The translations under genes were made by a program, and so were the position numbers. A stretch of 64,000 bases of DNA from NCBI GenBank assembly GCA_049976245.1, contig JBMFIQ010000001.1, forward strand, positions 1,265-65,264. Direction: 5' to 3'. This DNA comes from Microbacter sp. Lineage in GTDB: Bacteria; Bacteroidota; Bacteroidia; Bacteroidales; Paludibacteraceae. Within the stretch, counting starts at the first letter, position 1; each line of letters starts with the position of its first letter. The notes below the pieces were generated by a model, which saw nothing but the letters and a program-made list of their open reading frames with translations, did no database searches and was not told where the DNA came from. This document shows positions 1 through 64,000 of the stretch, piece by piece.

Positions 1-605
1 ATTTTCTCCACTGTTTTGGTTTCAAGTCTTCGAATGGCATCAGTCAATTGATATTCAAGCTCTTCGATGGATGCATTAAGATTTTCATCGCCGGTGTTGC
101 CGGGAATGTTGACCAATAAATTAACAGGAATGGTATCTTGATGAGCAATGATTTGAGCCCATGGGAAAATGATTTTTTCAATGGCTTTGCCGTTGGCATC
201 TTTTTCATAAACAGTAGTGGCATGCATTCCTTTTTTTTCGAGTGAAGCATACATCTTGATCTGTGCTTCGCTTGACGGTTGATCGGACGGATCAATAAAA
301 TGAACCGTAATCGGTTGCTTGGCATACACTTTCAATTCGTCGAGCAAATCGGCAGTGGCGCGTTTGAGGCGTAAAAATCCGACGTTTAAATCGCCCGCTA
401 AATAAACATTCACCTGCAATGGATCTTCTAACGTTTTCATCAGGTGTTGGGTGTTTTTTGACAAGGAAAATCGTTTTTCGGAAGTGAGATCGACTCTGAT
501 GAAATCGTGTTGCGAAAGCACATTGAACAAAACGATCAATCCAATGATGACCAAAGATTGAATCAGAAGGGATGTTTGAAACGATTTTTTCCAATAAAGA
601 CGCAT
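1..605 (-). CDS. gldG: GldG-like gliding-motility ABC-transporter auxiliary protein, N-terminal part (runs off the window start)
   Basis: Hand translation of the minus strand from ATG at 605-603 gives MRLYWKKSFQTSLLIQSLVIIGLIVLFNVLSQHDFIRVDLTSEKRFSLSKNTQHLMKTLEDPLQVNVYLAGDLNVGFLRLKRATADLLDELKVYAKQPITVH... and stays open to position 1. It has an N-terminal TM helix followed by the RxDLTxxKRFxLS pattern I associate with GldG/ABC_transp_aux. It is absent from the ORF track because there is no stop in the window. Confidence 0.6.
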   Translation of the reverse strand, partial: MRLYWKKSFQTSLLIQSLVIIGLIVLFNVLSQHDFIRVDLTSEKRFSLSKNTQHLMKTLEDPLQVNVYLAGDLNVGFLRLKRATADLLDELKVYAKQPITVHFIDPSDQPSSEAQIKMYASLEKKGMHATTVYEKDANGKAIEKIIFPWAQIIAHQDTIPVNLLVNIPGNTGDENLNASIEELEYQLTDAIRRLETKTVEK

Positions 606-766
606 AAAGTAAAGTGAGGTTAAGCTGTAATCAAAAATGGCTGCTTTTCACACATGAATGATGTGATAACTGTTTTTTTTGACGGATTAAAATGTTGCTC
701 ATTGTTCAGTGATTCACCATGAAGCATCACCAAGTTGAATCTTCGCTTCAGTTGATCGGCCTGGTA

Positions 767-1663
767 TTAGTCTATTTCGTTCATAATGAGCGGTATGCAT
801 TTTTCCAAACTGGTTTCCCAGTGTGCAATAGAAAGATGAAATGTATCTTTAAATTTCTGTTTGCTCAATACGCTGTAAAAAGGACGCGGCGCTTTGGCGG
901 GATAGGCTTCAGATGGGACTGGCTGAACGCGGCATTGAATATGGGCTAAACGATGAATGGTGACGGCAAAATCATACCAACTGCAAATGCCTTCGTTGGA
1001 ATAATGGTAAATGCCGGGCTTAAAATAGTCCGGATGCTCGATGCTTTGCCGGATGATTTCAAGGATGGCCGAGGCCAAATCGGCGGCATAAGTGGGAGTC
1101 CCAATTTGATCGTACACCACTTTGAGTATTTCTTTTTCGCGACCAAGTTTGATCATGGTTTTAACGAAGTTGTTTCCAAACGACGAATACAACCATGATG
1201 TTCGAAGAATGATTGACTCAGGGCAATGATCCAACATGGCTTGCTCTCCTTCAGCTTTTGATTTACCGTAAATGGTGTCAGGTGAAAGAGGCATTTCTTC
1301 GGTGTAAGGGCGAAAGGCTTTGCCGCTAAAAACATAATCGGTAGAGATGTGGATCATTTTGCTGCCGTGTGTGGCGGCAGCTTCGGCCAAATTGCGTACG
1401 GCATCCCGATTAATAGCATAACATCGTTCCGCATCCTCTTCGGCTTTGTCAACGGCCGTGTATGCGGCGCAATTCACAATAAATTGAACCGGTTGCTCTA
1501 TTAGAAACTCATTCAAGGCTTCTTTGTCGCAAATGTCTAACGTTTCGACATCGGTAAAAATAAAATGGAAATTCGGATAAGAGGTGACCAGTTGCCGCAA
1601 TTCATTTCCCAATTGTCCGTTGGCTCCTGTTATCAAAAGGTTTGTAATCATGTTGTTAATCAA
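767..1663 (-). CDS. rfbD: dTDP-4-dehydrorhamnose reductase
   Basis: 298-aa ORF with an N-terminal Rossmann motif LITGANGQLG and the SDR catalytic YGKSK. It lies directly downstream of rfbA and rfbC on the same strand. Confidence 0.9.
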   Translation of the reverse strand: MINNMITNLLITGANGQLGNELRQLVTSYPNFHFIFTDVETLDICDKEALNEFLIEQPVQFIVNCAAYTAVDKAEEDAERCYAINRDAVRNLAEAAATHGSKMIHISTDYVFSGKAFRPYTEEMPLSPDTIYGKSKAEGEQAMLDHCPESIILRTSWLYSSFGNNFVKTMIKLGREKEILKVVYDQIGTPTYAADLASAILEIIRQSIEHPDYFKPGIYHYSNEGICSWYDFAVTIHRLAHIQCRVQPVPSEAYPAKAPRPFYSVLSKQKFKDTFHLSIAHWETSLEKCIPLIMNEID

Positions 1664-1685
1664 TGATTCGTTCAGGATTTCTTTA

Positions 1686-2252
1686 TCACTTTTTCGCTTT
1701 GTAGGTGAAATTCATTTCTGCTTCATCGAACAACGGATGTTTTCGATCTTTAACTGAAACAATGGCTTGATCAACGGGGATTTTCCAGTCAATGGCCAAA
1801 TCAGGATCATCAAAACGGATGCCTCGCTCATGTGCTTGATGATAGTATTGATCGCATTTATAACTGAAAATGGCCATCGGACTTAACACCGAAAATCCAT
1901 GTGCAAATCCTTTGGGAATGAGAAATTGAGTTTTGTTCTCATCGGAAAGTTCAATGCCAAACCATTGTTTGAATGTGGGCGATCCTTTGCGCAAATCCAC
2001 CGCAACATCCCAAACTTTTCCGTAGATTACGGAAACTAATTTTGTTTGAGCGTCCGGCTCAAGCTGATAATGAAGTCCACGAACGACGCCGTATGTTGAT
2101 TGAGATAAGTTGTCTTGACAAAAATCCAAATCAATGCCATGTTCCATCAATCGTTTTTTGTTGTAATGCTCCATGAAGAAGCCTCGTTCGTCCTTAAAAA
2201 AGCGGTTTTGTATGATCAATAAATCCGGTATGGCTGTTTTGATGATTTCCAT
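1686..2252 (-). CDS. rfbC: dTDP-4-dehydrorhamnose 3,5-epimerase
   Basis: 188-aa ORF with cupin-type RmlC motifs (RGLHYQ, KLVSVIYGKVWDVAVDLR, IPKGFAHGF). Confidence 0.92.
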   Translation of the reverse strand: MEIIKTAIPDLLIIQNRFFKDERGFFMEHYNKKRLMEHGIDLDFCQDNLSQSTYGVVRGLHYQLEPDAQTKLVSVIYGKVWDVAVDLRKGSPTFKQWFGIELSDENKTQFLIPKGFAHGFSVLSPMAIFSYKCDQYYHQAHERGIRFDDPDLAIDWKIPVDQAIVSVKDRKHPLFDEAEMNFTYKAKK

Positions 2253-2339
2253 TCGCTGTTTTTTGTTTTTATGCGGAAAAAAGGTTTAAAATGCTCTTTT
2301 TCTAAAGTTTAGATCGCTTGCTGTGCCCTTCATGACTAT

Positions 2340-3215
2340 TTATTCCTTTGTTTCGTTGGCCAGACGAATTAAATAGGATCCGTATTGATTTTTGAGCAGT
2401 GGTTGTGCCAGCTCAATCAACTGAATTCGGTCAATGAACCCCATTCGATAAGCAATTTCTTCGATACAGGCCACTTTCAGTCCTTGCCGCTTTTCAATGG
2501 TGGCAATGTAGTTGGATGCTTCAAGCAAACTGTCGTGCGTGCCGGTGTCGAGCCATGCCATGCCGCGTCCGAGCATTTTCAGATAGAGCCTGTTTTCGGC
2601 TAAATAAATCTTGTTGAGGTCTGTAATTTCCAATTCACCTCGTTTTGACGGTTTGAGTTGCTTGGCTTTTTCGCTCACGTCATCGCCGTAGAAATAAAGT
2701 CCCGTGACGGCATAATTGGATTTGGGATTAGCCGGCTTTTCTTCCAAACTCAACACATTGCCCTGTGCATCAAATTCAGCCACGCCATAACGTTCGGGAT
2801 CATTTACGTAATAGCCAAAAATAATGGCTCCGTTCTGCAAACTTGATGCCTCAATAAGTTGTGAGGAGAAGTTGTATCCGTAAAAAATATTGTCCCCCAA
2901 AATCATGCACACCGGCTCACGATTGATGAATGATTCGCCAATGATGAAGGCCTGTGCCAAACCGTCGGGAGATGGCTGAACGGCATATTGAACGGAAAGT
3001 CCCAGTGACGATCCGTCTTCGAATAACTCTTGGTAAAGATGAATGTCCTGTGGCGTGGAAATGATTAATATTTCACGAATGCCCGACAACATCAACACCG
3101 ACAACGGATAGTAAATCATTGGTTTGTCGTAAACCGGAATGATCTGTTTTGAAATGCTTTTAGTGGCCGGATAAAGTCGCGTGCCGGAGCCGCCTGCTAA
3201 AATGATGCCTTTCAT
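2340..3215 (-). CDS. rfbA: glucose-1-phosphate thymidylyltransferase
   Basis: 291-aa ORF. The N-terminal [18 protein letters not shown] nucleotidyltransferase signature and overall RmlA-like sequence support the call. Confidence 0.93.
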
Positions 3216-3374
3216 CTGTTTGTGTTTTTATTTGATTTTCAATGCTTTGATGTTTGCTGAAAAATGTATGCGACAAAAATTTTCAATGACATTTCGTCAA
3301 TGATCCTCAACAACTTGTTGCAAAGGTATGTAAATCATTTGATGATTGAGAAATTTTCAAATCGTTTTTGCAGG

Positions 3375-3899
3375 TTACCAGCCAAAAGCCAACTCATCGT
3401 CCATCCATTTGCCTTGTGCTTTCATCACTTGTTCCAAGATGTCGCGGGCACATCCTTCACCTCCCATGTAGGGCGAAACATACACCGAAATGGCTTTGAT
3501 ATCGGGTGTGGCATCGGCAGGGCAAACAGGCAGTCCGACATAGTTCATCACATGATAATCGGGAATGTCGTCTCCCATGTAGATCACCTGTTGCTTGTCC
3601 AATCCGTATTTATGGAGAAAATGAATCAAATCGTCCATTTTTCTTTTGGATGACATGTAAATGTCTTTTACGCCGAGACGTTCAAATCGAACACGAACGG
3701 CTGGTGAGTTGCCGCCCGTGATGATGGCAACATGAAGTCCTTTTTTGACGGCATGTTGAATGGCATATCCGTCTTTGATGTTGACCATTCGCATAGGTTC
3801 GCCGTCGGGATAAAGTGGTATGGTAGAATGAGATAAAACGCCGTCCACATCAAATACCAGCGCTTTGACCTGAGATAATTGCTCCTTGAATTGTGCCAT
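3375..3899 (-). CDS. kdsC: KdsC-family HAD phosphatase (3-deoxy-D-manno-octulosonate 8-phosphate phosphatase)
   Basis: 174-aa ORF with HAD motif I (FDVDGVL), the late motif GDDIPD, and a size typical of KdsC. Confidence 0.8.
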
Positions 3900-3971
3900 G
3901 ATGATTTTGCGGTTGTGTGGGTTGTTGAAACAAAAGAAGAATGAGTTTCTGAACGAGCGATGTAATTCAAT

Positions 3972-4014
3972 AAAAAAAGGCCAATGGTTTGTTTGTCAAA
4001 CTACCGGCCTTTTG
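3972..4014 (-). terminator. candidate intrinsic terminator downstream of tRNA-Gln
   Basis: On the minus strand, an imperfect GGCC..GGTAGTTTG / CAAACCATTGGCC hairpin is followed by a T7 run (plus-strand A-run at 3972-3978). Confidence 0.4.
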
Positions 4015-4020
4015 TGAACG

Positions 4021-4091
4021 TTGTCCCGCGAAGATTCGAACTCAGACTAACAGAACCAAAATCTGCTGTGCTACCATTACACCACGGGACA
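4021..4091 (-). tRNA. tRNA-Gln (anticodon TTG)
   Basis: The reverse complement folds by hand into a cloverleaf. The acceptor stem is TGTCCCG/CGGGACA (U1:A72, as in bacterial tRNA-Gln). The anticodon stem is GCAGA/TCTGT with loop TTTTGGT (anticodon TTG). The T-loop is TTCGAAT. No CCA is encoded. Confidence 0.9.
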
Positions 4092-4232
4092 AAAGAGTTT
4101 TTCGCTTAAAAGTGGTGCAAAGTTAATGGATTTCTATGTTTCTGCAAAATATTTTGGCAAAAAAAATAATCCTTTGCTTTTTGTCGCTCTTAAATAACTG
4201 AAGATCTTTCGATTGGGATTTTGTCTTCGTTG

Positions 4233-5552
4233 TTAATCATCTTCCGTGTATTCAGGTTCGGTCACGGCAACTGTGCTATCCGTGTGTTTCAATTGTTTTT
4301 CTAATTCCGAAATTTTAAGTTCCTGATTGTATATTGTTGTAAGCAATGCATTTAATTCTTCATTGTCGATACTAGAAGGATATTGTTCGTTGACCCTACT
4401 CATGAAGTCGGACAACACATTCATGAAATTGGTAAAAGCGGCGAATGGTGATTCGTAGTTTGGCCATACGTTGAAGCTGTTCCATGGTTTTGTGGTCATA
4501 AAATGGAAATGGTCGGAACATTGCAGACAGAGCCAGTCGTGTTTGATACTTCGATCGGAGCAGAGTCTGACGCGTTCGCCCTGATTGTAAAGTTTTTGCA
4601 ATGCTTCTGTTTGCATGATGTTCCCGGTCCAATGACTTACATCTTTTTCCTCACCGCTCCACGATTGAGGATATTGTAGGGTGATGGAAGAAATCGGGTT
4701 GTATTTTTTGGTAATTTCGGCAGGTGTCGAAAAAGTGATGCGATTGGCTAAAGCATGAAAAGGAATGGCGCGCATAAAATCAAAGATGCCGCTCTCTGCT
4801 TTTTGTCGTTCTCCAAAAGTGGGATAACCCATGAAAAGGTTGAAAATTTGTTCTGATGGATCGGTTGATTTAATCCAGTTCATCAGTTTTTCGGCGGTCA
4901 ATGGGAAGTCGCTCCAGCTTCGATCTGAAAATCGAAAGCCGATGTCGTCACTTAACCGCATGTTTCTTACTAATATTTTTAATTCGGGAATCGTTGGATG
5001 ACCATACATGAAATTGGGACTTTTCCATCCCAAAACTTGTTTTGACCCTTCTGTCAGGATGGTTTTAAATCCCATGCTGTGAACCACTTCACCAATTTCA
5101 TCCGAATAAATCATTTCCGTGTTTCGAAATGTGGTGGGCTTGACACCAAAGAGCTCGTTCATCAGATTGGAATGTTGTTCAACCTGTTGAATGAATTCAT
5201 CCACATCAAAAAGTGAAGCCAGCGAGTGTGCATAAGGTTCGGCAATAAATTCCACGTTGCCTGTATTGGCCAATTCCACGAAACTTTCAATGACTTCGGG
5301 AGCAAATTGCTCAAACATCTCAATGCTTAAGCCTGAAATGGAAACTGCTGCCTTAAATTTCCCTTTCGATGTTTTGATCAATTCTAACAGCAACCGATTG
5401 GTTGGCAAAATGGACGTTTGAGCTAAATGCTGCACATTGGATTCGTTGGCGAAATCGTCGAAATAATAGTGATCTTGTCCGATTTCTAAAAATCGGTATC
5501 GCCTCAATAGCATGGGGATGTGCAATTGGAAATAGAAGCAAATTGTTTTCAT
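4233..5552 (-). CDS. glycoside hydrolase family 57 protein (alpha-amylase/branching-enzyme-like)
   Basis: ORF track 4233..5648. The likely true start is the internal ATG at 5552 (MKTICFYFQLHIPMLLRRYRF...), which matches the GH57 N-terminal pattern (F.FH.P...R). Confidence 0.75.
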   Translation of the reverse strand: MKTICFYFQLHIPMLLRRYRFLEIGQDHYYFDDFANESNVQHLAQTSILPTNRLLLELIKTSKGKFKAAVSISGLSIEMFEQFAPEVIESFVELANTGNVEFIAEPYAHSLASLFDVDEFIQQVEQHSNLMNELFGVKPTTFRNTEMIYSDEIGEVVHSMGFKTILTEGSKQVLGWKSPNFMYGHPTIPELKILVRNMRLSDDIGFRFSDRSWSDFPLTAEKLMNWIKSTDPSEQIFNLFMGYPTFGERQKAESGIFDFMRAIPFHALANRITFSTPAEITKKYNPISSITLQYPQSWSGEEKDVSHWTGNIMQTEALQKLYNQGERVRLCSDRSIKHDWLCLQCSDHFHFMTTKPWNSFNVWPNYESPFAAFTNFMNVLSDFMSRVNEQYPSSIDNEELNALLTTIYNQELKISELEKQLKHTDSTVAVTEPEYTEDD

Positions 5553-5700
5553 TGCAAAAGGATTTTGGATGAAAAATGGATGATGTTGACGGGAAACGAT
5601 TGCACCATCTTCGCAAAAGTAGTTTATTTTTGAGCAAATCGCAAACAAAAAATGACATTCATGTTGTCACAAATGTCATTTTCTATTTTTTCTTCCATTT

Positions 5701-6828
5701 TTACAATGATTTGATAAACGCTCTTCTGGTCTTAACATGCTTTGTTTCAAAGCTATCCCATAGTGTGGATACTTTTTGATTGGTTTCCAGTTCGGGATTG
5801 CTTTCGGCATACTGAAATCCGGCTCGGGCATATTCGGGTATCAATTCGGCAAAGAGTAAAGCGCTGGCTCCTTTGGCTTGATAATCGGGGCGAACGGCCA
5901 TGAGGTACAAATCCACTACTTTGTTTTTGCCGTAAAGCGCCTTGAGTAAAAATAGAAATCCAAACGGGAAAAGTCTTCCTTTGGCTTTTTGGAGTGCTTT
6001 GGTCATGCTTGGCAGGGAAAATCCAAAAGCGACTACTTCATCTGCCTGATTCACGACAATGCGTACCAAGTTGGGACGGGCTAACGATAAATAGAGATTA
6101 ATGTAGAATTGGATTTGTTCGTTAGAGAGTGGTGAAAATCCGTATAAATCTTTATAACAAATATTTAAGAGATCAAAAATCTTTTTGCCGTAGTTTTTGG
6201 CTAAAGGTTTAATGGATCGAAACCGGAGTGCCTGCAATTGGTGTTTTTCTTTGACTATCTTGGCAATGCGGAAATGTTTTTCGGGAAAAACTTTGGGTAT
6301 TTGAATGTTATATTCTTTCCAGTCAATGTCTTTTTGATAACCTAAGGCGGCCAAATGTTGAGGGTAATAGGGGAAATTATAATTAGTAGCCATTGTTCCC
6401 GGCTTGTCAAAACCTTCCACCAGCATGCCTTCCCGATCGAAATCAGTAAATCCTACCGGCCCGTGAATGGCTGTCATCTTTTTTTCTTTAGCCCAAGTTT
6501 CAACGGCATCAAGGAGGGCTTTGGTGACTTCCAAGTCATCAATCATGTCGAGCCAGCCAAAACGGGCATGTTGATAGTTCCAATGTTCATTGGTGCGATG
6601 ATTGATGATGCCTGCAACGCGACCAACCATTTTGTTGTCCTTGAACGCCATAAAATAACGTGCTTCGCAAAAAGCAAATGAAGGATTCTTCTCCTTGTTC
6701 AGTATAGTCATGTCATCCATCATCAACGGGGGCGCTGCATAAGGGTGATTGGAGTAGAGTCGAATGCCAAACAAAACAAATTGTTTGAGTTCTTTCCTTG
6801 TTTTAACTTCTCGAATTTCGACGGACAT
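5701..6828 (-). CDS. GNAT-type N-acetyltransferase family protein, specific function unknown
   Basis: 375-aa ORF. It resembles a conserved Bacteroidota GNAT-like family from memory, with an acyl-CoA-binding-like segment (YQAKGASALLFAEL). The substrate cannot be inferred. Confidence 0.55.
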   Translation of the reverse strand: MSVEIREVKTRKELKQFVLFGIRLYSNHPYAAPPLMMDDMTILNKEKNPSFAFCEARYFMAFKDNKMVGRVAGIINHRTNEHWNYQHARFGWLDMIDDLEVTKALLDAVETWAKEKKMTAIHGPVGFTDFDREGMLVEGFDKPGTMATNYNFPYYPQHLAALGYQKDIDWKEYNIQIPKVFPEKHFRIAKIVKEKHQLQALRFRSIKPLAKNYGKKIFDLLNICYKDLYGFSPLSNEQIQFYINLYLSLARPNLVRIVVNQADEVVAFGFSLPSMTKALQKAKGRLFPFGFLFLLKALYGKNKVVDLYLMAVRPDYQAKGASALLFAELIPEYARAGFQYAESNPELETNQKVSTLWDSFETKHVKTRRAFIKSL

Positions 6829-6931
6829 AATGCATTGTTAAGTGCCTGCAAAGTTAGTAAAAATCTTATAATCAAAAACAGACCATTCATTGGGTTGAAT
6901 GGTCTGTTTTTACATATTGTCAATCACTATT

Positions 6932-7984
6932 TTAATTATTTTCCGGCCGCAGTTTCCGCACCACAGCTCCAGCTTGCCACATCTCACTGTTGCGCAAAGC
7001 AGCCAATTCTTCTTCTAATTTTTTTCGATAATCGGGTTGACTGTTTGAATCAATGGATCGCTGGGCTTCGTTGCCGCTGGCTACTTCTTTGTACAATTTT
7101 TCAAAAACGGGTTTTGTGGCATCGCGGAAAGGTTTCCACCAGTCAAGTGCGCCGCGTTGGGCGGTAGTGGAGCAGTTGGCATACATCCAATCCATCCCGT
7201 TTTCGGCTACTAACGGCATCAACGACTGTGTCAATTCTTCAACGGTTTCATTGAAGGCTTCGGAGGGTGAATGTCCATTTGCACGAAGCACGTCATATTG
7301 TGCTGCAAAAATGCCTTGAATGGCTCCCATCAAAGTACCCCGTTCTCCGGTCAGATCCGAATAAACTTCACGTTGGAAAGTGGTTTCAAACAAATAACCC
7401 GACCCAACGCCAATTCCCAGTGAGACGACACGTTCATAGGCTTTGCCGGTGGCATCCTGAAAAATGGCGTAGGATGAATTCAATCCGCGTCCTTGCAAAA
7501 ACATGCGACGCAGGGAAGTTCCTGATCCTTTCGGTGCCACCAGAATGACATCCACATCAGCTGGTGGAATGATGTTGGTGCGTTCTTTGTAAGTGATGGC
7601 AAATCCATGTGAAAAATAAAGGGCTTTTCCTGCGGTAAGATGTTTTTTGACGGTTGGCCATACGGCAATTTGAGCTGCATCCGAAAGCAGGTATTGAATG
7701 ATGGTGCCTCGTTGGCATGCTTCTTCAATCTCAAATAATGTTTGTCCGGGCACCCAACCGTCAGCAACGGCCTTGTCCCATGTTTTTGAATCTTTGCGTT
7801 GCCCAACTATCACATTGAATCCGTTGTCGCGCAAATTCATGCTTTGTCCCGGCCCTTGAACGCCGTAACCAATCACTGCAATCACTTCGTTTTTCAGTAT
7901 ATCACGTGCTTTCTCCAATGGAAACTCTTCACGAGTGACCACATTTTCATTGACTCCTCCAAAATTCATTACTGCCATAATCAA
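6932..7984 (-). CDS. ilvC: ketol-acid reductoisomerase (class I)
   Basis: 350-aa ORF with NFGG..VV.REEFPLEKAR and the NADP-binding GYGVQGPGQSMNLRDNG. The real start may be one of the ATGs a few codons downstream (MAVMNFGG). Confidence 0.93.
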   Translation of the reverse strand: MIMAVMNFGGVNENVVTREEFPLEKARDILKNEVIAVIGYGVQGPGQSMNLRDNGFNVIVGQRKDSKTWDKAVADGWVPGQTLFEIEEACQRGTIIQYLLSDAAQIAVWPTVKKHLTAGKALYFSHGFAITYKERTNIIPPADVDVILVAPKGSGTSLRRMFLQGRGLNSSYAIFQDATGKAYERVVSLGIGVGSGYLFETTFQREVYSDLTGERGTLMGAIQGIFAAQYDVLRANGHSPSEAFNETVEELTQSLMPLVAENGMDWMYANCSTTAQRGALDWWKPFRDATKPVFEKLYKEVASGNEAQRSIDSNSQPDYRKKLEEELAALRNSEMWQAGAVVRKLRPENN

Positions 7985-8015
7985 TAGTATTTAGTGGTTG
8001 ATAAAAGTTGATCCG

Positions 8016-8750
8016 TTATTTATATTTATTAATCCATTGTATTTGAATCTTACACAGCAATTCATCCTCCCGTTTCATTTCAAATAAATCTTTCAGTCCC
8101 TCCTGTTGTCGGTAGATGTTGATTTGATCTCCGTACATGGCTTCGTGAAGGAAATTGATGTCGAATCGCTGTATGGCATGATGGTTATACCAATCAATGG
8201 AATATTCGTTCAATATCCATTGTAAATATTTCATGCTGTTGACATGCTTGTTAAAGTCAATGTCGCTGTATTGTACTTTGCGAGTTGTGATGGGTGAGGA
8301 TGCTATCGAAGGAAGTTTTGCAACCATTTTCATTGGGATCGGGTTTCCGCTGATGTAATGCGTCAATGTCGGCAATTTGCCGAGATCGACCGGTTTACGA
8401 TGGGTCAAATCAATCATGGCCCAATTGGTTCCTGAATATGCAATCACCTGATCTTGTTCGTCAAAAACGGCAAAATTTCGTGTGGTGGTGGCTGCGCGTA
8501 TGCTTTCAATCCATGTCTTAATGGAAATGCGTTCATACATGGTTGGCATACGAATGATTTCAACAGCCATACGAATCAACACCCAGGTGTAATTTTCTCT
8601 GTTTAATTCTCTCACACCAAAACCGTTGTCGTCTGCATTTTTCCCGGCTGCCTGCAAAATGTAATCACCCAATGATGATGCGTATATGTGTTCGGTAAAA
8701 TCTCCGTCCTGTGGTTGCATCTGGAATGAATAGTGTCCGATCAATCCCAT
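8016..8750 (-). CDS. acyl-[acyl-carrier-protein] thioesterase
   Basis: 244-aa ORF of double hot-dog FatA/B-like size and sequence. The position upstream of ilvC matches the arrangement I recall in Bacteroides ilv loci. Confidence 0.7.
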   Translation of the reverse strand: MGLIGHYSFQMQPQDGDFTEHIYASSLGDYILQAAGKNADDNGFGVRELNRENYTWVLIRMAVEIIRMPTMYERISIKTWIESIRAATTTRNFAVFDEQDQVIAYSGTNWAMIDLTHRKPVDLGKLPTLTHYISGNPIPMKMVAKLPSIASSPITTRKVQYSDIDFNKHVNSMKYLQWILNEYSIDWYNHHAIQRFDINFLHEAMYGDQINIYRQQEGLKDLFEMKREDELLCKIQIQWINKYK

Positions 8751-8824
8751 GATTTTTGCGCTTTGTTCTTACAAAAATGTTATTTTGTGAGGTTTTTGGT
8801 ATAAAAACATGCTAATTTAGGATG

Positions 8825-8832
8825 CAAAGGTA
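8825..8832 (-). promoter_or_regulatory. Bacteroidota sigma-A -7 box (TACCTTTG) for the thioesterase-ilvC unit
   Basis: Exact TAnnTTTG match on the minus strand, 75 nt upstream of the 8750 start. Confidence 0.45.
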
Positions 8833-8976
8833 AATAATATTAAGCAAAGAGCGTCTTTTTGTCATGCACTTTTTTTCTTGATGCTTGTTTTTCTTGTTTT
8901 GTCAAGCATGGAACGTCTTTAAAAATATGGATAAGGCACTGAATATAAAAACCATATGGTTTTATTTGGCCTTGTA

Positions 8977-10872
8977 TTATTTTTTATGTATTTTCTTATT
9001 CGGTTTTTGCTTTTCGTAGGTGTCATCCCGATATGTTGTGTGAACATTTTTCCCAATCAGTTTGTCAATTAAATCGGGGCGACCAGTTTTTCTCAATTCG
9101 TTTCTAATCACGTTTTGAGCCGTCGGTTTATACCAAAAGAAGAATTGTTGTTGTGCCATTTTTTCCTGAGGAAGTTTGGCGGTTTTGACTGCTTCTCCGG
9201 TGTAAGGGTTGATTCCTGTATAAAACATTTCGGTGGAAAGGGTCATTGGTGTTGGGGTAAAATCCTGCACCTGTTCCAGTTTGAAATCCATTGATTTGGT
9301 GATGATGGCCAATTCGGCCATGTCAATGTTTGAACAACCCGGATGACTTGAAATAAAATAAGGAATAAGTTGTTGATTGAGATTGGCTTTTCGGTTGATG
9401 GCTTCAAATTTTTGTTGAAATTTTCTGAACAAATCAAACGAAGGTTTTCGCATGAGTGCAAGCACTTTGGTCGAGGTGTGTTCGGGTGCAACTTTCAAAC
9501 GGCCTGATACATGATGTCGGATGACTTCATCCAAGTATTCATTTAGGCTGTTGACATTTTCGTCGTGATCGTCATCCGATAGCAGCAAATCATAACGAAT
9601 GCCACTGCCGATAAAACTTTTTTTGATGTAAGGCAGTTGATCTACTTTGCGGTATAGCTTGGTCATGCGGGAATGATCCCGATCTAAATTTTTGCAAATG
9701 TGAGGAAAGATGCACGATGGTCGTTTACAGGTCTTGCATAGGTTCAAATCTTTTCCTTTTAATCCGTACATATTGGCAGAAGGGCCTCCAAGATCGGTCA
9801 GAATTCCTTTGAAATTGGGCAATTCACTAATTTTCTTTATTTCTTTGAAAATGGATGCTTCAGATCGTGACAAAACCTGCTTTCCTTGGTGCATTGATAT
9901 GGTGCAAAAAGAGCATCCTCCAAAACACCCGCGATGTGTGTTGACCGAAAAACGAATCATTTCGTAGGCGGGAATTCGTTTGTCTTTGTATCTCGGATGA
10001 GGCAATCGGGTAAAAGGCAATGCATATGTAGCATCGATCTCTTCCTGTGACCAGGTTTCATACGGTGGATTTACCACAATGAGCCGATTATCGCACTGTT
10101 GGAGTAAACGGGCTGCCACCATTTTGTTGGATTCTTCTTCAATGATTTTGAAATTTGCAGCCGAATGACGTTTGTCGATCAGACATTTTTCATGTGAAAA
10201 CAAAGATATCGTTTCGCCGGCTAATGGCTGAACGGATGATTTGACATCCACACAAAATCCGGTTTGAGGAATGGTTTGAAGTGCTTGAATGGGTTGGCCT
10301 GAGTTTAATGCTTTGGCAATGGCGATGATCGACTTTTCGCCCATTCCGTAAACAAGCATATCGGCTTTGCTGTCAATCAGTATGCTTTTCCTAAGTTGAT
10401 CTGACCAGTAATCGTAATGGGTAAACCGCCTCATGGATGCTTCTATGCCTCCGATGATGACGGGAACGTCGGGGAAGAGCTTTTTTAGAATAGTGGAGTA
10501 CACAATGGTCGTGTAGTCAGGTCTAAATCCGGACACGCCCCCCGGAGTGTAGGCGTCGTTGGAGCGCAATCTTTTGTTGGCGGTGTAATGATTGACCATA
10601 GAATCCATGCATCCGGCCGAAATGCCGAAAAATAGTCTTGGAGTTCCCAACTTTTTGAAATCTCGGAGGTCGTCTCTCCAGTTTGGTTGTGGAACAATGG
10701 CCACGCGAAGGCCTTGTGCTTCAAGGACACGGCCAATGACGGCAGCTCCAAAAGAAGGATGATCAACATACGCATCCCCCGAAAACAGAATCACGTCCAA
10801 TTCCGTCCAACCTCTTTGCTCCACCTCTTTTTTGGATGTGGGCAGCCAAATATGTTCTTCTTTTTTGTTCAA
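8977..10872 (-). CDS. ygiQ: YgiQ-family radical SAM protein (UPF0313)
   Basis: 631-aa ORF with the N-terminal LPTSKKEVEQRGW..LDVILFSGDAYVDHPSFG pattern and the radical-SAM cluster CFGGCSFC. Confidence 0.85.
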   Translation of the reverse strand: MNKKEEHIWLPTSKKEVEQRGWTELDVILFSGDAYVDHPSFGAAVIGRVLEAQGLRVAIVPQPNWRDDLRDFKKLGTPRLFFGISAGCMDSMVNHYTANKRLRSNDAYTPGGVSGFRPDYTTIVYSTILKKLFPDVPVIIGGIEASMRRFTHYDYWSDQLRKSILIDSKADMLVYGMGEKSIIAIAKALNSGQPIQALQTIPQTGFCVDVKSSVQPLAGETISLFSHEKCLIDKRHSAANFKIIEEESNKMVAARLLQQCDNRLIVVNPPYETWSQEEIDATYALPFTRLPHPRYKDKRIPAYEMIRFSVNTHRGCFGGCSFCTISMHQGKQVLSRSEASIFKEIKKISELPNFKGILTDLGGPSANMYGLKGKDLNLCKTCKRPSCIFPHICKNLDRDHSRMTKLYRKVDQLPYIKKSFIGSGIRYDLLLSDDDHDENVNSLNEYLDEVIRHHVSGRLKVAPEHTSTKVLALMRKPSFDLFRKFQQKFEAINRKANLNQQLIPYFISSHPGCSNIDMAELAIITKSMDFKLEQVQDFTPTPMTLSTEMFYTGINPYTGEAVKTAKLPQEKMAQQQFFFWYKPTAQNVIRNELRKTGRPDLIDKLIGKNVHTTYRDDTYEKQKPNKKIHKK

Positions 10873-10890
10873 TAAATATCTGTTGATGAA

Positions 10891-11940
10891 TCAAATGATT
10901 AACATGGCGTCGCCGTAAATGCCGAAGCGATAGCCTTCTTCTACGGCTATTTCATAGGCTTTCATCACGGTTTCATAACCGCCAAAGGCACACGTGGCCA
11001 TCAAAAGGGGCGAGTAAGGAAGATGAAAATTGGCAATCAGACTATCCGTTACGCCAAAATCATAAGGAGGGAAAATGAATTTGTTGGTCCAGCCGTCAAA
11101 GGGCTTAACGGTTCCATTGGTGCAGGCGCAAGTTTCCATAGCGCGTAACACTGTTGTTCCGACCGCACACACCGATCGATGGTTTTCTTTGGCTTTGTTG
11201 ATGATGGAGGCTGTTTGCGGTGTGAGCAACATTTGCTCGGAATCCATTTTGTTTTTGGTCAGATCTTCCACATCGATGTCTCGATAGTTAGAAAGTCCGG
11301 CGTGTAAAGTCAAAAAAGCAAATTCAACACCTTTTATTTCAAGGCGTTTCATCAACTCACGACTAAAATGAAGTCCGGCTGTTGGAGATACTACAGCCCC
11401 TTCGTTTCGGGCAAAAATGGTTTGATATCGAACGGCGTCTTCGGGTTCCACTTCTCTACGTATAAAGCGGGGAAGGGGCGTTTCGCCTAGTGAATAGAGG
11501 GTTTTTCTGAAATCTTCATATTCGCCGTCATACAAAAAGCGCACGGTGCGACCTCTTGATGTTGTGTTGTCAATTACCTCGGCAACCAATTCGTTGTTTT
11601 GACCAAAATAGAGCTTATTCCCAACACGAATTTTTCGTGCCGGATCAACCAATACATCCCACATCCGAAGGTTGTGATTCAGTTCCCTTAAAAGAAATAC
11701 TTCAATTTTAGCGTCAGAATTGTCTTTCGTTCCATACAAACGGGCAGGGAAAACCCTCGTGTCGTTAAACACAAAAACATCCTGATCGTTAAAATAGTTC
11801 AAGATATCGGTAAAATAGATGTGCTCAATGTCACCTGTTTGTTTGTGAAGGACTAAAAGTCGGGATTCGTCTCGGTGTTTGGTGGGATAAAGGGCTATTA
11901 GTTCATCAGGCAATTTAAATTTGAACTGAGAAAGCTTCAT
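10891..11940 (-). CDS. queA: S-adenosylmethionine:tRNA ribosyltransferase-isomerase
   Basis: 349-aa ORF with the classic QueA N-terminus [19 protein letters not shown]...RDESRLLVL. Confidence 0.92.
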
Positions 11941-12046
11941 AATATGAGGTAGTTAAAAAAATAAAGAATCTCGCGATTGTTTGTATGAATTCAAGGTTTT
12001 TTAAAAAACAAATAAAAATGATGGTCAGAATAAGGCAAATAGTGTG

Positions 12047-12054
12047 CAAAAGTA
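12047..12054 (-). promoter_or_regulatory. candidate -7 box (TACTTTTG) upstream of queA
   Basis: TAnnTTTG match on the minus strand, about 107 nt upstream of the queA start. Confidence 0.3.
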
Positions 12055-12133
12055 CACTATATCAATAGGCAAAGTCAATAGACAAACGGTTAATTTATCT
12101 CAACTTTTTCAATATTATGTAATAATGGAGTGT

Positions 12134-12850
12134 TCAGCGCGGTGGAATGTTCTTGTGAAGCAACGACTCAAACGCTTCGAGGCTCATGCATTGATCGAGG
12201 GTAACATCACCAATTCGGGTTCGAATGAGTTCCGTAAGATGAGCGCCACTTTGAAGGGCAAACCCAATGTCACGTGCCAATGCTCGAATGTAAGTGCCTT
12301 TGCTGCAGACGATGCGGAGTTTTAAAGTCGGCGGTTCAAACGATAGAATTTCCAGCTCATCAATGACTAAAGTTTTGGCGCTCATTGGCACTTCAATGTC
12401 CTGTCGTGCATATTCATAAGCACGTTTTCCTTCAATTTTTACCGCCGAAAAAGCAGGAGGGATTTGTTCAATGGTTCCGATAAATTGTTTCAACGTTTCT
12501 TCAACCAAAGCATAAGTGATGTGATCAACCGGATAATGTCGATCAATGGGTTTCTCTAAATCATATGATGGAGTTGTAGCTCCCAAAAAGAGGGTGGCTA
12601 CATACTCTTTGGTTTGATGTTGAAAGGTGTCAATTTGTTTGGTGGCTTTCCCGGTACAAAGGATTAACACCCCGGTTGCCAACGGATCAAGCGTCCCTGC
12701 GTGTCCAACTTTTATTTTTTTTACGTGAAGTTGTTTACTGATGAGCCAACGAACTTTGTTGACCAAACTAAAGGAAGTCCAATGTAAAGGTTTGTTAAAA
12801 TAGAGAATCTCGCCTTCGATAAAATCCATGAGAAATGGTTCGTATTGCAT
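12134..12850 (-). CDS. truB: tRNA pseudouridine(55) synthase
   Basis: 238-aa ORF with the TruB catalytic motif (KVGHAGTLDPLATGVL). Confidence 0.92.
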   Translation of the reverse strand: MQYEPFLMDFIEGEILYFNKPLHWTSFSLVNKVRWLISKQLHVKKIKVGHAGTLDPLATGVLILCTGKATKQIDTFQHQTKEYVATLFLGATTPSYDLEKPIDRHYPVDHITYALVEETLKQFIGTIEQIPPAFSAVKIEGKRAYEYARQDIEVPMSAKTLVIDELEILSFEPPTLKLRIVCSKGTYIRALARDIGFALQSGAHLTELIRTRIGDVTLDQCMSLEAFESLLHKNIPPR

Positions 12851-13653
12851 TAAAAATCAACATGAACATGCAACAACAATAATATGATAATGATGAGTCC
12901 GAAAATGATGCGATAGTATCCAAAAAGTTTAAAGCCGTATTTAGTGAGGAAAGCAATAAATCCTTTGATGGCAAAAATGGCCACAAAAAATCCGATGAGA
13001 TTGCCGGCAGCCAGCACGATGAGGTTATGATGCGTCAACAGTTCGGGTGTTTTTTTGTAAGCATCCCAAAAGCTGACCACAAATGCTCCTGCCAGAGTTG
13101 GGACACCCAAAAAGAATGAAAATTCGGCAGCGGCTTTTCGCGTCAGTTTTTGTTGCATGCCGCCAATGATGGTGGATGCGCTTCGGCTCAATCCGGGCAG
13201 GACAACCGATAAAATTTGATAAAACCCAATGATCCATGATTTTTTATAACTGATTTCTTCTTCGGAGTGAATGGTGGGTTGTTTAAACCATTGATCAGCA
13301 AACAACAGTACAAAACCACCTGCAAACATCACAAAAGCTATAACCAAAGGGGTTTGAAGGGCTTCATCAATGTAATTTTTTAATAGTAGCCCAACAATGG
13401 CGGACGGAATCAGCGCGTAGATGAGTTTGACATAAAATTGCCATCTTTTGAAATCAATAAATTTTCTCCAATAGACCACAATGACCGATAAGATGGTGCC
13501 AAACTGAATGTTTTCGATAAACAATTTTGTAAAATCATTTTTTTCAATGCCCATAAAAGCTGATGCTAAGGCCATGTGTCCGGTGGATGAAACAGGCAAA
13601 AATTCCGTCAGGCCTTCAATGATAGCCAAAATCACGGTATGCAACCAGGTCAT
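12850..13653 (-). CDS. uppP: undecaprenyl-diphosphate phosphatase
   Basis: 267-aa polytopic membrane ORF with BacA/UppP motifs (EGLTEFLPVSSTGH, PGLSRSASTI). Confidence 0.92.
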   Translation of the reverse strand: MTWLHTVILAIIEGLTEFLPVSSTGHMALASAFMGIEKNDFTKLFIENIQFGTILSVIVVYWRKFIDFKRWQFYVKLIYALIPSAIVGLLLKNYIDEALQTPLVIAFVMFAGGFVLLFADQWFKQPTIHSEEEISYKKSWIIGFYQILSVVLPGLSRSASTIIGGMQQKLTRKAAAEFSFFLGVPTLAGAFVVSFWDAYKKTPELLTHHNLIVLAAGNLIGFFVAIFAIKGFIAFLTKYGFKLFGYYRIIFGLIIIILLLLHVHVDF

Positions 13654-13931
13654 TTGTCGTCCTCCTTTTTATTACGCCACATGATGGCCACAAACATAAA
13701 CAAAAAACCAAACAACGAAATCATCGGCCCAACGGTAATGCGTCGTGTGCTGAAAATGGATGGATTAAAAACTACTCCCGATTTGCTACCCGTCATCAAC
13801 AAAAAGCCGGTTACGATAAAAAGCATGGAAACGCCAATCAAGATCCAGTTGGTTTTGTTGAGAGCAAAATCACGTTGGTTTTCGGTTTCGTCTTTCAAAA
13901 CGGGCTGTTTTTTATTTTGCTTCGTATTCAT
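13650..13931 (-). CDS. DUF3098-family small membrane protein
   Basis: 93-aa ORF with two TM helices. It sits in the conserved Bacteroidota position between ftsX and uppP and overlaps uppP by 4 nt. Confidence 0.7.
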   Translation of the reverse strand: MNTKQNKKQPVLKDETENQRDFALNKTNWILIGVSMLFIVTGFLLMTGSKSGVVFNPSIFSTRRITVGPMISLFGFLFMFVAIMWRNKKEDDK

Positions 13932-13959
13932 ACATAAATTATTAAGAAATTAACTTGTG

Positions 13960-14853
13960 TCAAATAAAGTACATGTCGTTGGTGGTCATGCGAATGTATC
14001 GGTTGACCGCAAAAAGTGCTGCAAAGAAACTGATCAGCAGACCGAACAGCATGACCACACCGGCTACAATCACATCGAGGCGGAGATCGTAAAGATTAAA
14101 TTGAATGCCCAGCCACGATTGAAGATAATAGACTGATCCTGCCAGTAGAAACAGGGCAATTAAAGCGGCTATGATGCCGTTCCATAAATAACGCCATACA
14201 AACGTGCGGCGAATGAACCATGCTCGTGCTCCGACCAATCGCATGGTGTTGATGACAAAACGCTTGGAATAAATGCTTAATCGGATGGTATTATTCAGCA
14301 ATACAATGGAAATAAATACCAATACCGCCGCAATGCCCATCAAGAAATAGCCTGTTTTGGAGAGGTTGTCGTTGACAGTTTTAATAATCTCCTTTTGGTA
14401 AATGATTTCTTTAACCCCGGCGTAATGTTTGAGCCGACTTTCCATTCGGGCTACACTGTCAGTGTTGGCATAGGCCGATGTCAGTTTTACCTCAAAAGAA
14501 GCCAGCAGTGGATTGTATCCTAAAAAATCGGCCGGATTTTCGCCTAATTCCCGAATATGGTCTTTCAGAGCCTGTTCTTTGCTGATGTATTCATACCCTT
14601 TTACGCCTGGCATGGTTTGAATGGCTTGTTGAACTCGTTGTAAATCGTTGGAGGCGATGCTGTCATGCAAAACAACAGACATGTTCACATTTTCTTTAAC
14701 ATAATTTGAAATGTCATTTCCGATGATGATCAACAAGGTGATGAGCCCTATCAAGTAGAGCACAAACGAAATGCTGATTGTTGAAATGAAATGTAGATTG
14801 AAAAAATATTTCCTTCTATGTATTCCTTTTTGTGACATGTCGGCAATGTTCAA
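13960..14853 (-). CDS. ftsX: cell-division permease-like protein FtsX
   Basis: 297-aa ORF with one TM helix, a periplasmic domain and three C-terminal TM helices (FtsX-like permease layout). Confidence 0.8.
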   Translation of the reverse strand: MNIADMSQKGIHRRKYFFNLHFISTISISFVLYLIGLITLLIIIGNDISNYVKENVNMSVVLHDSIASNDLQRVQQAIQTMPGVKGYEYISKEQALKDHIRELGENPADFLGYNPLLASFEVKLTSAYANTDSVARMESRLKHYAGVKEIIYQKEIIKTVNDNLSKTGYFLMGIAAVLVFISIVLLNNTIRLSIYSKRFVINTMRLVGARAWFIRRTFVWRYLWNGIIAALIALFLLAGSVYYLQSWLGIQFNLYDLRLDVIVAGVVMLFGLLISFFAALFAVNRYIRMTTNDMYFI

Positions 14854-14944
14854 ATAAATTGGCTTCTATCCGTATGGTTTGGTTCAATGAACAATGTTTT
14901 GGTACAAAGGTACGATTTTCGATTGATTGATCTTGCTGCTTTCA

Positions 14945-17437
14945 TCATTTCGTTGGTTGTTCAAGTTGATTGCCCTTCTTCTTTTTGCGATACTGGACAA
15001 AAAGGCCTCCCAGAACAAATAATGCCAATAAAATGGAAGAAATCAGTGAAAGGGCGTTTCCTAACGAATAGGATTCTGGGTCGAACGTAAAAGTAATTTG
15101 ATATTGACCCGGCTTCAACAGCATGGCTCGCAACAAATAATCAGCTTCAAAAAACGTCGCCTTTTTGCCTTGAATGGTTGCGTGCCATCCTTTGGGATAG
15201 TAAATTTCCGAAAAGATGGCAATTTGCGGACTCTTTGACTGATAGTTGTATATCAATTCATTGGGTTCATATTTTTGCAGAGTGATGGTGGCGGTGGTAT
15301 CACTTCCAAACGACGATGGCAAGGTGGCTGCAATGGATGATGTTACCACAGCTTCACTTTTGGTGTTAATTTGACCCACTTTTTGAAGTGCTGTTGTCTG
15401 ATCGGGGACCGTGACGATTTTTTTGATGAACCATTGGCTGCCGTTGGCATAAGGATTGAGAATTGGCGGTGCTTTAGGATCGTAAATCAAATATTTCATG
15501 TTCATCATGTTCAACACCACCTGATTGGCTAATGCCTGTTGAATGTCTGAAGCAGTTTTGGCTTGTTTGAAAGCGTTGAATATCGATTCAATTTCAGGAA
15601 TCAACTGAGCATCAATCAAATCCTGATATGAACGAAGCTTGGCGCCGTGATAACCGCCAATGCTTTTGTGAAAATATGAGGTGGAGGCATCGTTGAAGGG
15701 ACTTACCGACAAATTTAACACCCGATAATAGGAAGTATCCTGCATGATGTCCTTGTCTGCGGTGGTTGGTTGAATGTCGGCTGCCTTGGTTTTTGATTCA
15801 AAATTGCTGTCATTGAGATATCTTTTTGCTACGGGATACATATCAAACAGAATCAAAACTCCCAAAATGGCATAGAGATGCATTGTTTTGATTTTCTTTT
15901 TAGTGAAAAGCCAAACAGTGAGAGCCGCCAATGTGATGAAAACAAACGAACGAAATGCGTCGGCGCGTAGCAATGCTTCCCGATCCAACGGCAAAGTGAT
16001 TTTGAGAAAAGCATAATCGCCTGCAAACTGATTGTCGGAAGGGGAGACAAAATTTCCCGCCAGCGAAGGAATCAGCGCAAAGAGCAAACTTAAACCACCG
16101 GTGATTCCAAATGACCAAAGCAATGCTTTTTTGAATTTTTCAGGGTTGTAGTTTCCTTTTACGGTTTGTTGAATGACCAATATCGCTAAAATGGGCATGG
16201 TGTAGCCTGCTATGACCAAAATCATGGAAACCGTTCGGAACTTATTGTACATCGGAATGTGATTGATGAAGAAGTCGGTCAAAAGGCCAAAGTTTTTACC
16301 CCAAGCCAGCATGATTGAAAGTATGGTTGCAGCCAAAAGCCACCATTTAAATCGTCCTTCAACCAGAAATAGTCCTAAAACAAACAAAAAACAGACTATG
16401 GCACCTACGTAAACCGGTCCTGAAGTCATGGGTTGATCGCCCCAGTAAAGCGGCCATTTTTGAGTACTCATAATTTGCGAAGCATCTGCTCCCAACGCAT
16501 CGAGTTTTTGTCCTGTTGCCGAATTTTCACTCAACATGCCGTCACTGGCACCACCTCGAAAGTCAGGGATCAATAAAGTCAACGTTTCTCCAATTCCATA
16601 ACTCCATTGTGTAATGTAATCTTTGTCAAGCCCATTGTGTTGTTGTCCGTTTTCCGAAGCCGATGATCCCTGGCCCCGCATCGAATATTTTCCGTATTCG
16701 TAGGTTGTGATGAGCGTTGTGGCATTGACTCCTACCGCCAATATCAGACTGATGAGCAATGCGCCTGTTGTCTTTAAAAAGTCGGCATATTGTTTGAATT
16801 TAATGCTGTAAATAAGTTCCGATACGCCAAAAACAAACAGTAAGATCAAGACATAATAAACAATTTGATAATGTCCTGCTTTGATGCCTAATGACAAAAA
16901 AATGGCCGTCAAAATGGCGCCAAGCCATCGTCGCCCGCTGAAGGACATCACCACACTTCCAATGACGGGAGCCATGTAGGCTATGGTAATGGCTTTACTG
17001 CTGTGTCCTGCTGCAATGATGATGAAATTGTAAGAAGCAAAGGCAAATGCCACTGCTCCTACGATGCTTAGCCAAGGATTTACACGGAGCGAAAGCAACA
17101 AAATGTAAAATCCAATTAAGTAAAGTATAAGATAATAAACCGGACGTGGGAATACAGTAAAAAATGAATAAATGAAGCTGACTGCATCTGCCGGAGTTTT
17201 CATGGCAATTTGATAAGTCGGCATCCCGCCAAACATGCTGTTGGTCCATAGGGTGGGCGTTTTGTGAGTGGCGTTGTAGTCAACAGTTTCTTTAGACATA
17301 CCTGCCCACGTCTGATTGTCATGACCAATGACAACTTTCCCGTCGAGCACAGGACTGAAATAAACATACGAAATGACGATGAAAAAGAGAATGGCTACAA
17401 CGTGTGGCACCGATTTTGACCAAAATGATTTGTCCAT
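14945..17437 (-). CDS. YfhO-family polytopic membrane protein (GT-C-like)
   Basis: 830-aa ORF with many TM helices in the N-terminal ~550 aa and a soluble C-terminal domain ending in a final TM helix. The N-terminal sequence resembles Bacteroidota YfhO-family proteins. Confidence 0.7.
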   Translation of the reverse strand: MDKSFWSKSVPHVVAILFFIVISYVYFSPVLDGKVVIGHDNQTWAGMSKETVDYNATHKTPTLWTNSMFGGMPTYQIAMKTPADAVSFIYSFFTVFPRPVYYLILYLIGFYILLLSLRVNPWLSIVGAVAFAFASYNFIIIAAGHSSKAITIAYMAPVIGSVVMSFSGRRWLGAILTAIFLSLGIKAGHYQIVYYVLILLFVFGVSELIYSIKFKQYADFLKTTGALLISLILAVGVNATTLITTYEYGKYSMRGQGSSASENGQQHNGLDKDYITQWSYGIGETLTLLIPDFRGGASDGMLSENSATGQKLDALGADASQIMSTQKWPLYWGDQPMTSGPVYVGAIVCFLFVLGLFLVEGRFKWWLLAATILSIMLAWGKNFGLLTDFFINHIPMYNKFRTVSMILVIAGYTMPILAILVIQQTVKGNYNPEKFKKALLWSFGITGGLSLLFALIPSLAGNFVSPSDNQFAGDYAFLKITLPLDREALLRADAFRSFVFITLAALTVWLFTKKKIKTMHLYAILGVLILFDMYPVAKRYLNDSNFESKTKAADIQPTTADKDIMQDTSYYRVLNLSVSPFNDASTSYFHKSIGGYHGAKLRSYQDLIDAQLIPEIESIFNAFKQAKTASDIQQALANQVVLNMMNMKYLIYDPKAPPILNPYANGSQWFIKKIVTVPDQTTALQKVGQINTKSEAVVTSSIAATLPSSFGSDTTATITLQKYEPNELIYNYQSKSPQIAIFSEIYYPKGWHATIQGKKATFFEADYLLRAMLLKPGQYQITFTFDPESYSLGNALSLISSILLALFVLGGLFVQYRKKKKGNQLEQPTK

Positions 17438-17477
17438 GTCTGTGAGTTTTTTATGGGATAATAAAAGGTACAGTTTT

Positions 17478-18860
17478 TTACTGTTGTAAAACTTTGGTGG
17501 TTACTGTGATTCCTTGCAAGGTGGCAGATGAAGCATCCGTTATTTCAACTTGAACCAATTCTCCGATGTGAATTCCTTCTTTCGGGAAAATGACCACTTT
17601 GTTTTGTGATGTTCGACCATAAAAGAAATCGCGTGATCGTTTTGAATAGCCTTCTGCCAATACTTCTACCGTTTTCCCAATTTCTTTTTGATTGTTTTCT
17701 TTTGAAATCTGATTTTGCAGGTCAATGATTTCCTGTAACCGTTGTATTTTAATAGCTTCCGGTACATCGTCTTTCAAATGTTTGGCAGCATAAGTTCCGG
17801 GTCTTTCGGAATATTTAAACATAAAGGCGGCATCAAATCGAACTTCCTTCATCAATGAAAGTGTTTCATGATGATCTTCTTCTGTTTCGGAAGGAAATCC
17901 GCAAAACAGATCGGTGGTAATGCTTGCTTCAGGTAATATTGTACGGATGGCATGAATCCGATCTAAATACCACGCGCGTGTGTATTTTCGGTTCATCTTT
18001 TCCAATATTCGATCACTACCCGATTGGACAGGTAAATGAATGTTTTTGCAAAGGTTTGGATAGGAAGCAATCACCTCCAATGTTCGGTCGCTCATGTCTT
18101 TTGGATGAGATGTCGTAAACCGAATGCGAAGTTCGGGAGCTGCTTCGGCTACCATTTCAAGTAATTCGGAAAATCCAATCGTCTTCTCCTGACGTTTAAA
18201 AACATAAGAGTTGACATTCTGCCCCAAAAGAATGATTTCTTTGTATCCTTTTTGTCGCAGGTTGTTTACTTCGTTTAATATGCTTTCAACGTCGCGGCTT
18301 CGTTCTCTTCCTCGGGTATAAGGCACTATACAATAAGTGCAAAAATTGTTACATCCTCTTGTAATTGAAACATATCCGGAGATGGATTTCCCAATGCGAG
18401 CCGGCATGACATCGCGGTAAGTTTCTACGGTTGAAAGCGTCACGTTGATGGCTTTTTGACCTTGCGAAGCGCTTTGAAGCAAATGGGGTAAGTCCATATA
18501 AGCATCAGGTCCTGCTACTAAGTTAACTCCATATGAATCAATAAGTTCATCTTTCATTCGTTCGGCCATGCACCCAATGATGCCGACAATGAGATCCTTT
18601 TTTTGTTTTTTGAAATGTTCAAACTGTTCCAACCGATGAATCACTCGTTGTTCAGCATTGTCGCGTACTGAACAGGTATTGATGAGGATGGCGTTGGCTT
18701 GATCGTATTGGTCGGTTAGTTCGTATCCGTCCATCTCTAAAATGGAGGCCACAACTTCAGAATCGGCGGCATTCATCTGGCACCCGTACGTTTCAATGTA
18801 TAATTTTTTTGAGCGCTCTTCGTTTTTATAATGTTGGTTGATGTCGTCTGATTTTAGCAT
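17478..18860 (-). CDS. miaB: tRNA-2-methylthio-N6-dimethylallyladenosine synthase
   Basis: ORF track 17478..18950. The likely start is the ATG at 18860 (MLKSDD...KLYIETYGCQMN). It has the radical-SAM CNNFCTYC motif and a C-terminal TRAM domain. Confidence 0.92.
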   Translation of the reverse strand: MLKSDDINQHYKNEERSKKLYIETYGCQMNAADSEVVASILEMDGYELTDQYDQANAILINTCSVRDNAEQRVIHRLEQFEHFKKQKKDLIVGIIGCMAERMKDELIDSYGVNLVAGPDAYMDLPHLLQSASQGQKAINVTLSTVETYRDVMPARIGKSISGYVSITRGCNNFCTYCIVPYTRGRERSRDVESILNEVNNLRQKGYKEIILLGQNVNSYVFKRQEKTIGFSELLEMVAEAAPELRIRFTTSHPKDMSDRTLEVIASYPNLCKNIHLPVQSGSDRILEKMNRKYTRAWYLDRIHAIRTILPEASITTDLFCGFPSETEEDHHETLSLMKEVRFDAAFMFKYSERPGTYAAKHLKDDVPEAIKIQRLQEIIDLQNQISKENNQKEIGKTVEVLAEGYSKRSRDFFYGRTSQNKVVIFPKEGIHIGELVQVEITDASSATLQGITVTTKVLQQ

Positions 18861-19174
18861 GAAAGTAATCAATAATTTGGGACAAAGATACACATTTTTG
18901 AATAATGTTTTTAATCCCTTCATCATGCCTTCCCTTGACGTTTGTTGCATGAATGAGATGAAGCAATGTGATCATCAACAAAATGAAGTTAAACATTGAT
19001 GAATTCCATCGCATCGTTCAGGTAGAAACAGCGTCATCGTTGTTTTACCCCAAAAGTAATCTATGACGAATGAATTTGTTCCAATATTTAAGAAGGAAAG
19101 GGCTGAAGCTATTTAGGCGGAACTAAATCAACAAATTTTTTCTTGAAACGAATTTCCCTGTCAATGTAACACTT

Positions 19175-19215
19175 CCAAAAAAATTCGTCTGATAAAACAT
19201 GTTTATTATCAGACG
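19175..19215 (-). terminator. intrinsic terminator of the TonB-dependent receptor gene
   Basis: A perfect 10-bp stem (19186-19195 cgtctgataa / 19206-19215 ttatcagacg) is followed on the minus strand by AATTTTTTT (plus-strand A-run 19177-19183). It lies 58 nt after the stop at 19273. Confidence 0.75.
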
Positions 19216-19272
19216 ATAGATAGAAAGGATGACTTTGGCGTGTCGGAATTTAAATCCTTGTGAGCGGTTTTT

Positions 19273-21720
19273 TCAGAACTTCACGCTTAATCCAATCAAG
19301 CAGTTAAACCCGGCTTGAGGGAAATAGCCAAAGTCATTGTAGCGTGTTAACGGATCAGACGTTGATGCTTGATAATAGTACGAGTAGGTCCAAGCATTGC
19401 TGATGTACATTGCATTCAATACATTGTTGAGTAAGAGTGAAAGTTGAACTTTTTGAAGTCCTTTGATTGGGAAAAGATAACTCAACCGGATGTTATTGAA
19501 GCAGTAAGCATTTAAGGAACGTTCATTGCTGCCTGTGTTATCAATGTATTGTTTTCCGATCCAGTGTGTCTCAAGATCAGCTTCAAAACCATGCTTGATA
19601 AAGGAGAGCACACTGTTGCCAATCACCGACGGGGAAAAGGCAATGGGGACATTCCCCAAATAATTGGATATCTGACGATTCCAAGCCCAGTCACTTCCGG
19701 TGTAAACATCGACGTATTCAGTGTAGTTGTCAATACGATTTTGGCTAAGAGTTAGCGCAGCATTCCATTGAAGAGACGAAACCGGTTTTATGGCCCAAGT
19801 CAATTCAATGCCGGTGCGATAACTTTTGGGCATGTTGGTTGTCAATGCTTCGCCGATGTCATTGATTTTCCCGGTCAACACCAGCTGGTTTTTGTAGTTC
19901 ATGTAATAGCCGTTGATGCCCAATGACACCCACGGCAGGTCATATTTGTAGCCAATTTCCGTGTCGTACAAGGTTTCATGGGTTGGCCATTCTCCTGCAG
20001 TGGCATCGGTATAGTTGGTTCGTGCCGGTTCGCGGTGCGCCACGGCAAACGAGACAAAGAGTCGGTGATGAGCTGATGGGCGAAACATTAAACCTACTTT
20101 TGGATTGAAGAAATGGAACATCTGATCGACATTGAGTGGCTGCATGGCGTTTAAGGCATCATCCCAGTTTTCATTTTGCCCGTAGAGCGAGTAATGCACT
20201 TGCCGGTACTGCAAATCGGTGTAAATGTTTAACTTGGAAAGAATGTCATAATTAAGTTTTAAATAGAAATTTCCGTCCCATTTATTGACATGGTTGCGAT
20301 AATATGGCCAATCGGGGAGCAGGTTGCCGAGATAATTTTTTACCCATGTTACTTGTCCGTAATGTACTCCCCAATAATCATTTAATGCGCCGCCAAGTTG
20401 TGCCGTGAGTTTTTCTGTCTGATAATTGAGCGAGAACACTCCACCGGCAAATTGTGTTGTCATCCATTGCTGCCTCACCAAATCACTGTTGGTGATTTCT
20501 GTTCCATTGACATTGAAGGGCATCAGTCCATATTGAGCCAATACTTGGTTCTGTTTGTATTCTTCGTAATAACCACTGCCGGGTGTGTAATGCAATGCGG
20601 CATTCATGCTAAACTTGTCCGAAAAACGATGAATTCCAATTAATTGGTAAGTTGTTTGCAAGTAATTATCCGTCTGGTTTTTGTAATAGAGCGCTTTCCC
20701 GTTGGCGTCAAAACCCATAAATCCGCATGGGTTGTAAGTACGGTGAGTTGCCAGCGAATCGGCAGGAACACCATTCCAGGCATGGTATGTTTTTTCACTT
20801 CCGCCAAATGTAATTAATTTAACGGTTGTGTTGGCATTGTAATATCCTGCTTGCAAAAAATATGAGTACAAGCGTGCGGTAGCTCTGTCAATGTATCCAT
20901 TGGACGAAATGGATGAAAAACGTGAATCAATGGCCCAATGATGGTTGATCAAGCCGGAACTAACCTTGACATTGCCCTTGAAAGTATTGAACGATCCGTA
21001 ACTGAGATCCACTTCTCCGGTTGGTTTGAGTGAAGGTTTTTCGGTTTGGAGATTGATGTTTGCTCCAAATGCACCGGCTCCGTTGGTGGATGTTCCAACA
21101 CCGCGTTGCACTTGAATGTTTTCAAGGGATGAGGCTATGTCGGGAATGTCAACCCAATATGTTCCCTGTTCATCGGCATCGTTGTATGGAATTCCATTAA
21201 TGGTGACATTGATTCGTGAAGCATCGGTGCCTCGAATGCGAAAACCGGTGTAACCCACGCCTGTGCCAGCATCCGAAGTGGCCACAAAAGAGGGTGTGAA
21301 CGAAAGCAGATAAGGTACATCTTGGCCAAGATTGTTTTGGTTTAATTGTTTTCGCGAAACATTATTGTAAGCAACAGGCGATTGTGCCGTTGCTTGAGTG
21401 GACGAAACCGTTACTTCGTTCAGCCAGTGATTGCTTTTTTGAAGTTGAAAAATAACATTGGCCGTAGGAATGCCGACTGTTTTGGTTTCAGGTTCATACC
21501 CGATAAATGAAACGGTGATTTCAGCTTTGCTGCCTGTGAAGCGTAAAAACCGAAAAAATCCTTCCGCATCGGTGTATTGACCGTCTTTGTGATTTAACAT
21601 CACCGTAGCGCCCGCCAAGGGCATTCCCTTGTCGTCAACTACCTTGCCTTTAATTTCAGTTTGCGCCGTAAGCATCAGCGCACTAAGCTGCAAGATTGCA
21701 GCAAATAACATTGTTCTCAT
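19273..21720 (-). CDS. TonB-dependent outer-membrane receptor with an N-terminal carboxypeptidase-regulatory-like domain, probably for thiamine or a thiamine precursor
   Basis: 815-aa ORF with a signal peptide, a CarbopepD_reg-like start (IKGKVVDDKGMPLAGATVML), a plug, a barrel, and a C-terminal aromatic residue (..SVKF). A TPP riboswitch lies in its 5' leader. Confidence 0.85.
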   Translation of the reverse strand: MRTMLFAAILQLSALMLTAQTEIKGKVVDDKGMPLAGATVMLNHKDGQYTDAEGFFRFLRFTGSKAEITVSFIGYEPETKTVGIPTANVIFQLQKSNHWLNEVTVSSTQATAQSPVAYNNVSRKQLNQNNLGQDVPYLLSFTPSFVATSDAGTGVGYTGFRIRGTDASRINVTINGIPYNDADEQGTYWVDIPDIASSLENIQVQRGVGTSTNGAGAFGANINLQTEKPSLKPTGEVDLSYGSFNTFKGNVKVSSGLINHHWAIDSRFSSISSNGYIDRATARLYSYFLQAGYYNANTTVKLITFGGSEKTYHAWNGVPADSLATHRTYNPCGFMGFDANGKALYYKNQTDNYLQTTYQLIGIHRFSDKFSMNAALHYTPGSGYYEEYKQNQVLAQYGLMPFNVNGTEITNSDLVRQQWMTTQFAGGVFSLNYQTEKLTAQLGGALNDYWGVHYGQVTWVKNYLGNLLPDWPYYRNHVNKWDGNFYLKLNYDILSKLNIYTDLQYRQVHYSLYGQNENWDDALNAMQPLNVDQMFHFFNPKVGLMFRPSAHHRLFVSFAVAHREPARTNYTDATAGEWPTHETLYDTEIGYKYDLPWVSLGINGYYMNYKNQLVLTGKINDIGEALTTNMPKSYRTGIELTWAIKPVSSLQWNAALTLSQNRIDNYTEYVDVYTGSDWAWNRQISNYLGNVPIAFSPSVIGNSVLSFIKHGFEADLETHWIGKQYIDNTGSNERSLNAYCFNNIRLSYLFPIKGLQKVQLSLLLNNVLNAMYISNAWTYSYYYQASTSDPLTRYNDFGYFPQAGFNCLIGLSVKF

Positions 21721-21784
21721 ACCATTTAGTTAGTTTAATGTTTAACAAAATGAAATGAGGGCTTAAAAAAACGAAGAGGATCTG

Positions 21785-21862
21785 TGCTCATTCCCTTCCC
21801 GGCATTACCCGGACAGGTTCAAAGGGTATAATCTCAGCCCGTTATATTAAGGCACCCCAAAG
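21785..21862 (-). promoter_or_regulatory. TPP (THI-box) riboswitch aptamer
   Basis: The minus strand reads GGGGTGCCTTAATATAACGGGCTGAGATTATACCCTTTGAACCTGTCCGGGTAATGCCGGGAAGGGAATGAG. This contains the conserved THI-box blocks GGGGTGC, CTGAGA, ACCCTTTGAACCTG, GGTAATGCC and AGGGA in canonical order. Confidence 0.9.
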
Positions 21863-21925
21863 TAAGGATATATTCAATAAACGCCATGCAACGTTGTACA
21901 CCCGTTGATGTCGATTATTTGAGCG

Positions 21926-21933
21926 CAAAGATA
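21926..21933 (-). promoter_or_regulatory. -7 box (TATCTTTG) driving the riboswitch and receptor transcript
   Basis: TAnnTTTG match on the minus strand, about 65 nt upstream of the aptamer. Confidence 0.4.
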
Positions 21934-21995
21934 AGCAATCTTTTACAAAAATGAATGATTGTTTGTCAATCAAGAAGAAAAAACAGGCTGTTGCA

Positions 21996-22343
21996 TTACT
22001 TTTTTCCTGTTTTGTGAAGTTTTATTTGAACGGCATGCATTGTCACAAGACATCCTTTAAGCGAGGATTCCAACAAAGGTTCAATTTTTTCGTAGAATGA
22101 TTCCAGCACTTCTGTCTTATCAATCAGTTCAATCATCACTGGAAGTTTTTCGGTCAGTTCCCAAAAACGGGCACTCAAAATGTGGCTTGATTTCCCAAAA
22201 CCCATAATTCCGCGATAGGCTGTTGCACCTGTTACGCCATGAGCTTTGGCCTGTTGGACAATTTCTTCATACAATAATTTGTGGTTAAGCAAATCGGTGG
22301 TGCTCAGATAAAATTTCAAAACGCTGTATTCTTGTGTTTCCAT
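21996..22343 (-). CDS. DUF190 (PII-like) protein co-transcribed with crcB
   Basis: 115-aa ORF starting 16 nt after the crcB stop. The sequence (..KFYLS..D......LYEEIV..A...G..GATAYRGI.GFG) matches my memory of DUF190. Confidence 0.7.
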   Translation of the reverse strand: METQEYSVLKFYLSTTDLLNHKLLYEEIVQQAKAHGVTGATAYRGIMGFGKSSHILSARFWELTEKLPVMIELIDKTEVLESFYEKIEPLLESSLKGCLVTMHAVQIKLHKTGKK

Positions 22344-22358
22344 AGCTGTGTTTTATGA

Positions 22359-22736
22359 TTAAATAACCGAAGCTGCATTAAATCCAAGATAAACTGCCGT
22401 AAATCCCAACAAGATGCTGGCTCCTGTGTAAAGCAATGCCGAATAGGACAGTCCATTGTGCAGCAACATCAGATTTTCGTTTGCAAAAGTGGAAAAAGTC
22501 GTGAACCCGCCGCAAAATCCCACCATCAAAAACATGCGCCATTCCACGGTGAGGATGGTACGCTGTTCAACTATCCCGGTAAGAAATCCAATGATGAAGC
22601 ATCCTAAAACATTGACTAACAATGTTCCAACGGGAATTGAAAGGAATTGAATGTACAAGTTGATTTTCGAAACGTAATAGCGTGCAACACTCCCAATAAA
22701 TCCGCCGCTGCCAATAAGTAAAATCGTTTTGAGCAT
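22359..22736 (-). CDS. crcB: fluoride efflux channel CrcB/FluC
   Basis: 125-aa ORF with four TM helices and Fluc motifs (GGFIGSVARY, GFCGGFTTFSTF). Confidence 0.9.
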   Translation of the reverse strand: MLKTILLIGSGGFIGSVARYYVSKINLYIQFLSIPVGTLLVNVLGCFIIGFLTGIVEQRTILTVEWRMFLMVGFCGGFTTFSTFANENLMLLHNGLSYSALLYTGASILLGFTAVYLGFNAASVI

Positions 22737-23169
22737 GATGTGGAGAAAAAATGTTTGGTTTGTTGGTGTTTATGCCTTTTTTGTAATGCTAGGAATGTAT
22801 GGAACTTGTCAAATGGTCATATGCTTAATTATAAGCTTTTTTATGGCGCGTTTCATTGTCAAAGAGACTTGTGGTCATGGCACAATTGACAAGTATGTTT
22901 TCATTCAAGATCATTTTCTGCCAATCAATTGTTCTATTAAAGTCATGTTTTCAATATTCAAAGATACGATCAAGAAGCTGGAGAATCCTGTTTTTTTTGA
23001 TTTTCTTTGATTAGATTAAGCAGATTTTTGTCTTGGATCGATCATAAAATAGGAATTCTAAGCAGACAATGCGAAACCCGTCACAAATTGAGGACGAGTT
23101 TCGAACATTGATGCAACTGCGCTGAAAAAAGTTGATGTTTCCCTGTTCATATTCAGGAATGCCTTGCGG

Positions 23170-24390
23170 CTAAGATTTTTTGTTTGTTAAATAGTTTACC
23201 AATAAACCTTCTGCAAAATCAGGCGGCATGTGTCCTTTGGTGAAATTATAATAAAAATCAAAGCTCCATTTCATGATGAATGGCAATGTGCCGTTGAGCG
23301 TTTGATCGGTTTTTCTTCCATACAAAACATCAGAATAAATCATGGTGGCTTTGAAATTGGATCGTTCCATAATGCACAGTACGGCCGGTTCAAATGGTGG
23401 AATGACAACGTTGGCGCCCAGCTCTTTGGCAATGGTTTTGGCGGCAATGTCAGCCTGTAACACAGCAATATGGCCTAATTTTGGAACGGAAAGTGCCGTG
23501 GCGTCACCAGCGGCAAAAATATTGGGATAATCCAAATGCCTCATCTGTTGATCTGTCGGGATAAATCCGGCTTCATCGGCCAATCCGGCTTCAATGACAA
23601 AGTCGTATGGTTTGTATTCGGGCAGGATGATGGGCAACGAACAGCGTTCGCTGGTGCCATCGGTGAAATAGATCTTTTCGGCGTCCACTTTTTTCACCGT
23701 TTTTTCCGTGATCAGTCCAATTTGCTCTTGTTTCATGATCGCTCCTACGTTGTTGCGTACGTCATCTCCAACATCTTCAAAAAAGATTTTGGCCGGACTG
23801 AAAGCGGTGATTGGACTCACAGCACCAATTCCTTTGGAATCCAGAAATGCTTTGAGCATAAACATCACTTCTCCGACAGGTCCTTCGCAAGGAGCTAACA
23901 ATTTGGGTGCTTCAATGCGGCTACCTGATTTGTAAGGCATTGATCCAATGAATACAGGACCGCCTTCATAAGTTTGCAGCCGTCTCCACAATCGCGGAGC
24001 TTGTACGTCGTCGCAAACAGAATAGCCATATTCCCGAAATCCTTCAATGCCGTCATAATGTTTTTCAACACCGGGAGCTAAAACCAAGTAATCATACGAT
24101 TCTATGCCTCCTTCTTTCAGATAAATTTTCCTGTTTTTAGGATCAATGCGTGTGACTGATTCCTGAATCAGCAAATAGCCGTCAGCATCAACCGCTTTTT
24201 TCATTAGAAAACGGGCGTGTTCCACCGATTCTCCCTTGATGGCCACATCCGGTAAGCGTGGCTTGTTCAACGTGTTGGATCTGAAGTCGATTAGCACAAG
24301 TTCAATCCGGTGTCCCAGATGATGTCGGAGTGCATGCATGGTGGTAAGGCCGCCAAAACCTCCACCAACGATAACAATTCGTTTTTTCAT
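23170..24390 (-). CDS. NAD(P)/FAD-dependent oxidoreductase (NDH-2 / sulfide:quinone oxidoreductase-like)
   Basis: 406-aa ORF with the N-terminal dinucleotide fold KKRIVIVGGGFGGL and a late FAAGDA motif. Confidence 0.7.
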   Translation of the reverse strand: MKKRIVIVGGGFGGLTTMHALRHHLGHRIELVLIDFRSNTLNKPRLPDVAIKGESVEHARFLMKKAVDADGYLLIQESVTRIDPKNRKIYLKEGGIESYDYLVLAPGVEKHYDGIEGFREYGYSVCDDVQAPRLWRRLQTYEGGPVFIGSMPYKSGSRIEAPKLLAPCEGPVGEVMFMLKAFLDSKGIGAVSPITAFSPAKIFFEDVGDDVRNNVGAIMKQEQIGLITEKTVKKVDAEKIYFTDGTSERCSLPIILPEYKPYDFVIEAGLADEAGFIPTDQQMRHLDYPNIFAAGDATALSVPKLGHIAVLQADIAAKTIAKELGANVVIPPFEPAVLCIMERSNFKATMIYSDVLYGRKTDQTLNGTLPFIMKWSFDFYYNFTKGHMPPDFAEGLLVNYLTNKKS

Positions 24391-24474
24391 AAATTAATTT
24401 GGTATTAAGGGTTGTTTATAAAAGATTTTCTAAGGTGACTTTTCAGCATATTGGGCAAAGATTATTGATCAGGA

Positions 24475-26862
24475 TTAGATTTTCAATTTAATCCAGTCAT
24501 TGATTATCAAAGTGACAAAAGCAAAATAGAAAATAGAAGACACGACGACAGCCCACGAAACGGAAGTAAATCCAGCTAATCCCATCATCAAAAGCCAACT
24601 TACCAACAACGAGTCGGCTGTTAAGGCTAAAAGCAATAATTTCCCAATCGGTTGTTTGTAAAACCTTTTGTCGGTTCTGACAATGATGATGTTGAAAATG
24701 CTTGAAAAGAATAAAATGGCAAATCCCAATGAATGAATTTGATTAACATCGATCAAATGAAAATGGTTTTTGGCGACCCAAAACCAAAGAAGCGATTCGG
24801 ACAACATGAAAATGCCAATGATAAATCCCTTTTTTATTATTGGTTGAATATTCCAGGAGTTGGGGCTTTTTGACCACTCCACAATGTCGGTTGAAAGGGA
24901 TAATGTGACAAAATCGATTAGTAGAAGCAGCATTACCATGTCAAAGGCGTTCACCACAAAATAGCCGCTCAACAAATAGGTCAGACATACGAAGATAATC
25001 AAAGAAAAAGTTTTGGAAATTTTGTTCATCACCCAATTGGTAATGCGATGATGAGTCATTCTTCCAATGGTGATCAGATTTGTAATGCTTTCTAATCCCG
25101 ATTTTAACAAAATGACACTGGCTGCTTGTTTGGCCACATCGGTGGCCGACATGACGGCTATGCCTACTTCTGCTTGTTTTAAAGCGGGGGCATCATTGAC
25201 GCCGTCTCCTGTCATTCCGGTAATCTCGTGGTGTTTTTGCAAGTTCTTCACAATGTTGAATTTGTCTTCGGGAACCACTCCGGCAAATCCGTCGTTTTGA
25301 ATGATTAAGTCATGTGCGTCAAATGCGGAATCATCATTTCGTAACAACGATGCCGAAACGATGTTGTTCCCTATGCCAACTTCTCGCGCTATCTCTTGTG
25401 CAATGGGCAATGCATCTCCAGTCAGCATTTTAACTTTGACTCCAAGTGCTTTAATTTCCTGAATCAATTGGGCTGAATCAGGCATGGGCGGATCAATTAA
25501 AGCGGCGATTCCTACCAGTGAGACTTCTTCTCCTTTTTCAATGGCCACCGCTAAAGTTCTGAAGCCTTTTTCTGCCCATTCTTTAACAGTGTCATCAAAT
25601 GCAAATGATGAGTGATTGCTTAATGCCTTCAATGTTTCATAAGCCCCTTTCATGATTTTGAACGAAACGCCCTCTTTTTCAACTATTGCTTCAGTTCGTT
25701 TGATTTCTGCATTGAATGGGGTAAATGATACCTGTCGATAACCGTCGTTGTCAACGTTGTTTGCACGTGCTTTGTTGATAAATGCCATGTCAATCGGATC
25801 GTTGTTGGCTTCGACTGAGGCTAAAATGCCAAAACGCAACACGTCGGTTTCCGAGTAGGGAGAAGCTGCGGCAAGGCGTTCAACGGTTAATTTATTTTGA
25901 GTTAGCGTTCCTGTTTTGTCTAAACACAAGGTGGTGAGCGTAGCAGCATCTTCCGTGGCGCTTAACCGTGTCACCAAAACGCCTTTATCTGCCAACTCTT
26001 TGGCCCCTTTGGCCATGCTAACCGTAAACATGGCCGGTAATGCAATGGGAACGGCCGAAACCAATAAAATTAAGAGTAAAGGAAGAATGGACAAAAAAGC
26101 TACACCTCGAATCAGCGAAACACCAAAAGAGATGCCGACAAATACGATGACTATGAGAAACAGAATTTGGACGACCTTTGACACCACTTCTTCCATGTGC
26201 AAACGTGGCTTGGCGGTTTGAATCAATGCGGTGGTTTTTCCAAAAAAAGTATGGATACCGGTTGACGTGACTACTGCATTGCATTCTCCGTTTCTGACAA
26301 TGGAGCCGGAATACAGCATGTCACCTTCTTTTTTGTCTACAAACAATGATTCTCCGGTCAATGCTGATTGGTCGGCACTGAGGTTTCCTTGAATGATTTT
26401 TGCATCAGCCGTAATGAAATCACCCGTTCGAATGCGAAGAATATCACCTGGAACCAGTTCGTTTGCCATGATATTAACCCATTGTTTGTTACGCAAAACC
26501 CTCACGATAACCTGAAGTTTTTTCTTCAATGTTTCGACTGTTTTGGCCGATTGTAAATCCTGAAAAAGGCTTATTGCCGCATTGAAAATCATCAATCCGC
26601 CAATTAAGTAAACATCAATGTATCTGCCTAATAGAAGGGATACCAAAATGGTAATTTCCAGCATGAAAGCGGTCAGTCCCCAAAATTTTTTCGCAATAAG
26701 CAACAAAATAGAAGGTTTTTTTTCCTTTACCTCATTCAATCCGTATTGAGCTTGACGATCTTTTACTTCTGCATCCGACAAGCCGCGATCTTTTTCTACT
26801 TGAAGGTTTTTTAGTACTTCGTCAATGCTTCCTGATTCGTAAAAAGTGGAACTGCCATTCAT
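24475..26862 (-). CDS. P-type ATPase, type III-like (plasma-membrane H+-ATPase-like / Mg2+-type)
   Basis: 795-aa ORF with DKTGTLT, TGES, MLTGD and GDGVNDAPALKQA motifs. The N-terminus (GLSDAEVKDRQAQYGLNEVKEKKPS...) resembles the type IIIA proton pump start. Confidence 0.75.
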   Translation of the reverse strand: MNGSSTFYESGSIDEVLKNLQVEKDRGLSDAEVKDRQAQYGLNEVKEKKPSILLLIAKKFWGLTAFMLEITILVSLLLGRYIDVYLIGGLMIFNAAISLFQDLQSAKTVETLKKKLQVIVRVLRNKQWVNIMANELVPGDILRIRTGDFITADAKIIQGNLSADQSALTGESLFVDKKEGDMLYSGSIVRNGECNAVVTSTGIHTFFGKTTALIQTAKPRLHMEEVVSKVVQILFLIVIVFVGISFGVSLIRGVAFLSILPLLLILLVSAVPIALPAMFTVSMAKGAKELADKGVLVTRLSATEDAATLTTLCLDKTGTLTQNKLTVERLAAASPYSETDVLRFGILASVEANNDPIDMAFINKARANNVDNDGYRQVSFTPFNAEIKRTEAIVEKEGVSFKIMKGAYETLKALSNHSSFAFDDTVKEWAEKGFRTLAVAIEKGEEVSLVGIAALIDPPMPDSAQLIQEIKALGVKVKMLTGDALPIAQEIAREVGIGNNIVSASLLRNDDSAFDAHDLIIQNDGFAGVVPEDKFNIVKNLQKHHEITGMTGDGVNDAPALKQAEVGIAVMSATDVAKQAASVILLKSGLESITNLITIGRMTHHRITNWVMNKISKTFSLIIFVCLTYLLSGYFVVNAFDMVMLLLLIDFVTLSLSTDIVEWSKSPNSWNIQPIIKKGFIIGIFMLSESLLWFWVAKNHFHLIDVNQIHSLGFAILFFSSIFNIIIVRTDKRFYKQPIGKLLLLALTADSLLVSWLLMMGLAGFTSVSWAVVVSSIFYFAFVTLIINDWIKLKI

Positions 26863-26944
26863 CGAAAAGTTATTTTTAATTTGATTGAGTCATATAAAGT
26901 ACAAGAATCAAAGATGTTGCTTTTCGTTAATTAAAATGTTCTTA

Positions 26945-26952
26945 CAAATATA
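26945..26952 (-). promoter_or_regulatory. -7 box (TATATTTG) upstream of the P-type ATPase
   Basis: TAnnTTTG on the minus strand, 83 nt upstream of the 26862 start. Confidence 0.4.
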
Positions 26953-27113
26953 ACGATTTTTGAATCGTAAAACATTCATGTCAATCAATCCTAATCTTTT
27001 TAACTTTTATCGAACCGAGTTTTAAATGATACGCAGTAAAATGATTTTTACTTATTGTCTTGCGAAAGAATGAGATTTTTTACTTTTGTCATTCACATCC
27101 TTCACTTCTGTTT

Positions 27114-27121
27114 TATCTTTG
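27114..27121 (+). promoter_or_regulatory. -7 box (TATCTTTG) upstream of the Gfo/Idh/MocA gene
   Basis: TAnnTTTG 24 nt upstream of ATG 27145. A second match, TACTTTTG, lies at 27081-27088. Confidence 0.4.
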
Positions 27122-27144
27122 CCAAAACATTTAAATGATAAAAA

Positions 27145-28128
27145 ATGAAGGTTGATGTTGTTCGTTGGGGAATCATTGGAGCAGGCGATGTGTGTGAAGT
27201 GAAAAGTGGGCCTGCTTTTTATAAGATTGAACATTCCGAATTAGTGGCTGTAATGCGTCGAAATGCAGAAAAAGCCGCTGATTTTGCAAAAAGGCATGGA
27301 GCCAAACGATGGTACACTGATGTGAATGCGTTGTTGTCCGATGCCGAAATCAATGCCATTTACGTGGCCACGCCTCCCAGCTCTCATGCCGAATATGCCA
27401 TTCGGGCTATGAAAGCAGGGAAGGCCGTTTATGTTGAAAAACCGATGGCTATGAATTTCGCTGAATGCCGCCGGATGGTGGATGTTTCCAATGAAACCAA
27501 GATGCCGCTTTTTGTTGCGCATTACCGTAAGATGCTACCTTATTTTTTGAAAATCAAAGAACTCATTGATGCCGGACAAATCGGCAAACCATTGGCTGTG
27601 AATGTGTTTTTTGCGCGACCACCTTTGAGTTCCGATCTCAATCACGACCAACAGACATGGCGTGTAGATTCGTCTGTTGCTGGAGGCGGTTATTTGTTTG
27701 ATCTTGCGCCTCATGTCATTGACATTCTTGATTTTCTGATTGGTAAAATGGTTAAGGTGGCTGGTTTTAAAACCAATCAAGGAGGACTCTATCAGCCTGA
27801 AGATAGCGTATCGGCTTCCTTTGTTTTCGAAACAGGAGCTGTGGGAAATGCGCTTTGGGAGTTCGTTTCTGCTTCTGCTGCAACGTCGGATGTGGTTCAT
27901 GTCATTGGATCAAACGGACATCTTTGGTTTTCGGTTTTTGAATTCACGCCCATTGAGTTGGAAAATGCTACCGGCAAACAATCTTTTGTCACTGAGAAGC
28001 CAACTCATATTCAACAACCTATGATTCAAACGATTGTTGACGAACTGAGAGGAACCGGCTCTTCACCTTGTCACGGTGATGTTGGCGCAAGACCTAATTG
28101 GTTTATGGATCAGTTGCAATGGGCTTAA
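27145..28128 (+). CDS. Gfo/Idh/MocA-family oxidoreductase
   Basis: 327-aa ORF with an N-terminal Rossmann segment (VRWGIIGAGDV) and the EKP motif (VYVEKPMA). Confidence 0.85.
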   Translation: MKVDVVRWGIIGAGDVCEVKSGPAFYKIEHSELVAVMRRNAEKAADFAKRHGAKRWYTDVNALLSDAEINAIYVATPPSSHAEYAIRAMKAGKAVYVEKPMAMNFAECRRMVDVSNETKMPLFVAHYRKMLPYFLKIKELIDAGQIGKPLAVNVFFARPPLSSDLNHDQQTWRVDSSVAGGGYLFDLAPHVIDILDFLIGKMVKVAGFKTNQGGLYQPEDSVSASFVFETGAVGNALWEFVSASAATSDVVHVIGSNGHLWFSVFEFTPIELENATGKQSFVTEKPTHIQQPMIQTIVDELRGTGSSPCHGDVGARPNWFMDQLQWA

Positions 28129-28260
28129 TGTTTTTGTTTTGTGGAAAAACAGTTGAAAAAGGAATTACTCGAAGATTGACCATTGATGTGGTTGTTGAGC
28201 TTTTCATTGGATATAAATTACAGACTAATAATGCAATATAAATTAAAATTAAATAAACGT

Positions 28261-30882
28261 ATGAGAAAATCATTCATGATCACTGCTTCGGTGATTTTAG
28301 CCTTTATGGTTATTTTATTGGTCTTGCCTTTTGCTTTTTCAGGAAAAATCAATACCATCGTAAAGCAGGAAGCAAATAAAAAACTGAATGCTGTATTCAA
28401 TTATGAATCACTGCATTTGAATCTTTTCCGAAATTTTCCGAATGCTACCGTCGAAATCAATGATGTTTCGATCAAAGGCATTGATCGTTTCAAAAACGAT
28501 ACCCTTCTTACGGCGAAATCTTTTCGAGTGGTCATCAATTTGATGAGTCTTTTTGGAAATAAAGGGTATGAGGTGTCAAAGATTGCTCTGGATCAGCCTA
28601 TTGTTCATGCGGTTATTGATCAAAACGGTTTGGTGAATTGGGACATTGTTAAATCCGATACAACCAAACAGACTACCTCTTCTCCTTTTCACATCCGCTT
28701 GAAAAACGTTTCCGTCAAATCGGCTGTGATTTATTATATCGATTATCAAGCGCATCAGCAAATGGTTTTGAACGATTTTTCAGGTTCGCTTTCCGGTGAT
28801 TTTACGTCCGATTTGTCCAATTTAAAGACTCAATGTCACGTTGAGCATCTTTACTTTGATGACAACAAGGTCCGATTGTTGAGCAATGCCAAGGCTGATC
28901 TCAAAGCAACCATCGAAGCCAATTTTCAAAAGGAGATTTATTCGTTAAAAAATAATGAATTGAAAATCAATGATGTAGCGCTTCAATTTGATGGCTGGGT
29001 TGCCGTGCTTAAAGAGGGTTATCGCATGAATTTGAAACTGGTAACGCCTCTCATTTCGTTTAAATCGCTTTTATCCCTAATTCCATCGTTCTATACGGCC
29101 GATTACAAGTCATTACAGGCAGACGGGAAGGTTTCGTTGACGGGATCTTTAAATGGATTGTACAGTCAGGATTCTATTCCTTCATTTCGGTTTTCAGTGT
29201 CATTGTCCAATGGCCGGATGCAATATGCTCAACTGAAACAGCCTGTTACGGACATTAATTTGCAATTGATTGCCGAAGACAAAGGCAACAAACTCAGTCA
29301 GGCTACCATTGCCGTGCCTCGTTTCCATTTTGTGATTGGCCATAATCCGTTCGATTTTACCGGTTTTTTCAGCGATCTTCAGGGAAATACAAATTTCAAG
29401 ATGACATTGGCAGGATTATTGGATCTTTCCAATGTGCGTCAGTTTTATCCACCGGCTCAAGGTATTTCGTTGAGCGGAACCATCTCGGCCAATTTGGCTG
29501 CTTCAGGCACGATGGCTGCCGTGAAAGGAGATCGTTACAATGCCATTCAGGCGTCTGGTTCATTGCAAGTTAATCAGTTAACTTATCAAAGCAATTCGTC
29601 AAAAAAATTATCGATTCCCAAAGCAGTGTTGACATTCAATCAAAACAGTGCAACATTATCACAACTTTCCCTTCTTTATGGGAAAAGTGATCTCAATGCC
29701 AACGGGAAAGTGGACAATATTTTGCCGTATGTCATGTCGGGTCAAACCATTCAGGGCGCTTTGAAACTTTCGTCCAATTATTTGGATCTTAATGAATGGA
29801 TGGGTGCTTCCTCTTCAAAAACTACTTCAGCTGCGACAGCTTTTCAAGTGCCTAAAAACATTGATTTTGATTTAATAAGTTCATTGAAGCAAGTTTTTTT
29901 GAATACATTCGATTTTAGAAATGTGCTTGGAGAGGTTTCAATCAAAGATGGAATTTTGACATTGAATCATTTGCAAACCGATTTTTTGGGTGGTCAGGTG
30001 TCGATGAATGGGAATTACAATACAGCGATCGATCCGACAAAACCTTCTGTCGATTTCACCCTTCAGGTGCAAGATGCCAATTTTTTCAAAACGTATCAAA
30101 CATTGGATATAGCTAAAAAATTGGCTCCGATTTTTTCACATATTCAGGGTTCTTATCATTTGAACATGTCCATGAAAACCGATTTGGATCGTCAATTAAA
30201 TGTGATCTACAAAACATTCAACGCACAAGGGCTTTTAACTTCACATAACATTTCAGTGGGTGAAATTCCTGCATTGGATGCTCTATCGAATGCTTTGAAA
30301 ACGCAAGATCTTAAAAAGCTGAATGTAAAAGACATAAGCATTCCGTTTACCATAACTGACGGCTTGGTTCGAACGCCTCCTTTTGATTTGAAAGTGGCCG
30401 GTTATGCGTTGACTTTGGGTGGAACTACAGGGTTGGATCAATCCATTCAGTATCAAGGGAAAATTTCTTTACCGTCTCATCTTTCATCTCCATTGGGAGT
30501 TCCCATTTCCAATCTTCCATTTCAACTTTACGGGACTTTTTCACAGCCAAAAGTTAAATTGGACATGAATGCTTTGGGTAAGGAAATGGTTAGCGGAGCA
30601 GTCACAAAGGCCATCAATGCCATAGCCCCATCAGGTGTAGTGAAGCAAGCCGATATGGAACAACGCATCAATCAGATACGAGCCGACGCCAAAGCCAAAT
30701 CGGATGCGCTGTTGCAGGAAGCGCAAAACCGTGCCAATCAGTTGATCAGTCAGGCAAAAAATCCCTTTGCCAAGATGGCAGCACAAAAGGTAGCAGATAA
30801 AATCATGAATTCAGCTCGAAAACAAGCGGAGGATGTCCTCTCGAAAGCTGAATCGGAGGTACAAAAACTTCAAAATCAATAA
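28261..30882 (+). CDS. AsmA-family outer-membrane biogenesis protein
   Basis: ORF track 28183..30882. The likely start is ATG 28261 (MRKSFMITASVILAFMVILLV = single N-terminal TM helix). A long beta-rich body and an AsmA-like C-terminal region are followed by a coiled-coil tail. Confidence 0.7.
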   Translation: MRKSFMITASVILAFMVILLVLPFAFSGKINTIVKQEANKKLNAVFNYESLHLNLFRNFPNATVEINDVSIKGIDRFKNDTLLTAKSFRVVINLMSLFGNKGYEVSKIALDQPIVHAVIDQNGLVNWDIVKSDTTKQTTSSPFHIRLKNVSVKSAVIYYIDYQAHQQMVLNDFSGSLSGDFTSDLSNLKTQCHVEHLYFDDNKVRLLSNAKADLKATIEANFQKEIYSLKNNELKINDVALQFDGWVAVLKEGYRMNLKLVTPLISFKSLLSLIPSFYTADYKSLQADGKVSLTGSLNGLYSQDSIPSFRFSVSLSNGRMQYAQLKQPVTDINLQLIAEDKGNKLSQATIAVPRFHFVIGHNPFDFTGFFSDLQGNTNFKMTLAGLLDLSNVRQFYPPAQGISLSGTISANLAASGTMAAVKGDRYNAIQASGSLQVNQLTYQSNSSKKLSIPKAVLTFNQNSATLSQLSLLYGKSDLNANGKVDNILPYVMSGQTIQGALKLSSNYLDLNEWMGASSSKTTSAATAFQVPKNIDFDLISSLKQVFLNTFDFRNVLGEVSIKDGILTLNHLQTDFLGGQVSMNGNYNTAIDPTKPSVDFTLQVQDANFFKTYQTLDIAKKLAPIFSHIQGSYHLNMSMKTDLDRQLNVIYKTFNAQGLLTSHNISVGEIPALDALSNALKTQDLKKLNVKDISIPFTITDGLVRTPPFDLKVAGYALTLGGTTGLDQSIQYQGKISLPSHLSSPLGVPISNLPFQLYGTFSQPKVKLDMNALGKEMVSGAVTKAINAIAPSGVVKQADMEQRINQIRADAKAKSDALLQEAQNRANQLISQAKNPFAKMAAQKVADKIMNSARKQAEDVLSKAESEVQKLQNQ

Positions 30883-30962
30883 GGTGCTGTTATTTCAATG
30901 TCAGTTGTCCGAAAAAATTTCAAAAAAAAGGAGTGTAAATTGTTTGTTCATAAAAAAATAAT

Positions 30963-30970
30963 TACCTTTG
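30963..30970 (+). promoter_or_regulatory. -7 box (TACCTTTG) for rpmB-rpmG-DUF4295
   Basis: TAnnTTTG 45 nt upstream of ATG 31015. Confidence 0.5.
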
Positions 30971-31014
30971 CACTCCATTCTGTGAGAGAATAAATTATAA
31001 AATAAGCATACGCT

Positions 31015-31254
31015 ATGGCAAAGATGTGTCAAATAACAGGGAAGAAAGCAATGACGGGAAACAACGTTTCACATTCGAAACGCCGTACAAAGCGAGTGTT
31101 TGATGTAAACTTGTTTACACGCAAATTTTATTGGGTAGAACAAGATATGTGGATTAACTTGAAAGTTTCTGCTGCCGGACTTCGCACCATCAATAAGTTA
31201 GGCCTCAATGAAGCCATTCGCAGAGCGGCTGAAAAGGGTTATTTATACATTTAA
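31015..31254 (+). CDS. rpmB: 50S ribosomal protein L28
   Basis: 79-aa ORF beginning [27 protein letters not shown]. Confidence 0.95.
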
Positions 31255-31269
31255 TTTTTAGGAGGCATT

Positions 31270-31458
31270 ATGGCAAAGAAATCAAAAGAAAGCAGAATCC
31301 AAGTCATTCTTGAATGTACTGAGCATAAAGAGAGTGGCATGCCGGGCACATCCCGTTACATTACCACGAAAAATCGTAAAAACACTCCGGGACGATTGGA
31401 GTTGAAAAAATACAATCCCATTCTAAAAAGAGTTACCGTTCATAAAGAAATCAAATAA
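31270..31458 (+). CDS. rpmG: 50S ribosomal protein L33
   Basis: 62-aa ORF beginning [20 protein letters not shown]. Confidence 0.95.
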
Positions 31459-31470
31459 AATCAGATAACT

Positions 31471-31623
31471 ATGGCAAAGAAAGCAGTTGCATCGTTGCAA
31501 ACAGGAGAAGGGCGTGCGTATGCCAAAGTGATTAAGATGGTGAAGTCTCCCAAAACAGGAGCTTACGTCTTCAAAGAAGAAATGGTGCATAACGACGAAA
31601 TAAAAACATTCTTCTCGAAATAA
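31471..31623 (+). CDS. DUF4295-family small protein
   Basis: Hand-translated 50-codon ORF missing from the track (below 60 aa): MAKKAVASLQTGEGRAYAKVIKMVKSPKTGAYVFKEEMVHNDEIKTFFSK. It occupies the conserved Bacteroidota position after rpmB-rpmG. Confidence 0.75.
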   Translation: MAKKAVASLQTGEGRAYAKVIKMVKSPKTGAYVFKEEMVHNDEIKTFFSK

Positions 31624-31645
31624 ATTAAACTTGTTGTTTCAACAT

Positions 31646-31678
31646 AAAAAAAGCCGCTTTTTTAGAGTGGCTTTTTTT
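31646..31678. terminator. bidirectional intrinsic terminator between DUF4295 and the convergent usp gene
   Basis: The AGCCGC (31652-57) / GTGGCT (31667-72) stem is flanked by an A-run upstream and a T7 run downstream. Confidence 0.65.
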
Positions 31679-31694
31679 ATGTCCCATGCCATTG

Positions 31695-32804
31695 CTACAA
31701 ATGCAGCACCAACATAGGAGTGTCAGAGTGGAAGATCATTTTGTGGGCAATGCTTGGATTGAAAAGATGCGTGAAAATGTTGCGTTTGTGTGAGTTGATC
31801 ACAATCAGGCTGATGCGTTGTTTTTGAATGTATGCCTCCAATTCGGCCAAAAGGTCTGTTTCTTTGATTGATCCGTATTCGGTTTTAAATAACGGATAAT
31901 GTGTTTTGACGTATTCTCTTAGCTTGTTGATTAGCTTGTCGTTGGATTGATTCCCTTTACGAGGCAGAATCTGTGTGAAAAAGATTTTCTTTTTAAAAGG
32001 GGTCAATAACAGCATCATCTTTTCAAAAGCCATTAAATCTTTTTCGTCCAAACTGTTGACAAATGCCACGTTGAGTTCTTCTTCGAAAGTGGACAACGGA
32101 ATGTTTTCGGGCACTGCCAAAACGGGTGTATGACTTCGATCAATGATTTCTGCCGTCACGCTACCAATTAAATCATTCTCTTTTTGATCTTTGCCTCGGG
32201 TTCCCATGATAATTAAAATCGGGTTGTGCTCCTTTGCGTACGTCAAAATGACATCCTCCGGGACGCCTTCTTTGATTTCGGCACTGATGGGAACTTTAGG
32301 TAATTCTTTTTTCTCCATCTTGCGCTTAAGCAGATTGAAAAGATTTTGCATGTCGTCTTCGGCTTTCTTAACCAATTCTTTGATGGTTTCAGTCTCGTAC
32401 ATGTCGTAGGACAAGGTTTCCGTGAGTTGCATCATTGAAAAATTCATGCTGTAATAGCTGTGTAACAACACGATTCGTGCATTCATGGAGGCTGCTATTT
32501 TCACGCCCAAATCGCAGGTGCGCAATGAATAATCGGAGAAATCAACCGGGATTAGAATCTCTTTTTCTTCTAAGTTGACAAGGGTTTCACCAAGATGTTG
32601 TGCGTATTCCATTTTTTCCACAATCAGCAAGGCTTTTGCAAGATCCATCTCCGGAATTCTGACCCGATATCCGGAGGTTAATTCCGTGGAAGATTCATTG
32701 ACAGGATTGATTTGCACCTGAATGCCTTCCGATTCCAATAATTTTTTAAGCAGTTGTGCTCTTTCGCCGGTGTGAATGGCAATCGTTACAAAGGTTGGTT
32801 CCAT
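31695..32804 (-). CDS. universal stress protein family protein (tandem Usp domains plus an N-terminal extra domain)
   Basis: 369-aa ORF with two UspA-like halves (..ILIPVDFSDYS.., ..IIMGTRG..; C-terminal ..VLVLHL). Confidence 0.75.
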   Translation of the reverse strand: MEPTFVTIAIHTGERAQLLKKLLESEGIQVQINPVNESSTELTSGYRVRIPEMDLAKALLIVEKMEYAQHLGETLVNLEEKEILIPVDFSDYSLRTCDLGVKIAASMNARIVLLHSYYSMNFSMMQLTETLSYDMYETETIKELVKKAEDDMQNLFNLLKRKMEKKELPKVPISAEIKEGVPEDVILTYAKEHNPILIIMGTRGKDQKENDLIGSVTAEIIDRSHTPVLAVPENIPLSTFEEELNVAFVNSLDEKDLMAFEKMMLLLTPFKKKIFFTQILPRKGNQSNDKLINKLREYVKTHYPLFKTEYGSIKETDLLAELEAYIQKQRISLIVINSHKRNIFTHLFNPSIAHKMIFHSDTPMLVLHL

Positions 32805-32844
32805 ACGGGTTGAAGTTAAATTGAAAACATCACTGATCTATTCA

Positions 32845-32852
32845 CAAATATA
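32845..32852 (-). promoter_or_regulatory. -7 box (TATATTTG) upstream of usp
   Basis: TAnnTTTG on the minus strand, 41 nt upstream of the 32804 start. Confidence 0.45.
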
Positions 32853-33081
32853 GTGCAAAAAATCGGGATCTGTTGGTTGTGAATTATATTAACAAATATT
32901 TATCTTAATTGTTTGACAAAGTAAAATATTATTCTTATGTTTGACATTGATTTGAATGTGGTTAAAACTTTGTTTGTAACCATTTCCATTCGTTGAAAAA
33001 ATAAAAAATAACAATAACTTATAGATTAAAAACAAAATACAGTCATTCAAAGGAAAAAATAATTTAACATGTTCAGATGGA

Positions 33082-33171
33082 ATGAAACGATCCTATAAAA
33101 GTTTATGTTCAAGATCATGCCTTTTTGGCGAGTTCCAAATCCTTTAGTGTTAAATGTAAAATAGACGTATG
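33082..33171 (+). repeat. ~90-nt intergenic repeat, copy A (most diverged)
   Basis: ATGAAACGATCC..TTATGTTCAAG..TTTGGCGAGTTCCA..AAAATAGACGTATG aligns by eye with copies B, C and D. Confidence 0.7.
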
Positions 33172-33385
33172 CATCAAGAAAACTGTTGATTTAATTGACT
33201 CGTAATCAAGAATATGGCTTTCATCCGTTTTTTTTCAAATGATCCAAAACAAATATTTTTTGCATTTTGAAGTTTGATTTGACGATGTTGGCGTCGTGAA
33301 GATTTTGGGAATAGCCATTAGCCGTAAGTGAAGTTGTATTAAACCATGATTTATATTCAATATCAAGATATTAAACTATTTACCT

Positions 33386-33480
33386 ATGAAACGAGCCATA
33401 AAAATGCTTATGCTCAAGCGTATGACTATTTTGGCGAGTTCCATACTTCCTTAGCGTAAAAAAAATAAAAAAGACGTATG
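33386..33480 (+). repeat. ~90-nt intergenic repeat, copy B (its terminal ATG is the DUF3276 start codon)
   Basis: ATGAAACGAGCCATAAAAATGCTTATGCTCAAGCGTATGACTATTTTGGCGAGTTCCATACTTCCTTAGCGTAAAAAAAATAAAAAAGACGTATG. Confidence 0.8.
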
Positions 33481-33786
33481 AAAACTTCCACATTGTTGCC
33501 TAACGAAAAGTTGAATGATCAGGAAATTTATTACTCCAAAGAAATTAAAGCCGGCAAACGGATTTATTATTTGGACATGAAACGAAGCCGATTCGGTGAT
33601 TATTATCTTGCCATCACGGAAAGTAAAAAAGCCGTTGCCGAAGATGATAAAAAGAATCCGATTGTGACATTTGAGAAACACAAAATCTTTATTTACAAAG
33701 AGGATTTTGAGAAATTTTTAAATGGCATGCAGGAGTTGATCGAGTTGATTAACATCAAAAATAACGGTCTTGATGCGGCTAAATAA
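33478..33786 (+). CDS. DUF3276 / PUR-alpha-like nucleic-acid-binding protein
   Basis: 102-aa ORF. The (E)IYSKEIKAGKRIYYLDMKRSRFGDYYLAITESKK pattern is typical of the Bacteroidota DUF3276 family. Confidence 0.75.
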   Translation: MKTSTLLPNEKLNDQEIYYSKEIKAGKRIYYLDMKRSRFGDYYLAITESKKAVAEDDKKNPIVTFEKHKIFIYKEDFEKFLNGMQELIELINIKNNGLDAAK

Positions 33787-34001
33787 GCTAATAACGATAT
33801 TCCTGACATGAAACATCTTTATTCTTCTTGAGCAAGATGATTTTTCTTCTCTTTTTCTGACTCTATACTGCTTGTTATGAGTGAATTGATTTTTGATGTC
33901 ATCACGCCAAGCTGATTTTTGGAACGTCATTCTCCGTTGATGTTTGGTTTGCGTGTTGATTTCTTTGCTCTCGGACACCATCATCGTAGTGTCGGAATGC
34001 T

Positions 34002-34009
34002 TATCTTTG
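34002..34009 (+). promoter_or_regulatory. -7 box (TATCTTTG) upstream of the threonine aldolase gene
   Basis: TAnnTTTG 69 nt upstream of ATG 34078. Confidence 0.4.
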
Positions 34010-34077
34010 CACTGTTTTGACGAAAAGGAGAGCCTTTAGTCGTCTATTTTGCTATTGAATATTGAAAATCAACGATT

Positions 34078-35118
34078 ATGAAGAGTTTTGCCAGTGACAA
34101 TTATTCCGGAATTCATCCTCTAGTGTTGGAAAAAATTGTTGAAGCCAATCAACAGCACGCTTCCGCTTACGGTAACGATCCGTACACGCATCTTTTGGAA
34201 AGTACTTTTCGAGCAATGCTAGGTGAGGAGACCGAGGTATTGGCGCTTTTGAACGGTACGGGAGCCAATGTTGTTGGGTTGCAGTGTGCAGTTCATCCTT
34301 TTGATATGATCTTATGTGCTGAAACTGCGCATATCAATTCCGATGAATGTGGCGCTGTGACAAAAGCTACGGGGAGTACCATACGTCCCATTGTTTCGCC
34401 CGACGGAAAATTGACACCGGCGTTGATTGAACCCTATTTGAAAGGATTCGGGAATGTACATAACGTACAGCCTCGTGTGGTTTCTATTTCACAAACTACG
34501 GAATTAGGGACATTGTATCAACCGGATGAATTGAAATCTTTGTGTGATTTTGCACATCAGTATGGGTTGTTTGTTCACATGGACGGAGCCAGAATTTCGA
34601 ATGCCGTGGCTGCATTAGGAACGGACTTAAAGCATTGTACGGTGGATTGCGGCGTGGACATCATGAGCTTTGGCGGGACGAAGAACGGCATTATGGTGGG
34701 TGAAATATTGTTGATTTTTAATCCATTGTTGGCAAAACATGCAGCGTTTGTGCGAAAGCAAACGGCACAACTTTTTTCGAAAATGAGGTTTATATCGGCT
34801 CAGTTTGCAGCTTTACTTGAAAATGATCTGTGGCTATCCATGGCGCGTCATGCCAATCGGATGGCTGCATTGCTGAAAGAGCAAATTGGTCGATTCCCTT
34901 TTGTTGAACTCACGCAGCCGGTTGAGGCAAATGCTCTGTTTGTGAGGCTTCCGCACGAATTGATCGAACCGCTTCAAAAAGATTTTCCTTTTTATGTTTG
35001 GAATGAAAATGAGAATGTGGTGCGTTGGATGTGCTCTTTTGACACAACAGAAGATGACATTGATCAATTTGTTGATCACATTCATGCATTGGCAACAGAG
35101 CTGCATTTAAGCCATTGA
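34078..35118 (+). CDS. ltaE: low-specificity L-threonine aldolase family protein (PLP-dependent)
   Basis: 346-aa ORF with FASDNYSG at the N-terminus, the HMDGARISNA motif and the PLP-lysine context FGGTKNG. Confidence 0.85.
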   Translation: MKSFASDNYSGIHPLVLEKIVEANQQHASAYGNDPYTHLLESTFRAMLGEETEVLALLNGTGANVVGLQCAVHPFDMILCAETAHINSDECGAVTKATGSTIRPIVSPDGKLTPALIEPYLKGFGNVHNVQPRVVSISQTTELGTLYQPDELKSLCDFAHQYGLFVHMDGARISNAVAALGTDLKHCTVDCGVDIMSFGGTKNGIMVGEILLIFNPLLAKHAAFVRKQTAQLFSKMRFISAQFAALLENDLWLSMARHANRMAALLKEQIGRFPFVELTQPVEANALFVRLPHELIEPLQKDFPFYVWNENENVVRWMCSFDTTEDDIDQFVDHIHALATELHLSH

Positions 35119-35158
35119 AAAATAGATTGATCGTTTTAATTTAACAAAAGCAACCTTT

Positions 35159-36280
35159 GTGTTTTTTCACGATATCATAGGTCAAGAACTGACAAAACAG
35201 CGTTTACGTGCATTTGTTGCAGAAGATCGTTTGCCGCATGCTTTGTTGCTAATCGGAGCCGAAGGGGTCGGAATTTTGCCGTTGGCTCTTGCTTTTGCTC
35301 AGTATGTTAACTGCACGCATCGAACTGCTGACGAAGCGTGTGGAAAATGTCCGTCATGTATTAAATTTGCCAAACTGCAACATCCTGATTTACATTTTGT
35401 ATTTCCAATCATAAAGTTGAACAGTAGTAAAGTAAGCATTTGCGACGATTTTGTTTTCTCATTCAGAAAGTTTCTGCTCGAAAATCCATACGGAACGCCT
35501 GATGATTGGATGAATGAATTGTCATCGGACAAGCAAGGGATGATTTACGAAGCCGAAAGTGCCGAAATCATACGCAAATTGAATTTTAAAACTTATGAAT
35601 CAGAATATAAGATCATGATTATTTGGCAGCCGGAGCGAATGCACACGGCATGTGCCAACAAATTGTTGAAGATTCTTGAAGAACCGCCTGAAAAAACCTT
35701 GTTTTTTTTAATTTCCGAACAGCCGGACTTGTTGTTGCCTACCATTCTGTCAAGAGTTCAGCGTATCAATGTTCCGTTGATTGAAAAAGAGGATATGTCC
35801 AATGCTTTACAACAACGATTTAGCTTAAATGAGCAGATGATTCGCCAAATTGTTCGTGTGGCAAACGGAAACTTTAGAAAGGCTTTGGATCTAATCATTT
35901 CATCAGATAGCCAGAAGTTTAATTTTGAACAATTTAAGTTTTTCATGCGAAACTCTTACAAACGTGACGTGCAAGCATTGAAAAAATGGTCGGACATGAT
36001 GTCCAAAATTGGCAGGGAAAAACAAAAAGGGTTTTTCAAATACATGCAAAACATGTTGCGTGAAAACTTCATTTTGAACTTAGAAATGGAAGAACTGAAT
36101 TATTTGAACGAGGAAGAAATGGCTTTTTCCAGTAAGTTTTCGGTTTTTGTTAATGAGCGTAATATTGAAAAAATGATGGAAGAAACGGCATTGGCCGAAC
36201 AACACATTGAAAGTAACGTCAATGCCAAAATGATCTTTTTTGATTTGTCAATTCAGTTTAGCCGTTTATTGAAAAATTAG
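35159..36280 (+). CDS. holB: DNA polymerase III subunit delta'
   Basis: 373-aa ORF with a GTG start. It shows IIGQE...RLPHALLLIGAEGVG, a zinc module CGKCPSC and the clamp-loader SRVQ motif (ILSRVQRI). Confidence 0.88.
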   Translation: MFFHDIIGQELTKQRLRAFVAEDRLPHALLLIGAEGVGILPLALAFAQYVNCTHRTADEACGKCPSCIKFAKLQHPDLHFVFPIIKLNSSKVSICDDFVFSFRKFLLENPYGTPDDWMNELSSDKQGMIYEAESAEIIRKLNFKTYESEYKIMIIWQPERMHTACANKLLKILEEPPEKTLFFLISEQPDLLLPTILSRVQRINVPLIEKEDMSNALQQRFSLNEQMIRQIVRVANGNFRKALDLIISSDSQKFNFEQFKFFMRNSYKRDVQALKKWSDMMSKIGREKQKGFFKYMQNMLRENFILNLEMEELNYLNEEEMAFSSKFSVFVNERNIEKMMEETALAEQHIESNVNAKMIFFDLSIQFSRLLKN

Positions 36281-36288
36281 TAACTTTG
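36281..36288 (+). promoter_or_regulatory. -7 box (TAACTTTG) upstream of the PSP1 gene
   Basis: TAnnTTTG immediately after the holB stop, about 92 nt upstream of 36380. Confidence 0.4.
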
Positions 36289-36379
36289 CAAATAATGGGT
36301 TGAAGTGTTGACGAGGTTTTATGAGTCAATAAGTTAAATCAATCCAAATTGATTTTTACACTGTTTTTGCAACGATTCC

Positions 36380-37519
36380 ATGGATTATATATCAGCTCCC
36401 GACGGATGTCGGATGAATAAAAAAGGGACCAATCGAAATTCCGACAAGAAGTTAAGTACGTTCGATTGGTTGTGTGATCTGCCGGAGACGCAGGAAGAAT
36501 GTGCCTATGTGGAGGTGCAATTTAAGAACACGCGCAAAGGCTATTTTTTGAATAGCAACGACCTAAAGCTCGAAAAAGGCGATGTGGTGGCGGTTGAGGC
36601 AACGCCAGGTCACGATATTGGAGAAGTGACATTGACGGGACGTTTGGTAGAACTTCAAATGAAAAAAAATGGGATCAATCCCAAGAAGTCCGAAATTCGG
36701 CGTGTCTATCGAAAAGCTCGTCCGATTGATTTGGAGAAGTACGAAGAAGCCAAAGCCAAAGAGCACGACACCATGATTAAAGCTCGTCGTATTGCAGCTG
36801 ATCTGCATCTTAACATGAAGATTGGGGATGTTGAATATCAAGGTGATGGCAGCAAAGCGATTTTCTATTATATTGCTGATGAACGCGTTGATTTTCGTCA
36901 ATTAATTAAAGTGTTGGCTGAGGAGTTTGGCATTCGGATCGAGATGCGTCAGATTGGTGCCCGTCAGGAAGCAGGTCGGATCGGAGGCATTGGTCCTTGC
37001 GGACGGGAGTTGTGTTGTTCGACCTGGATGGGAAATTTTGTATCGGTAGCAACCAATGCAGCGCGATTTCAAGATTTATCGACCAATCCGCAGAAATTAG
37101 CCGGCCAATGTGCCAAATTGAAATGTTGTCTCAACTACGAATTGGATGCTTATGTTGATGTACAAAAAGATTTTCCATCCAAAGAGATTGCCCTTGAAGC
37201 GGCTTCGGGCACTTATTATCATTTCAAAACCGATGTTTTCAAACGTCAAATGACCTATTCTTCTGCGCCTGGAATGGCATCCAATTTAGTTACGTTGTCG
37301 GTTGAACGGGTGAAAGAAATCATTGCCGTCAATCGCAGAGGTGAAAAGGTTCAAACACTGGAAGAGGTTGTTGCCAAAAAGAATGAGGTAAGCATTGATT
37401 TTCAGAATGTGGTAGGACAAGACAGTTTGACGCGATTTGATCAGACCAAAAAGAAGAAAAATAAAAATCGATATAGAAAAAATGGTTCCGGGAAAAAAGG
37501 GGAAGCAGGCCGTTCTTAG
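36380..37519 (+). CDS. PSP1 domain protein (RicT/YaaT-like)
   Basis: 379-aa ORF with an alternative start at ATG 36413. It has a PSP1 C-terminal-type Cys-rich block (GPCGRELCCSTW...CAKLKCCLNYE) and the conserved holB-PSP1-gldH order. Confidence 0.85.
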   Translation: MDYISAPDGCRMNKKGTNRNSDKKLSTFDWLCDLPETQEECAYVEVQFKNTRKGYFLNSNDLKLEKGDVVAVEATPGHDIGEVTLTGRLVELQMKKNGINPKKSEIRRVYRKARPIDLEKYEEAKAKEHDTMIKARRIAADLHLNMKIGDVEYQGDGSKAIFYYIADERVDFRQLIKVLAEEFGIRIEMRQIGARQEAGRIGGIGPCGRELCCSTWMGNFVSVATNAARFQDLSTNPQKLAGQCAKLKCCLNYELDAYVDVQKDFPSKEIALEAASGTYYHFKTDVFKRQMTYSSAPGMASNLVTLSVERVKEIIAVNRRGEKVQTLEEVVAKKNEVSIDFQNVVGQDSLTRFDQTKKKKNKNRYRKNGSGKKGEAGRS

Positions 37520-37958
37520 CATTTGGGTGATTTTGGTATTGACCATTGTTTCGTGCAACAGCAGGACGGTTTATGATCAATTCAAAACGGTTCATCGTTC
37601 AGGATGGGATAAAGATAGTGTGGCCTATTTCTCCGTTTTTATTCCTGATACCATGAGTCGATATGATGTGATGGTTACGGTCCGAAACAATGCTGCTTAT
37701 CCATATCAAAATTTTTGGATGTTTATCGACGAGCAATCACCTACGGGCAAAGTGGAGAAAGACACGGTGGAATGCTATTTGGCTGATGATCGTGGACGTT
37801 GGTTAGGTCGTGGATTCAGTGTTTATTCCATGCCTGTCCTGATTGCTCATCACAAAAAATTTCATCATCGTGGATATTATTTTTTTGGCATTCGTCAAGG
37901 GATGCGTGATGACTTGTTAAAAGGCATTACGGCTATTGGTTTGGAAATTAGGAAGTAA
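37482..37958 (+). CDS. gldH: gliding motility lipoprotein GldH
   Basis: ORF track 37437..37958. The likely start is ATG 37482, giving a lipoprotein signal with lipobox LTIVSC. GldH-like motifs are present (RNNAAYPYQNFWMF, LADDRGRWLGRG, IRQGMRDDLLKGI). It overlaps the PSP1 3' end. Confidence 0.8.
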   Translation: MVPGKKGKQAVLSIWVILVLTIVSCNSRTVYDQFKTVHRSGWDKDSVAYFSVFIPDTMSRYDVMVTVRNNAAYPYQNFWMFIDEQSPTGKVEKDTVECYLADDRGRWLGRGFSVYSMPVLIAHHKKFHHRGYYFFGIRQGMRDDLLKGITAIGLEIRK

Positions 37959-37992
37959 TTTATTGATTATAAATAATTTAAATTCAATTATT

Positions 37993-38769
37993 ATGCAAAT
38001 TACCATTATTGGAGCAGGAAACATTGGGGGTGCCATTGCCAAAGGATTGTATCAAAAGAAAGATCCATCGGAAAATTTGCGGATTTGTTTATCTGATGTC
38101 AACAAAGATAAACTGAATGCTTTGCTTGGTTTTTGCGACAAGACTTTTACCAATAACGTTGAAGCCATTGAAGGTGCTGACGTCATTGTCATTGCGGTTA
38201 AGCCATGGTTAGTTGAAATGGTTATTGAGGAAATCAATGCCGCTTTAAATCCAGAACGTCATTTGTTGGTTTCGGTGGCGGCCGGAGTTACCATCGATTC
38301 GATCAATAAGCGATTGCCGTATGTTTTCCCGGTTTATCGTATTATTCCCAATACCGCCATTGAATTGGGCGCCAGCATGACATTGATTTCATCTCAAAAT
38401 TCGACGGATGATCAAGACATCATGATTGGAAAATTCTTTGAAAAATTGGGGAAGGTGCTTTTTATTCCTGAAACCTTGATGAGTGCGGCCACATCCATCA
38501 CTTCATGCGGCATAGCTTATGCTTTAAGATACGTACGCGCAGCCACGGAAGGTGCCGTTGAATTAGGATTTTCACCACAACAGGCGCAGGAAATGATTGC
38601 CCAAACCATGATGGGAGCTGCTACATTGTTGCTCCACAATCAAGACAATGCAGAGGTGGAAATAGATAAGGTAACCACTCCCGGCGGATTAACCATTAAG
38701 GGATTGAATGCCATGGAAGAAGCAGGATTTTCGCGCGCTGTGATCGCTGGTTTGAAGGCTAGCATGTAA
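37993..38769 (+). CDS. proC: pyrroline-5-carboxylate reductase
   Basis: ORF track 37936..38769. The likely start is ATG 37993 (MQITIIGAGNIGGAI Rossmann). The C-terminal P5CR motif TTPGGLTIKG is present. Confidence 0.9.
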   Translation: MQITIIGAGNIGGAIAKGLYQKKDPSENLRICLSDVNKDKLNALLGFCDKTFTNNVEAIEGADVIVIAVKPWLVEMVIEEINAALNPERHLLVSVAAGVTIDSINKRLPYVFPVYRIIPNTAIELGASMTLISSQNSTDDQDIMIGKFFEKLGKVLFIPETLMSAATSITSCGIAYALRYVRAATEGAVELGFSPQQAQEMIAQTMMGAATLLLHNQDNAEVEIDKVTTPGGLTIKGLNAMEEAGFSRAVIAGLKASM

Positions 38770-38831
38770 TCAAGTTATATTAATAATTTAAAATAAGTAA
38801 TTTTAATACTTTGTGGTTGTAGCATTTTATG

Positions 38832-38839
38832 TAATTTTG
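38832..38839 (+). promoter_or_regulatory. -7 box (TAATTTTG) upstream of wza-wzc
   Basis: TAnnTTTG 117 nt upstream of ATG 38956. Confidence 0.35.
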
Positions 38840-38955
38840 CAACCTTGAATTTTAAAGCCGGTCTTATTTGAAAAAACAGCATTTCATTGCCGATCCTTTA
38901 ACTCTTTGTTGTTGGCGGTGATTCCGGTTCATTCTCATTGTAAACTTGATGTTTA

Positions 38956-39741
38956 ATGAAAAAATTATTTCTTGTGGCCATCGTGTCACTCCTCTTGTTC
39001 TCATGTGCTTCCAATAAAAATATTCCATATTTTAGAGATATTCCTTCTAACGCAAAGATTCTGTCGGATACTACGTTATTGCCTAAAAGCATACGGATTG
39101 ACATAGGAGATATTTTATCGATTACCGTGTCAACAATGGATCCGTCAGCTGCCCTGCCGTTTAATTTACCTTTAATTTCATATGCGGCACCGGGCTCCGA
39201 TCAAATGTACAGTACGCCCAGTTTACAACCGTATATTGTTGACAAACAAGGAGATATTACATTTCCTGTCATAGGGGACATTCACGTTGCCGGTTTAACC
39301 AAACAAGAGGTTGTGGATTTATTAAAACAAAAATTAGCCCCTTATTTAAAGAATCCGGTGATTGTGTTGCAAATCATGAATTTTAAGGTGACCATTTTAG
39401 GAGAAGTGAATCATCCGGGAACTTACACCATTCCGAATGATCAAGTCACCATTCTTCAGGCATTAGGATACGCCGGAGATATGACCGTGTATGGGAAACG
39501 CAACAACGTGTTGCTGATTCGCGATCATGGTGGAAGGAAAGAATATGTTCGACTTGATCTAAATAATTCACAGGTGCTCAATTCTCCTTATTATTATCTG
39601 CAGCAAAATGATGTGATTTATGTTGAGCCCAACAAGACGAAGATGATTAATGTTGATAATCAGAATACGACACTTTATATTTCCATTATTTCAACCGTTG
39701 TAACTACAGCAGCCGTATTGATCTCTTTGTTTAGAAAATAA
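38956..39741 (+). CDS. wza: polysaccharide export outer-membrane protein (Wza/BexD family)
   Basis: 261-aa ORF with a lipoprotein signal (LLFSC), Poly_export motifs (I..GD.L.I.V, G.I.FP..G.I.VAGLT..E) and a SLBB-like segment. Confidence 0.85.
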   Translation: MKKLFLVAIVSLLLFSCASNKNIPYFRDIPSNAKILSDTTLLPKSIRIDIGDILSITVSTMDPSAALPFNLPLISYAAPGSDQMYSTPSLQPYIVDKQGDITFPVIGDIHVAGLTKQEVVDLLKQKLAPYLKNPVIVLQIMNFKVTILGEVNHPGTYTIPNDQVTILQALGYAGDMTVYGKRNNVLLIRDHGGRKEYVRLDLNNSQVLNSPYYYLQQNDVIYVEPNKTKMINVDNQNTTLYISIISTVVTTAAVLISLFRK

Positions 39742-39770
39742 TTTTTGCTTTTTTTTAATTTAATTATTTT

Positions 39771-42143
39771 ATGCAACCTCAGTCAAACTCAAAACCTGCG
39801 AATAAAAATGAAGAGATTGATATCGTAGAGTTATTGTTGTTTTATTTATCAAAATGGCGTTATTTTGTCATAGCCATCGTTGCTTGCATGGTTTTAGCCG
39901 TTGTTTACTTAAAGGTGGCAACCCCTAAATATCAGGTTAATGGAGCTATTTTGCTACGGACATCCGATAAAAACGATATCACTTCTCAACTTTCTCAATT
40001 GGGAGATTTTGGTTTGAATTTAGGCCAAAAGCAGGCCTCGGATGAAATTTATGTTATAAAATCTGAGCGTTTGATAGGTAAAATGATTACAAAACTGGGT
40101 TTACAGACACAATATTATATCCGTAAAGGATTAAAATATCAAGAACAATATCCGGTTCCTTCAATTAGTGTCACCATTCCTCAGTCATTGCTTGACAGTT
40201 TGTTGGAGCCGATAGAGATGACGATTACAAAAAAAGAAGATGTTTACCGAATCGATGCAGTTTATAAAAAGGAAAATAAAGAATTATACCATTGCATTAT
40301 CCGCCAAATCAACGGAAGCTATGTTACGCCATGGGGTAATATCACTTTTCAACAAAATAAACCAATGGAAGATGGGGATAAAATGAAAGTCATTATTTCT
40401 CCGTTGTCGAATCAAATTGAAGTATACGAAAAGGCTCTTTCGATTACTTTAGCACAGCGTGAATCGAACGTAATCAATCTGTCCATTGTGGTGGCCAATA
40501 AAATGAAAGGAAGAGATATTATCAATGCAATGATTTCGTTGTATAATCAGGATGCATTGAATGATAAAAATTTAATGGCAGCTCGGACGGCGGAGTTTGT
40601 AGATGAGCGTTTGAAAAAAATTACGAATGAACTGTCAACGGTTGAAAGTCAGGTTGAAGCTTATAAGGTTAGTCATAATTTGGTGGATATTCCGGCTCAG
40701 GCTCAAATGATATTGACCTCAGCCAATGAATATCAAAAGCAACTTGCTTCCATTGAAATTCAGTTAAACGGTGTGGATTGGGTTGAACAACAATTGCTTA
40801 GTCCCAAGACACAATATGCACTTATCCCGGCTAATTTGGGCATAGAAGACAAAGGTTTGATGGGTATTATTGCCGGTTATGATGATTTGTTGATGCAGCG
40901 GTTACGTCTTTTACGATCGACCAATCAGGACAATCCTGTGTTACAACAGTTAGAAACGCAAATCAAAATGACTCGTTCCAATATTTTGGCAAGTATTAAA
41001 AACGTACGTGAAGGGTTGACTATTACCAAAAATGACATCATTAAAAAGAATAATTCGTATTTAGCCAAAATTGATCAGGTACCTTCGATTGAACGGCAAT
41101 ACACTGAAATTAAACGGCAACAGGAAATCAAACAAAGTCTCTATCTTTTCTTATTGCAAAAGAGGGAAGAAAATGCATTATCGTTGGCCGCTGCCGTTTC
41201 TTCGACCAAAGTGGTTGATCCCGCTTTTGTTTCGCCTTTGCCTGTTTCTCCAAAACGAAACCTTGTGCTCATTGGGGCTTTTCTTCTTGCTATTTTCTTA
41301 ACCATTGGCTATTTGTATGTTTATGGTTTGATTCATAATAAAATCATTTCGCGCAAAGAAATTGAGAAAATGACATCGATCCCCATTCTGGGAGAAGTGG
41401 GTATTTTCAAAGGTGATGAAAGAATTTTGGTAAAAGAGGGATCAAATTCTAAATTTTCCGAAATGTTTAGAATGATTCGAACCAATCTGAATTTCTTATT
41501 GGCTGCAGAACAAGGGAAACGTGTATTGGTGACATCCAGCATTTCGGGGGAAGGGAAAACGGTGATTGCCATTAATCTTGCTCTTTCTTTTGCCATGTTG
41601 GGAAAGAAAGTGATTGTGGTGGGGATGGATGTTCGTGTTCCTCGTTTGGCTGGTTATACTCATTTGAAAGTAGATGGAGGCGTTACGAATTTTCTGATGG
41701 ATTCATCCATTGCTTTGGAATCTTTGATCTTTTCATCTGTCATTCATCCAAATTTATCTATTTTGCAGTCCGGACCTATACCTCCCAATCCGACTGAACT
41801 GTTAATGACTTCGAGGGTCGAGGAGTTGTTTGATCAATTGGACAGCATGTATGACATCATCATTGTTGATTCGGCGCCTGTGGGATTGGTGGCTGATACC
41901 TTCTCCTTGAATCGTGTTGCCAATGCGGTTGTGTTCGTTTGTCGTCAAGATGTTACTCCGAAACATTATATCAATCATTTGCATCAGTTGGAGCAACAGA
42001 AGCAGTTGAATAATGTAGGCATTGTGCTGAATGGGGTTGATATGAAAGCGGGTTATGGTTATCGTTATGGATATGGTGCGGTCGGGTACGATGAGAAAAA
42101 GAAAAAGAAGAAAAAAGCATCTTCCATATTGAAAAAAATCTAA
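39771..42143 (+). CDS. wzc: polysaccharide co-polymerase / tyrosine autokinase (Wzc-like)
   Basis: 790-aa ORF with a Wzz domain containing two TM helices and a coiled coil, Walker A (SSISGEGKT), Walker B (IIIVDSAPVG) and a C-terminal Tyr cluster (GYGYRYGYGAVGY). Confidence 0.88.
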   Translation: MQPQSNSKPANKNEEIDIVELLLFYLSKWRYFVIAIVACMVLAVVYLKVATPKYQVNGAILLRTSDKNDITSQLSQLGDFGLNLGQKQASDEIYVIKSERLIGKMITKLGLQTQYYIRKGLKYQEQYPVPSISVTIPQSLLDSLLEPIEMTITKKEDVYRIDAVYKKENKELYHCIIRQINGSYVTPWGNITFQQNKPMEDGDKMKVIISPLSNQIEVYEKALSITLAQRESNVINLSIVVANKMKGRDIINAMISLYNQDALNDKNLMAARTAEFVDERLKKITNELSTVESQVEAYKVSHNLVDIPAQAQMILTSANEYQKQLASIEIQLNGVDWVEQQLLSPKTQYALIPANLGIEDKGLMGIIAGYDDLLMQRLRLLRSTNQDNPVLQQLETQIKMTRSNILASIKNVREGLTITKNDIIKKNNSYLAKIDQVPSIERQYTEIKRQQEIKQSLYLFLLQKREENALSLAAAVSSTKVVDPAFVSPLPVSPKRNLVLIGAFLLAIFLTIGYLYVYGLIHNKIISRKEIEKMTSIPILGEVGIFKGDERILVKEGSNSKFSEMFRMIRTNLNFLLAAEQGKRVLVTSSISGEGKTVIAINLALSFAMLGKKVIVVGMDVRVPRLAGYTHLKVDGGVTNFLMDSSIALESLIFSSVIHPNLSILQSGPIPPNPTELLMTSRVEELFDQLDSMYDIIIVDSAPVGLVADTFSLNRVANAVVFVCRQDVTPKHYINHLHQLEQQKQLNNVGIVLNGVDMKAGYGYRYGYGAVGYDEKKKKKKKASSILKKI

Positions 42144-42175
42144 AAAAAGTGGACTTTTACAGTCCATTGTTTTGT
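42141..42175. terminator. bidirectional terminator between wzc and convergent cobB
   Basis: The GTGGACT (42148-54) / AGTCCAT (42160-66) stem has an A-run before it and TTGTTTTG after it. Confidence 0.5.
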
Positions 42176-42192
42176 GCTTTGAATGGCTGATA

Positions 42193-42891
42193 TTATAGCA
42201 TGGCATTTTTGATGATGATTTTCGCCTCAAAGATTCCTGAAGATGCCGGTTTGGGGATGACATGCAAGGGATGATTGGTGTAAAGAGATACCGGTTTCGG
42301 GTCAATGAGCAAAATCGGGATGGTGGGTTGAAGATACTGAATGAGGCCTGCTGCGGGATATACATTCATGGAGGTACCTACGATGAGAAACATATCAGCT
42401 TTTCTTGTCAGTTCAATGGCTGCTTCAATGGCAGGCACCGGTTCTCCAAACCATACAACAAAAGGCCTTAATTGGCATCCTTTGGGACAAAGATCACCTA
42501 TTTGAATGTACGGTTCATTGTCCGACAAGGTCTTAATGTAATGAGGATCACACGAGGAACAGACTTTGTTGAGCTCGCCATGCAGGTGCAGCACTTTTTT
42601 GCTTCCCGCTTTTTCGTGTAAGTTGTCAATGTTTTGAGTGATGATTTCAACGTCACAAAAACTCTCCAATTGAGCTAACCCAAGATGTCCTTGATTGGGT
42701 TTGGCATGACGAAGTTCTTCTCTTCGGGCAGCATAAAAGCTTAACACCAAAGCAGGATTGGCATTCCAACCTTCTGGGCTTGCTACTTCTTCAATTCGAT
42801 ATGAATTCCATAGTCCGCCGGAATCGCGAAAAGTTCGAATGCCGCTTTCGGCGCTAATGCCTGCGCCGGTTAGAACTACCAGTCGCTTCAT
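42193..42891 (-). CDS. cobB: NAD-dependent protein deacylase (Sir2 family)
   Basis: 232-aa ORF with VLTGAGISAESGI.TFR, QNIDNLH, and a Zn motif with two Cys pairs. Confidence 0.9.
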   Translation of the reverse strand: MKRLVVLTGAGISAESGIRTFRDSGGLWNSYRIEEVASPEGWNANPALVLSFYAARREELRHAKPNQGHLGLAQLESFCDVEIITQNIDNLHEKAGSKKVLHLHGELNKVCSSCDPHYIKTLSDNEPYIQIGDLCPKGCQLRPFVVWFGEPVPAIEAAIELTRKADMFLIVGTSMNVYPAAGLIQYLQPTIPILLIDPKPVSLYTNHPLHVIPKPASSGIFEAKIIIKNAML

Positions 42892-43041
42892 CTTTTAGTC
42901 CTGTTTGATTTGAGAAAAAAGTTATTGGTTTTATCAGATGCTGCATCATTGTGGTGAACGATGATTAGCATGTGAATCGTCTTTTTTGGTCTTGGTTCCT
43001 TTTACTCTTTTTGCCTCATACGAACAATGTTCCCATGATCA

Positions 43042-44214
43042 TCATTTTTCATCGTGCGTGGCTTCACGATAATTGACCAAAGGATTTGCATAGATTTCAA
43101 GCATTTTTTGCTTTAGGAACGAAACATCTTTGCCGGGCAGATCAATCTTTTCAATTTGATGATGGACATATTCCTGAAATTGCTGTTTTTCTGTTTCGGA
43201 ATATCCGCCTTCGGCTTGATCTGGGAATAATATGTCGAAAGCAATGTGATTGACAGGATAGATGTGATAATTGCTGTGAATGATATGGTCAATTTGTTTT
43301 GCCAATGTTTCAAATTGCGTGGCACGAGGCAGATGTTGAAGTGCTGCCAAGTCAATTTTTAATTCATTGCCAATGACATACACAATGTTGCCTTTAAATC
43401 CGTGAATGCCGGTTTTCATGCTGATTAGGTCATCGGAAGCTGATTTTGAGAAGCAAGGATCATCTCGTCGCTGTTGCATTTCTTTGGCTTTTAAGAAATC
43501 GCACGGATCGTATTCGTACGAGATGGTCAGCGGGCAAATGGGAATAGAAGCCAGATTTTCAATCGGAGTTTTGTCTCCGGTCATTGCAATCATTTTTAAG
43601 AGACTTTCCTGAGTTCGATCGTTGCTATCTTTTGCTCTTCCTTCGCGTTGTGCCATCCAAACGGATTGATGTTTTTGAAGAATGGCATAATGAATGTAAG
43701 CTGAAAGGTGACGGGATGCTTCCAATTGTTCTTTCCCGCGTAAGCCGCGTTTCACAATGAAGCTTTTGTTGAGTCGAACAAAGGTTTCAATCCATTTTTC
43801 TACGAGTAAATTGTCTCCAACAGCCACTTCGACGGTGTCAAAGCCCGCATCAAGAAGTTTAATGCACAGAAAAGAGGCATCCAAAGTGATGTCCCGATGA
43901 TTGGAGAGAAAGAGATAATTTTTCGTTTTGCTTAAATGCTCGCTGCCTTCAAGTCGAATGCCGTGTGTGGTTTTTAATTCCAAGTCAGTTAAAAAAGGAT
44001 AAGCAATTTTCGATTGAAATTCCGAGACATTTTTGATGCTGCGAAACAAAGAGGTCATCAATGTCAACTGTTCTCCAGGAAAAAGAAATGCGAGAATCCT
44101 GATGAATTTTGGTTCGGAGAGTAATTGACTGATTGCTTGAGGAACATCTTGTTCGGTTAAGGGCGCAATGTCATCGAATGGTGAAAGTGAAACATTCATT
44201 GTTGAAACAATCAT
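43042..44214 (-). CDS. PlsC-family glycerolipid acyltransferase-like protein
   Basis: 390-aa ORF with an HX4D-type acyltransferase motif (NHRDITLD) and a later EGRAKD block. The substrate is unknown. Confidence 0.6.
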   Translation of the reverse strand: MIVSTMNVSLSPFDDIAPLTEQDVPQAISQLLSEPKFIRILAFLFPGEQLTLMTSLFRSIKNVSEFQSKIAYPFLTDLELKTTHGIRLEGSEHLSKTKNYLFLSNHRDITLDASFLCIKLLDAGFDTVEVAVGDNLLVEKWIETFVRLNKSFIVKRGLRGKEQLEASRHLSAYIHYAILQKHQSVWMAQREGRAKDSNDRTQESLLKMIAMTGDKTPIENLASIPICPLTISYEYDPCDFLKAKEMQQRRDDPCFSKSASDDLISMKTGIHGFKGNIVYVIGNELKIDLAALQHLPRATQFETLAKQIDHIIHSNYHIYPVNHIAFDILFPDQAEGGYSETEKQQFQEYVHHQIEKIDLPGKDVSFLKQKMLEIYANPLVNYREATHDEK

Positions 44215-44326
44215 TTTTTATTCAATGATTACAAAGATACAATTTTATCAAATAGAACGGATCGGGTTTCAATCGTTTTTATTTTATTTACTTCGTTTGG
44301 GAGTCAAGTTATTTTTGAAAAAACCG

Positions 44327-44334
44327 TATCTTTG
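44327..44334 (+). promoter_or_regulatory. -7 box (TATCTTTG) upstream of tsaD
   Basis: TAnnTTTG 30 nt upstream of ATG 44364. Confidence 0.5.
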
Positions 44335-44363
44335 TTTTCAAATTGTTTGATCAACACAAGGTT

Positions 44364-45386
44364 ATGAGAACGTTAATTTTGGGTATTGAATCTTCATGTG
44401 ACGACACATCGGCTGCGGTGATTGAAGATGGTGTATTGCTTTCCAATGTCATTGCCAATCAGGATGTGCATAAAAGATACGGAGGTGTTGTTCCTGAGTT
44501 GGCTTCGCGGGCACATCAACAAAACATGATTCCTGTTGTTTATGAAGCATTGAAACAGGCCGATGTGAATCCGTCTCAATTAAGCGCCATTGCTTTTACG
44601 AGAGGTCCCGGATTGATGGGCTCTTTGTTGGTTGGTACATCGTTTGCTAAGGGGCTGTCGATGGCTCTTCAAATTCCCTTGATTGATGTCAATCATCTCC
44701 AAGGTCATGTGTTGGCTCATTTCATTCGGGAAAGAGATGTTCCATTTCATCCGCCGGCATTCCCTTTTCTCTGTTTACTTGTTTCGGGCGGAAATTCTCA
44801 GATTGTGCTGGTGAAATCCTATTCAGACATGGAAATTATAGGCCAAACCATTGATGATGCTGCCGGAGAGGCTTTTGATAAATGCGCTAAGGTCATTGGA
44901 TTGCCTTATCCCGGCGGACCTCACATTGATCGTTTGGCCAAAGAGGGTGATCCACACGCTTTCACTTTCAGCAAGCCACAAATGAAAGGTTACGATTACA
45001 GTTTCAGTGGCCTGAAGACGTCATTTCTTTATACCGTTCGCGATCGATTGAAAAATAATCCCGCGTTTATGGAGGAGCATAAACATGATTTATGTGCATC
45101 ATTGCAATACACCATCATTGAAATACTGATGGAAAAAGTCAGAAAGGCGGCTTTCGATTTAAACATTTCGGATGTAGCCGTAGCCGGAGGTGTTTCGGCC
45201 AATTCCGGCTTGCGAAATGCTTTTCTTGAACATGCTCAAAAATGTGGTTGGAATGTGTTTATCCCAAAATTTGCTTTTACCACCGATAACGCTGCCATGA
45301 TTGCTATTTCCGGGTACTATAAGTTTCTAAATCATCAGTTTGCGGATATTTCTTTGCCTCCTTTTTCGAAAACAACCATTGAGTAG
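44364..45386 (+). CDS. tsaD: tRNA N6-adenosine threonylcarbamoyltransferase
   Basis: ORF track 44343..45386. The likely start is ATG 44364 (MRTLILGIESSCDDTSAAV). HxxxH metal motif (HLQGHVLAH) present. Confidence 0.93.
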   Translation: MRTLILGIESSCDDTSAAVIEDGVLLSNVIANQDVHKRYGGVVPELASRAHQQNMIPVVYEALKQADVNPSQLSAIAFTRGPGLMGSLLVGTSFAKGLSMALQIPLIDVNHLQGHVLAHFIRERDVPFHPPAFPFLCLLVSGGNSQIVLVKSYSDMEIIGQTIDDAAGEAFDKCAKVIGLPYPGGPHIDRLAKEGDPHAFTFSKPQMKGYDYSFSGLKTSFLYTVRDRLKNNPAFMEEHKHDLCASLQYTIIEILMEKVRKAAFDLNISDVAVAGGVSANSGLRNAFLEHAQKCGWNVFIPKFAFTTDNAAMIAISGYYKFLNHQFADISLPPFSKTTIE

Positions 45387-45442
45387 AAAACGCATTGCGA
45401 CGATGGGACTGCGCAAACGTTAAGAACATGTCTCTTTGTTCC

Positions 45443-45475
45443 TTCTCAGAATAGGCTCTTTATGGCTCGTTTCAT
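45443..45475 (-). repeat. partial copy of the ~90-nt repeat (5' third, inverted orientation)
   Basis: TTCTCAGAATAGGCTCTTTATGGCTCGTTTCAT aligns with copy C (TTCTTGAGCATAAGCTCTTTTTATGGCTCGTTTCAT). It abuts the -7 box of the response-regulator gene. Confidence 0.55.
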
Positions 45476-45477
45476 AT

Positions 45478-45485
45478 TATCTTTG
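45478..45485 (+). promoter_or_regulatory. -7 box (TATCTTTG) for the OmpR-type two-component operon
   Basis: TAnnTTTG 27 nt upstream of ATG 45512. Confidence 0.5.
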
Positions 45486-45511
45486 TATCAATAAGTTTAT
45501 CATTGACGAGT

Positions 45512-46192
45512 ATGGAAAACAAGTATTCACTCTTAGTGGTGGAAGATGAACCGGATATTTGTGAAATTTTACAATTTAATCTGGAACATGAAGGTTATCA
45601 TGTAGATGTCGCCAATTCTGCCGAAGAGGCTTTAAAGAAGAATTTGAATGAATACCATCTTTTTCTGTTGGACATCATGATGGGTCAAATGAATGGGTTG
45701 AGTTTGGCAAAATTGTTGAAAAGCAGAGAAGACACAAAGCATATTCCGGTGATTTTTTTAACGGCTCGTTTAACCGAACAGGATATGTTGCGTGGATTTG
45801 AAACGGGAGCTGACGATTACATTGTTAAACCGTTTTCGGTCAAAGTAGTTGCTGCACGCATTAAGGCAGTGATTAATAGGGCAATAAAAATTTCCGAAGA
45901 TCATGTTGTCAGTTTTAAAACTTTGTCGCTTGATTTGAAAAGTAAAAAAGCATTGCTGAACGATCAGGAAGTGGTGTTGACCAAAACCGAATTTGAACTT
46001 TTGGCGTTGTTTTTGCAAAATCCCACGAAGGTGTTTTCACGCGACGTCATTTTACAGGAAGTTTGGGCTAATGATGTGTTTGTCACCGATCGAACCGTCG
46101 ATGTTCACATCACCCGTTTACGAAAGAAAATTGCTCCTTACGGTAAGAATATTGTGACACGGTCGGGTTACGGATACTGTTTTATGGGTTGA
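45512..46192 (+). CDS. OmpR/PhoB-family response regulator
   Basis: ORF track 45503..46192 (TTG start). The likely start is ATG 45512 (MENKYSLLVVEDEPDI). It has a receiver Asp (LFLLDIMM) and a winged-helix C-terminus (TRLRKKI...GYGY). Confidence 0.9.
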   Translation: MENKYSLLVVEDEPDICEILQFNLEHEGYHVDVANSAEEALKKNLNEYHLFLLDIMMGQMNGLSLAKLLKSREDTKHIPVIFLTARLTEQDMLRGFETGADDYIVKPFSVKVVAARIKAVINRAIKISEDHVVSFKTLSLDLKSKKALLNDQEVVLTKTEFELLALFLQNPTKVFSRDVILQEVWANDVFVTDRTVDVHITRLRKKIAPYGKNIVTRSGYGYCFMG

Positions 46193-46211
46193 ATTTTCTC
46201 ATTTATCTTAA

Positions 46212-47483
46212 TTGCTTCAATCATTGAAAAGAAAATTATTCTTTTATTATCTCTTGCTTTTTCTGACATTTGCCATTGCCGTATTGGCTTTTCAATATCA
46301 TCGGGAAAAGCGATACAAGGCCAATTCGTTGGATACCATTTTGAATGATACCAACGAAATGGTTTACCACTATTTGTCTCTTCATCATGATTCATTGATT
46401 CGGCTTGATTCCCTCATTGCGCTTTTCCCGTATAAAGATCAGCGAATCACCGTTATACGCCCTAACGGACAAGTGATTTATGACAATGTCGTAAGTCATG
46501 TTGAACAAATGGAAAATCACTTGATGCGTCCTGAGATCATCATGGCAACACATAAAGGCAACGGGTCGGATATTCGCACTTCCAAAACGACCGGCAGACG
46601 GTATTACTATCATGCTTCCCGTTTTAACGGTTATTACGTGCGTTCCGCTTTGCCATACAATGTGACGGTGATGTCGTTGCTTTCTCCCGATAATCTTTAT
46701 TTTTATTTTTGGATTATGCTGATCTTTCTGGTAACTGCTTTTTTGTTTTACTTTTCCAATCGTTTCAATGCACAGATGATTCAATCGCAGTCGGAGCGTG
46801 ATGCCGCCATTCGACGTAAATTGACACATCAAATTGCTCATGAGCTAAAAACGCCATTGAGCAGTGTCATAGGATACATGGAAACATTGTACGACAATCC
46901 CGATTTGCCTTCTGATAAGCAGCAATTTTTTATTCAACGAAGCTATGCTCAGGCCCAAAGACTCAATCAACTTTTGCAGGATATCTTGTTGCTGAATGAA
47001 TTAAATGAGGCGCCACAAACCATTGAAATGGAGTTGATTTGTATCAATCCATTGATTGAACAGGTTCTTCAGGATGTTTCTCTGAAACTTGAACAAAAAC
47101 AGATGAAAGCGCATGTTGCCGTAGAAAAAGAAATTTGGATTCATGCCAATTCGATGTTGGTTTATTCCATTTTCAGAAATCTACTTGACAATGCCATTGC
47201 ATACGCCGGCGAACATGCAACGGTGACCATCGGATTGTCAGGCGAAAATGCCACACATTATCACTTTGTGTTTTTTGATAACGGCATTGGCGTGGACTCG
47301 GAACATTTAAGTCACTTGTTTGATCGTTTCTATCGGGTTGATAAAGGTCGTTCGCGAAAAACAGGCGGCACCGGACTTGGTCTTTCCATTGTCAAAAATG
47401 CAGTCGAGTTGCATTCGGGTTCCATTTCGGTTAAGAATCGTCAGGAAGGAGGATTGGAATTTCATTTTTCGCTGCATAAATAA
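46212..47483 (+). CDS. sensor histidine kinase
   Basis: 423-aa ORF with two TM helices, an H-box (HELKTPLSSV), N-box (NLLDNAIAY) and G-boxes (DNGIGV, GGTGLGLSIV). Confidence 0.9.
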   Translation: MLQSLKRKLFFYYLLLFLTFAIAVLAFQYHREKRYKANSLDTILNDTNEMVYHYLSLHHDSLIRLDSLIALFPYKDQRITVIRPNGQVIYDNVVSHVEQMENHLMRPEIIMATHKGNGSDIRTSKTTGRRYYYHASRFNGYYVRSALPYNVTVMSLLSPDNLYFYFWIMLIFLVTAFLFYFSNRFNAQMIQSQSERDAAIRRKLTHQIAHELKTPLSSVIGYMETLYDNPDLPSDKQQFFIQRSYAQAQRLNQLLQDILLLNELNEAPQTIEMELICINPLIEQVLQDVSLKLEQKQMKAHVAVEKEIWIHANSMLVYSIFRNLLDNAIAYAGEHATVTIGLSGENATHYHFVFFDNGIGVDSEHLSHLFDRFYRVDKGRSRKTGGTGLGLSIVKNAVELHSGSISVKNRQEGGLEFHFSLHK

Positions 47484-47520
47484 ACGGTGCCCATGCCTAT
47501 TCTATCAGCATCTGAAGATC

Positions 47521-49191
47521 TTACGAAAGAAGCGTGCGATAGCGAATCCGTTTTGGACCGGTGTCTCCCAATCTTTTGATTTTGTTTTCTTCGTATTCTG
47601 AATAGGATCCTTCGAAGAAAAACACTTCCGAATTTCCTTCAAAAGCCAGGATATGGGTGCAGATGCGATCCAAAAACCACCGATCGTGTGAAACTACGAC
47701 GGCGCATCCGGCAAAATCCTCTAACCCTTCTTCAATGGCTCGAAGGGTGTTCACGTCGATGTCGTTGGTGGGCTCGTCGAGCAACAACACATTTGCTTCC
47801 GATTTCAGTGTCAACGCCAGTTGAAGGCGATTGCGTTCTCCGCCCGAAAGCATTTTGCAAAGCTTTTCCTGATCGCTTCCCGTGAAATTGAAGCGTGACA
47901 AATAAGCTCGGGCATTGATCTCCTTTCCGCCGATTCGAATCAGATCCATTCCGCCCGAAATGGCTTGATAAACACTTTTCTCTGGGTCAATGTCGGCATG
48001 GAGTTGGTCTGCATAGCCTAATTTCACCGTTTCTCCAATTTCAAAAGTTCCTTTGTCGGGTTTTTCAAGTCCCATAATGAGACGAAAAAGGGTCGTTTTG
48101 CCGGCTCCGTTAGGACCAATGACGCCGACGATTCCGTTTGGCGGGAGCGAAAAGGTGAGGTTGTCAAACAATAATTTATCGCCGTAGGCTTTGCCGACTT
48201 GTTTGGCTTCAATGACTTTATTCCCCAGTCGAGGCCCATTTGGAATGAATATCTCCAATTTTTCTTCACGTTCTTTTAGGTCTTCGTTCAGCAGTCGATC
48301 ATAAGCGGACAAACGAGCCTGACTTTTGGCATGGCGCGCCTTTGGAGCCATTCGCACCCATTCGAGTTCCCGTTCGAGCGTTTTACGCCGTTTGCTTGCT
48401 TGTTTTTCTTCCTGAGCCAAACGCTGTGTTTTTTGTTCCAACCACGATGAATAATTCCCTTTCCACGGGATGCCTTCTCCGCGATCCAACTCAAGAATCC
48501 AACCGGCAACGTTGTCCAAAAAATAACGATCGTGCGTGACGGCAATGACCGTGCCTTCATATTGTTGAAGATGATGTTCGAGCCATTCGATGGATTCGGC
48601 ATCCAGATGGTTAGTTGGTTCGTCGAGCAATAAAATATCCGGTTGTTGCAGTAAAAGTCTGCATAAAGCCACGCGCCGCATTTCACCGCCCGACAAAGTC
48701 TGGATAAGGGCATCCTCCGGCGGACAACGCAAGGCATCCATGGCGCGTTCCAATTTATTGTCAATGTTCCATGCGTCTAAGTGGTCGAGTTTTTCCTGAA
48801 GCTCGCCTTGCCTTGCAATCAAAGCATCGAAGTCGGCATCAGGCTCTGCAAATTTTGCGTTGATGGCTTCAAATTCATTCAACAAATCCATCGTTTCCTG
48901 CACACCTTCTTGCACCGTTTGTTTTACGGTTTTGTTTGGATCTAAATGCGGTTCCTGAGGAAAATATCCCACGGAGTAGCCTGGCGAAAAAATGACCTGC
49001 CCTTCGTAGTTGGTTTCTTCGCCGGCAATGATTCTCATTAAAGTTGATTTCCCTGATCCGTTCAGTCCAATAATGCCAATTTTTGCCCCATAAAAGAAAG
49101 AAAGATAGATGTTTTTAAGTGTTTGTTTTTGAGGAGTAAATGATTTGGTAACTCCCACCATGGAAAAAATAATCTTTTTGTCGTCATTCAT
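47521..49191 (-). CDS. ettA: energy-dependent translational throttle protein EttA (ABC-F)
   Basis: 556-aa ORF with two ABC cassettes (GLNGSGKST, GPNGAGKTT, two LSGGE signatures) and EttA-like length and N-terminus. Confidence 0.9.
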   Translation of the reverse strand: MNDDKKIIFSMVGVTKSFTPQKQTLKNIYLSFFYGAKIGIIGLNGSGKSTLMRIIAGEETNYEGQVIFSPGYSVGYFPQEPHLDPNKTVKQTVQEGVQETMDLLNEFEAINAKFAEPDADFDALIARQGELQEKLDHLDAWNIDNKLERAMDALRCPPEDALIQTLSGGEMRRVALCRLLLQQPDILLLDEPTNHLDAESIEWLEHHLQQYEGTVIAVTHDRYFLDNVAGWILELDRGEGIPWKGNYSSWLEQKTQRLAQEEKQASKRRKTLERELEWVRMAPKARHAKSQARLSAYDRLLNEDLKEREEKLEIFIPNGPRLGNKVIEAKQVGKAYGDKLLFDNLTFSLPPNGIVGVIGPNGAGKTTLFRLIMGLEKPDKGTFEIGETVKLGYADQLHADIDPEKSVYQAISGGMDLIRIGGKEINARAYLSRFNFTGSDQEKLCKMLSGGERNRLQLALTLKSEANVLLLDEPTNDIDVNTLRAIEEGLEDFAGCAVVVSHDRWFLDRICTHILAFEGNSEVFFFEGSYSEYEENKIKRLGDTGPKRIRYRTLLS

Positions 49192-49252
49192 AATGATTCC
49201 ATTTCAAATGATCAAGTGTTTGGCTGTACATGTTTGTGTGGTTTGTTTTCCG

Positions 49253-49260
49253 CAAATTTA
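49253..49260 (-). promoter_or_regulatory. -7 box (TAAATTTG) upstream of ettA
   Basis: TAnnTTTG on the minus strand, 62 nt upstream of the 49191 start. Confidence 0.4.
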
Positions 49261-49926
49261 GTAAATGGTTTTCATACCCTCAAAAAATGCGAATGGCTTT
49301 GCAGCTAATTGAAATAAAAGATCAATAGGGGTTTATTCGTAAGCGTTGATTTTATGATCCATCACCATGAAATGATCCGGATTGGAATGCTTTTTTATTG
49401 GTTGCGGTTTGAGATGACTTTTGTTACAGGTCATCTTTTGTTTCATTATAAACTTCCCGTAAATGCCTTGATGTGGTTACAATCTTTTTATCATTGCTCC
49501 TTCTCCATTTGTTCTCTTGAGACGACTCCCATCATGCGCGTGTAGAACAGAAATGATTTCTTTATGGTAATTGAGATGACCATAAATTGCTAAATACTAT
49601 TTCTAATCAATGCTTATCATTGAAATAATGTAACAATAATGTAATATTTACTTCATATAAATATAACAATTAAATATGATCTTTGATGTAAAATTATCAA
49701 TATAAATGAGATTAAATCAATTTCAATGAATATGTTCAATATCAGTAATATAGTAAAGTTTGCAACAAAGTGATCTCTTGTTAAGAAATTTAATATGCTC
49801 ATAAAAAAGAAAATAAAAAAAATATAGATGATTTTTCAATGGATCTACATGATCTATATTAATATAAAATAACAATAAACCACTTAATAATTAACATAAC
49901 AGATTGAATTGAATATAAATGTTTAC

Positions 49927-49934
49927 TATATTTG
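49927..49934 (+). promoter_or_regulatory. -7 box (TATATTTG) upstream of the T9SS cargo gene
   Basis: TAnnTTTG 39 nt upstream of ATG 49973, at the end of a very AT-rich spacer. Confidence 0.5.
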
Positions 49935-49972
49935 CAAAGTTAAAATTAATATAAATACAATGTATTAACATC

Positions 49973-52900
49973 ATGAAAAAATCAATTACATTATTAAGAA
50001 CGTTGTTTTTTGTTTTGTTTTTACTCGTTGTAAACGGGGTTCTTTACGGACAAGCCTCTTTGCCTGTAAATGCCACGTTTTCATCAGTAACAACTTCAGG
50101 TCCTGGTACGATGCCTACCGGCTTTACCCAATCGGGCTTGGGTGGATATGCCGGTGCGTTGAAATTTGACACGCAAGGTGATTACTTGATTCTTTGGTTT
50201 GCCGGTACACCAGGTGTTTTGACATTTGATGTAGGAGTCAATATTACATTTCCGGGGAGTATTCCTTCAGGTGCAACTTTCACACTACAACAGTCGAACG
50301 ATGGAACTATTTATACCGATGTGGCCAATTACACAAACTGTTCAGGTGGAACTAAAACAATCAGCAATTTAAATGCAACGACCAGATATGTGAAATGGAT
50401 TTACAGCACTAAACGATCAGGGACAAATATTGCATTAAAGAATATTTCTCTGGCGGCTGCTTCTTCTTCCACAGGAATCATCTCCCTTTCGCCTGCTTCT
50501 TTGTCAGGGTTTACCTACGTTGAAGGGTCCGGCCCTTCATCTGAACAAACATTTACGCTTTCTGGCAGTAATTTGACAGCAGATGTTAGCTTGACAGCTT
50601 CGACAGATTTCGAAATTTCAAAAACTTCCGGTTCAGGTTATGCTTCACCGTTGGTTTTTACTCCATCGAACGGAACTTTGGATGCGACTACAATTTATGT
50701 CCGTTTGAAATCAGGATTGTCAGTCGGTAGTTATAGTAATGAAGCAATCACGGCTTCTTCAACAGGCGCTGACAACCAAACAATCACATGCAGCGGGAGC
50801 GTGACATCGCCTGTAAAACCAGAGCCCTCTGCTTATCCTACGTCGTTTACCGCCACTGCCAATTCGAGCAGTCAAATTACGATAACATGGACTGATGCTA
50901 CAGGCGGACAGGTCCCCGATGGCTATTTGGTGAAAGCATCAACGGGGACACCAACTGCACCGGTTGACGGCACTGCAGAATCAAATGGCGCATTGGTACT
51001 AAATGTTGCGCAAGGAACACAGCAAGCGGTATTTTCGGGTTTAGCAGCTTCAACAACATACAATGTTTCCATTTGGCCATACACCAATAGTGGCACTGCC
51101 ATCAATTATAAAACTGACGGAACTGAGCCTACCGCCACTGCAACGACCAACGCTTCGGCTTCTTATACTTGGAATCAAACGGGTTCTGCAGATTTTGGAA
51201 CAGCTTCTAATTGGACTCCGGCAAGAAGCAATCCCGATCCAACGGATGTTTTGGTCTTTAACAACGGAGCTGTCACTACCGTTACAGGCGTTTCGTCTCA
51301 AACCATTGGCGGATTGCTTGTATCGAATGGATCGAAAGTAACCTTTTCCAGTTCTGCCCCTGCAACGCTTACCATCAACAATGGCATAAGCGGTTTTGAT
51401 TTGACTGTAGATAACGGATGCGAATTAAATATTGCTCAAACCTCCGCAAATGCTTTTACAATAGCGATTGCTTCAGGAGCCACAGGGAGCATTTCCGGAT
51501 CGATGGATTTTTCGAGTACCACAGCCAATACCGTAAATCAAATTACAGCCGCTGACGCTTCAGGACTTATCTTCAATGCAGGAGCTCTATTTACCCAAAA
51601 TCTGAACAGTACAGGCAATGTCTTTGGGAGTGGCACAGCCAACAGTGTTGTGTTTGCAAACGGTTCAAGTTTTGTTCAATATGCAGGATCCAATCCTTTT
51701 CAAAAAACAGCTCCATCTTCAGTGGTTGTTTTTCAAACAGGGAGCTTGTTTAAGTTGAAAGGAAGTCTTTCTCCATCATTTTCGGGAAGAACATATGCGA
51801 ACGTGGAAATTGATGCTACCGGTAGTTTGATCTCTCCAACAGGAACTTCTGCTGTTGTCATGGACAACCTGACCATTACGAATGGGACATTGAATTTCAA
51901 TGTAACCGGAGCGCCCGGTCATATCATTAAAGGGAACATTTTCGTGGCGCCCGGAGCCACATTGAATTTTGCCCCTACTTCAGCAGGAACGGTCAATCTC
52001 GGCGGAAGTGCATTGCAAACCATTTCAGGAGGTGGCATCATCACCACTGCTACTAATTCAACTTTGAACATCAGTAATAATGCCGGTGTTATGATTGACA
52101 ACAATGCTGTTATTGGTGGTAATTTAACCATTGCAAGCGGTGCATCCTGCAGTCTTAATCCAGCCCGACAACTTACCGTTTCAGGTACTTTAACAAACAA
52201 CGGGACGTTGAATTTGTTGTCCGATGGAACCTATGGAACAGCTACCATTACAGGAACGGTTAACGGCAGTGGGACGACCAACGTAACTCAGGTTCTTGGG
52301 GCCGACCGTAACTGGTATTTGTCATCACCGGTGAGTAATGCAGCTATACCGGATGCCGATCAGGTTTGGTATTATGACGAAACGGTGGTCAGTGCTAACG
52401 CCAATGATAGTTGGAAATCGCCTACCGGATTGTTGCAAGTTGGAAGAGGTTACATTGTCAATCCTAAAGCAGACGCTATCGATCATATTATTTTCAGTGG
52501 GCTTTTGAACAGCGGTGATCAACCGGCGATCACTTTGACGCGGACTTCAACCAAAACAAATTATGTTGGGTTTAATTTATTAGGAAATCCCTACGCTTCA
52601 TTTTTGAATGTCAATGCGTTGATGAATGATCCGGACAATACAGGCAGCGTGTTGCCTACCATCTGGTATCGTACCAAGAATGGTAGCGCATGGTCATTCC
52701 CAACATTTAATGCATCCTCCGGAATCGGAGTTCCGGCTGACAACCTTGGATTCATTCCTCCTATGCAGGCTTTTTGGGTTCGTGCTACAACAGACGGCGT
52801 TTCATTTCATTTTAAGGAGGCTTTTCGGATTCACAACACCACCAATTCTCCGATAGCCTTTAAATCTTCTCCTGCACCGTTCAATAAAGTGTTGCGCTTG

Positions 52901-53557
52901 CAGGTAGCTGCCGGTGACAATACCGATCAGGCCGTGATTTACTTCAATCCTGGCGCTTCGAATGGTTTGGATGATTACGATTCGCCTAAAATGCTGAATG
53001 GAAGCACATCGACACTTCCCGATCTTTACACTTCCGAAGGGAACGAACCCTTGATTATTAACGGGATGGATACCATTCCTTACGATACGGAAATTCCCTT
53101 GACGCTCAATGCCAATGCAGCGCCGACCAGCACCTTTACCATATCGGCATTGGAATTCAGCAATTTTGATCCGAATACACATGCTTATTTGATCGATCAC
53201 GACACCAACAGCAAAACGGATTTGACGACGGACACCTACACCTTTACGTCAGATGGCACGATGAGTTCTCGATTTTCGGTTTTGTTCACATCGTCCAATC
53301 CGGCTACGAAAATTGGGACAACCACAAGCGGAGTACTACAGGTTTACACCACGAACGATCATGCCATTGTAGTGAGTTGCAACGTCAATGGATCAGGGGC
53401 GCAACGGGTGAACGTGTACAATTCGATGGGCGAATTGATCTATTCGAAAACATTTACCGGAAGCCAGTTGATCACTCCAGCGATGAATGAAGGGATGTAT
53501 GTGGTGGAATGGATGAACCAAACCGGCCGACAAATCAGGAAAGTCATGGTGCATTAA
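49973..53557 (+). CDS. large secreted T9SS cargo protein (Ig-like + FN3-like + beta-helix-like repeats + C-terminal sorting domain)
   Basis: 1194-aa ORF with a signal peptide (LFFVLFLLVVNGVLYGQA). An FN3-like segment is present (SSQITITWTDATGGQVPDGYLVKAS...TTYNVSIWPY). A long Gly/Asn/Thr-rich repetitive region suggests a beta-helix. The last ~70 aa (..VNVYNSMGELIYSKTF...GMYVVEWMNQTGRQIRKVMVH) match the Por_Secre_tail / T9SS type A CTD pattern. Confidence 0.8.
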   Translation: MKKSITLLRTLFFVLFLLVVNGVLYGQASLPVNATFSSVTTSGPGTMPTGFTQSGLGGYAGALKFDTQGDYLILWFAGTPGVLTFDVGVNITFPGSIPSGATFTLQQSNDGTIYTDVANYTNCSGGTKTISNLNATTRYVKWIYSTKRSGTNIALKNISLAAASSSTGIISLSPASLSGFTYVEGSGPSSEQTFTLSGSNLTADVSLTASTDFEISKTSGSGYASPLVFTPSNGTLDATTIYVRLKSGLSVGSYSNEAITASSTGADNQTITCSGSVTSPVKPEPSAYPTSFTATANSSSQITITWTDATGGQVPDGYLVKASTGTPTAPVDGTAESNGALVLNVAQGTQQAVFSGLAASTTYNVSIWPYTNSGTAINYKTDGTEPTATATTNASASYTWNQTGSADFGTASNWTPARSNPDPTDVLVFNNGAVTTVTGVSSQTIGGLLVSNGSKVTFSSSAPATLTINNGISGFDLTVDNGCELNIAQTSANAFTIAIASGATGSISGSMDFSSTTANTVNQITAADASGLIFNAGALFTQNLNSTGNVFGSGTANSVVFANGSSFVQYAGSNPFQKTAPSSVVVFQTGSLFKLKGSLSPSFSGRTYANVEIDATGSLISPTGTSAVVMDNLTITNGTLNFNVTGAPGHIIKGNIFVAPGATLNFAPTSAGTVNLGGSALQTISGGGIITTATNSTLNISNNAGVMIDNNAVIGGNLTIASGASCSLNPARQLTVSGTLTNNGTLNLLSDGTYGTATITGTVNGSGTTNVTQVLGADRNWYLSSPVSNAAIPDADQVWYYDETVVSANANDSWKSPTGLLQVGRGYIVNPKADAIDHIIFSGLLNSGDQPAITLTRTSTKTNYVGFNLLGNPYASFLNVNALMNDPDNTGSVLPTIWYRTKNGSAWSFPTFNASSGIGVPADNLGFIPPMQAFWVRATTDGVSFHFKEAFRIHNTTNSPIAFKSSPAPFNKVLRLQVAAGDNTDQAVIYFNPGASNGLDDYDSPKMLNGSTSTLPDLYTSEGNEPLIINGMDTIPYDTEIPLTLNANAAPTSTFTISALEFSNFDPNTHAYLIDHDTNSKTDLTTDTYTFTSDGTMSSRFSVLFTSSNPATKIGTTTSGVLQVYTTNDHAIVVSCNVNGSGAQRVNVYNSMGELIYSKTFTGSQLITPAMNEGMYVVEWMNQTGRQIRKVMVH

Positions 53558-53627
53558 AAAGGCAGTTTGAACTGAGATAAATATCAAGAATCAATCAAGA
53601 ATCAATCAAAAATAAAAACAAGTCAAT

Positions 53628-53786
53628 ATGAAACGTATTTATATCGCCCCCGAAATTGAAACCATCCAATTAGATCATGAAATCTCTTTAGCGTTGGAAT
53701 CGACCCCGCCGAATGGGCCTGACGAAACTTTAAACACCCGGGAACATTTCACTCCAAATGATCCATATAATCCGACATTGACCTAA
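53628..53786 (+). CDS. candidate RiPP precursor peptide (52 aa), unannotated sORF
   Basis: Hand translation gives MKRIYIAPEIETIQLDHEISLALESTPPNGPDETLNTREHFTPNDPYNPTLT*. It has an A-rich Bacteroidota-style translation start and a lasso-leader-like Y-x-x-P-x-I-x-x-I motif. It sits immediately upstream of PqqD, kinase and peptidase-ABC genes and is followed by an intrinsic terminator. Confidence 0.6.
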   Translation: MKRIYIAPEIETIQLDHEISLALESTPPNGPDETLNTREHFTPNDPYNPTLT

Positions 53787-53802
53787 ACGGATGCTTCAAA
53801 AT

Positions 53803-53842
53803 AAAAAACCGTCTGTAGCCTTTTAGTTCGGACGGTTTTTTT
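53803..53842 (+). terminator. intrinsic terminator/attenuator directly after the precursor sORF
   Basis: AAAAAACCGTC (53803-13) / GACGGTTTTTTT (53831-42): the CCGTC/GACGG stem, extendable through A:T pairs, is followed by a T7 run. Confidence 0.65.
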
Positions 53843-53874
53843 GTGCTTTTCATCTTTTAACTAAGAATATGTGC

Positions 53875-53882
53875 TATATTTG
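53875..53882 (+). promoter_or_regulatory. -7 box (TATATTTG) upstream of the PqqD-kinase-ABC genes
   Basis: TAnnTTTG 34 nt upstream of ATG 53916. Confidence 0.45.
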
Positions 53883-53915
53883 TCAAATATGTATCTTTTT
53901 TCAAACCTTTGATCT

Positions 53916-54206
53916 ATGAATTTTGAACAATTAAAAGCATTAAAATCTCATTTTGTTTCTAAAGAAGTAGGCGATGAACTTGTTTTAGTGCCGCTGACAA
54001 ATAATGTCGTTCAGATGAATGAACTTTTTACGCTCAATGAAACCGGTCGGTTTATTTGGCAAAACAGCGACAACGTTGAGGACATCGATCGAATGGCCAC
54101 TTTAATGACCGATGCTTTCGACATTGATCGTGAAACTGCACAAAAGGATATTTCAAACTTTTTAGATCGAATTGCTACTTTATTCATTAAAAAACGCAGC
54201 CTATAA
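53916..54206 (+). CDS. PqqD-family protein (RiPP recognition element-like peptide chaperone)
   Basis: 96-aa ORF. Its size and pattern (..GDELVLVPL....MNELFTLNETGRFIWQ......DIDRMATLMTDAFDIDRETAQKDISNFLDRI) are typical of stand-alone PqqD/RRE proteins such as lasso B1. Confidence 0.75.
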   Translation: MNFEQLKALKSHFVSKEVGDELVLVPLTNNVVQMNELFTLNETGRFIWQNSDNVEDIDRMATLMTDAFDIDRETAQKDISNFLDRIATLFIKKRSL

Positions 54207-54213
54207 ATTTGAA

Positions 54214-55071
54214 ATGCCTGTCAAAACACTTTCCATTGCCGGCATCGTTGTTCAACTTCGTTCCGATTCCCCTTTTATGCTGGAAGAAGGTTATTTGCCT
54301 TTTGTCGTGAACAATGCCTTTTTGCCATCCGTTCTTATTGATTGCCATTTGGGAATTCCACCTTCCGTGATTCCTGTTTCTACTCCTGTTTTTGAGGCCA
54401 AAACTGAAGTTCAACAATTTTATGCCGTTTACGATCGCGGAAGTGAAGGATTGCTTTTTCAAATTTTTGATCAGCAGGATGGCAAAACGCAGCAGATAGC
54501 CATTAGCAATGCGACTTTTGATCAATGGGAAATATTTTCGGAATCGATGAACGGGATGCTTATTCCCTTAAAATTTCCTCTCGGCCCCATCATCATTCAC
54601 TATATGGCGTTGAATTTGGAAGCCGTTTTGATGCATGCTTCATGTGTTTTCGATGGGCAGAAAGGGCGTTTGTTCAGCGGTTTTTCAGGCGCAGGCAAAA
54701 GCACCATTTCACGCATATTCTCAAAATCGGGTCAAACTGTGGTGAATGATGACAGAATCCTGATTCGGAAAGAAAAAGGGAACTTTATTGCTTACAATAC
54801 GCCGATGTATTATGTCGATCAACCCAAAAATGCCTCATTGGATGCCATTTATTTGATTCATCACTCGCCAGAAAATAGCATAAAACAATTAACGGGAGCA
54901 TTGGCTGTGACAAAAGTAATGGCTTTTTGCATTCAAAATAATTTTGATCGACAATTTGTGAATGCGCGGTTGAACTTTTTTGTCGAACTGTGCTCTAAAG
55001 TGAAGGTTTATGAACTTGGTTTTGTCCCTGACAAAAGCGTTGTGGATTTTATTTCACAACATGCTGAATGA
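54214..55071 (+). CDS. HPr-kinase-like P-loop serine/threonine kinase (lasso-precursor-kinase-like)
   Basis: ORF track 54172..55071. The likely start is ATG 54214, 7 nt after the PqqD stop. LMHASCVFDGQKGRLFSGFSGAGKSTISRIF...GQTVVNDDRILI mirrors the HprK C-terminal kinase core (HA..V...G.G.L..G.SG.GKS.....L...G..LV.DD). Confidence 0.7.
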   Translation: MPVKTLSIAGIVVQLRSDSPFMLEEGYLPFVVNNAFLPSVLIDCHLGIPPSVIPVSTPVFEAKTEVQQFYAVYDRGSEGLLFQIFDQQDGKTQQIAISNATFDQWEIFSESMNGMLIPLKFPLGPIIIHYMALNLEAVLMHASCVFDGQKGRLFSGFSGAGKSTISRIFSKSGQTVVNDDRILIRKEKGNFIAYNTPMYYVDQPKNASLDAIYLIHHSPENSIKQLTGALAVTKVMAFCIQNNFDRQFVNARLNFFVELCSKVKVYELGFVPDKSVVDFISQHAE

Positions 55072-55130
55072 TGGCATAAAGAACAGAAACCGGATTGCTA
55101 TTTTCCCTTGCAAAGAACAAAGATTCAAGT

Positions 55131-57368
55131 ATGACAAAACTGACCGGAAAAGAACCATTGATCCATTTAGCCGAAGCGCTGCTTGAAGGTGACCATTCGG
55201 TGAGTTTTGTGATGCAGGGCTACAGCATGTATCCAACGTTGCGTCCGTCTGACAAAGGGTTGGTCGAAAAATGTCATCCAAAAGACCTTCGAAAAGGGGA
55301 CATCCTTGTTTTTCGACAAGATCAACAATGGATTGCGCACCGACTCATGCAGATCAAAGTCACGGAAAATGGCACTACGTTTTTGACAAAAGGAGATCGG
55401 CTTAAAACGTTTGATGCGCCTGTTGATGAAAAAGCCGTTGTGGGAAAGGTGATCGCTTATGAACGACACAACAAAACCGTCTCATTGAATGGATTGGTTT
55501 TAAGAAAGCAATTTGTATTGCATTTTCCAACCTTCAGTGCAAGACTTTTTAGCATGGAATTATCCATCCTGCTGCAATTTCTCCATACCAGAGAAAGCAT
55601 TGCCCGTTTGATTAAGCATGTCAAGCTGTTTTTGCAAGGTTCAGTCAGGATTTTTCTCATCAATAGCTTGATTTCCGTGCTTCAGGGAGTTGTTCCGTTG
55701 TTGACCATTGTGTCCATCAAAATGCTTATTGATCAAATTGGAAAGGCTTCTCTTCAAGGCAGTTCAGTCTATGTCCTTTTCTGGCTGATCATTACAGGCT
55801 CTCTTTTTCTTTTGGCAGGGATATTGACCGAGATGTCAGGATTCTTTTTAGAGAAAATGGAACAATCGGTTTCGCGCATGGTTTATCGCAGTATGCACGA
55901 CAAACACGCAACGATTCCGCTGGCAGCCTACGAAATACCGACAGAGCAGGATAAAATGCATCGTGCCGTTCAGGAGGCGTCATTTCGTCCTTTGAAATGG
56001 TTGAATGAACTTTTGGGGTTGATACGTTCCGTTACGGGATCTCTGTTGTTAGCCGTAATTTTTTTGACCATTCGGTGGTATTTACCCATCATTTTGTTAG
56101 TTGCCGTTTTGCCTGGTGTGGTTGTACGACTTCGGTATGCTCGCCGTAACTACCGGCTCAAAACAGCCCAAAGTACCCAAGAGCGTGCCTTGTACTATTT
56201 TAATCGTGTCTTGACAGCTTTTCCGTTTGCTAAAGAGCTGCGACTTTTTCATTTTTCCGACTACTTTAAAACAAAATTCTCGACGGTACAGGAAGATTTG
56301 TTTGCGGAGAAATTATCGCTTAGAAAAGCGGAAATGACGGGCGGGATTTTGACACAACTCTTTGCCGTCATGGTCATTTTTGGGAGCATGGGATTGTTCT
56401 CTTATCTGAGCTTGAACAATTCAGTTAGCGTGGGCACGGTGGTGCTGTTTTTCTTTGCCTTTCAACGTGGATATGCCGTGGTGAATGAGCTTTTTCAATC
56501 CATTATCCGAATTTCACAGGATAATATATTTTTGGACGATGTGAGTGCGTTTTTGCAACAATCACAAGATGTTGAAAATAAACAACATGATCGCGTATTT
56601 TCATTAAAAAAAGAAATCCGATTTGAACAAGCCTCGTTCAGTTATGCGCACAGCGGACGCCAAGCATTGAAGAATATTGATTTGATTATTCCTGTGGGTA
56701 AAAAAGTGGCGTTTGTCGGCGAAAACGGCTCGGGAAAAACAACCACAGTCAAATTGCTTTGCGGATTTTACTATCCCGACAGCGGCAAAGTGACTTACGA
56801 CGGCATTTCTACCACCGAGTTCAACCCATCTGCAATCTTGGAACACATTGCTGCCGTTTTTCAGGATTTTGCACTTTACAATCTCACCGCCCTCGAAAAC
56901 ATCGGATTAGGCAATGTGGCTTCGCCCGTCAATTTGGAGAAGACGCAGTTGGCAGCACAAAAAGCCGGTATTCATGATGTGTTGAACAAACTTCCTCGCG
57001 GTTATCATCATCTATTGGGCAATTTGTTTGAAGGAGGAGAAGAGTTGAGCATGGGTCAGTGGCAAAAAATGGCTTTAGCCAGAGCTTTTTATAGAGATTC
57101 GGAATTGATTGTCTTGGATGAGCCTTCCAGTGCGCTCGACGCTCATGCCGAAAAACAAATGGTCAATGCACTTCGCAGGCTTACCGCCGACAAAACTGCC
57201 GTCATTGTCAGTCATCGGTTGTCCACCGTGCAATGGGCAGACAAAATTTACTTTTTTCACGATGGTGAAGTTCGAGAAGAGGGCACGCACACTGAATTGA
57301 TGGCGCTGAAAGGAGGTTATTATCAATTGTTTAACGCCGTCAATAGTGGCAATGATGGTCATGAATAA
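55131..57368 (+). CDS. fusion protein: N-terminal SipW/Sec11-type (S26) signal-peptidase-like domain + ABC exporter (TMD + NBD)
   Basis: ORF track 55095..57368 (TTG). The likely start is ATG 55131. The N-terminal ~130 aa carry GYSMYPTL (SPase Ser box), GDILVFR, IAHRL (His box of ER/archaeal-type SPases) and TKGD. Multiple TM helices follow. The NBD has Walker A GENGSGKTT, signature LSMGQWQK, Walker B LIVLDEPSSALD and H-loop VSHR. Confidence 0.75.
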   Translation: MTKLTGKEPLIHLAEALLEGDHSVSFVMQGYSMYPTLRPSDKGLVEKCHPKDLRKGDILVFRQDQQWIAHRLMQIKVTENGTTFLTKGDRLKTFDAPVDEKAVVGKVIAYERHNKTVSLNGLVLRKQFVLHFPTFSARLFSMELSILLQFLHTRESIARLIKHVKLFLQGSVRIFLINSLISVLQGVVPLLTIVSIKMLIDQIGKASLQGSSVYVLFWLIITGSLFLLAGILTEMSGFFLEKMEQSVSRMVYRSMHDKHATIPLAAYEIPTEQDKMHRAVQEASFRPLKWLNELLGLIRSVTGSLLLAVIFLTIRWYLPIILLVAVLPGVVVRLRYARRNYRLKTAQSTQERALYYFNRVLTAFPFAKELRLFHFSDYFKTKFSTVQEDLFAEKLSLRKAEMTGGILTQLFAVMVIFGSMGLFSYLSLNNSVSVGTVVLFFFAFQRGYAVVNELFQSIIRISQDNIFLDDVSAFLQQSQDVENKQHDRVFSLKKEIRFEQASFSYAHSGRQALKNIDLIIPVGKKVAFVGENGSGKTTTVKLLCGFYYPDSGKVTYDGISTTEFNPSAILEHIAAVFQDFALYNLTALENIGLGNVASPVNLEKTQLAAQKAGIHDVLNKLPRGYHHLLGNLFEGGEELSMGQWQKMALARAFYRDSELIVLDEPSSALDAHAEKQMVNALRRLTADKTAVIVSHRLSTVQWADKIYFFHDGEVREEGTHTELMALKGGYYQLFNAVNSGNDGHE

Positions 57369-57615
57369 ATGTTTGACACTCCGATTTCTCAATGTATTGC
57401 ATCATCAGCTTGGCGAATGATTGAATGAACTTTTCCGGAAAATGGAACTTTTGGTGCCGCTTTTTTGATCAGAGGATGGATTTTTGTTAAATATTATTTT
57501 AACAGAATGTTTTAACATAAAAAAATTGCAAAAATTCATCTTTTATGCGTAACTTTTTCGTCTGAATTTTAGTGTGTTATTTTCACCACTTTCAGAAGAT
57601 AAGGAGGAAACAATT

Positions 57616-58260
57616 ATGACAACAAAACAGCCTTTAATCATTACCATCAGTCGACAGTTAGGTTCGGGTGGGGCATACATCGGGCAGTTGATTGCAAGAT
57701 ATTTTGACATTCTTTACGCCGATCGTGACATCATTGCCGACACAGCCAAAACATTATCGCTCCATCCTAAAGACATTGCTCATCGTGACGAGAAAATGAT
57801 TTCCGGATGGGAATCATTTATTCAAGCCATTACTCGACCTCCCGAACGGATTGAATTCAAGCCGTTTCCTCCTACCGATAAAGAACTTTTTAAGGCTGAA
57901 AGTGAAGTCATTAGGCGTTTGGCTTTTGAACGTTCTGCCGTGATCATGGGTCGCTGTGGTTCGTGCATCCTTCATGACCATCCCAATCTGATCAGTGTCT
58001 TTTTACATGCAAGCGATGAGTTCCGCATCAAACATCTTTGCGATGTTCACCAGATGTCGGAAGTCAAAGCAAAAAAAACCATTGTGGAATACGACAAGGC
58101 CAGAGGAGCTTTTATCAAACAGTTTACCGGCGTGGACTGGAAAGATGCCACGCACTATCATCTTACTTTTAAAACAGACCTTCTTGGTCTTGACACAACG
58201 GCTAAAGAAATCATCAATGTCGTTGAAACCATGTTGTCCAAAAAAGAACAGCTTCTTTAA
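57616..58260 (+). CDS. cytidylate-kinase-like family protein (AAA/P-loop, function unknown)
   Basis: ORF track 57574..58260 (GTG). The likely start is ATG 57616 (MTTKQPLIITISRQLGSGGAYIGQLIA), preceded by AAGGAGG at 57601-57607. The pattern resembles the Cytidylate_kin2 family. Confidence 0.65.
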   Translation: MTTKQPLIITISRQLGSGGAYIGQLIARYFDILYADRDIIADTAKTLSLHPKDIAHRDEKMISGWESFIQAITRPPERIEFKPFPPTDKELFKAESEVIRRLAFERSAVIMGRCGSCILHDHPNLISVFLHASDEFRIKHLCDVHQMSEVKAKKTIVEYDKARGAFIKQFTGVDWKDATHYHLTFKTDLLGLDTTAKEIINVVETMLSKKEQLL

Positions 58261-58319
58261 CCTCCATCTTGGTGTAAGCATGTTTTTGAGTCAGAGATTG
58301 GTGTTGATGTCACTTTTTT

Positions 58320-58413
58320 CATACGTCTATTTTATTTTTTAACATTAAGGTCGTATTGAACTCGCCAAATAGTCATTTTCTTGAGCATAAGCTCTTTTTA
58401 TGGCTCGTTTCAT
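58320..58413 (-). repeat. ~90-nt intergenic repeat, copy C (inverted relative to the 33-kb copies)
   Basis: The reverse complement reads ATGAAACGAGCCATAAAAAGAGCTTATGCTCAAGAAAATGACTATTTGGCGAGTTCAATACGACCTTAATGTTAAAAAATAAAATAGACGTATG. Confidence 0.8.
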
Positions 58414-58497
58414 ACGTCTATTTTTAAAACTAAGATCGTATGTGACTCGCTTAATAATTATTCTCTTGAGCATAAGATCTTTCATGGCTCGTTTCAC
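58411..58497 (-). repeat. ~90-nt intergenic repeat, copy D (head-to-tail with copy C, sharing CAT/ATG)
   Basis: The reverse complement reads GTGAAACGAGCCATGAAAGATCTTATGCTCAAGAGAATAATTATTAAGCGAGTCACATACGATCTTAGTTTTAAAAATAGACGTATG. Confidence 0.8.
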
Positions 58498-58576
58498 TCA
58501 ATCTTTTTTTTTATAAAGGCTTGGACGTTTTGCGTATCTCATTGCAAAGCTCATAGGTGATGCATGGATTTCTCTT

Positions 58577-58584
58577 TATCTTTG
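58577..58584 (+). promoter_or_regulatory. -7 box (TATCTTTG) upstream of the hybrid histidine kinase
   Basis: The TAnnTTTG box ends only 4 nt before ATG 58589. Either the mRNA is leaderless or short-leadered, or the real start is the next in-frame ATG (MITAIVVV...). Confidence 0.35.
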
Positions 58585-58588
58585 TGGC

Positions 58589-60772
58589 ATGAACATCGAA
58601 ACAAAGATTCGCCTAAAAGCTGCCGGTTTGTACATGATCACAGCCATTGTTGTTGTGGCGATGTTAATCTTTCTGTTTAACCTGAGAAAAAACCTTGCCC
58701 ATCAGCAGGCAGTGATAGCGAAACAACGTCAAAAATTGACGCTTACCAATGAATTGATTTATGATGTTAATGAGGCTCAGTCGGCTGTCAGCCTCTTTTT
58801 TACTACTCATGACACAACCCACGTTATCCGTTTTAGGAAAAAATTGTTGTCGATTGATGCATTGATTGATACGCTTAGCGTCATTGAACCTGAAGGGAAG
58901 GGAAAATTATTGCAAATCAAACAATTGCTTTCCCGTCAAGCCTCGAATATCTTGGCTTTAAATCGGCTTTTGAATAATGAAAATCCCATTACGTCCATCA
59001 ATAAAAGTATTCTTCAATATAAACCTCAACAAAATGTCACAACTCAGATAGCCAACATTCGACGCGACACGTTATATCAGCCATCAAAGAAGAAAAAGGG
59101 TTTTTTTAGGCGAATCAAAGAAGTTTTTAGCCCTGAAAAAAGTACCACGATGGTTATTTCCAATGTGCGGGTGGATACCGTTCGGGTAGAGCAAGTCAAT
59201 CCGGCTCCCGTATTGACGGATGTAAAAAAGCTGGTGACAATGGCAGGTCAACGGTATGATCAGAAGATTCGTGAAATAGCGCAACAAGTTGCCAATCAAA
59301 TGATGTCTGACAGGGAAATTTCCACGCAAGTGGCTAACTTGTTGTTGGCGCTTCATCGCGAAACACTTCAATCCATGCTTTCCGGTATAGATGCCGGCGA
59401 ACGTTCCATTGATCGAAACTATACCTTTTCCATCATTGGCAGCATGGTGGCTTTAGGCTTTATCCTGTTTTTCATTCTGCTCATCATTTACGACGTCAAC
59501 AAAGGGAAAGAAGCCCGAGAAAAACTTCGTCAGGTCATGGAAAGCCGCCATCAACTGCTGCTCTCCGTTTCACACGACATTAAAAGTCCTTTGGGATCCA
59601 TTTTGGGGTATCTTGAATTGCATCGTTTCAGCGAAGATGAAATCCATTCCATGCAAAATTCCGCGCGTCTTATTCAATCGTTGCTTGACAATCTACTGGA
59701 ATATTCGAGCCTCGAACAAGGATCATTGCAATGCTCTTTTTCTACATTTGATCTTCATGAATTAGGAGAAGAAATCAATCAACTGTTTTTGCCTTTGGCT
59801 CAGGCTAAACTAATAGCATTGACCTGCACTTCGGATCGGATTCGTCTTATTTCGGATGCCGTGAAAATCAGACAAATCATCATCAATCTGGTTTCTAATG
59901 CCGTGAAATATACTCGACAAGGTACGGTTCAACTTGCCATGACTTATGTTGATCAACAATTGTGCATTGAGGTGAAGGACACCGGAGCCGGGATTCCCAG
60001 GGACAAGTTGAATGAAATTTACAAGCCTTTTGTGCGGATTGAAAGCAACAATGCACTGGCACACGGTACAGGCTTGGGAATGTTTGTGGTGAAAGGACTC
60101 ATCGACCTGTTGGGAGGCACCATTCGGCTTGCCTCTGCCGTGGGAGAAGGCACTTCCGTAACCGTAAAGATTCCGTGCAATAAAGCAGAAAGCAAAATCA
60201 AGCAGGGAGCCAAACGCATTGCCGTGTTTGATGATGATCCGACCATTGTGAAGATGGCCGGCGAGATGCTTACGCGTTTGGGACATACGGTTACGGAAAA
60301 AGATTATGAAATGATTTTAACCGATTTGGAAATGGGACCCGTTTCGGGGAAAGATATTCTGACGTCGGCAGGATCCATCCCAGTCATTGTGATGACGGGG
60401 CATACTGATTTTACCCTCGAAAAGGCGCTTCAAATGGGATTTGCCGACTTCCTCCCAAAACCTTTTTTCATCGATTCACTTCGCGAAATTTTTGGTGAAG
60501 GGACAAGCAGTTCCGATGATTTTTCACCCGAAGCTGACGACGCTGTGATGAAGTTGTTCCGATCGGCTACTGTCGAACACCAAGAATGGTTAAAACAGGC
60601 GTTGGCCGATGATGACTTTGACAAAGCTCAGGCTGTTTGCCACAAGATGTTGCCTATGTTCACGTTGTTGGGTTATCCCACTGATGCCTTGCGCCGCATG
60701 GATGCTCAGCGTGCAAAAGTTTATGAGGGCTGGCAAAAAGATGTTGAGACTGTTTTGAGTATTAAAATTTAA
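58589..60772 (+). CDS. hybrid sensor histidine kinase (HisKA-HATPase-REC-Hpt)
   Basis: 727-aa ORF with TM helices and a coiled-coil sensor region, an H-box (SHDIKSPLGSI), N/G boxes (NLVSNAVKYT, DTGAGI, GTGLGM), a receiver (VFDDDP..ILTDLEMG..KPF) and a C-terminal Hpt-like His (CHKMLPMFTLLGY). Confidence 0.88.
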   Translation: MNIETKIRLKAAGLYMITAIVVVAMLIFLFNLRKNLAHQQAVIAKQRQKLTLTNELIYDVNEAQSAVSLFFTTHDTTHVIRFRKKLLSIDALIDTLSVIEPEGKGKLLQIKQLLSRQASNILALNRLLNNENPITSINKSILQYKPQQNVTTQIANIRRDTLYQPSKKKKGFFRRIKEVFSPEKSTTMVISNVRVDTVRVEQVNPAPVLTDVKKLVTMAGQRYDQKIREIAQQVANQMMSDREISTQVANLLLALHRETLQSMLSGIDAGERSIDRNYTFSIIGSMVALGFILFFILLIIYDVNKGKEAREKLRQVMESRHQLLLSVSHDIKSPLGSILGYLELHRFSEDEIHSMQNSARLIQSLLDNLLEYSSLEQGSLQCSFSTFDLHELGEEINQLFLPLAQAKLIALTCTSDRIRLISDAVKIRQIIINLVSNAVKYTRQGTVQLAMTYVDQQLCIEVKDTGAGIPRDKLNEIYKPFVRIESNNALAHGTGLGMFVVKGLIDLLGGTIRLASAVGEGTSVTVKIPCNKAESKIKQGAKRIAVFDDDPTIVKMAGEMLTRLGHTVTEKDYEMILTDLEMGPVSGKDILTSAGSIPVIVMTGHTDFTLEKALQMGFADFLPKPFFIDSLREIFGEGTSSSDDFSPEADDAVMKLFRSATVEHQEWLKQALADDDFDKAQAVCHKMLPMFTLLGYPTDALRRMDAQRAKVYEGWQKDVETVLSIKI

Positions 60773-62075
60773 TGCCGTAATGGTGCATTTTGTTGTAAAG
60801 TGTCTTTCGGTCAATTTTTAGCAACCGTGCGGCTAAGGTTTTATTGCCTCCGGCTTTACGCAAGGCGGTTTCTATTTGTACCCGTTCGTTTTCGGGCTGC
60901 AAGGTCAAAGTTTCCGTTGGTTGCGGCGTAAGCATAAAAGCAGGCATTTCGTTGGCCGTGATTTGGTCATTTGAGGCAAAGAGTACCAAACGTCTTACCG
61001 TGTTGCGCAATTCACGCAGATTGCCGCTCCAATGATGTTGTTCAAGCAATTTCATGGCTTCAGGGGAAAACCCGCGTACCGATTTGTCCAATTCTTCATT
61101 CGCCTGATGAAGAAACGCGTTGGCAAAAAGTTCAATGTCTCCTTTTCGTTCCCGAATGGGCGGGACAAAGAGTGAAAATTCGTTGAGACGGTGAAAAAGA
61201 TCTTCGCGAAAACGACCTTCGGCAATGGCTGTACTCAAATCTTCGTTGGTAGCCGCAAGAATACGTACATCCACCTTGATGTCTTTGGCTGAACCAACCG
61301 GTCGAACACTCTGTTCCTGTAGAGTTCGGAGCAATTGTATCTGCACGTCGTATGACAAATTCCCTACTTCATCCAAAAAAACGGTTCCATGATTGGCTTG
61401 TTCAAAAATGCCTGTTTTGTTGTCAATGGCCGATGTGAATGAGCCTTTGAGATGGCCAAAGAGTTCGCTTGGAGCCAGTTCACGCGACAAACTGCCACAA
61501 TCGACGGCAATAAAAGGATTGTTGCGGCGGGGACTGTTGTCGTGAATCATGCGGGCTGCATACTCTTTGCCTGTCCCGCTTTCTCCAACGATTAAGACCG
61601 ACATGCGGGTGGGAGCAACCCGCAGGATGTGATCGTACATTTGAACGGCAAGGGGACTTTTGCCCAAAATCATGGATGAAGTTTTGGGTAGTGCCGTTTT
61701 CTCCAAAGATGGTTTTTTGGAAAGCGCCAATTCAATTTTTTCTTTCAAAACGGAAGGGTTCATCGGTTTTTCCAAAAAATCCTCAGCGCCCAATTTCATT
61801 GCTGCCACAGCGCTTTGAATTTCACCGTAACTTGTCATGATGATCACTGGAATGGCCATTTTACGTTCCCTGAGCCAGTGTAACAACATTAGGCCATCAC
61901 CATCAGGCAAACGTAAATCGCTCAGCAATAAATGAAAATCGCTACGTGTCATTGCGGCCTGAGCTGATGCAACGCCATTGCAAAGTGCTGCCTCAAAACC
62001 ATGACGATGACACCAGCTTTGCAACATGGTTCCAAAGGCTGTGTCATCGTCAATGATTAGGATTCGCTGTTTCAT
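60762..62075 (-). CDS. sigma-54-dependent response regulator (NtrC family)
   Basis: ORF track 60762..62126. The likely start is ATG 62075 (MKQRILIIDDD). It has a receiver, an AAA+ domain with GESGTGKE, a GAFTGA-like loop (GSFTSA), ELFGH, and a C-terminal Fis-type HTH. Confidence 0.9.
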   Translation of the reverse strand: MKQRILIIDDDTAFGTMLQSWCHRHGFEAALCNGVASAQAAMTRSDFHLLLSDLRLPDGDGLMLLHWLRERKMAIPVIIMTSYGEIQSAVAAMKLGAEDFLEKPMNPSVLKEKIELALSKKPSLEKTALPKTSSMILGKSPLAVQMYDHILRVAPTRMSVLIVGESGTGKEYAARMIHDNSPRRNNPFIAVDCGSLSRELAPSELFGHLKGSFTSAIDNKTGIFEQANHGTVFLDEVGNLSYDVQIQLLRTLQEQSVRPVGSAKDIKVDVRILAATNEDLSTAIAEGRFREDLFHRLNEFSLFVPPIRERKGDIELFANAFLHQANEELDKSVRGFSPEAMKLLEQHHWSGNLRELRNTVRRLVLFASNDQITANEMPAFMLTPQPTETLTLQPENERVQIETALRKAGGNKTLAARLLKIDRKTLYNKMHHYGIKF

Positions 62076-62169
62076 ACAAGGAACAAAGATAGAAAAAATT
62101 CGTCGATTTGTTCCTTGTGCGATCAAAAACAGCTTGTTCTATTAACTGATTATCATGGCAGTGTGTTTG

Positions 62170-63045
62170 TTAAAGTTGAACCACGAGGTATTTGGAGGCA
62201 CTCCAGAATTTGGCCGAATTGGTAATCTCGATGGTGATCTTTTTATCCGGACCTTCAACCAACTTGTAACTGTCGTTTGGATGCAACGAAAGAATTTTTA
62301 CTTTCTTGCTGTTGGTCGGGATGGAGGTGAGCGTTCTTAAGTCGGCTTTGGTAAAGTAACTTGGATCAAAAGCGTTGGCAGAAAGTTTTTTGGATTGGAA
62401 AAGCCCTCCGCCCGTCACAATTTTTTCTTCTTTCAGTTGTTTCAGCGGTGCTATGCAATACCAAACCGTGTGCAGATCGGCATCTTGTCCTTTGATGGTG
62501 GAGGTTTGCTGCTCAATGACCGCATGTTGTTCATTGATGTTTTTCCCCTGTTCCGCAACGGTTGTGTTCAACTCATTGATTTTAATGTTTTTTTGTTCCA
62601 GTTCAGCCTGCAATGATTGGATTTGGGCATTTTTGGCATCCAATTCCGCTTGCAACCGCTGAATGGTTTCCTGCAACATGGCATTTGCTTTTTTGTTTTT
62701 AGCGGCAAGATGTTGCAACGCTTTGATTTTTTCTCGATTTTGCTCCATGGTTTGCTTGATTTCCATCATTTGAGCCGCAATGCGTTCTTTCCGGCTTGTT
62801 GATCCTTCAACGCCTTTCATATTGACCTTCATCTCACTTTCATTTTGATTGATTTTGGCAAAACCGGCTTCTATGTCATTTAAAAATACCAGTGTTTGAT
62901 TGTAAGAAGAATCCAATGACTGTGCCTGGATGGCCAATGAATCGCGTTGGGCTACTACGGCTTTGTACTTGGATGAGTTTTCGACACACGACACTGTCAC
63001 AACGGAAAGGAAAGCAATGATTGCAAAAAATTTTAATTTTCTCAT
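62170..63045 (-). CDS. coiled-coil lipoprotein, function unknown
   Basis: 291-aa ORF with a lipoprotein signal (FLSVVTVSC) and a long heptad-like central region (..LQAELDAKNAQIQSLQAELEQKNIKINELN..). I do not recognise a family. Confidence 0.6.
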   Translation of the reverse strand: MRKLKFFAIIAFLSVVTVSCVENSSKYKAVVAQRDSLAIQAQSLDSSYNQTLVFLNDIEAGFAKINQNESEMKVNMKGVEGSTSRKERIAAQMMEIKQTMEQNREKIKALQHLAAKNKKANAMLQETIQRLQAELDAKNAQIQSLQAELEQKNIKINELNTTVAEQGKNINEQHAVIEQQTSTIKGQDADLHTVWYCIAPLKQLKEEKIVTGGGLFQSKKLSANAFDPSYFTKADLRTLTSIPTNSKKVKILSLHPNDSYKLVEGPDKKITIEITNSAKFWSASKYLVVQL

Positions 63046-63195
63046 GTTGATGAATTTAATGAATTGGGTTATTTGATCAATGTTGAATCTCTTTGGATTG
63101 ATTTTTCGTTTGAAGTTAAAGTTAAAAAAAGGTTTGTGATGATGCTTTTGTCATTGTGAAGATCCATTTTCACAGTTGCTATTACAAACCCCGAT

Positions 63196-63209
63196 GCAAA
63201 ATCCATGCC
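63196..63209 (-). promoter_or_regulatory. candidate sigma-54 (-24/-12) promoter
   Basis: The minus strand reads aGGCATGGATTTTGCat. GG and GC have the exact canonical spacing of TGGCAC-N5-TTGC. The site is about 150 nt upstream of the lipoprotein start (63045), and that gene is followed by the sigma-54 activator. Confidence 0.4.
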
Positions 63210-63309
63210 TCAGTATTAAAATATTGTTATTCATCTATTTGTGGTTTCTGGGTGGGTGTGGTGTTATGTAGAAAAAGTGTGGAAAATGGGAATGACATTT
63301 ATTTTTTTA

Positions 63310-63317
63310 TATCTTTG
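63310..63317 (+). promoter_or_regulatory. -7 box (TATCTTTG) upstream of the glycosyltransferase gene
   Basis: TAnnTTTG 78 nt upstream of ATG 63395. Confidence 0.4.
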
Positions 63318-63394
63318 TGACAGCAAAGGGGTGAATGGATCAAACCGTTTTCTTCGTATGCTTTTTGGATTTTTTTTCGTCTTAACCCTTTTTT

Positions 63395-64000
63395 ATGGAG
63401 CTTACTCGACATGCTCATCCAAATTCAGAAAAGCCATTGTTCAGCATTTTGATTCCAACCTGGAACAATCTTTCATTTTTGAAACTATGCATTGCCTCCA
63501 TTCGGAAAAACAGTGCTTTTACTCATCAAATCATTGTGCATGTCAATGAGGGCAAAGATGGCACGCTCGAGTGGGTGAATGAGCAACAGATTGATTTTAC
63601 GCACAGCAACGAAAACATCGGTGTTTGCTATGCCTTGAATGCTGCGGCTGCTCTTGCCGTGGCCGATTACATTGTTTACATGAACGACGATATGTACGTC
63701 TGTCCCGATTGGGATCGATATTTGTATCAGGAGATTTTGGCTTGTCGGAGCGAATATTTTTTCTTTTCATCCACTTTGATCGAACCACGCAAAACCGGTT
63801 GCGATTGCATGATAGCTCCTTACGATTATGGTCATTCGCCGGAATCTTTCGATGAAGACCGATTACTGAACGAATATGCAACACTTCCATTTGTCGATTG
63901 GAACGGTGCTTCGTGGCCGCCCAATGTGGTGCATCGCAATGTATGGCATTTAGTTGGAGGTTACAGCATTGAATTCACGCCGGGCATGTACTCTGATCCT
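63395..64000 (+). CDS. family-2 glycosyltransferase, N-terminal part (runs off the window end)
   Basis: Hand translation from ATG 63395 gives MELTRHAHPNSEKPLFSILIPTWNNLSFLKLCIASIRKNSAFTHQIIVHVNEGKDGTLEWV...YMNDDMYVCPDW... and stays open to position 64000. The SILIPTWN start and DD(M) motif are typical of GT2. It is absent from the ORF track because there is no stop in the window. Confidence 0.75.
   Translation, partial: MELTRHAHPNSEKPLFSILIPTWNNLSFLKLCIASIRKNSAFTHQIIVHVNEGKDGTLEWVNEQQIDFTHSNENIGVCYALNAAAALAVADYIVYMNDDMYVCPDWDRYLYQEILACRSEYFFFSSTLIEPRKTGCDCMIAPYDYGHSPESFDEDRLLNEYATLPFVDWNGASWPPNVVHRNVWHLVGGYSIEFTPGMYSDP

What the first reader, a model, noticed from the sequence alone, without database searches (positions are those of the whole stretch)
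53628..57368. Cyclase-less precursor + PqqD + HprK-like kinase + signal-peptidase-ABC operon: candidate new RiPP-type system
Seen in sequence: four co-directional, tightly spaced genes.
- A 52-codon sORF.
- A 96-aa PqqD-like protein.
- A P-loop kinase with the HPr-kinase core (GFSGAGKST...VVNDDRILI), starting 7 nt after the PqqD stop.
- An ABC exporter whose N-terminal domain has S26 signal-peptidase boxes.

Established knowledge: the combination of PqqD/RRE, HprK-like kinase and a leader carrying YxxPxL is known from phosphorylated lasso peptides (paeninodin-type clusters). Those clusters always also encode an asparagine-synthetase-like cyclase (C) and a transglutaminase-like protease (B2). 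Neither is present here or in the flanking genes, which are a T9SS cargo protein upstream and a cytidylate-kinase-like gene and a two-component system downstream.

Inference: the RRE presents the leader to the kinase, the hydroxyl-rich core is phosphorylated, and the exporter-fused peptidase removes the leader during export. The product would be a linear phosphopeptide. I do not know of a described family with this architecture.
Basis: partly seen in the sequence, partly recalled or inferred. Interest (0 to 1): 0.9.

Follow-up and report, generated by a model that had tools for sequence, protein, structure and literature searches.

The report
Bacteroidales linear phosphopeptide (LPP-like) system
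This locus is a Bacteroidales version of the recently described "linear polyphosphorylated peptide" pathway, and it matters because its precursor peptides are always encoded right behind surface-adhesin genes, which hints at what these peptides are for.

Summary
All four genes are real. They are a 52-aa peptide with a YxxP leader, a PqqD-type RRE, an HprK/PEPCK-fold P-loop protein, and an ABC exporter with a cytoplasmic N-terminal SipW/Sec11-type serine peptidase.

PqqD–kinase–exporter is a fixed triad in 108 related Paludibacteraceae-like loci. None has a lasso cyclase or B2 protease, so it is not a decayed lasso cluster.

The architecture is no longer undescribed. Popov et al. (Nat Commun 2026, PMC13381572) showed in Bacillota that SpI peptidase, RRE, HprK-like kinase, MsbA-like pump and NTP-transferase make "linear polyphosphorylated peptides" (LPPs). 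Their supplementary table lists two of these Bacteroidales peptidase–ABC fusions without analysing them.

Three things are new here:
- The peptidase is fused to the exporter.
- The precursor family is identified: at least 1261 members, with two invariant Ser in the same register as the LPP cleavage and phosphorylation sites.
- The peptide gene always lies 13–100 nt behind a RemA-like T9SS adhesin gene. This holds even far from the triad.

So this is two units, not a four-gene operon.

Verdict: a new variant of a known kind. Phosphorylation, cleavage and substrate identity are inferred, not shown.

The parts
49973..53557 (+). T9SS cargo: a large surface adhesin whose C-terminal ~500 aa (from about 52031) are RemA/RemZ-like and end in a type A sorting domain. 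It is the constant upstream partner of the peptide gene.
   Evidence: Por_Secre_tail and fn3 hits are weak. A profile of the C-terminal region matches F. johnsoniae RemA and RemZ (PDB 8gl6, 8gl8) at E 1e-28. A homologue precedes the sORF in 45 of 48 assessable cases and in all sORF-seeded loci.
53628..53786 (+). Precursor peptide, 52 aa. Predicted leader: aa 1-20, MKRIYIAPEIETIQLDHEIS (53628-53687), with YxxP at 53640-53651. Predicted core: aa 21-52, LALESTPPNGPDETLNTREHFTPNDPYNPTLT. Ser20 is the predicted -1 cleavage position and Ser25 the candidate phosphorylation site.
   Evidence: The family has 1261 members at E<=0.01. Y, P, D, I, S, L, S and P are invariant. A hydroxyl residue at Tyr+15 and a Ser shortly after match the register of the LPP leader/core junction. 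The cleavage and phosphorylation sites are inferred only.
53800..53845 (+). Terminator-like hairpin with a T-tract, lying between the peptide gene and the RRE gene.
   Evidence: Sequence read directly. RNA fold gives -18.4 kcal/mol, z = -2.94. The simple consensus scanner missed it.
53916..54206 (+). Discrete RiPP recognition element (PqqD family), the LppB analogue.
   Evidence: Pfam PqqD 51.6 bits. The nearest NCBIfam families are lasso PqqD chaperones, below cut-off. The best PDB match is TbiB1. Asn41 and Asp78 align with LppB Asn33 and Asp70. Present in 28/28 genome loci; PqqD-like sequence was detected in 79 of the 80 metagenome loci.
54214..55071 (+). HprK/PEPCK-fold P-loop protein, the presumed peptide Ser kinase (LppK analogue).
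   Evidence: Invariant HAS...GFSGxGKST...NDDR. AF2 pLDDT 92; Foldseek top hits are PEPCK and HprK/P at E 3.5e-7 to 1e-5. HMM hits are weak. There are 375 close homologues.
55131..57368 (+). Peptidase-containing ABC exporter. It has a cytoplasmic SipW/Sec11-type serine peptidase domain (aa 1-~125, 55131-55505; Ser32/His70/Asp95), six TM helices (aa ~165-445) and an NBD (aa ~496-745). It combines the LppS and LppD functions in one protein.
   Evidence: ABC_tran 98.5 bits; S24/S26 hits sub-threshold. MsbA-like, 272 bits. SEC11A/C alignment. 26% identity to LppS (E 9e-13) and 40% to P. propionicigenes WP_013444635.1. Hydropathy shows six TM helices and none before the peptidase domain.

Best explanation
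The locus holds two linked units.

Unit 1 (53916-57368) is an LPP-type RiPP maturation and export module. It consists of a PqqD-family RRE, an HprK-like kinase, and an MsbA-like ABC exporter. The exporter's cytoplasmic N-terminal domain is an archaeal/ER-type (SipW/Sec11-like) Ser-His-Asp peptidase.

Unit 2 (49973-53786) is a RemA-like T9SS adhesin gene followed by a 52-aa precursor peptide gene.

Proposed pathway:
1. The RRE binds the YxxP motif of the peptide leader.
2. The kinase adds one or more phosphates to a conserved Ser just beyond the leader, most likely Ser25.
3. The exporter-fused peptidase cuts after the conserved Ser at Tyr+15 (Ser20).
4. The linear phosphopeptide is pumped into the periplasm.

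Other copies of the peptide gene, each behind its own adhesin gene elsewhere in the genome, would be processed in trans by the single module.

Shown here: the gene content, the folds and motifs, the conservation, and the genomic linkage. Shown elsewhere, for the homologous Bacillota system: RRE-dependent cleavage by the SpI peptidase and Ser polyphosphorylation by the kinase. Inferred: that this peptide is the substrate, the two sites, and any role in adhesin biology.
For: - Gene set. PqqD scores above the Pfam threshold. The kinase has the HprK core motifs and the PEPCK/HprK fold. The peptidase domain aligns its Ser, His and Asp to SEC11 and to LppS. The exporter has six TM helices and none before the peptidase domain, so that domain is cytoplasmic.
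- Precedent. This set matches four of the five core LPP genes, for which phosphorylation and RRE-dependent cleavage were shown by MS and mutagenesis (PMC13381572).
- RRE residues. Asn41 and Asp78 align with the LppB residues that bind the Pro and Tyr of YxxP.
- Triad conservation. The triad is invariant in 108 loci, which form 85 groups at 95% kinase identity.
- Fifth core gene. An NTP_transf_5 gene (194 bits) sits next to the triad in 15 of the 108 loci.
- Peptide features. The family has an invariant Y..P, an invariant Ser at Tyr+15 and another at Tyr+20. LPP has Thr at Tyr+15 (the cleavage site) and Ser at Tyr+18 (the phosphorylation site).
- Linkage. 33 of 63 triad groups with at least 1.5 kb of upstream sequence carry one to three peptide genes. 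At least three arrangements occur: same strand upstream, tandem arrays, and convergent downstream.
- No competitor. No other conserved small ORF with a Y/WxxP motif was found in triad loci that lack the sORF.
Against: - No chemistry was tested here.
- The peptide gene follows the adhesin gene rather than the triad. All 7 homologues sampled on long contigs have no triad within 10 kb.
- About half of the triad loci have no peptide gene within the DNA fetched.
- A terminator-like hairpin separates the sORF from PqqD.
- An HMM built from 11 LPP leaders does not retrieve these peptides. hhalign matches only K-Y-x-x-P-x-[IV] (probability 50%).
- The kinase and peptidase HMM scores are below curated thresholds.
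- The window has no NTP-transferase.
- Direct similarity to LppK could not be tested because no sequence was available.
Confidence: 0.65

Rival explanations
1. The triad is an LPP-like module, but the sORF is not its substrate. The small protein would serve the adhesin in some other way (a cytoplasmic partner, regulator or immunity-like factor). Its frequent position next to the triad would be inherited synteny within Paludibacteraceae, and the true substrate would be encoded elsewhere.
For: The sORF lies directly after a RemA-like cargo gene in 45 of 48 assessable cases. The same holds in all loci seeded from sORF homologues, none of which has a PqqD or kinase within 10 kb. There is a terminator-like hairpin between the sORF and PqqD. 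All loci come from one narrow clade. The LPP leader HMM does not find the sORFs.
Against: The family has an invariant YxxP, the motif bound by lasso and LPP RREs. Its two invariant Ser are in the LPP register. It has no signal peptide, so export would need a dedicated pump. Adjacency to the triad is about 50%, in several different arrangements, which is far more than a few dispersed copies in a genome of a few Mb (my assumption; genome size and copy number per genome were not measured) would give by chance. No alternative precursor candidate was found near the triads.
Confidence: 0.2
2. The module makes an exported peptide signal, in the style of a ComC/ComA pheromone. The signal would report adhesin expression and would be sensed by neighbouring two-component or hybrid sensor kinases. 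In this reading phosphorylation is secondary.
For: The exporter-fused leader peptidase is architecturally analogous to peptidase-containing pheromone and bacteriocin exporters (from established knowledge of PCATs). Histidine kinases or hybrid two-component sensors lie next to the triad in the window and in about 9 of 29 genome loci. In L106 the sensor is directly upstream of PqqD.
Against: The sensor genes are not conserved partners; they belong to different families and sit in different positions. An inner-membrane ABC pump alone delivers only to the periplasm. The conserved kinase and RRE are unexplained if the peptide is simply a signal.
Confidence: 0.08
3. The locus is a decayed or partial lasso-peptide cluster that has lost its cyclase and B2 protease.
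For: The RRE's nearest named families are lasso PqqD chaperones, and its best PDB hit is TbiB1. HprK-like kinases and NTP_transf_5 are known lasso tailoring enzymes (PMC8498205).
Against: All three genes are intact in 108 loci forming 85 distinct groups. No Asn-synthase-like or transglutaminase-like gene cluster appears in the flanks. A dedicated serine peptidase replaces B2. The same cyclase-less design is functional in Bacillota.
Confidence: 0.02
4. The HprK/PEPCK-fold protein does not phosphorylate the peptide. It might carry out other ATP-dependent chemistry, or act only as a scaffold or ATPase, so the product would not be a phosphopeptide.
For: All HMM hits cover only the P-loop region and are far below the cut-offs. 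The best Foldseek hits are PEPCK rather than HprK. The family lacks the C-terminal Ser used by the lasso kinases.
Against: The protein has the HprK signature H-[AG]-S...GxSGxGKS...DDR. The same gene set in Paenibacillus yields a polyphosphorylated Ser that is internal, not C-terminal.
Confidence: 0.08

Closest known systems
Linear polyphosphorylated peptides (LPP) of Bacillota: LppA/K/B/S/D/N (Popov et al., Nat Commun 2026;17:6633, PMC13381572)
   Same: Both have a discrete PqqD-type RRE with the same Asn and Asp contacts. Both have an HprK-like kinase, an archaeal/ER-type signal-peptidase-like leader peptidase with a Ser-His-Asp triad, and an MsbA-like exporter. Neither has a macrolactam cyclase. 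Both leaders carry YxxPx[V/I], a hydroxyl residue 15 positions after the Tyr, and a conserved Ser a few residues later. The NTP_transf_5 partner is present in 15 of 108 related loci.
   Different: Here the peptidase is fused to the N-terminus of the exporter instead of being a separate ~150-aa protein. The host is a Gram-negative Bacteroidales, whereas the paper states that LPPs are restricted to Bacillota. The rest of the leader consensus (VLxHQxIxFET) is not shared, and an LPP-leader HMM does not find these peptides. The core has a conserved C-terminal motif (PEYFNNDPFKTNxG in most members) rather than a hypervariable tail. Precursor genes are dispersed and always follow T9SS adhesin genes, rather than lying inside the cluster. 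The window has no NTP-transferase. The paper's supplementary table lists two such fusions (SSN cluster 8) with their RRE classed as 'other' and the precursor not determined.
Phosphorylated lasso peptides (paeninodin, pseudomycoidin type)
   Same: Both use an RRE that reads a [Y/W]xxP leader and an HprK-like kinase that acts on the linear precursor. Both have an optional NTP_transf_5 and an ABC exporter.
   Different: This system has no Asn-synthetase-like cyclase and no B2 cysteine protease. The lasso kinases phosphorylate the C-terminal Ser, whereas this family ends in Gly, Val or Ala.
Peptidase-containing ABC transporters (PCATs, C39 domain; ComA, NHLM-type exporters)
   Same: Both have a cytoplasmic N-terminal leader peptidase fused to a six-TM ABC exporter, which couples leader removal to export.
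   Different: The peptidase here is a serine S26B (SipW/Sec11) fold, not a C39 cysteine protease. The family's leader has no conserved double-glycine motif. Cleavage is expected to depend on the RRE.
SipW / Sec11 type I signal peptidases (S26B)
   Same: The catalytic Ser, His and Asp motifs are shared (GxSMxP, HR, KGD...D).
   Different: This domain has no N-terminal membrane anchor and sits on the cytoplasmic side. Its substrate lacks a hydrophobic signal peptide.

Membership tests
LPP RiPP family (Popov et al. 2026) | Archaeal/ER-type signal-peptidase-I-like leader peptidase (LppS) with a Ser-His-Asp triad | tested here: met
   It is present as the N-terminal domain of the exporter. Ser32, His70 and Asp95 align with SEC11A/C and with LppS S29/H68/D93. 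Identity to LppS is 26% over 131 aa, pairwise E 9e-13. Pfam S24/S26 scores are below the gathering thresholds.
LPP RiPP family (Popov et al. 2026) | Discrete PqqD-type RRE that binds a YxxP leader through a conserved Asn and Asp | tested here: met
   PF05402 scores 51.6 bits. Asn41 and Asp78 align with LppB Asn33 and Asp70 at the same 37-residue spacing. Overall identity to LppB is low (25% over 48 aa). Binding itself was not tested.
LPP RiPP family (Popov et al. 2026) | HprK-like kinase (LppK) | tested here: inconclusive
   The HprK core motifs and the PEPCK/HprK fold are present. HMM scores are sub-threshold. No LppK sequence was available for a direct comparison.
LPP RiPP family (Popov et al. 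2026) | MsbA-like ABC exporter (LppD) | tested here: met
   ABC_tran scores 98.5 bits. The best NCBIfam model is MsbA at 272 bits, below its equivalog cut-off. Hydropathy shows six TM helices.
LPP RiPP family (Popov et al. 2026) | Uncharacterised NTP transferase (LppN, PF14907) | tested here: not met
   There is no homologue anywhere in the 64-kb window. It is present, convergent with the exporter gene, in 15 of 108 related loci. In the published system, deleting lppN did not change the detected products.
LPP RiPP family (Popov et al. 2026) | Precursor with the N-terminal consensus YxxPxVLxHQxIxFETxxS | tested here: inconclusive
   YxxPx[I/V] is shared, as is a hydroxyl residue at Tyr+15 followed by a conserved Ser. 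The remainder differs. The LPP-leader HMM does not retrieve the sORFs, and hhalign aligns only 11 columns.
LPP RiPP family (Popov et al. 2026) | No macrolactam cyclase, so the product stays linear | tested here: met
   No such gene lies within about 15 kb in the window. None appears among conserved or sampled flanking genes of the 108 loci.
LPP RiPP family (Popov et al. 2026) | Polyphosphorylation of a core Ser and RRE-dependent leader cleavage | not testable with these tools
   This needs expression and mass spectrometry.
Phosphorylated lasso peptides (paeninodin type) | Asn-synthetase-like macrolactam cyclase (C) and transglutaminase-like protease (B2) | tested here: not met
   Both are absent from the window flanks and from the related loci.
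Phosphorylated lasso peptides (paeninodin type) | C-terminal Ser as the phosphorylation site | tested here: not met
   Among 120 family members the last residue is Gly in 73, Val in 20, Ala in 17, Ser in 6, Thr in 3 and Cys in 1. The window peptide ends in Thr.
PCAT (C39 peptidase-containing ABC transporters) | C39 cysteine peptidase domain and a double-glycine leader | tested here: not met
   There is no C39 hit; the N-terminal domain is S26B-like. The leader has no GG motif.
HPr kinase/phosphorylase proper (HprK/P) | A score above the curated thresholds for Hpr_kinase_C or TIGR00679 | tested here: not met
   The scores are 16.9 bits against 33.3, and 14.3 bits against 240.

The most novel reading that the evidence does not exclude
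Each RemA-like T9SS adhesin gene carries its own phosphopeptide precursor. After maturation and export to the periplasm by the single RRE-kinase-peptidase/ABC module, the phosphopeptide would be a dedicated partner of that adhesin. It might be needed for the adhesin's secretion, surface anchoring or movement, or it might couple adhesin expression to a signal. That would give LPP-type RiPPs their first biological role. It would also be an unrecognised link between RiPP biosynthesis and type IX secretion or gliding.
Probability: 0.25. Interest if true: 0.85.

Novelty: new variant of a known kind. Interest (0 to 1): 0.55.

Why it matters
LPPs were described only in 2026. The paper states that they are restricted to Bacillota and that their final structure and biological role are unknown.

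This locus and more than 100 relatives extend the pathway to Gram-negative Bacteroidales. They show a new way of coupling leader removal to export, a serine-peptidase-containing ABC transporter. They also supply a large precursor family that is easy to recognise.

The strict pairing of every precursor gene with a RemA-like T9SS adhesin gene is a concrete, testable clue to function. It parallels the Bacillota observation that LPP clusters sit inside capsule loci; both point to the cell surface.

The locus is also a clear case of a RiPP system whose precursors are mostly encoded away from the enzymes. Cluster-based mining tools would miss such a system.

Tried and rejected
- A strict regex for M-x(0-6)-YxxPx[ILVMFT] found the window peptide but none of its homologues, because they carry longer K-rich N-termini. 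An HMM replaced it.
- A search of the 5.8-billion protein set with the peptidase domain alone returned nothing, probably because of the word prefilter. The exhaustive representative search later gave 5600 hits. Most were ~150-aa stand-alone proteins; about 11 of the top 150 were ~740-aa fusions.
- Sequence search of the kinase against the PDB gave only noise. Fold search was needed.
- The sORF profile found nothing in the PDB.
- An HMM of LPP leaders did not pick out the sORFs, so I do not claim sequence homology of the precursors beyond the RRE-binding motif.
- A search for any other Y/WxxP small ORF in triad loci lacking the sORF gave only random-looking ORFs.
- The sigma-70 promoter scan was uninformative: fewer sites than in shuffles, and Bacteroidales promoters are not covered. 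The terminator scan missed the hairpin after the sORF.
- Rfam found nothing in the locus.
- Conserved neighbours downstream of the exporter turned out to be housekeeping synteny and were dropped: what look, by reading their sequences (not run through an HMM library), like a class IV aminotransferase/PabC-like gene, PabB and a DEAD-box helicase.
- The cytidylate-kinase-like gene after the exporter is unique to this window and was not counted as part of the system.

Full report
**1. Observation**

- a 52-codon sORF at 53628-53786;
- a 96-aa protein at 53916-54206;
- a 285-aa protein at 54214-55071, starting 7 nt after the previous stop;
- an ABC exporter at 55131-57368. The ATG at 55131 fits homologues better than the upstream TTG.

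The window comes from a Microbacter sp. MAG (Bacteroidales), because the 285-aa and 52-aa products match annotated proteins of that MAG exactly.

PqqD is a clear hit (PF05402, 51.6 bits against a cut-off of 23.4).

The 'kinase' gives only weak, P-loop-centred HMM hits: Hpr_kinase_C E 0.005, PEPCK_ATP E 4e-4, HprK_rel_B 38 bits against 200. Other evidence is stronger. The HprK signature H-A-S...GFSGxGKST...NDDR is invariant across homologues. An AlphaFold2 model built on 30 sequences has pLDDT 92.1, and its best PDB matches are ATP-dependent PEPCK and HPr kinase/phosphorylase.

The exporter has a strong ABC_tran domain and six predicted TM helices. Its first ~125 residues match S24/S26 only below threshold. 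Even so, they align Ser (GYSMYP), His (AHR) and TKGD...D with human SEC11A/C, the ER-type signal peptidase. No TM helix precedes this domain, so it is cytoplasmic, like the C39 domain of PCATs.

I judge the observation confirmed, with one caveat. The sORF is 129 nt from PqqD, and a terminator-like hairpin with a T-tract lies between them.

**2. The conserved unit is a triad, and it is not a decayed lasso cluster**

One scan of species-representative genomes gave 28 loci, all Paludibacter-like Bacteroidales. One metagenome scan gave 80 more. The kinase seed was followed by the peptidase-ABC gene wherever the contig extended that far, and PqqD-like sequence preceded it in 28/28 genome loci and 79/80 metagenome loci. 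The 108 loci form 85 groups at 95% kinase identity.

Clustering all flanking ORFs showed no conserved Asn-synthetase-like or transglutaminase-like gene. The recurrent neighbours are housekeeping synteny (what look, from reading their sequences, like a class IV aminotransferase/PabC-like gene, PabB, a DEAD-box helicase, DapF and ribosomal protein S1) or unrelated genes. In the window itself, the genes within about 15 kb are two-component systems, an ABC-F protein, TsaD, Sir2, an acyltransferase and polysaccharide export proteins.

The one recurrent accessory gene is an NTP_transf_5 nucleotidyltransferase (PF14907, 194 bits). It lies convergent with the exporter gene in 15 of 108 loci and is absent from this window.

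**3. The sORF is a real, large family, but it travels with the adhesin gene**

An HMM built from seven homologues found the peptide in only 10 of the first 29 loci. In every case it lay 27-60 nt downstream of a homologue of the upstream T9SS cargo gene. This held even when that pair sat 6 kb from the triad (L019) or on the opposite strand beyond the exporter (L026).

A profile search returned 1261 proteins of ~55-60 aa. Their consensus is:

M-(K-rich)-K-x-Y-x-x-P-x-I-E-x-I-x-L-D-N-E-I-S-L-x-L-E-S-(variable, P/G/E-rich)-A-P-E-Y-F-N-N-D-P-F-K-T-N-x-G

Y, P, D, I, S, L, S and P are invariant or nearly so.

All seven sit 13-97 nt after a large Por_Secre_tail protein that carries the same C-terminal region. 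None has a PqqD, kinase or peptidase-ABC gene within 10 kb. One MAG has at least two copies, one beside its triad and one not.

From the triad side:
- 33 of 63 groups with at least 1.5 kb of upstream sequence carry a peptide gene;
- 15 of 35 groups with at least 3 kb on both sides carry one;
- some loci have tandem arrays of two or three adhesin-peptide pairs;
- 45 of 48 assessable peptides follow a cargo homologue.

A profile of the cargo's C-terminal ~500 aa matches Flavobacterium johnsoniae RemA and RemZ at E 1e-28 (PDB 8gl6 and 8gl8). RemA is a mobile gliding adhesin and RemZ is its homologue (PMC10994853).

**4. What is known**

A full-text search found Popov et al., Nat Commun 2026 (PMC13381572). 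They describe 'linear polyphosphorylated peptides' (LPPs) in Bacillota. The clusters have these core genes:
- a discrete RRE (LppB);
- an HprK-like kinase (LppK);
- an uncharacterised NTP transferase (LppN);
- an MsbA-like pump (LppD).

There is no macrolactam cyclase.

In a heterologous host, LppK put one to four phosphates on Ser3 of the core. LppS cut after Thr-1, and only when LppB presented the precursor. Mutating LppS at S29, H68 or D93 abolished cleavage. LppB Asp70 and Asn33 hold the Tyr and Pro of the leader's YxxP. The leader consensus is YxxPxVLxHQxIxFET|xxS.

The authors state that LPPs are restricted to Bacillota, that their role is unknown, and that the clusters sit in capsule loci.

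Their Supplementary Data 1, however, lists as SSN cluster 8 two Bacteroidales 'signal peptidases' of 747 and 743 aa. One is from Paludibacter propionicigenes. The other is OIP81682.1 from Porphyromonadaceae bacterium CG2_30_38_12, the same MAG as my locus L014; the RRE sequence the table lists beside it is identical to the PqqD translated from L014. Each has a neighbouring RRE classed as 'other', and the precursor is marked not determined. These fusions were therefore catalogued but not interpreted.

**5. Direct comparison**

I used the sequences given in that table.

Peptidase domain:
- 40% identical to the P. propionicigenes fusion;
- 38-40% identical to Brocadia and Kuenenia SpI proteins;
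- 26% identical to LppS (pairwise E 9e-13), with the catalytic Ser, His and Asp aligned.

RRE: only 25% identical to LppB over 48 residues. Its Asn41 and Asp78 nevertheless align with LppB Asn33 and Asp70 at identical spacing.

Precursors, aligned on the Tyr:
- LPP has Thr at Tyr+15 (the cleavage site) and Ser at Tyr+18 (the phosphorylated residue).
- This family has an invariant Ser at Tyr+15 (E-I-S) and an invariant Ser at Tyr+20 (L-x-L-E-S).

By analogy I predict cleavage after Ser20 of the window peptide and phosphorylation at Ser25. This is inference only. An HMM of LPP leaders does not retrieve these peptides, and hhalign aligns only K-Y-x-x-P-x-[IV].

The paeninodin-type rule of phosphorylating a C-terminal Ser (PMC8498205) cannot apply, because the family ends in Gly, Val or Ala in 110 of 120 members.

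An exhaustive search with the peptidase domain found 5600 relatives at E<=0.001. Most of the best 150 are ~150-aa stand-alone proteins, the size of LppS. About 11 are ~740-aa fusions.

**6. Most likely mechanism**

The RRE binds the YxxP leader. The HprK-like enzyme phosphorylates a Ser just past the leader, possibly several times. The cytoplasmic peptidase domain of the exporter cuts the presented leader. The ABC pump moves the linear phosphopeptide across the inner membrane.

Because most precursor genes lie elsewhere, one module would serve several precursors in trans.

I put 0.65 on this as a whole. The parts differ: that the triad is an LPP-type module is more likely; that the sORF is its substrate is about 0.7; the exact sites are less likely.

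The main rival (0.2) is that the peptide serves the adhesin in some other way and only sits near the triad by synteny. Three points argue against it: the invariant RRE-binding motif, about 50% adjacency in several arrangements, and the absence of any other candidate precursor.

**7. Novelty and interest**

The system works like an LPP pathway and meets most of the defining features. Relative to the published family it differs in five ways:
- the phylum;
- the peptidase-exporter fusion;
- the usual absence of the NTP-transferase;
- a different leader and core consensus;
- the dispersed, adhesin-coupled precursor genes.

I rate it a new variant of a known kind.

The most interesting open reading is that the phosphopeptides are dedicated partners of RemA-like T9SS adhesins. 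That would give LPPs a function. It echoes the capsule-locus context in Bacilli, and in this window polysaccharide export genes lie roughly 12-15 kb upstream of the RRE gene.

Noticed in passing
window 38956-42143: Wza-like (Poly_export/SLBB) and Wzc-like (Wzz/GNVR/P-loop) polysaccharide export genes lie roughly 12-15 kb upstream of the RRE gene. A Poly_export gene also follows the exporter in L112. LPP clusters in Bacilli are reported to sit inside capsule loci (PMC13381572). This could be coincidence.
   Followed up: partly
window 57616-58260: A Cytidylate_kin2 (PF13189, 155 bits) gene lies directly after the exporter. It is not found next to the triad in any other locus, so it is probably unrelated.
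   Followed up: partly
L089-L091, L097, L026 (e.g. L089 7260-10560, minus strand): In these loci the NTP_transf_5 gene lies co-directional with, and immediately downstream of, the adhesin-peptide pair. That makes an adhesin-peptide-nucleotidyltransferase unit convergent with the triad.
   Followed up: partly
L040, L041, L080, L084, L088, L108, L118: There are tandem arrays of two or three adhesin-peptide pairs upstream of one triad. The peptides within an array are sometimes nearly identical.
   Followed up: no
L071 14413-14526, L072 8975-9088, L078 14365-14541 (minus strand): Truncated peptide remnants (core only, no start or leader) lie next to the NTP_transf_5 gene without an adhesin homologue. 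They look like decayed copies.
   Followed up: no
window 53916-54206 (RRE), residues ~27-34: The RRE has a 5-residue insertion (NNVVQ in LTNNVVQMNE) before the LNETG motif. The SpI-associated RREs of Dehalobacter and Acidobacteria in the Popov et al. table share it, but LppB and the lasso B1 proteins do not. This suggests a wider, unstudied group of SpI+RRE systems.
   Followed up: partly
Popov et al. Supplementary Data 1, SSN clusters 6 and 8: The RRE sequence listed for Kuenenia CAJ74029.1 is identical to the one listed for OIP81680.1. That sequence matches the PqqD translated from L014. One of the two table entries may be a slip.
   Followed up: partly
L002, L016, L020, L022, L023, L106 (e.g. 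L106 1-2172); window 58589-62126: Hybrid two-component sensors (Y_Y_Y + HisKA + REC + AraC HTH) or other histidine kinases often lie directly next to the triad, but they are not a fixed partner.
   Followed up: partly
window 21775-21869 (-) and 4020-4091 (-): A TPP riboswitch (54.4 bits, just at the gathering score) and a tRNA-Gln(ttg). Both are unrelated to the finding.
   Followed up: no
kinase homologues P0001-P0120: Many carry a precomputed Pfam domain, PF27840, that is not in the local Pfam copy. I could not establish what it is.
   Followed up: no

Follow-up and report, generated by a model that had tools for sequence, protein, structure and literature searches.

The window analyzed here, a stretch of 64,000 nt from Microbacter sp., contains an ORF of only 52 codons between the gene for a large secreted protein and that for a PqqD-family protein, and the questions it raises are whether so short an ORF is a gene and, if it is, with which of its neighbors the product belongs. 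The ORF runs from an ATG to a TAA and is translated as MKRIYIAPEIETIQLDHEISLALESTPPNGPDETLNTREHFTPNDPYNPTLT (feature coordinates are collected in Table 1). Re-translation returned the same coordinates and the same 52 residues as a preliminary description of this DNA, and the positions given there for YIAPEIETI (residues 5-13) and SLA (residues 20-22), as well as the count for the C-terminal 28 residues (6 Pro, 6 Thr, 4 Asn, 1 Ser, 1 Tyr and no Cys), were reproduced. The label "unannotated" was incorrect, as the public record carries the entry "MAG: hypothetical protein ACP5F6_00230 [Microbacter sp.]".

Table 1. Features of the sORF and its neighborhood, with positions counted from the first nucleotide of the window
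Feature	Coordinates	Strand	Evidence
Secreted protein, 1194 aa: Sec-type signal peptide (by eye), fn3 domain, sub-threshold T9SS tail	49973..53557	+	Domain matches
Conserved C-terminal module, last ~495 residues of the secreted protein (~490 in the family)	52070-53554	+	Common upstream neighbor of sORFs
sORF, putative 52-aa precursor peptide gene	53628..53786	+	ATG-to-TAA ORF, homologue conservation
YIAPEIETI, Y5-I13 codons, putative RRE-binding motif Y-x-x-P-x-[IV]-x-x-[IV]	53640..53666	+	Family conservation, hhalign
Y5-S25 codons, 21-residue ungapped conserved block (leader and junction)	53640..53702	+	Family alignment
T26-T52 codons, Pro/Asn/Thr-rich Cys-free tail	53703..53783	+	Residue counts and family alignment
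Intrinsic-terminator-like hairpin with U-run, 17 nt after the sORF stop	53803..53841	+	Folding
PqqD-family RiPP recognition element, 96 aa (N41 54036-54038, D78 54147-54149)	53916..54206	+	PF05402, 1.2e-13
HprK/PEPCK-fold P-loop kinase, 285 aa from ATG	54214..55071	+	Sub-threshold sequence matches, predicted fold
Archaeal/ER-type signal peptidase domain fused to MsbA-like ABC exporter	55095..57368	+	PDB matches, LppS alignment, MsbA_lipidA and ABC_tran

No Pfam or NCBIfam model matched the peptide, and a search with its single sequence returned only itself. When the window and 86 related loci were translated in six frames and searched with an HMM of homologues, 52 copies were identified (lowest E-value 1e-25), and a profile search of a 5.8-billion-protein collection yielded 130 clusters of the family, the distinct peptides numbering about 150 overall and occurring in both Bacteroidales and Flavobacteriales. 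A conserved counterpart in related genomes, which the preliminary description had named as one check on its reading, was found. The homologues have in common an ungapped block, YxxPx[IV]xx[IV]x[LI]Dx[ED][IF][STA]…S, with five invariant residues, and the pattern Y..P.{7}D.{8}S was matched without an indel by 51 of the 52 copies. Among 47 distinct DNA versions of this block, substitutions were concentrated at third codon positions (mean pairwise differences of 0.42, 0.29 and 0.65 at codon positions 1, 2 and 3), synonymous codons were used at the invariant sites (4 different codons for Pro and 5 for Ser), and the other two frames contained 73 and 116 stop codons. Based on the number of homologues, the invariant residues, the excess of third-position substitutions and the synonymous codons at invariant sites, the ORF is a real, conserved protein-coding gene (hereafter, the sORF). 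A chance ORF or a non-coding element, such as a leader or terminator region of the neighboring genes, might be suggested by the shortness of the ORF and by a sub-threshold match of the Rfam model Thr_leader over its 3' end and the hairpin behind it (24 bits versus a cut-off of 55; nothing exceeded the Rfam gathering score), but this reading is extremely improbable and was rejected given the protein-level conservation with its codon-position signature, the stops in the other frames, the HMM matches and the presence of homologues in two bacterial orders.

The hairpin behind the sORF has a predicted stability of -17.8 kcal/mol (z = -4.6; none of 200 shuffles was as stable), and the 80 nt 3' of sORF homologues folded to ≤ -15 kcal/mol in 38 of 46 cases versus 80 of 230 control windows. 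It was found by folding, having been missed by a simple terminator scan because its loop is long. Further downstream, TATATTTG at 53875..53882 (+), 34 nt before the start of the PqqD gene, was read directly from the sequence and fits the Bacteroidetes -7 promoter consensus TAnnTTTG, a match which suggests that the genes beyond it have a predicted promoter of their own.

Within the conserved block of the peptide, Tyr and Pro are invariant at positions 5 and 8, 93% of the family has I or V at position 10, and I13 is conserved in 90%; these are followed by an invariant D16, [ED]-[IF]-[STA] at residues 18-20 and an invariant S25. The earlier suggestion of a leader motif of the kind bound by PqqD-type RREs is borne out by the presence of Y-x-x-P-x-[I/V] with its Tyr and Pro invariant across the family. 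A conserved leader in front of a hypervariable core had also been anticipated, and this was true only in part: the leader is conserved, but so are two features of the tail, which is rich in Pro where it starts and closes with a [DN]P[FY]K-like motif. The window peptide has a PPxGPxE-like motif at the start of its tail and an NDP[FY]K-like motif at the end, and [DNS]P[FYLM] is present in the last 15 residues of 128 of 150 family peptides. Tails of the family consist of 16% P, 13% N and 0.4% C, and contain no conserved Ser or Thr besides S25. The peptide has neither a signal peptide nor a hydrophobic segment, and there is no GG, GA or GS motif at a conserved position. Cleavage at S-L-A, which had been proposed as a type I signal peptidase site, was not upheld by the family, since F, Q, A, V, T and I all occur at residue 22 and no small residue is conserved at -1; S20↓L21 or S25↓T26 would fit better as candidate cleavage sites.

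The three genes downstream of the sORF resemble components of the pathway for linear polyphosphorylated peptides (LPP), which comprises LppA, LppB, LppK, LppS, LppD and LppN and was described as restricted to Bacillota (Popov et al., Nat Commun 2026; PMC13381572); the LppB and LppS sequences used for comparison were taken from the supplement of that paper. For the PqqD protein of the window, the best NCBIfam models were lasso PqqD chaperones, at sub-threshold scores, and the best PDB match was the lasso RRE TbiB1, the LppB/LppA crystal entries not being among the matches of the PDB sequence search. Aligned with LppB, the protein has N41 and D78 in the places of N33 and D70, which have been shown experimentally to hold the leader Tyr and Pro (PMC13381572). 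The kinase, for which a TTG at 54172 is an alternative start that would yield 299 aa, contains the motifs GFSGAGKST and NDDR, and its P-loop and DD motifs are invariant. Its likeness to the HprK type is based on weak, sub-threshold sequence matches (ScmC, HprK_rel_A and HprK_rel_B; 38 bits versus a curated cut-off of 200) and on the predicted fold (pLDDT 89; Foldseek matches to PEPCK and HPr kinase at probability 1.00 and E of about 1e-7). The third gene, whose likely true start is the ATG at 55131, encodes a peptidase domain of the S24/S26 type in roughly its first 150 residues, with S44 (55224-55226), H82 (55338-55340) and D101 (55395-55397) as candidate catalytic residues. All three align with the Ser, His and Asp of the best PDB matches, SEC11A/C, and with S29/H68/D93 of LppS (26% identity over 131 aa, E = 1e-13). 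The exporter half was matched by MsbA_lipidA at 7e-81, which is below the equivalog cut-off, and by ABC_tran. Removal of the leader by a signal peptidase, as proposed in the preliminary description, was thus correct in that a protease of the signal-peptidase type is a conserved partner, but that protease is of the Ser-His-Asp archaeal/ER type (Sec11/SipW-like) and not the Ser-Lys SPase I.

Across 80 loci, PqqD adjoins the kinase gene in 77 and the peptidase-ABC gene in 74, and these three were the only conserved neighbors. Of 61 informative loci, 20 have the sORF within 700 nt upstream of PqqD and 12 have it at some other place in the locus; in the other 29, which contain the processing genes, no sORF was present within about 6 kb, and pairing must therefore often work in trans, which was demonstrable for one MAG only (L051 with L084). 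When a second, different precursor of the YxxP type was sought in those 29 loci, only 8 unrelated chance ORFs were found. Conversely, sORFs were also found >10 kb from any PqqD or kinase gene. At one Flavobacteriales locus (L076) a discrete 155-aa peptidase gene is situated between two sORF copies, with PqqD, the kinase and an NTP_transf_5 gene adjoining on the opposite strand.

The most consistent neighbor of the sORF was the gene upstream of it. The Por_Secre_tail/T9SS sorting domain (TIGR04183/PF18962) scored 19.9 bits in the window protein, below the cut-offs of 23 and 27, and homologues of this cargo protein carry unmarked PF18962 matches. Its C-terminal module directly precedes all 36 sORFs with readable upstream sequence, and an sORF follows 35 of 44 module genes, with a median gap of 27 nt between them (≤16 nt in 12 of 33 gaps); both of two module proteins picked regardless of sORFs also had one directly downstream. 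The association that the preliminary description drew between the sORF and the PqqD and kinase genes is retained, but it missed this tighter link. The module is carried by 4008 representative proteins (about 4000 representative protein clusters), and several sORF-module pairs are present per genome, often at a long distance from the processing genes. A structural model of the module, made with database representatives as the alignment, was all-beta with a pLDDT of 86. Against the PDB, Foldseek matched no entry over the whole module and returned only generic Ig/fn3 sandwiches (TM ≤ 0.15); the C-terminal ~85 residues of the model fold into a beta-sandwich resembling DUF3244 (TMt 0.73). Identities of sORFs and of modules were correlated (Spearman 0.41-0.57; Mantel 0/999 permutations), but this was not used as evidence of co-evolution because it is confounded by shared ancestry. 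Paralogous sORFs within one genome are 73-74% identical versus 44-48% for the neighboring modules, which fits a single shared recognition machinery, and it appears that each genome has one processing set (PqqD, kinase and peptidase-exporter) that serves several precursor genes. Since the sORF is linked more closely with the cargo gene than with PqqD, the primary relation of the peptide might be with the cargo.

Based on these sequence comparisons, the product of the sORF is probably a precursor peptide that is processed by the proteins of the neighboring genes, in a pathway of Bacteroidota related to that for LPP. By homology, the PqqD protein would bind the leader through Y5-x-x-P8-x-I10, the HprK-like kinase would phosphorylate a Ser, most likely the invariant S25, and the Ser-His-Asp signal-peptidase domain fused to the exporter would remove the leader. 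In LPP precursors, cleavage occurs after T-1 of the junction xIxFET↓xxS and the phospho-Ser is at core position 3, a single Ser of the product bears several phosphates, and cleavage is RRE-dependent (PMC13381572). The preferred candidate site in the sORF peptide is S20↓L21, because residue 15 after the Tyr is S, T or A in the family and the T-1 site of LPP is at the same distance, with S25↓T26 as an alternative. If S25 were itself the -1 residue, the kinase would be left without an obvious conserved acceptor, and this would count against the assignment to an LPP-like pathway. The MsbA-like ABC half would then export the Pro/Asn-rich peptide through the inner membrane to the periplasm. We speculate that the mature peptide is not a free antibiotic but acts together with the cargo proteins, either on the surface of the cell or in the periplasm, because each precursor gene is directly behind a gene for a secreted protein with the shared module; this is the weakest step of the scheme.

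The preliminary description had read the locus as an RRE-bound leader on a kinase substrate that is removed by an enzyme of the signal-peptidase type, and this agrees with the logic of the experimentally characterized LPP pathway, an HprK/PEPCK-fold kinase being a conserved partner of the peptide. The window set has in common with LPP a discrete PqqD-type RRE in which the Asn and Asp that contact the leader Pro and Tyr are kept, an HprK-like kinase, an archaeal-type Ser-His-Asp signal peptidase as the leader peptidase, and an MsbA-like exporter. The precursors are alike in their basic N-terminus, Y-x-x-P-x-[V/I], a conserved S/T 15 residues after the Tyr, and a linear, nearly Cys-free, Pro/Asn-rich core that is accompanied by no cyclase. 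The systems differ in phylum (Bacteroidota versus Bacillota) and in that Bacteroidales encode the peptidase and the ABC exporter as one fused protein, although the peptidase is discrete in Flavobacteriales relatives. The junction reads [ED][IF][ST]-LxL[ED]S in sORF peptides versus FET-xxS in LPP; across the sORF family it is [ED][IF][STA]-[LYF]x[LTS]xS, so that only the distance of 15 residues from Tyr to S/T is common to both, the LPP motif being absent and the profiles not aligning at this point. The two precursor families could be aligned at YxxP only, where hhalign matched 12 columns at a probability of 6%, and for this reason the sORF peptide was not placed in the LPP precursor family. 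No NTP-transferase (LppN, PF14907-type) was found among the window ORFs or beside the processing genes of the two Bacteroidales loci with precomputed Pfam gene tables (L081 and L082); in Flavobacteriales relatives a PF14907 protein is encoded beside the kinase (7e-31 in L076, and also in L086). Finally, sORFs are present in multiple, dispersed copies next to T9SS-type cargo genes, whereas LPP precursors are located in capsule loci.

Other known systems have individual elements in common with this locus. PCAT/AMS proteins have a C39 leader peptidase fused N-terminally to an ABC exporter and couple cleavage to export. The window fusion likewise unites leader peptidase and exporter in one protein with the same presumed logic, but its peptidase has an S26B signal-peptidase fold instead of that of a C39 cysteine protease, its precursor lacks a double-Gly motif, and an RRE is involved. 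The pairing of a PqqD-like protein with an HprK-like P-loop protein is also seen in SynChlorMet ScmC/ScmD and the HprK-related kinase A/B families (TIGRFAM/NCBIfam), but the matches to these were far below cut-offs and the window locus has no radical-SAM/SPASM partner. T9SS cargo genes with a type-B CTD can be followed by a porP/sprF-like gene. These resemble the sORF arrangement in having a small dedicated partner gene directly after the cargo gene at many loci per genome; the sORF partner, however, is a 50-60-aa peptide made in the cytoplasm with a RiPP-type leader and not an outer-membrane beta-barrel. A literature search joining "type IX secretion" and "PqqD" returned no papers, and a paper on Bacteroidales RiPP mining (PMC10352776) contains no description of the PqqD/kinase/peptidase-ABC cluster type.

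Another relative of the window set is the group of paeninodin-type phosphorylated lasso peptides, which employ a B1 RRE, an HprK-like kinase that polyphosphorylates one Ser, and a nucleotidyltransferase (PMC13381572, PMC7533575). Both combine a PqqD RRE and an HprK-like kinase with a precursor that has a [Y/W]xxP leader, but the window set lacks the macrolactam cyclase and the cysteine-type B2 leader peptidase, and the sORF product must therefore be linear. That the sORF is a lasso precursor, in which a ring would be formed between the new N-terminus and D32 or E33, would agree with the YxxP motif, with the lasso chaperone and TbiB1 matches of the PqqD protein and with the fairly conserved E33. 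It is nonetheless hardly credible and was rejected: among window ORFs of ≥180 aa and the neighbors in 80 loci there was no Asn-synthetase-like cyclase (as the preliminary description had already noted for the cyclase) and no transglutaminase-like B2 peptidase, and no Gly, Ala, Ser or Cys appears to be conserved at a plausible core position 1 with a Thr at -2. S, T or A is conserved at Y+15, and the residues two further on are F, Q, A or V.

The close link to the cargo gene permits two further readings of the peptide's role. It may be an accessory of the upstream secreted protein, which it could inhibit, help to assemble or accompany as a co-translated partner, and not a substrate of the PqqD, kinase and peptidase proteins at all, its proximity to PqqD in the window being incidental because both are associated with cargo. 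The module link in 36 of 36 cases versus PqqD adjacency in 20 of 61, the sORFs remote from any PqqD or kinase gene, and the short intergenic gaps, which suggest co-translation, all favor this, yet we consider it unlikely. The invariant Y-x-x-P is the motif that PqqD-type RREs bind and the RRE contact residues are kept, a discrete peptidase gene is present between two sORFs in the Flavobacteriales locus described above, and the loci with processing genes offer no other candidate substrate. In addition, the peptide lacks both a signal peptide and any hydrophobic segment whereas its partner is Sec-exported, and the two would never meet without a dedicated exporter. Alternatively, the peptide may be processed and exported as a phosphopeptide that serves as a diffusible antimicrobial or signal, with its position behind the cargo gene reflecting co-regulation only. 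Such is the usual role of RiPPs with dedicated ABC exporters, and the window encodes a hybrid histidine kinase and, likewise downstream, a sigma-54 activator; L081 contains a His_kinase/LytTR pair. These regulators are neighbors in only 5 and 2 of the 80 loci, however, the export that is predicted would reach only the periplasm of a diderm cell with no outer-membrane component linked, and several near-identical copies per genome that each accompany a different cargo gene at gaps of 7-30 nt are unlike bacteriocin or pheromone genes; as such, we regard a diffusible role as decidedly improbable. Returning to an LPP-like precursor, we tentatively propose, as a possibility well short of an even chance, that T9SS cargo has a dedicated partner in the peptide, which would be phosphorylated, stripped of its leader and pumped to the periplasm by one RiPP-type machine, where it would meet the Sec-exported cargo. 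There it might bind or complete the module, or might be an acceptor or anchor in T9SS sorting via its new N-terminal amine.

If the sORF product is such a precursor, a RiPP class of the LPP type, first described in 2026 as restricted to Bacillota, would be extended to Bacteroidota. Supplementary Data 1 of PMC13381572 lists two Bacteroidota peptidase-ABC proteins (SSN cluster 8, "RRE others") that were left unanalyzed with the precursor given as ND; the sORF family is very probably that precursor, which would thereby be identified. The union of a leader peptidase of the signal-peptidase type with an ABC exporter is a new fusion that parallels the C39-ABC design of bacteriocin exporters. The precursor genes are scattered, several per genome, apart from the enzymes and each behind a large secreted-protein gene with one and the same module, and this pairing provides a concrete hypothesis, namely that the peptide works with the cargo. 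Cultured Paludibacter propionicigenes, which is listed in the supplement of PMC13381572, offers a tractable host in Bacteroidota. Should the peptide indeed prove to be a partner of T9SS cargo, it would be the first link of RiPP-type peptide maturation with a protein secretion system.

The 52-codon small ORF (sORF) upstream of the PqqD gene was present with exactly the translation that the preliminary description had given, and the residue counts reported there for its peptide were correct on recount; its labelling as unannotated was inaccurate, since the source MAG (Microbacter sp.) annotates it as a hypothetical protein. No Pfam or NCBIfam model covers the peptide. Homologues beside PqqD and kinase genes had been proposed as a check. 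We collected 289 kinase homologues and retrieved 80 genomic loci in genomes that represent their species; Paludibacter and other Bacteroidales predominate, with some Flavobacteriales, and in many of the loci a small ORF resembling the window peptide lies 5' of PqqD. A peptide HMM identified 52 copies from 40 sources, and a search with a profile against 5.8 billion proteins returned 130 clusters, all of them named "hypothetical" and none with a Pfam domain. In the family alignment, a basic N-terminus is followed by a 21-residue block without gaps; M1, Y5, P8, D16 and S25 do not vary, and conservation is at least 90% at I13 and P28. The tail after the block (median 25 residues) is Pro/Asn-rich and nearly without Cys, with a [DN]P[FY]K-like motif at its end in most members. 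In Flavobacteriales/Crocinitomicaceae MAGs (loci L076 and L079, the latter also on the minus strand) there is a longer variant of 77-88 aa, directly 3' of a discrete signal-peptidase gene, with an N-terminal extension starting MCCSGNSS… ahead of the usual leader; the same MAGs have a truncated copy of 40-47 aa 5' of PqqD that ends shortly past the conserved block.

Features of the window and of two loci of relatives
Feature	Position (strand)	Description
ORF of 899 aa	28183-30882 (+)	without Pfam family at E ≤ 1e-5
Gene of 1194-aa secreted (cargo) protein	49973-53557 (+)
Cargo module	52070-53554	conserved ~490-aa C-terminal part
Tandem repeat ATCAAGAATCA	53583-53613	11 nt, 2.8 copies, 95% matches
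sORF	53628-53786 (+)	52 codons
Hairpin with U-run	53803-53841	17 nt 3' of sORF; -17.8 kcal/mol, z = -4.6
Promoter-like element TAnnTTTG	53875-53882	ahead of PqqD gene; read from sequence
PqqD-family protein	53916-54206 (+)	96 aa; PF05402, 1.2e-13
P-loop kinase	54214-55071 (+)	285/299 aa; weak HprK, ScmC, PEPCK matches
Peptidase-ABC protein	55095-57368 (+)	757 aa; signal-peptidase domain at the N-terminus (~150 residues)
Cytidylate-kinase-like gene	57574-58260	3' of exporter gene; PF13189, 3.7e-45
L076, one strand		PqqD, kinase, NTP_transf_5 gene (PF14907, 7e-31)
L076, other strand		module protein, sORF, discrete 155-aa peptidase, second sORF-like gene
L076, longer sORF variant	7896-8162 (-)
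L086, HepT-like/NTP_transf_2 pair	12955-13582 (-)	HEPN-MNT type

PqqD adjoins the kinase gene in 77 of the 80 loci, and the peptidase-ABC gene is found there in 74; no sORF lies within ~6 kb of 29 of the 61 informative processing loci. The AlphaFold model of the kinase (pLDDT 89) matched HPr kinase/phosphatase and PEPCK at probability 1.00. Two kinase homologues (P0067 and P0082) are labelled 'phosphoenolpyruvate carboxykinase (ATP)' in public MAG records, which is very probably an over-annotation via the common P-loop region, because the protein is just ~290 aa long and PF01293 matches the window kinase at 19.5 bits against a cut-off of 26.5. In the peptidase-ABC protein an MsbA-like ABC exporter forms the C-terminal two-thirds. 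The best relatives of its signal-peptidase domain with solved structure are SEC11A/C, whose catalytic Ser, His and Asp align with GYS44MYPT, IAH82RL and TKGD101R, indicating a domain of the archaeal/ER (SipW-like) type and not of the bacterial Ser-Lys type. The mechanically assigned TTG starts of the kinase (54172) and the peptidase-ABC gene (55095) probably lie upstream of the true ones: in the public record the kinase begins at ATG 54214 (285 aa), and homologues align with the peptidase-ABC protein only from residue ~13-22 on, which fits a start at ATG 55131. The cytidylate-kinase-like gene was found beside processing genes at none of the 80 loci and is thus probably not part of the system.

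This gene set resembles that of the "linear polyphosphorylated peptides" (LPPs) described by Popov et al. (Nat Commun 2026, PMC13381572) and stated there to be restricted to Bacillota. The LPP core genes encode an archaeal-type signal peptidase, LppS (S29, H68, D93), a discrete RRE, LppB, an HprK-like kinase, LppK, an MsbA-like exporter and an uncharacterised NTP-transferase; the precursor, LppA, has the motif YxxPxVLxHQxIxFET↓xxS, and in experiments its core Ser3 was polyphosphorylated, LppS cleaved after T-1, cleavage needed the RRE, and precursor without phosphate was cut inefficiently (PMC13381572). When compared with sequences from the supplement of that paper, the window peptidase domain shared 26% identity with LppS across 131 residues (E = 1e-13), the catalytic residues coinciding at all three positions, and the window PqqD aligned with LppB over 48 residues, with N33 and D70, demonstrated to fix the Pro and Tyr of the leader (PMC13381572), falling on N41 and D78. 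Fifteen LPP precursors aligned with the sORF family by hhalign over 12 columns at a probability of 6%, the overlap being confined to the basic stretch and YxxPx[VI]; the recognition motif is common to both, whereas the junction motif differs. Supplementary Data 1 of the same paper includes, in SSN cluster 8, the peptidase-ABC of Paludibacter propionicigenes and Porphyromonadaceae bacterium CG2_30_38_12, both with the RRE under "RRE others" and the precursor as ND (PMC13381572). At our locus from the latter organism (L034), where the PqqD sequence is identical, a sORF family member lies 117 nt 5' of PqqD, which points to the sORF family as the precursor listed as ND for these Bacteroidota entries.

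The likeness to LPP is greater in the gene set of the Flavobacteriales relatives (L076), in which the discrete peptidase is 29% identical to LppS (E = 3e-16). Since this peptidase gene lies between sORF genes, the gene order ties the sORF to the peptidase directly, and a discrete peptidase in the gene set closer to LPP shows that the Bacteroidales fusion is a derived arrangement. On a Flavobacteriales contig (L086), the HepT-like/NTP_transf_2 pair that separates the cargo genes from the NTP_transf_5, kinase and PqqD genes probably represents an inserted toxin-antitoxin module with no relation to the system.

In LPPs, 15 residues separate the Tyr at position -16 from the Thr at -1 after which LppS cuts (PMC13381572). 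The Tyr+15 residue of the sORF family (S20 in the window) is S in 54%, T in 38% and A in 7%. Ahead of it stand [ED], in 92%, and [IF]; LPP "F-E-T" compares with "E-F-T" in Flavobacteriales sORFs. A cut at S20↓L21 would release LALESTPP…TLT, a core of 32 residues in which invariant S25 would be at position 5 and the best candidate phosphate acceptor. An alternative candidate cut, S25↓T26, has L/T/S/M at -3 and the invariant Ser at -1, and would deprive the kinase of any conserved acceptor. Cleavage after A22, as previously proposed from the S-L-A motif, is unlikely because that residue varies in the family (F, Q, A, V, T or I).

The sORF is tied more tightly to the upstream cargo gene than to PqqD. 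The 1194-aa protein has an fn3 domain and a T9SS sorting tail, the latter sub-threshold. All 36 sORFs with upstream sequence available follow a large same-strand gene bearing the module, as judged by homology of its last ~490 residues to residues ~700-1194 of the window protein; conversely, 35 of the 44 module genes in the loci set have a sORF directly after them. From cargo stop to sORF ATG the median distance is 27 nt (≤16 nt in 12 of 33), and a strong hairpin lies 3' of the sORF in 38 of 46 cases versus 80 of 230 controls. The ATCAAGAATCA repeat, inside the 70-nt spacer of the window, is not a conserved element, given that the spacer is only 7-30 nt at many other loci. Within loci, sORF-module pairs also occur several kb from the processing genes or on the opposite strand. 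Three tandem pairs (877+59, 1155+57 and 954+60 aa) lie directly 5' of a single PqqD-kinase-peptidase/ABC set in Paludibacter sp. STD2_198 (L082; JAQUWU010000023.1, 1-7601). A search that started from sORF matches found pairs that lie over 10 kb away from all PqqD and kinase genes, one of them (L084) on a different contig of the same MAG as L051, whose processing locus is without a sORF. Two module proteins from a separate search, chosen independently of sORFs, both had a family member directly downstream and unrelated genes around. Paralogues within one genome are 73-74% identical in their sORFs and 44-48% in their modules, which would fit one common processing machine.

The module itself (window and proteins P0241-P0390) is a very large uncharacterised family, with matches in 4008 representative proteins (50% clustering) at E ≤ 1e-3 and 1251 at ≤ 1e-30. 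Among the best 150 of the 4008 matches it forms the C-terminal part of proteins 480-2977 aa long. NWY.SSP, G.GY, GNPYPS and PPMQAFWV are among its invariant motifs. N-terminal parts of the cargo vary (cadherin-like, Laminin_G, lectin, beta-helix, DUF285 and Gly-rich domains). The module model is all-beta (pLDDT 86) and had no whole-module match in the PDB.

We consider it probable, from homology and gene order, on which every functional reading here is based, that the sORF and the processing genes form an LPP-like pathway. That the sORF is non-coding or a chance ORF is hardly conceivable: block substitutions at codon positions 1, 2 and 3 were 0.42, 0.29 and 0.65, mostly third position, and the invariant Pro and Ser are encoded by four and five codons, so the block is under selection as a protein. 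The chance of a lasso peptide is likewise close to nil; the best NCBIfam models for the PqqD protein are lasso-type PqqD chaperones, every one sub-threshold, and neither a lasso cyclase nor a B2 peptidase was found among window ORFs of ≥180 aa, of which all that match Pfam at E ≤ 1e-5 are housekeeping genes.

Pairs distant from PqqD genes would suit a cargo accessory with no relation to those genes, a reading that we regard as improbable beside the leader motif shared with LPP and the gene order of L076. A diffusible signal or antibiotic, for which export by the ABC half would also be expected, is still more doubtful. We favour a mature peptide that acts together with the cargo protein, because the peptide has no signal peptide, its partner is Sec-exported and the genes are near-contiguous. 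In the LPP-like pathway, the PqqD RRE would bind Y5xxP8xI10 of the leader, the HprK-like kinase would phosphorylate a Ser, probably S25, the fused Ser-His-Asp peptidase domain would remove the leader, and the ABC half would move the peptide into the periplasm, with one processing set serving several precursor genes in trans.

The enzymology appears to be that of LPP, already published in 2026. What would be new is the phylum, Bacteroidota, for LPP-type enzymology, the identified precursor family, the peptidase-exporter fusion and, with the T9SS tail of the window protein sub-threshold, the regular pairing of precursor genes with T9SS-type cargo genes, on which we found no paper.

Follow-up and report, generated by a model that had tools for sequence, protein, structure and literature searches.

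What does an ABC exporter do with a serine peptidase of the signal peptidase type at its N-terminus? A gene in the window (the whole stretch of 64,000 nucleotides of Microbacter sp. DNA analysed here) raises this question. Peptide-processing ABC exporters (PCATs) carry an N-terminal cytoplasmic C39 cysteine protease, and a first-pass annotation of the sequence had suggested that an S26-fold domain plays the same leader-cleaving part in the Microbacter protein.

Domain architecture and active site of the fusion protein

The open reading frame extends from an ATG at 55131 to a stop codon at 57366-57368 on the forward strand and encodes 745 aa. Initiation at the in-frame TTG at 55095 would lengthen the protein by only 12 non-hydrophobic residues, and homologues begin at the ATG at 55131. 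The name 'signal peptidase I' given to the identical NCBI protein is misleading for the S26B-ABC family. We found no description of an S26B-ABC fusion in the literature, and a 2023 review of RiPP leader proteases mentions none of S24, S26 or signal peptidases. Such fusions are encoded in Planctomycetia as well as in Bacteroidales, where the cultured species Paludibacter propionicigenes has one (WP_013444635.1). The gene is composed as follows:

55131..57368, forward strand: S26B peptidase-ABC exporter fusion, whole gene, 745 aa
55131..55490, forward strand: anchorless Sec11/SipW-type (S26B) peptidase domain, consisting of a helix (aa 7-19) and a beta-barrel
55224-55226, 55338-55340, 55395-55397 and 55413-55415, forward strand: catalytic codons for Ser32, His70, Asp89 and Asp95, respectively
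55491..55640, forward strand: basic linker with helices at 123-131 and 133-167, too weakly hydrophobic to span the membrane
55641..56555, forward strand: transmembrane domain of six long helices (aa 172-475) with the type IV/ABCB (MsbA/PCAT1-like) exporter fold
56613..57368, forward strand: nucleotide-binding domain with Walker A (G530-T538), signature motif (L639-Q645), Walker B (D663-E664) and H-loop (H695)

All four S26B boxes noticed in the first-pass annotation are present, namely GYSMYPTL (aa 30-37), GDILVFR (56-62), IAHRL (68-72) and TKGD (86-89), and the N-terminal domain scores 63.4 bits against the NCBIfam model for archaeal-type signal peptidase I (TIGR02228, cutoff 51.85; E 2e-17). 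A PDB sequence search returned human SEC11C and SEC11A as the best matches, with Ser, His and Asp aligned. The AlphaFold (AF2) model of the domain has a pLDDT of 92, and its top Foldseek matches were SEC11C (7p2q, E 5e-5), SEC11A (7p2p), SipA, SpsB and LexA. As the domain alone gave no matches in a word-indexed homologue search, the full-length protein served as query, and conservation was assessed across 40 full-length proteins of 45-62% identity. The nucleophile S32, the general base H70 and the two Asp residues D89 and D95, which belong to boxes B, D and E of the S26B class, are invariant in all 40 and retained in distant stand-alone relatives. The resemblance to S26B is far beyond chance, and these comparisons support an S26B fold with a Ser-His(-Asp) active site, as opposed to the Ser-Lys dyad of S24. 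Both fold and Ser-His-Asp-Asp are thus common to this domain and the Sec11/SipW/archaeal signal peptidase I class (MEROPS S26B).

Two other readings of the domain were weighed. It could be a self-cleaving module like LexA or UmuD, with autoproteolysis in the linker freeing or regulating the transporter; its Pfam match is indeed Peptidase_S24 (PF00717, like S26, PF10502, under the gathering threshold), and the C-domains of UmuD as well as LexA occur among its fold matches. We consider this reading very unlikely, because the general base is a histidine (His70) like that of Sec11, where S24 enzymes have Lys, SEC11 precedes LexA in both sequence and fold, the linker holds no invariant site of the Ala-Gly type, and stand-alone homologues have nothing to release. 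Alternatively, the domain could be a non-catalytic dock for leaders that are removed elsewhere or never. Decayed peptidase domains on ABC exporters have a precedent in the degenerate C39-like domains (CLDs) of HlyB-type transporters, and SipA of S. pyogenes, which is among the top structural matches, is an inactive signal-peptidase homologue. A decayed site would not be expected to keep Ser, His and both Asp in 40 homologues of this divergence, nor the tetrad in distant stand-alone relatives, and catalytic activity has been shown for the homologous LppS (Popov et al., Nat Commun 2026, PMC13381572); we consider a mere docking function very unlikely.

Membrane topology and the exporter part

Neither before nor inside the peptidase domain is there a hydrophobic segment: residues 1-165 reach a family-mean KD19 maximum of 0.63, in agreement with the earlier remark that no TM helix precedes the domain. 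Six hydrophobic peaks follow, all between residues 175 and 442, and the AF2 model places six long helices at 172-475 (full-length model pTM 0.64). With a mean of 10.8 K+R against 2.5 D+E, the linker has a strong basic character, and the short external loops are poor in K/R. Because there is no additional TM segment, the exporter is of the N-in six-helix kind and the linker is strongly basic, the data support a standard exporter topology with the peptidase on the cytoplasmic side, where PCATs hold C39, which is also where the first-pass annotation had placed it.

Residues 49-576 of MsbA and 219-722 of PCAT1 can be aligned with the remainder of the protein, and these two proteins are also the top two structural matches of the exporter part. 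Walker A, signature motif, Walker B and H-loop are invariant in the 40 homologues, so that the six-helix exporter domain and canonical NBD read from the sequence at first pass were borne out. MsbA is the best NCBIfam match of the transporter part, yet far under its cutoff. Overall, the fusion is probably an ABCB-type half-transporter acting as a homodimer, with one cytoplasmic Sec11/SipW-type serine peptidase at the N-terminus of each subunit.

An ordinary extracytoplasmic signal peptidase I, fused by chance to a transporter and with its catalytic domain in the periplasm, would agree with the TIGR02228 score and with the NCBI name. This arrangement is extremely improbable: no signal sequence or TM anchor lies ahead of the domain, six helices, an even number, separate it from an ATPase that is necessarily cytoplasmic, the linker is basic, and the canonical archaeal signal peptidases recovered in the same scan do have the N-terminal TM anchor that is missing here. 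Compared with the Sec11/SipW class, the active site is thus predicted to lie on the cytoplasmic instead of the extracytoplasmic side, and the predicted substrate is a RiPP-type leader instead of a Sec signal peptide. Another S26-family peptidase lacking a membrane anchor is SodX, the Ni-superoxide-dismutase maturation protease, which removes an N-terminal leader in the cytoplasm. Its substrate and genomic context are unrelated to those described here, and the match of the N-terminal domain to the SodX model TIGR02754 is weak (20.9 bits vs cutoff 63.25).

Gene module, candidate peptides and related pathways

The fusion gene is the last of a three-gene module, the other two members of which are:

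53916..54206, forward strand: PqqD-family RiPP recognition element (RRE), 96 aa (PqqD E 1e-13)
54214..55071, forward strand: HprK/P-like P-loop kinase, 285 aa

A PqqD-family RRE gene and an HprK-like gene lie directly 5' of the fusion gene in 27 of the 28 close homologue loci surveyed. The flanking genes are unrelated among the loci inspected in detail, and no further conserved gene was found beyond the module in homologous loci. In the kinase, H141, S158-T164 and D179 are invariant; L. casei HprK/P has its His, P-loop and Asp-Asp at the aligned positions. The RRE of the window falls under the cutoffs of all NCBIfam RRE models, and among proteins of solved structure it is closest to the lasso B1 protein TbiB1. 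Near the module, neither an MFP nor an outer-membrane component was found. From this arrangement, the peptidase domain almost certainly does not act alone in the way a C39 domain does, working instead inside an RRE/kinase module.

Upstream of the module lie three further features:

49973..53557, forward strand: large T9SS-tail protein, 1194 aa (genomic context)
53628..53786, forward strand: candidate precursor peptide, 52 aa, 1.3 kb upstream of the fusion gene
53806..53842, forward strand: terminator-like hairpin and U-run directly 3' of the peptide gene (-18.4 kcal/mol, z -3.3)

The candidate peptide has the leader Y5-x-x-P8-x-I-x-x-I-x-L-D16-x-x-I-S-L-x-L-x-S25, followed by a Pro-rich core (TPPNGPDE...NDPYNP). 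Members of its family share invariant Y5, P8, D16 and S25, an L-x-S motif and a nearly invariant Pro at core position +3; a GG, GA or GS motif occurs at no conserved position. The hairpin behind the gene was missed by a consensus terminator scan and revealed by folding. In the window, the Bacteroidetes motif TAnnTTTG is as frequent as chance predicts, and its place before the PqqD and large-protein genes is merely suggestive.

Among the 20 loci with sufficient sequence, 7 have a gene of this family immediately 5' of PqqD, and the other 13 have none in the immediate neighbourhood of the module. In the reverse direction, beginning with peptide genes, which were sought in metagenomes with a hand-made degenerate DNA pattern, an S26 ORF was found in 8 of the 49 loci having at least 4 kb downstream. 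Linkage of the module to the peptide family is enriched, and since peptide gene and module are neighbours in only about one locus out of three, the assignment of a substrate rests on this enrichment together with the leader motif. Pairing of the peptide gene with the large T9SS protein gene is far tighter (66 of 84), and in most loci the gene immediately preceding that of the peptide encodes a homologue of the C-terminal ~500 aa of the T9SS-tail protein. Stand-alone S26B homologues of other Bacteroidota (L030, L047 and L052) also adjoin such peptide genes. The substrates are likely peptides of 50-60 aa with a YxxP leader.

The peptidase could instead be active and cytoplasmic with the YxxP peptides not being its substrate, the exporter moving another cargo (another peptide, or a lipid or glycan as MsbA does) and the peptidase processing an unrelated cytoplasmic protein, as SodX does for Ni-SOD. 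MsbA as best match of the transporter part, the weak SodX match and the loci in which the peptide gene follows T9SS protein genes in place of the module all speak for another cargo. The MsbA and SodX scores are nevertheless far under cutoff, the invariable RRE partner implies a leader-bearing peptide, and the sole conserved small ORF near the module has the YxxP motif typical of RRE substrates. Independent stand-alone S26B homologues adjoin YxxP peptides too, and LppS provides a precedent for leader cleavage (PMC13381572). We regard another cargo as unlikely, and peptides with the YxxP leader remain our preferred substrates.

The closest parallel is the linear polyphosphorylated peptide (LPP) pathway of Bacillota (LppA/LppK/LppB/LppS/LppD/LppN), whose core set comprises SpI, an RRE, an HprK-like kinase and an MsbA-like exporter, together with an NTP-transferase (PMC13381572). 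LppS of Paenibacillus is a stand-alone SipW-like, RRE-dependent RiPP leader peptidase encoded beside a separate MsbA-like exporter, and its S29A, H68A and D93A mutations abolish cleavage (PMC13381572). The RREs of this pathway bind a YxxP leader motif, and LPP precursors have the motif YxxPxVLxHQxIxFETxxS, in which Ser at core position 3 is phosphorylated by LppK (PMC13381572). LPPs are said to be confined to Bacillota; Supplementary Data 1 of the same work lists, without analysis, two Bacteroidota homologues of 743-747 aa with an adjacent RRE (PMC13381572).

In pairwise BLASTP, the N-terminal domain is 26% identical to LppS over 131 aa (E 1e-13), and the linker is homologous to the C-terminal tail of stand-alone LppS-type peptidases. 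Catalytic spacing is alike (S29-H68-D93 in LppS, S32-H70-D95 in the fusion), both peptidases have an N-terminal helix, and each is accompanied by a discrete RRE and an HprK-like kinase encoded nearby; a macrolactam cyclase is absent from both the LPP set and the window module. Similarity of the window PqqD to LppB is weak (E 4e-5), and the window peptide matches an LPP precursor with E 2e-4. The peptide contains YxxPxI and L-x-L-E-S, the latter resembling the cleavage-site context I-x-F-E-T| of LppA, but YxxP and the proposed cleavage site lie 5 residues further apart than they do in LppA, and Ser at core position 3 has no counterpart, Pro occupying this place. The two systems also differ in phylum (Bacillota vs Bacteroidota), in LppS and LppD being separate proteins where the window has a single polypeptide, and in the surroundings of their genes, since LPP genes are embedded in capsule loci and window-type peptide genes are paired with T9SS proteins. 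LppN, the core NTP-transferase, has no equivalent at the window locus, no NTP_transf family being found within 39.7-64 kb of the window, whereas at the distant locus L031 an NTP-transferase is present as a fusion. Going by sequence, then, the protein is in effect a fusion of the LppS and LppD of the LPP pathway, and hence a predicted serine-protease analogue of a PCAT. What is new is this LppS-LppD-type fusion, its presence in Bacteroidota, the lack of an NTP-transferase and the fact that the peptide genes come paired with those of large T9SS proteins.

With PCATs and AMS transporters (PCAT1, ComA, LahT, NukT), the fusion shares an N-terminal cytoplasmic peptidase directly before TM1 of an ABCB-type half-transporter and, by prediction, the coupling of leader removal to export. 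It differs from them in having an S26B serine peptidase instead of a C39 papain-like cysteine peptidase, in candidate peptides devoid of the double-glycine leader of PCAT substrates, and in probably needing a separate RRE. C39 is not among its Pfam matches, and scores against PCAT NCBIfam models are far under cutoff (TIGR01193, 164 vs 523.85; TIGR03796, 232 vs 853.3); a canonical PCAT was rejected for lack of a C39 domain and a GG leader.

Paeninodin-type phosphorylated lasso clusters have a discrete RRE, a YxxP leader, an HprK-like kinase and an ABC exporter in common with the window module. Their full set consists of B1 RRE, B2 protease, C cyclase, HprK-like kinase and D exporter; inspection of the window and the 28 loci revealed neither a lasso cyclase (Asn-synthetase-like) nor a transglutaminase-type B2 protease. 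A lasso-peptide cluster was rejected on this ground, and the product should accordingly be linear.

Some distant stand-alone S26B homologues reside in cassettes resembling SynChlorMet (Scm; ScmA, ScmC, ScmD and ScmE/F in NCBIfam/TIGRFAMs), with HprK-like ScmC, PqqD-like ScmD and YxxP-type precursors; one of them, L036, has an ScmF of 355 bits and an ScmA-like precursor. The window proteins score far under every Scm cutoff (ScmC 17.8 vs 125, ScmD 17.4 vs 100, no ScmA match) and no radical SAM/SPASM gene was found in the window, so membership in this group was rejected.

Proposed route of maturation and export

What the analysis shows is the identity of the domains, a catalytic tetrad without losses, a cytoplasmic position of the peptidase as judged from hydropathy and charge, an ATPase with all its motifs, a three-gene module conserved across loci, and enriched linkage to the peptide family. 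We consider it likely that the fusion is a bifunctional peptide maturation-and-export protein of an LPP-type RRE/kinase/S26B-ABC module. By homology, the RRE would bind the ~50-60-aa precursor (e.g. 53628-53786) through its YxxPxI leader motif, and the kinase would modify the precursor, most likely by (poly)phosphorylation of Ser/Thr. By analogy with LppS, the peptidase domain may then receive the RRE-leader complex at its N-terminal helix, which is conserved. Ser32/His70 would cut the leader, most likely after the invariant Ser25 (L-x-L-E-S|), where the sequence resembles the LppA site I-x-F-E-T| and is in keeping with the -3/-1 rule of signal peptidases. The core peptide would pass straight into the attached exporter and on to the periplasm.

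The PCAT-like, leader-cleaving role put forward in the first-pass annotation gains support from the experimentally studied homologue LppS, an RRE-dependent leader peptidase (PMC13381572); support for the earlier interpretation as a whole comes from homology, conservation, topology and synteny. The supposedly convergent maturation-and-export solution is better called a fusion of two proteins which the published LPP system encodes separately.

A more speculative reading, which we put forward tentatively and regard as rather unlikely, is that the Bacteroidales module provides non-bacteriocin maturation and inner-membrane export for small Pro-rich peptides obligately co-encoded with T9SS-secreted surface proteins. 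One module would then serve several peptide/T9SS pairs per genome, tying RiPP-type processing to type IX secretion. In the periplasm or on the cell surface, the exported peptide might target its partner protein or work together with it, for example as cofactor, as chaperone in trans or by riding across the outer membrane on the T9SS cargo as a passenger. Anchorless S26B proteins, alone or fused to ABC, GNAT or NTP-transferase domains, could on the same reading be RRE-dependent leader peptidases that span phyla, those of SynChlorMet-type radical-SAM cassettes included.

Peptidase-containing ABC exporters have so far been C39 cysteine proteases, to which a serine S26B version is now added; coupling of leader removal to export would have arisen at least twice, from unrelated protease folds. 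The reach of LPP-type pathways would extend beyond Bacillota to Bacteroidota, with looser relatives in Planctomycetota, Nitrospirota, Omnitrophota and delta-proteobacterial lineages. That a fusion exists in nature is an argument for LppS-type peptidases acting at the cytoplasmic face of the exporter, a location that may account for the low solubility reported for LppS (PMC13381572), and the fused protein is a convenient cryo-EM target for the peptidase-RRE-leader-transporter complex. Finally, the tight pairing of peptide and T9SS protein genes gives a testable starting point for asking what these peptides do, a question that extends to the published LPPs.

The S26B domain and its exporter

55131-57368, + strand: fusion gene (S26B peptidase-ABC exporter), ORF of 745 aa

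The NCBI entry identical to this 745-aa protein is named 'MAG: signal peptidase I [Microbacter sp.]'. The first-pass annotation had described an ABC exporter with an N-terminal Sec11/SipW-type signal-peptidase domain, and that observation was confirmed as a whole. All four motifs it quoted are present (GYSMYPTL, aa 30-37; GDILVFR, aa 56-62; IAHRL, aa 68-72; TKGD, aa 86-89). The sole meaningful phmmer matches among PDB sequences were human SEC11C and SEC11A, whose catalytic residues align with the GYSMYP Ser, IAHRL His and TKGD Asp. TIGR02228 (NCBIfam, archaeal-type signal peptidase I) scored 63.4 bits, above its curated cutoff of 51.85, versus 29.1 bits for the bacterial-type model on the same domain, and matches to Pfam Peptidase_S24 and Peptidase_S26 fell under their gathering scores. 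Foldseek searches with an AlphaFold2 (AF2) model of residues 1-170, built from 31 homologues (mean pLDDT 92), returned as best PDB matches SEC11C, SEC11A, SipA (a signal-peptidase homologue of S. pyogenes) and S. aureus SpsB, then LexA/UmuD C-domains. Across 40 full-length homologues (45-62% identity), G30, S32, M33, P35, D41, G56, D57, H70, R71, G88, D89, D95 and G105 are invariant, and the S/H/D/D set (S32, H70, D89, D95) corresponds to the four residues essential in yeast Sec11. Because the phmmer, TIGR02228, AF2/Foldseek and conservation results agree, the likeness to S26B signal peptidases goes beyond a chance pattern of four motifs, and the domain has an S24/S26 fold with its catalytic residues in place. 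LexA-like self-cleavage, towards which the LexA/UmuD matches might point, is less likely with SEC11 ranking ahead of them, as is a non-catalytic docking domain with all four active-site residues invariant.

Family-averaged Kyte-Doolittle hydropathy (19-residue scan) gave six hydrophobic peaks in residues 175-442 and no hydrophobic segment in residues 1-165 (maximum 0.63), bearing out the claim that no TM helix precedes the peptidase domain. Canonical archaeal signal peptidases, which the genome scan described below also picked up, carry an N-terminal TM anchor; the fusion's N-domain and its RiPP-context relatives have none. The linker (113-170) averages 10.8 Lys+Arg vs 2.5 Asp+Glu, and loops TM1-2, TM3-4 and TM5-6 are short and nearly without Lys/Arg, a positive-inside bias that fits an N-in exporter. 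The other 575 residues can be aligned over their whole length with MsbA (49-576) and PCAT1 (219-722). In the full-length AF2 model (pLDDT 79.5, pTM 0.64), six long helices at 172-475 precede the NBD, and the closest structures are MsbA, PCAT1, Atm1 and TM287/288. Walker A, signature motif, Walker B and H-loop are invariant in the fusion family, in line with the six-helix-type TMD and canonical NBD originally read from the sequence. From the hydropathy peaks, charge bias, and exporter alignment and model, the peptidase is predicted to be cytoplasmic, at the position where PCATs bear their C39 domain; a periplasmic signal peptidase, as the Sec11 likeness might suggest, is less likely.

A conserved RRE-kinase-fusion module

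49973-53557, + strand: large protein, 1194 aa, with fn3 and T9SS C-terminal sorting domain, upstream of the 52-aa ORF
53628-53786, + strand: candidate peptide ORF, 52 aa
53806-53842, + strand: hairpin and U-run right after the 52-aa ORF (-18.4 kcal/mol, z -3.3)
53916-54206, + strand: PqqD-family protein (Pfam E 1e-13)
54214-55071, + strand: HprK-like protein, 285 aa (weak HprK / PEPCK P-loop matches)

Taxonomic spread and neighbourhoods were surveyed by scanning genomes at species level with the N-domain profile and looking up three contigs, which yielded 28 close loci, all from Bacteroidales (Paludibacter, Porphyromonas, Microbacter-like). PqqD and HprK-like genes lie directly 5' of the fusion gene in 27 of them, the 28th being a truncated contig, while the genes on either side vary between loci (ribosomal proteins, an MFS transporter or T9SS proteins). 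The conserved unit is therefore the PqqD, HprK-like and fusion genes. More than 120 protein clusters (90% identity) have the full 745-aa architecture in common.

In the 285-aa protein, H141, S158-G159-x-G161-K162-S163-T164 and D179 are invariant across 19 aligned homologues, and a profile search pairs exactly these with their counterparts (His, P-loop, Asp-Asp) in L. casei HprK/P (1jb1); from this, it is very probably an active kinase. Of the solved proteins, TbiB1, a lasso B1 protein, is most closely related to the PqqD-family RRE. From 39.7 to 64 kb, the window has no gene for a lasso cyclase, a B2 protease, a radical SAM enzyme, a membrane-fusion protein or an outer-membrane factor.

Bacteroidetes-type TAnnTTTG motifs, whose frequency across the window is at chance level, occur at 53875-53882 (34 nt before the PqqD start) and 49927-49934 (46 nt before the large-protein start). 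These motifs and the hairpin suggest two transcription units, large protein plus peptide and RRE-kinase-fusion. Downstream of the fusion gene lie a cytidylate-kinase-like AAA ATPase (57574-58260), a hybrid sensor histidine kinase (58589-60772) and a convergent sigma-54 response regulator (60762-62126), none of which is conserved beside the module in the other loci examined.

Likeness to the LPP pathway and the candidate substrate

Linear polyphosphorylated peptides (LPPs) were described in Bacillota (Popov et al., Nat Commun 2026, PMC13381572), with core genes including a discrete RRE (LppB), an HprK-like kinase (LppK), an NTP-transferase (LppN) and an MsbA-like exporter (LppD). The SipW-like peptidase LppS removes the leader (YxxPxVLxHQxIxFET↓xxS) only with the RRE present, S29A, H68A and D93A abolish cleavage, and AlphaFold3 modelling with mutagenesis makes its N-terminal helix the dock for the RRE-leader sheet. 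LppK polyphosphorylates core Ser3, and unphosphorylated precursor is cleaved poorly. The paper states that no SpI-like peptidases had earlier been described in RiPP pathways and that LPPs are confined to Bacillota; in its main text, 'Bacteroid', 'transmembrane' and 'cytoplasm' are absent and 'fused' is used for tags only. SSN cluster 8 of its Supplementary Data 1 lists Paludibacter propionicigenes WP_013444635.1 (747 aa) and a Porphyromonadaceae protein (743 aa), both with an adjacent RRE and 'ND' in all later columns; fusion proteins were therefore collected there but never analysed. This P. propionicigenes is a cultured organism. Our literature search found no description of an S26-type peptidase/ABC exporter fusion, and S24/S26 enzymes are absent from a 2023 review of RiPP leader proteases.

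The N-domain is 26% identical to LppS over 131 residues (pairwise E 1e-13), the alignment runs on into the hydrophobic LppS C-tail, which matches the fusion's pre-TM1 linker, and the catalytic spacing S32-H70-D95 is almost that of S29-H68-D93. The window RRE weakly matches LppB (E 4e-5), and the window peptide matches a precursor tabulated in PMC13381572 (E 2e-4), with YxAPE and C-terminal DPYxP in common. The system differs from LPP in having no NTP-transferase and in the fusion of exporter to peptidase. Bacilli LPP clusters were reported inside capsular polysaccharide loci (PMC13381572). About 12 kb upstream, at 39771-42143, the window encodes a Wzz/GNVR/CbiA-type polysaccharide co-polymerase tyrosine kinase, but its link to the module is doubtful because of the distance and the housekeeping genes between.

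The 52-aa ORF is a member of a peptide family in which Y5, P8, D16 and S25 are invariant (consensus YxSPxIExIxLDxxISLxLxS-xPPxGPxE...NDPF). The Ser25 context, L-x-L-E-S↓, resembles I-x-F-E-T↓ of LPP, with hydrophobic residues at positions -5 and -3, an acidic one at -2 and a hydroxyl residue at -1, and agrees with the -3/-1 rule of signal peptidases. This putative cleavage site lies 5 residues farther from YxxP than in LPP, and core +3 is Pro almost without exception, where LPP has the phospho-acceptor Ser; alternatively, Ser25 would itself accept the phosphate and the cut would fall a few residues before it.

The peptide gene is immediately 5' of PqqD in 7 of the 20 loci with sufficient upstream sequence. 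A metagenome search by degenerate DNA pattern for the leader yielded 125 peptide ORFs at 120 loci. An S26 ORF shares the locus for 8 of the 49 ORFs that are followed by at least 4 kb of sequence, and a homologue of the large T9SS protein (C-terminal ~500 residues) lies immediately upstream on the same strand for 66 of the 84 that are preceded by at least 1 kb. Contigs can carry several such pairs (three in L002; two each in L113, L114 and L200), and the stand-alone S26B homologues of L030, L047 and L052 (other Bacteroidota) adjoin pairs. The pattern is one of numerous peptide genes, each behind a T9SS protein gene, and a single processing module per genome. Across the window (49973-53557 + 53628-53786) and loci L002, L004, L005, L019, L023, L026, L030, L047, L052 and L085-L204, the small-peptide gene nearly always comes directly 3' of a large-protein gene; the large T9SS-tail proteins have a conserved C-terminal ~500-aa region in common. 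Enrichment and the leader motif point to a peptide-module link in which adjacency is non-obligate; a different substrate, which the loci with peptide and module apart would allow, is less likely.

Distant relatives and a model for the fusion

An exhaustive profile search (E<=1e-10) returned 8,564 cluster representatives, canonical signal peptidases included. The best 150 of these are mostly ~150-aa proteins with the same N-terminal helix, no N-terminal anchor and a hydrophobic tail at the end. Many of representatives P0126-P0269 are likewise ~150-aa anchorless S26B proteins, their C-terminal tail hydrophobic or amphipathic. This tail aligns with the fusion's pre-TM1 linker and the LppS C-tail, and may be a membrane-surface or exporter-docking element.

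MAGs of deltaproteobacteria, Nitrospirota, Lentisphaerota and Omnitrophota encode such small S26B proteins next to HprK-like and PqqD-like genes and radical SAM/SPASM genes; small ORFs there start KKPYxxPxL... and continue into Cys-rich cores. Locus L036 is a SynChlorMet-like cassette, as it scores 355 bits to ScmF and carries a ScmA-like precursor. Such cassettes with stand-alone anchorless S26B peptidases were noted at L036, L037, L040, L046, L056, L058, L060 and L061 (deltaproteobacterial, Nitrospirota, Lentisphaerota and Fibrobacterota MAGs), with precursors of the form KKPYxxPxLxxVxLxxxQAIL(S/T)-Cys-rich core. This suggests that radical-SAM RiPPs are served by the same leader peptidase type.

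A Planctomycetia MAG encodes a 688-aa S26 + ABC_membrane + ABC_tran fusion (L049:7980-10046), with PqqD, an HprK-like gene and two radical SAM genes upstream. The kinship between its ABC part and that of the Bacteroidales fusion is remote, so S26-ABC fusions may have more than one origin. In an Omnitrophota MAG (L031:7926-9821), one protein combines three domains, an anchorless S26B peptidase, a GNAT acetyltransferase and an NTP_transf_5 nucleotidyltransferase, the last of LppN/paeninodin type; its surroundings include PqqD, an HprK-like gene, a YxxP precursor (1538-1729, minus strand) and radical SAM genes.

Taken together, the best-supported model is that the protein is an LppS-LppD fusion. 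The RRE would present the YxxP-leader peptide, once modified by the kinase, to the S26B domain in the cytoplasm. This domain would cut off the leader at the entrance of the exporter to which it is fused, and the exporter would pump the core into the periplasm. The analysis establishes the domain identities, the intact active sites, the topology, the conserved module and the enriched linkage to the peptide family, whereas RRE dependence, phosphorylation, cleavage site, coupling to export and what becomes of the peptide past the inner membrane are inferred. The proposal of PCAT-like leader cleavage by a cytoplasmic S26 domain is thus supported by the predicted placement, the LppS likeness and the conserved RRE-kinase module. 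This kind of pathway has been known since the 2026 LPP paper (PMC13381572), which reduces the novelty; still new are the fusion architecture, the distribution in Bacteroidota and beyond, and the pairing with T9SS proteins.
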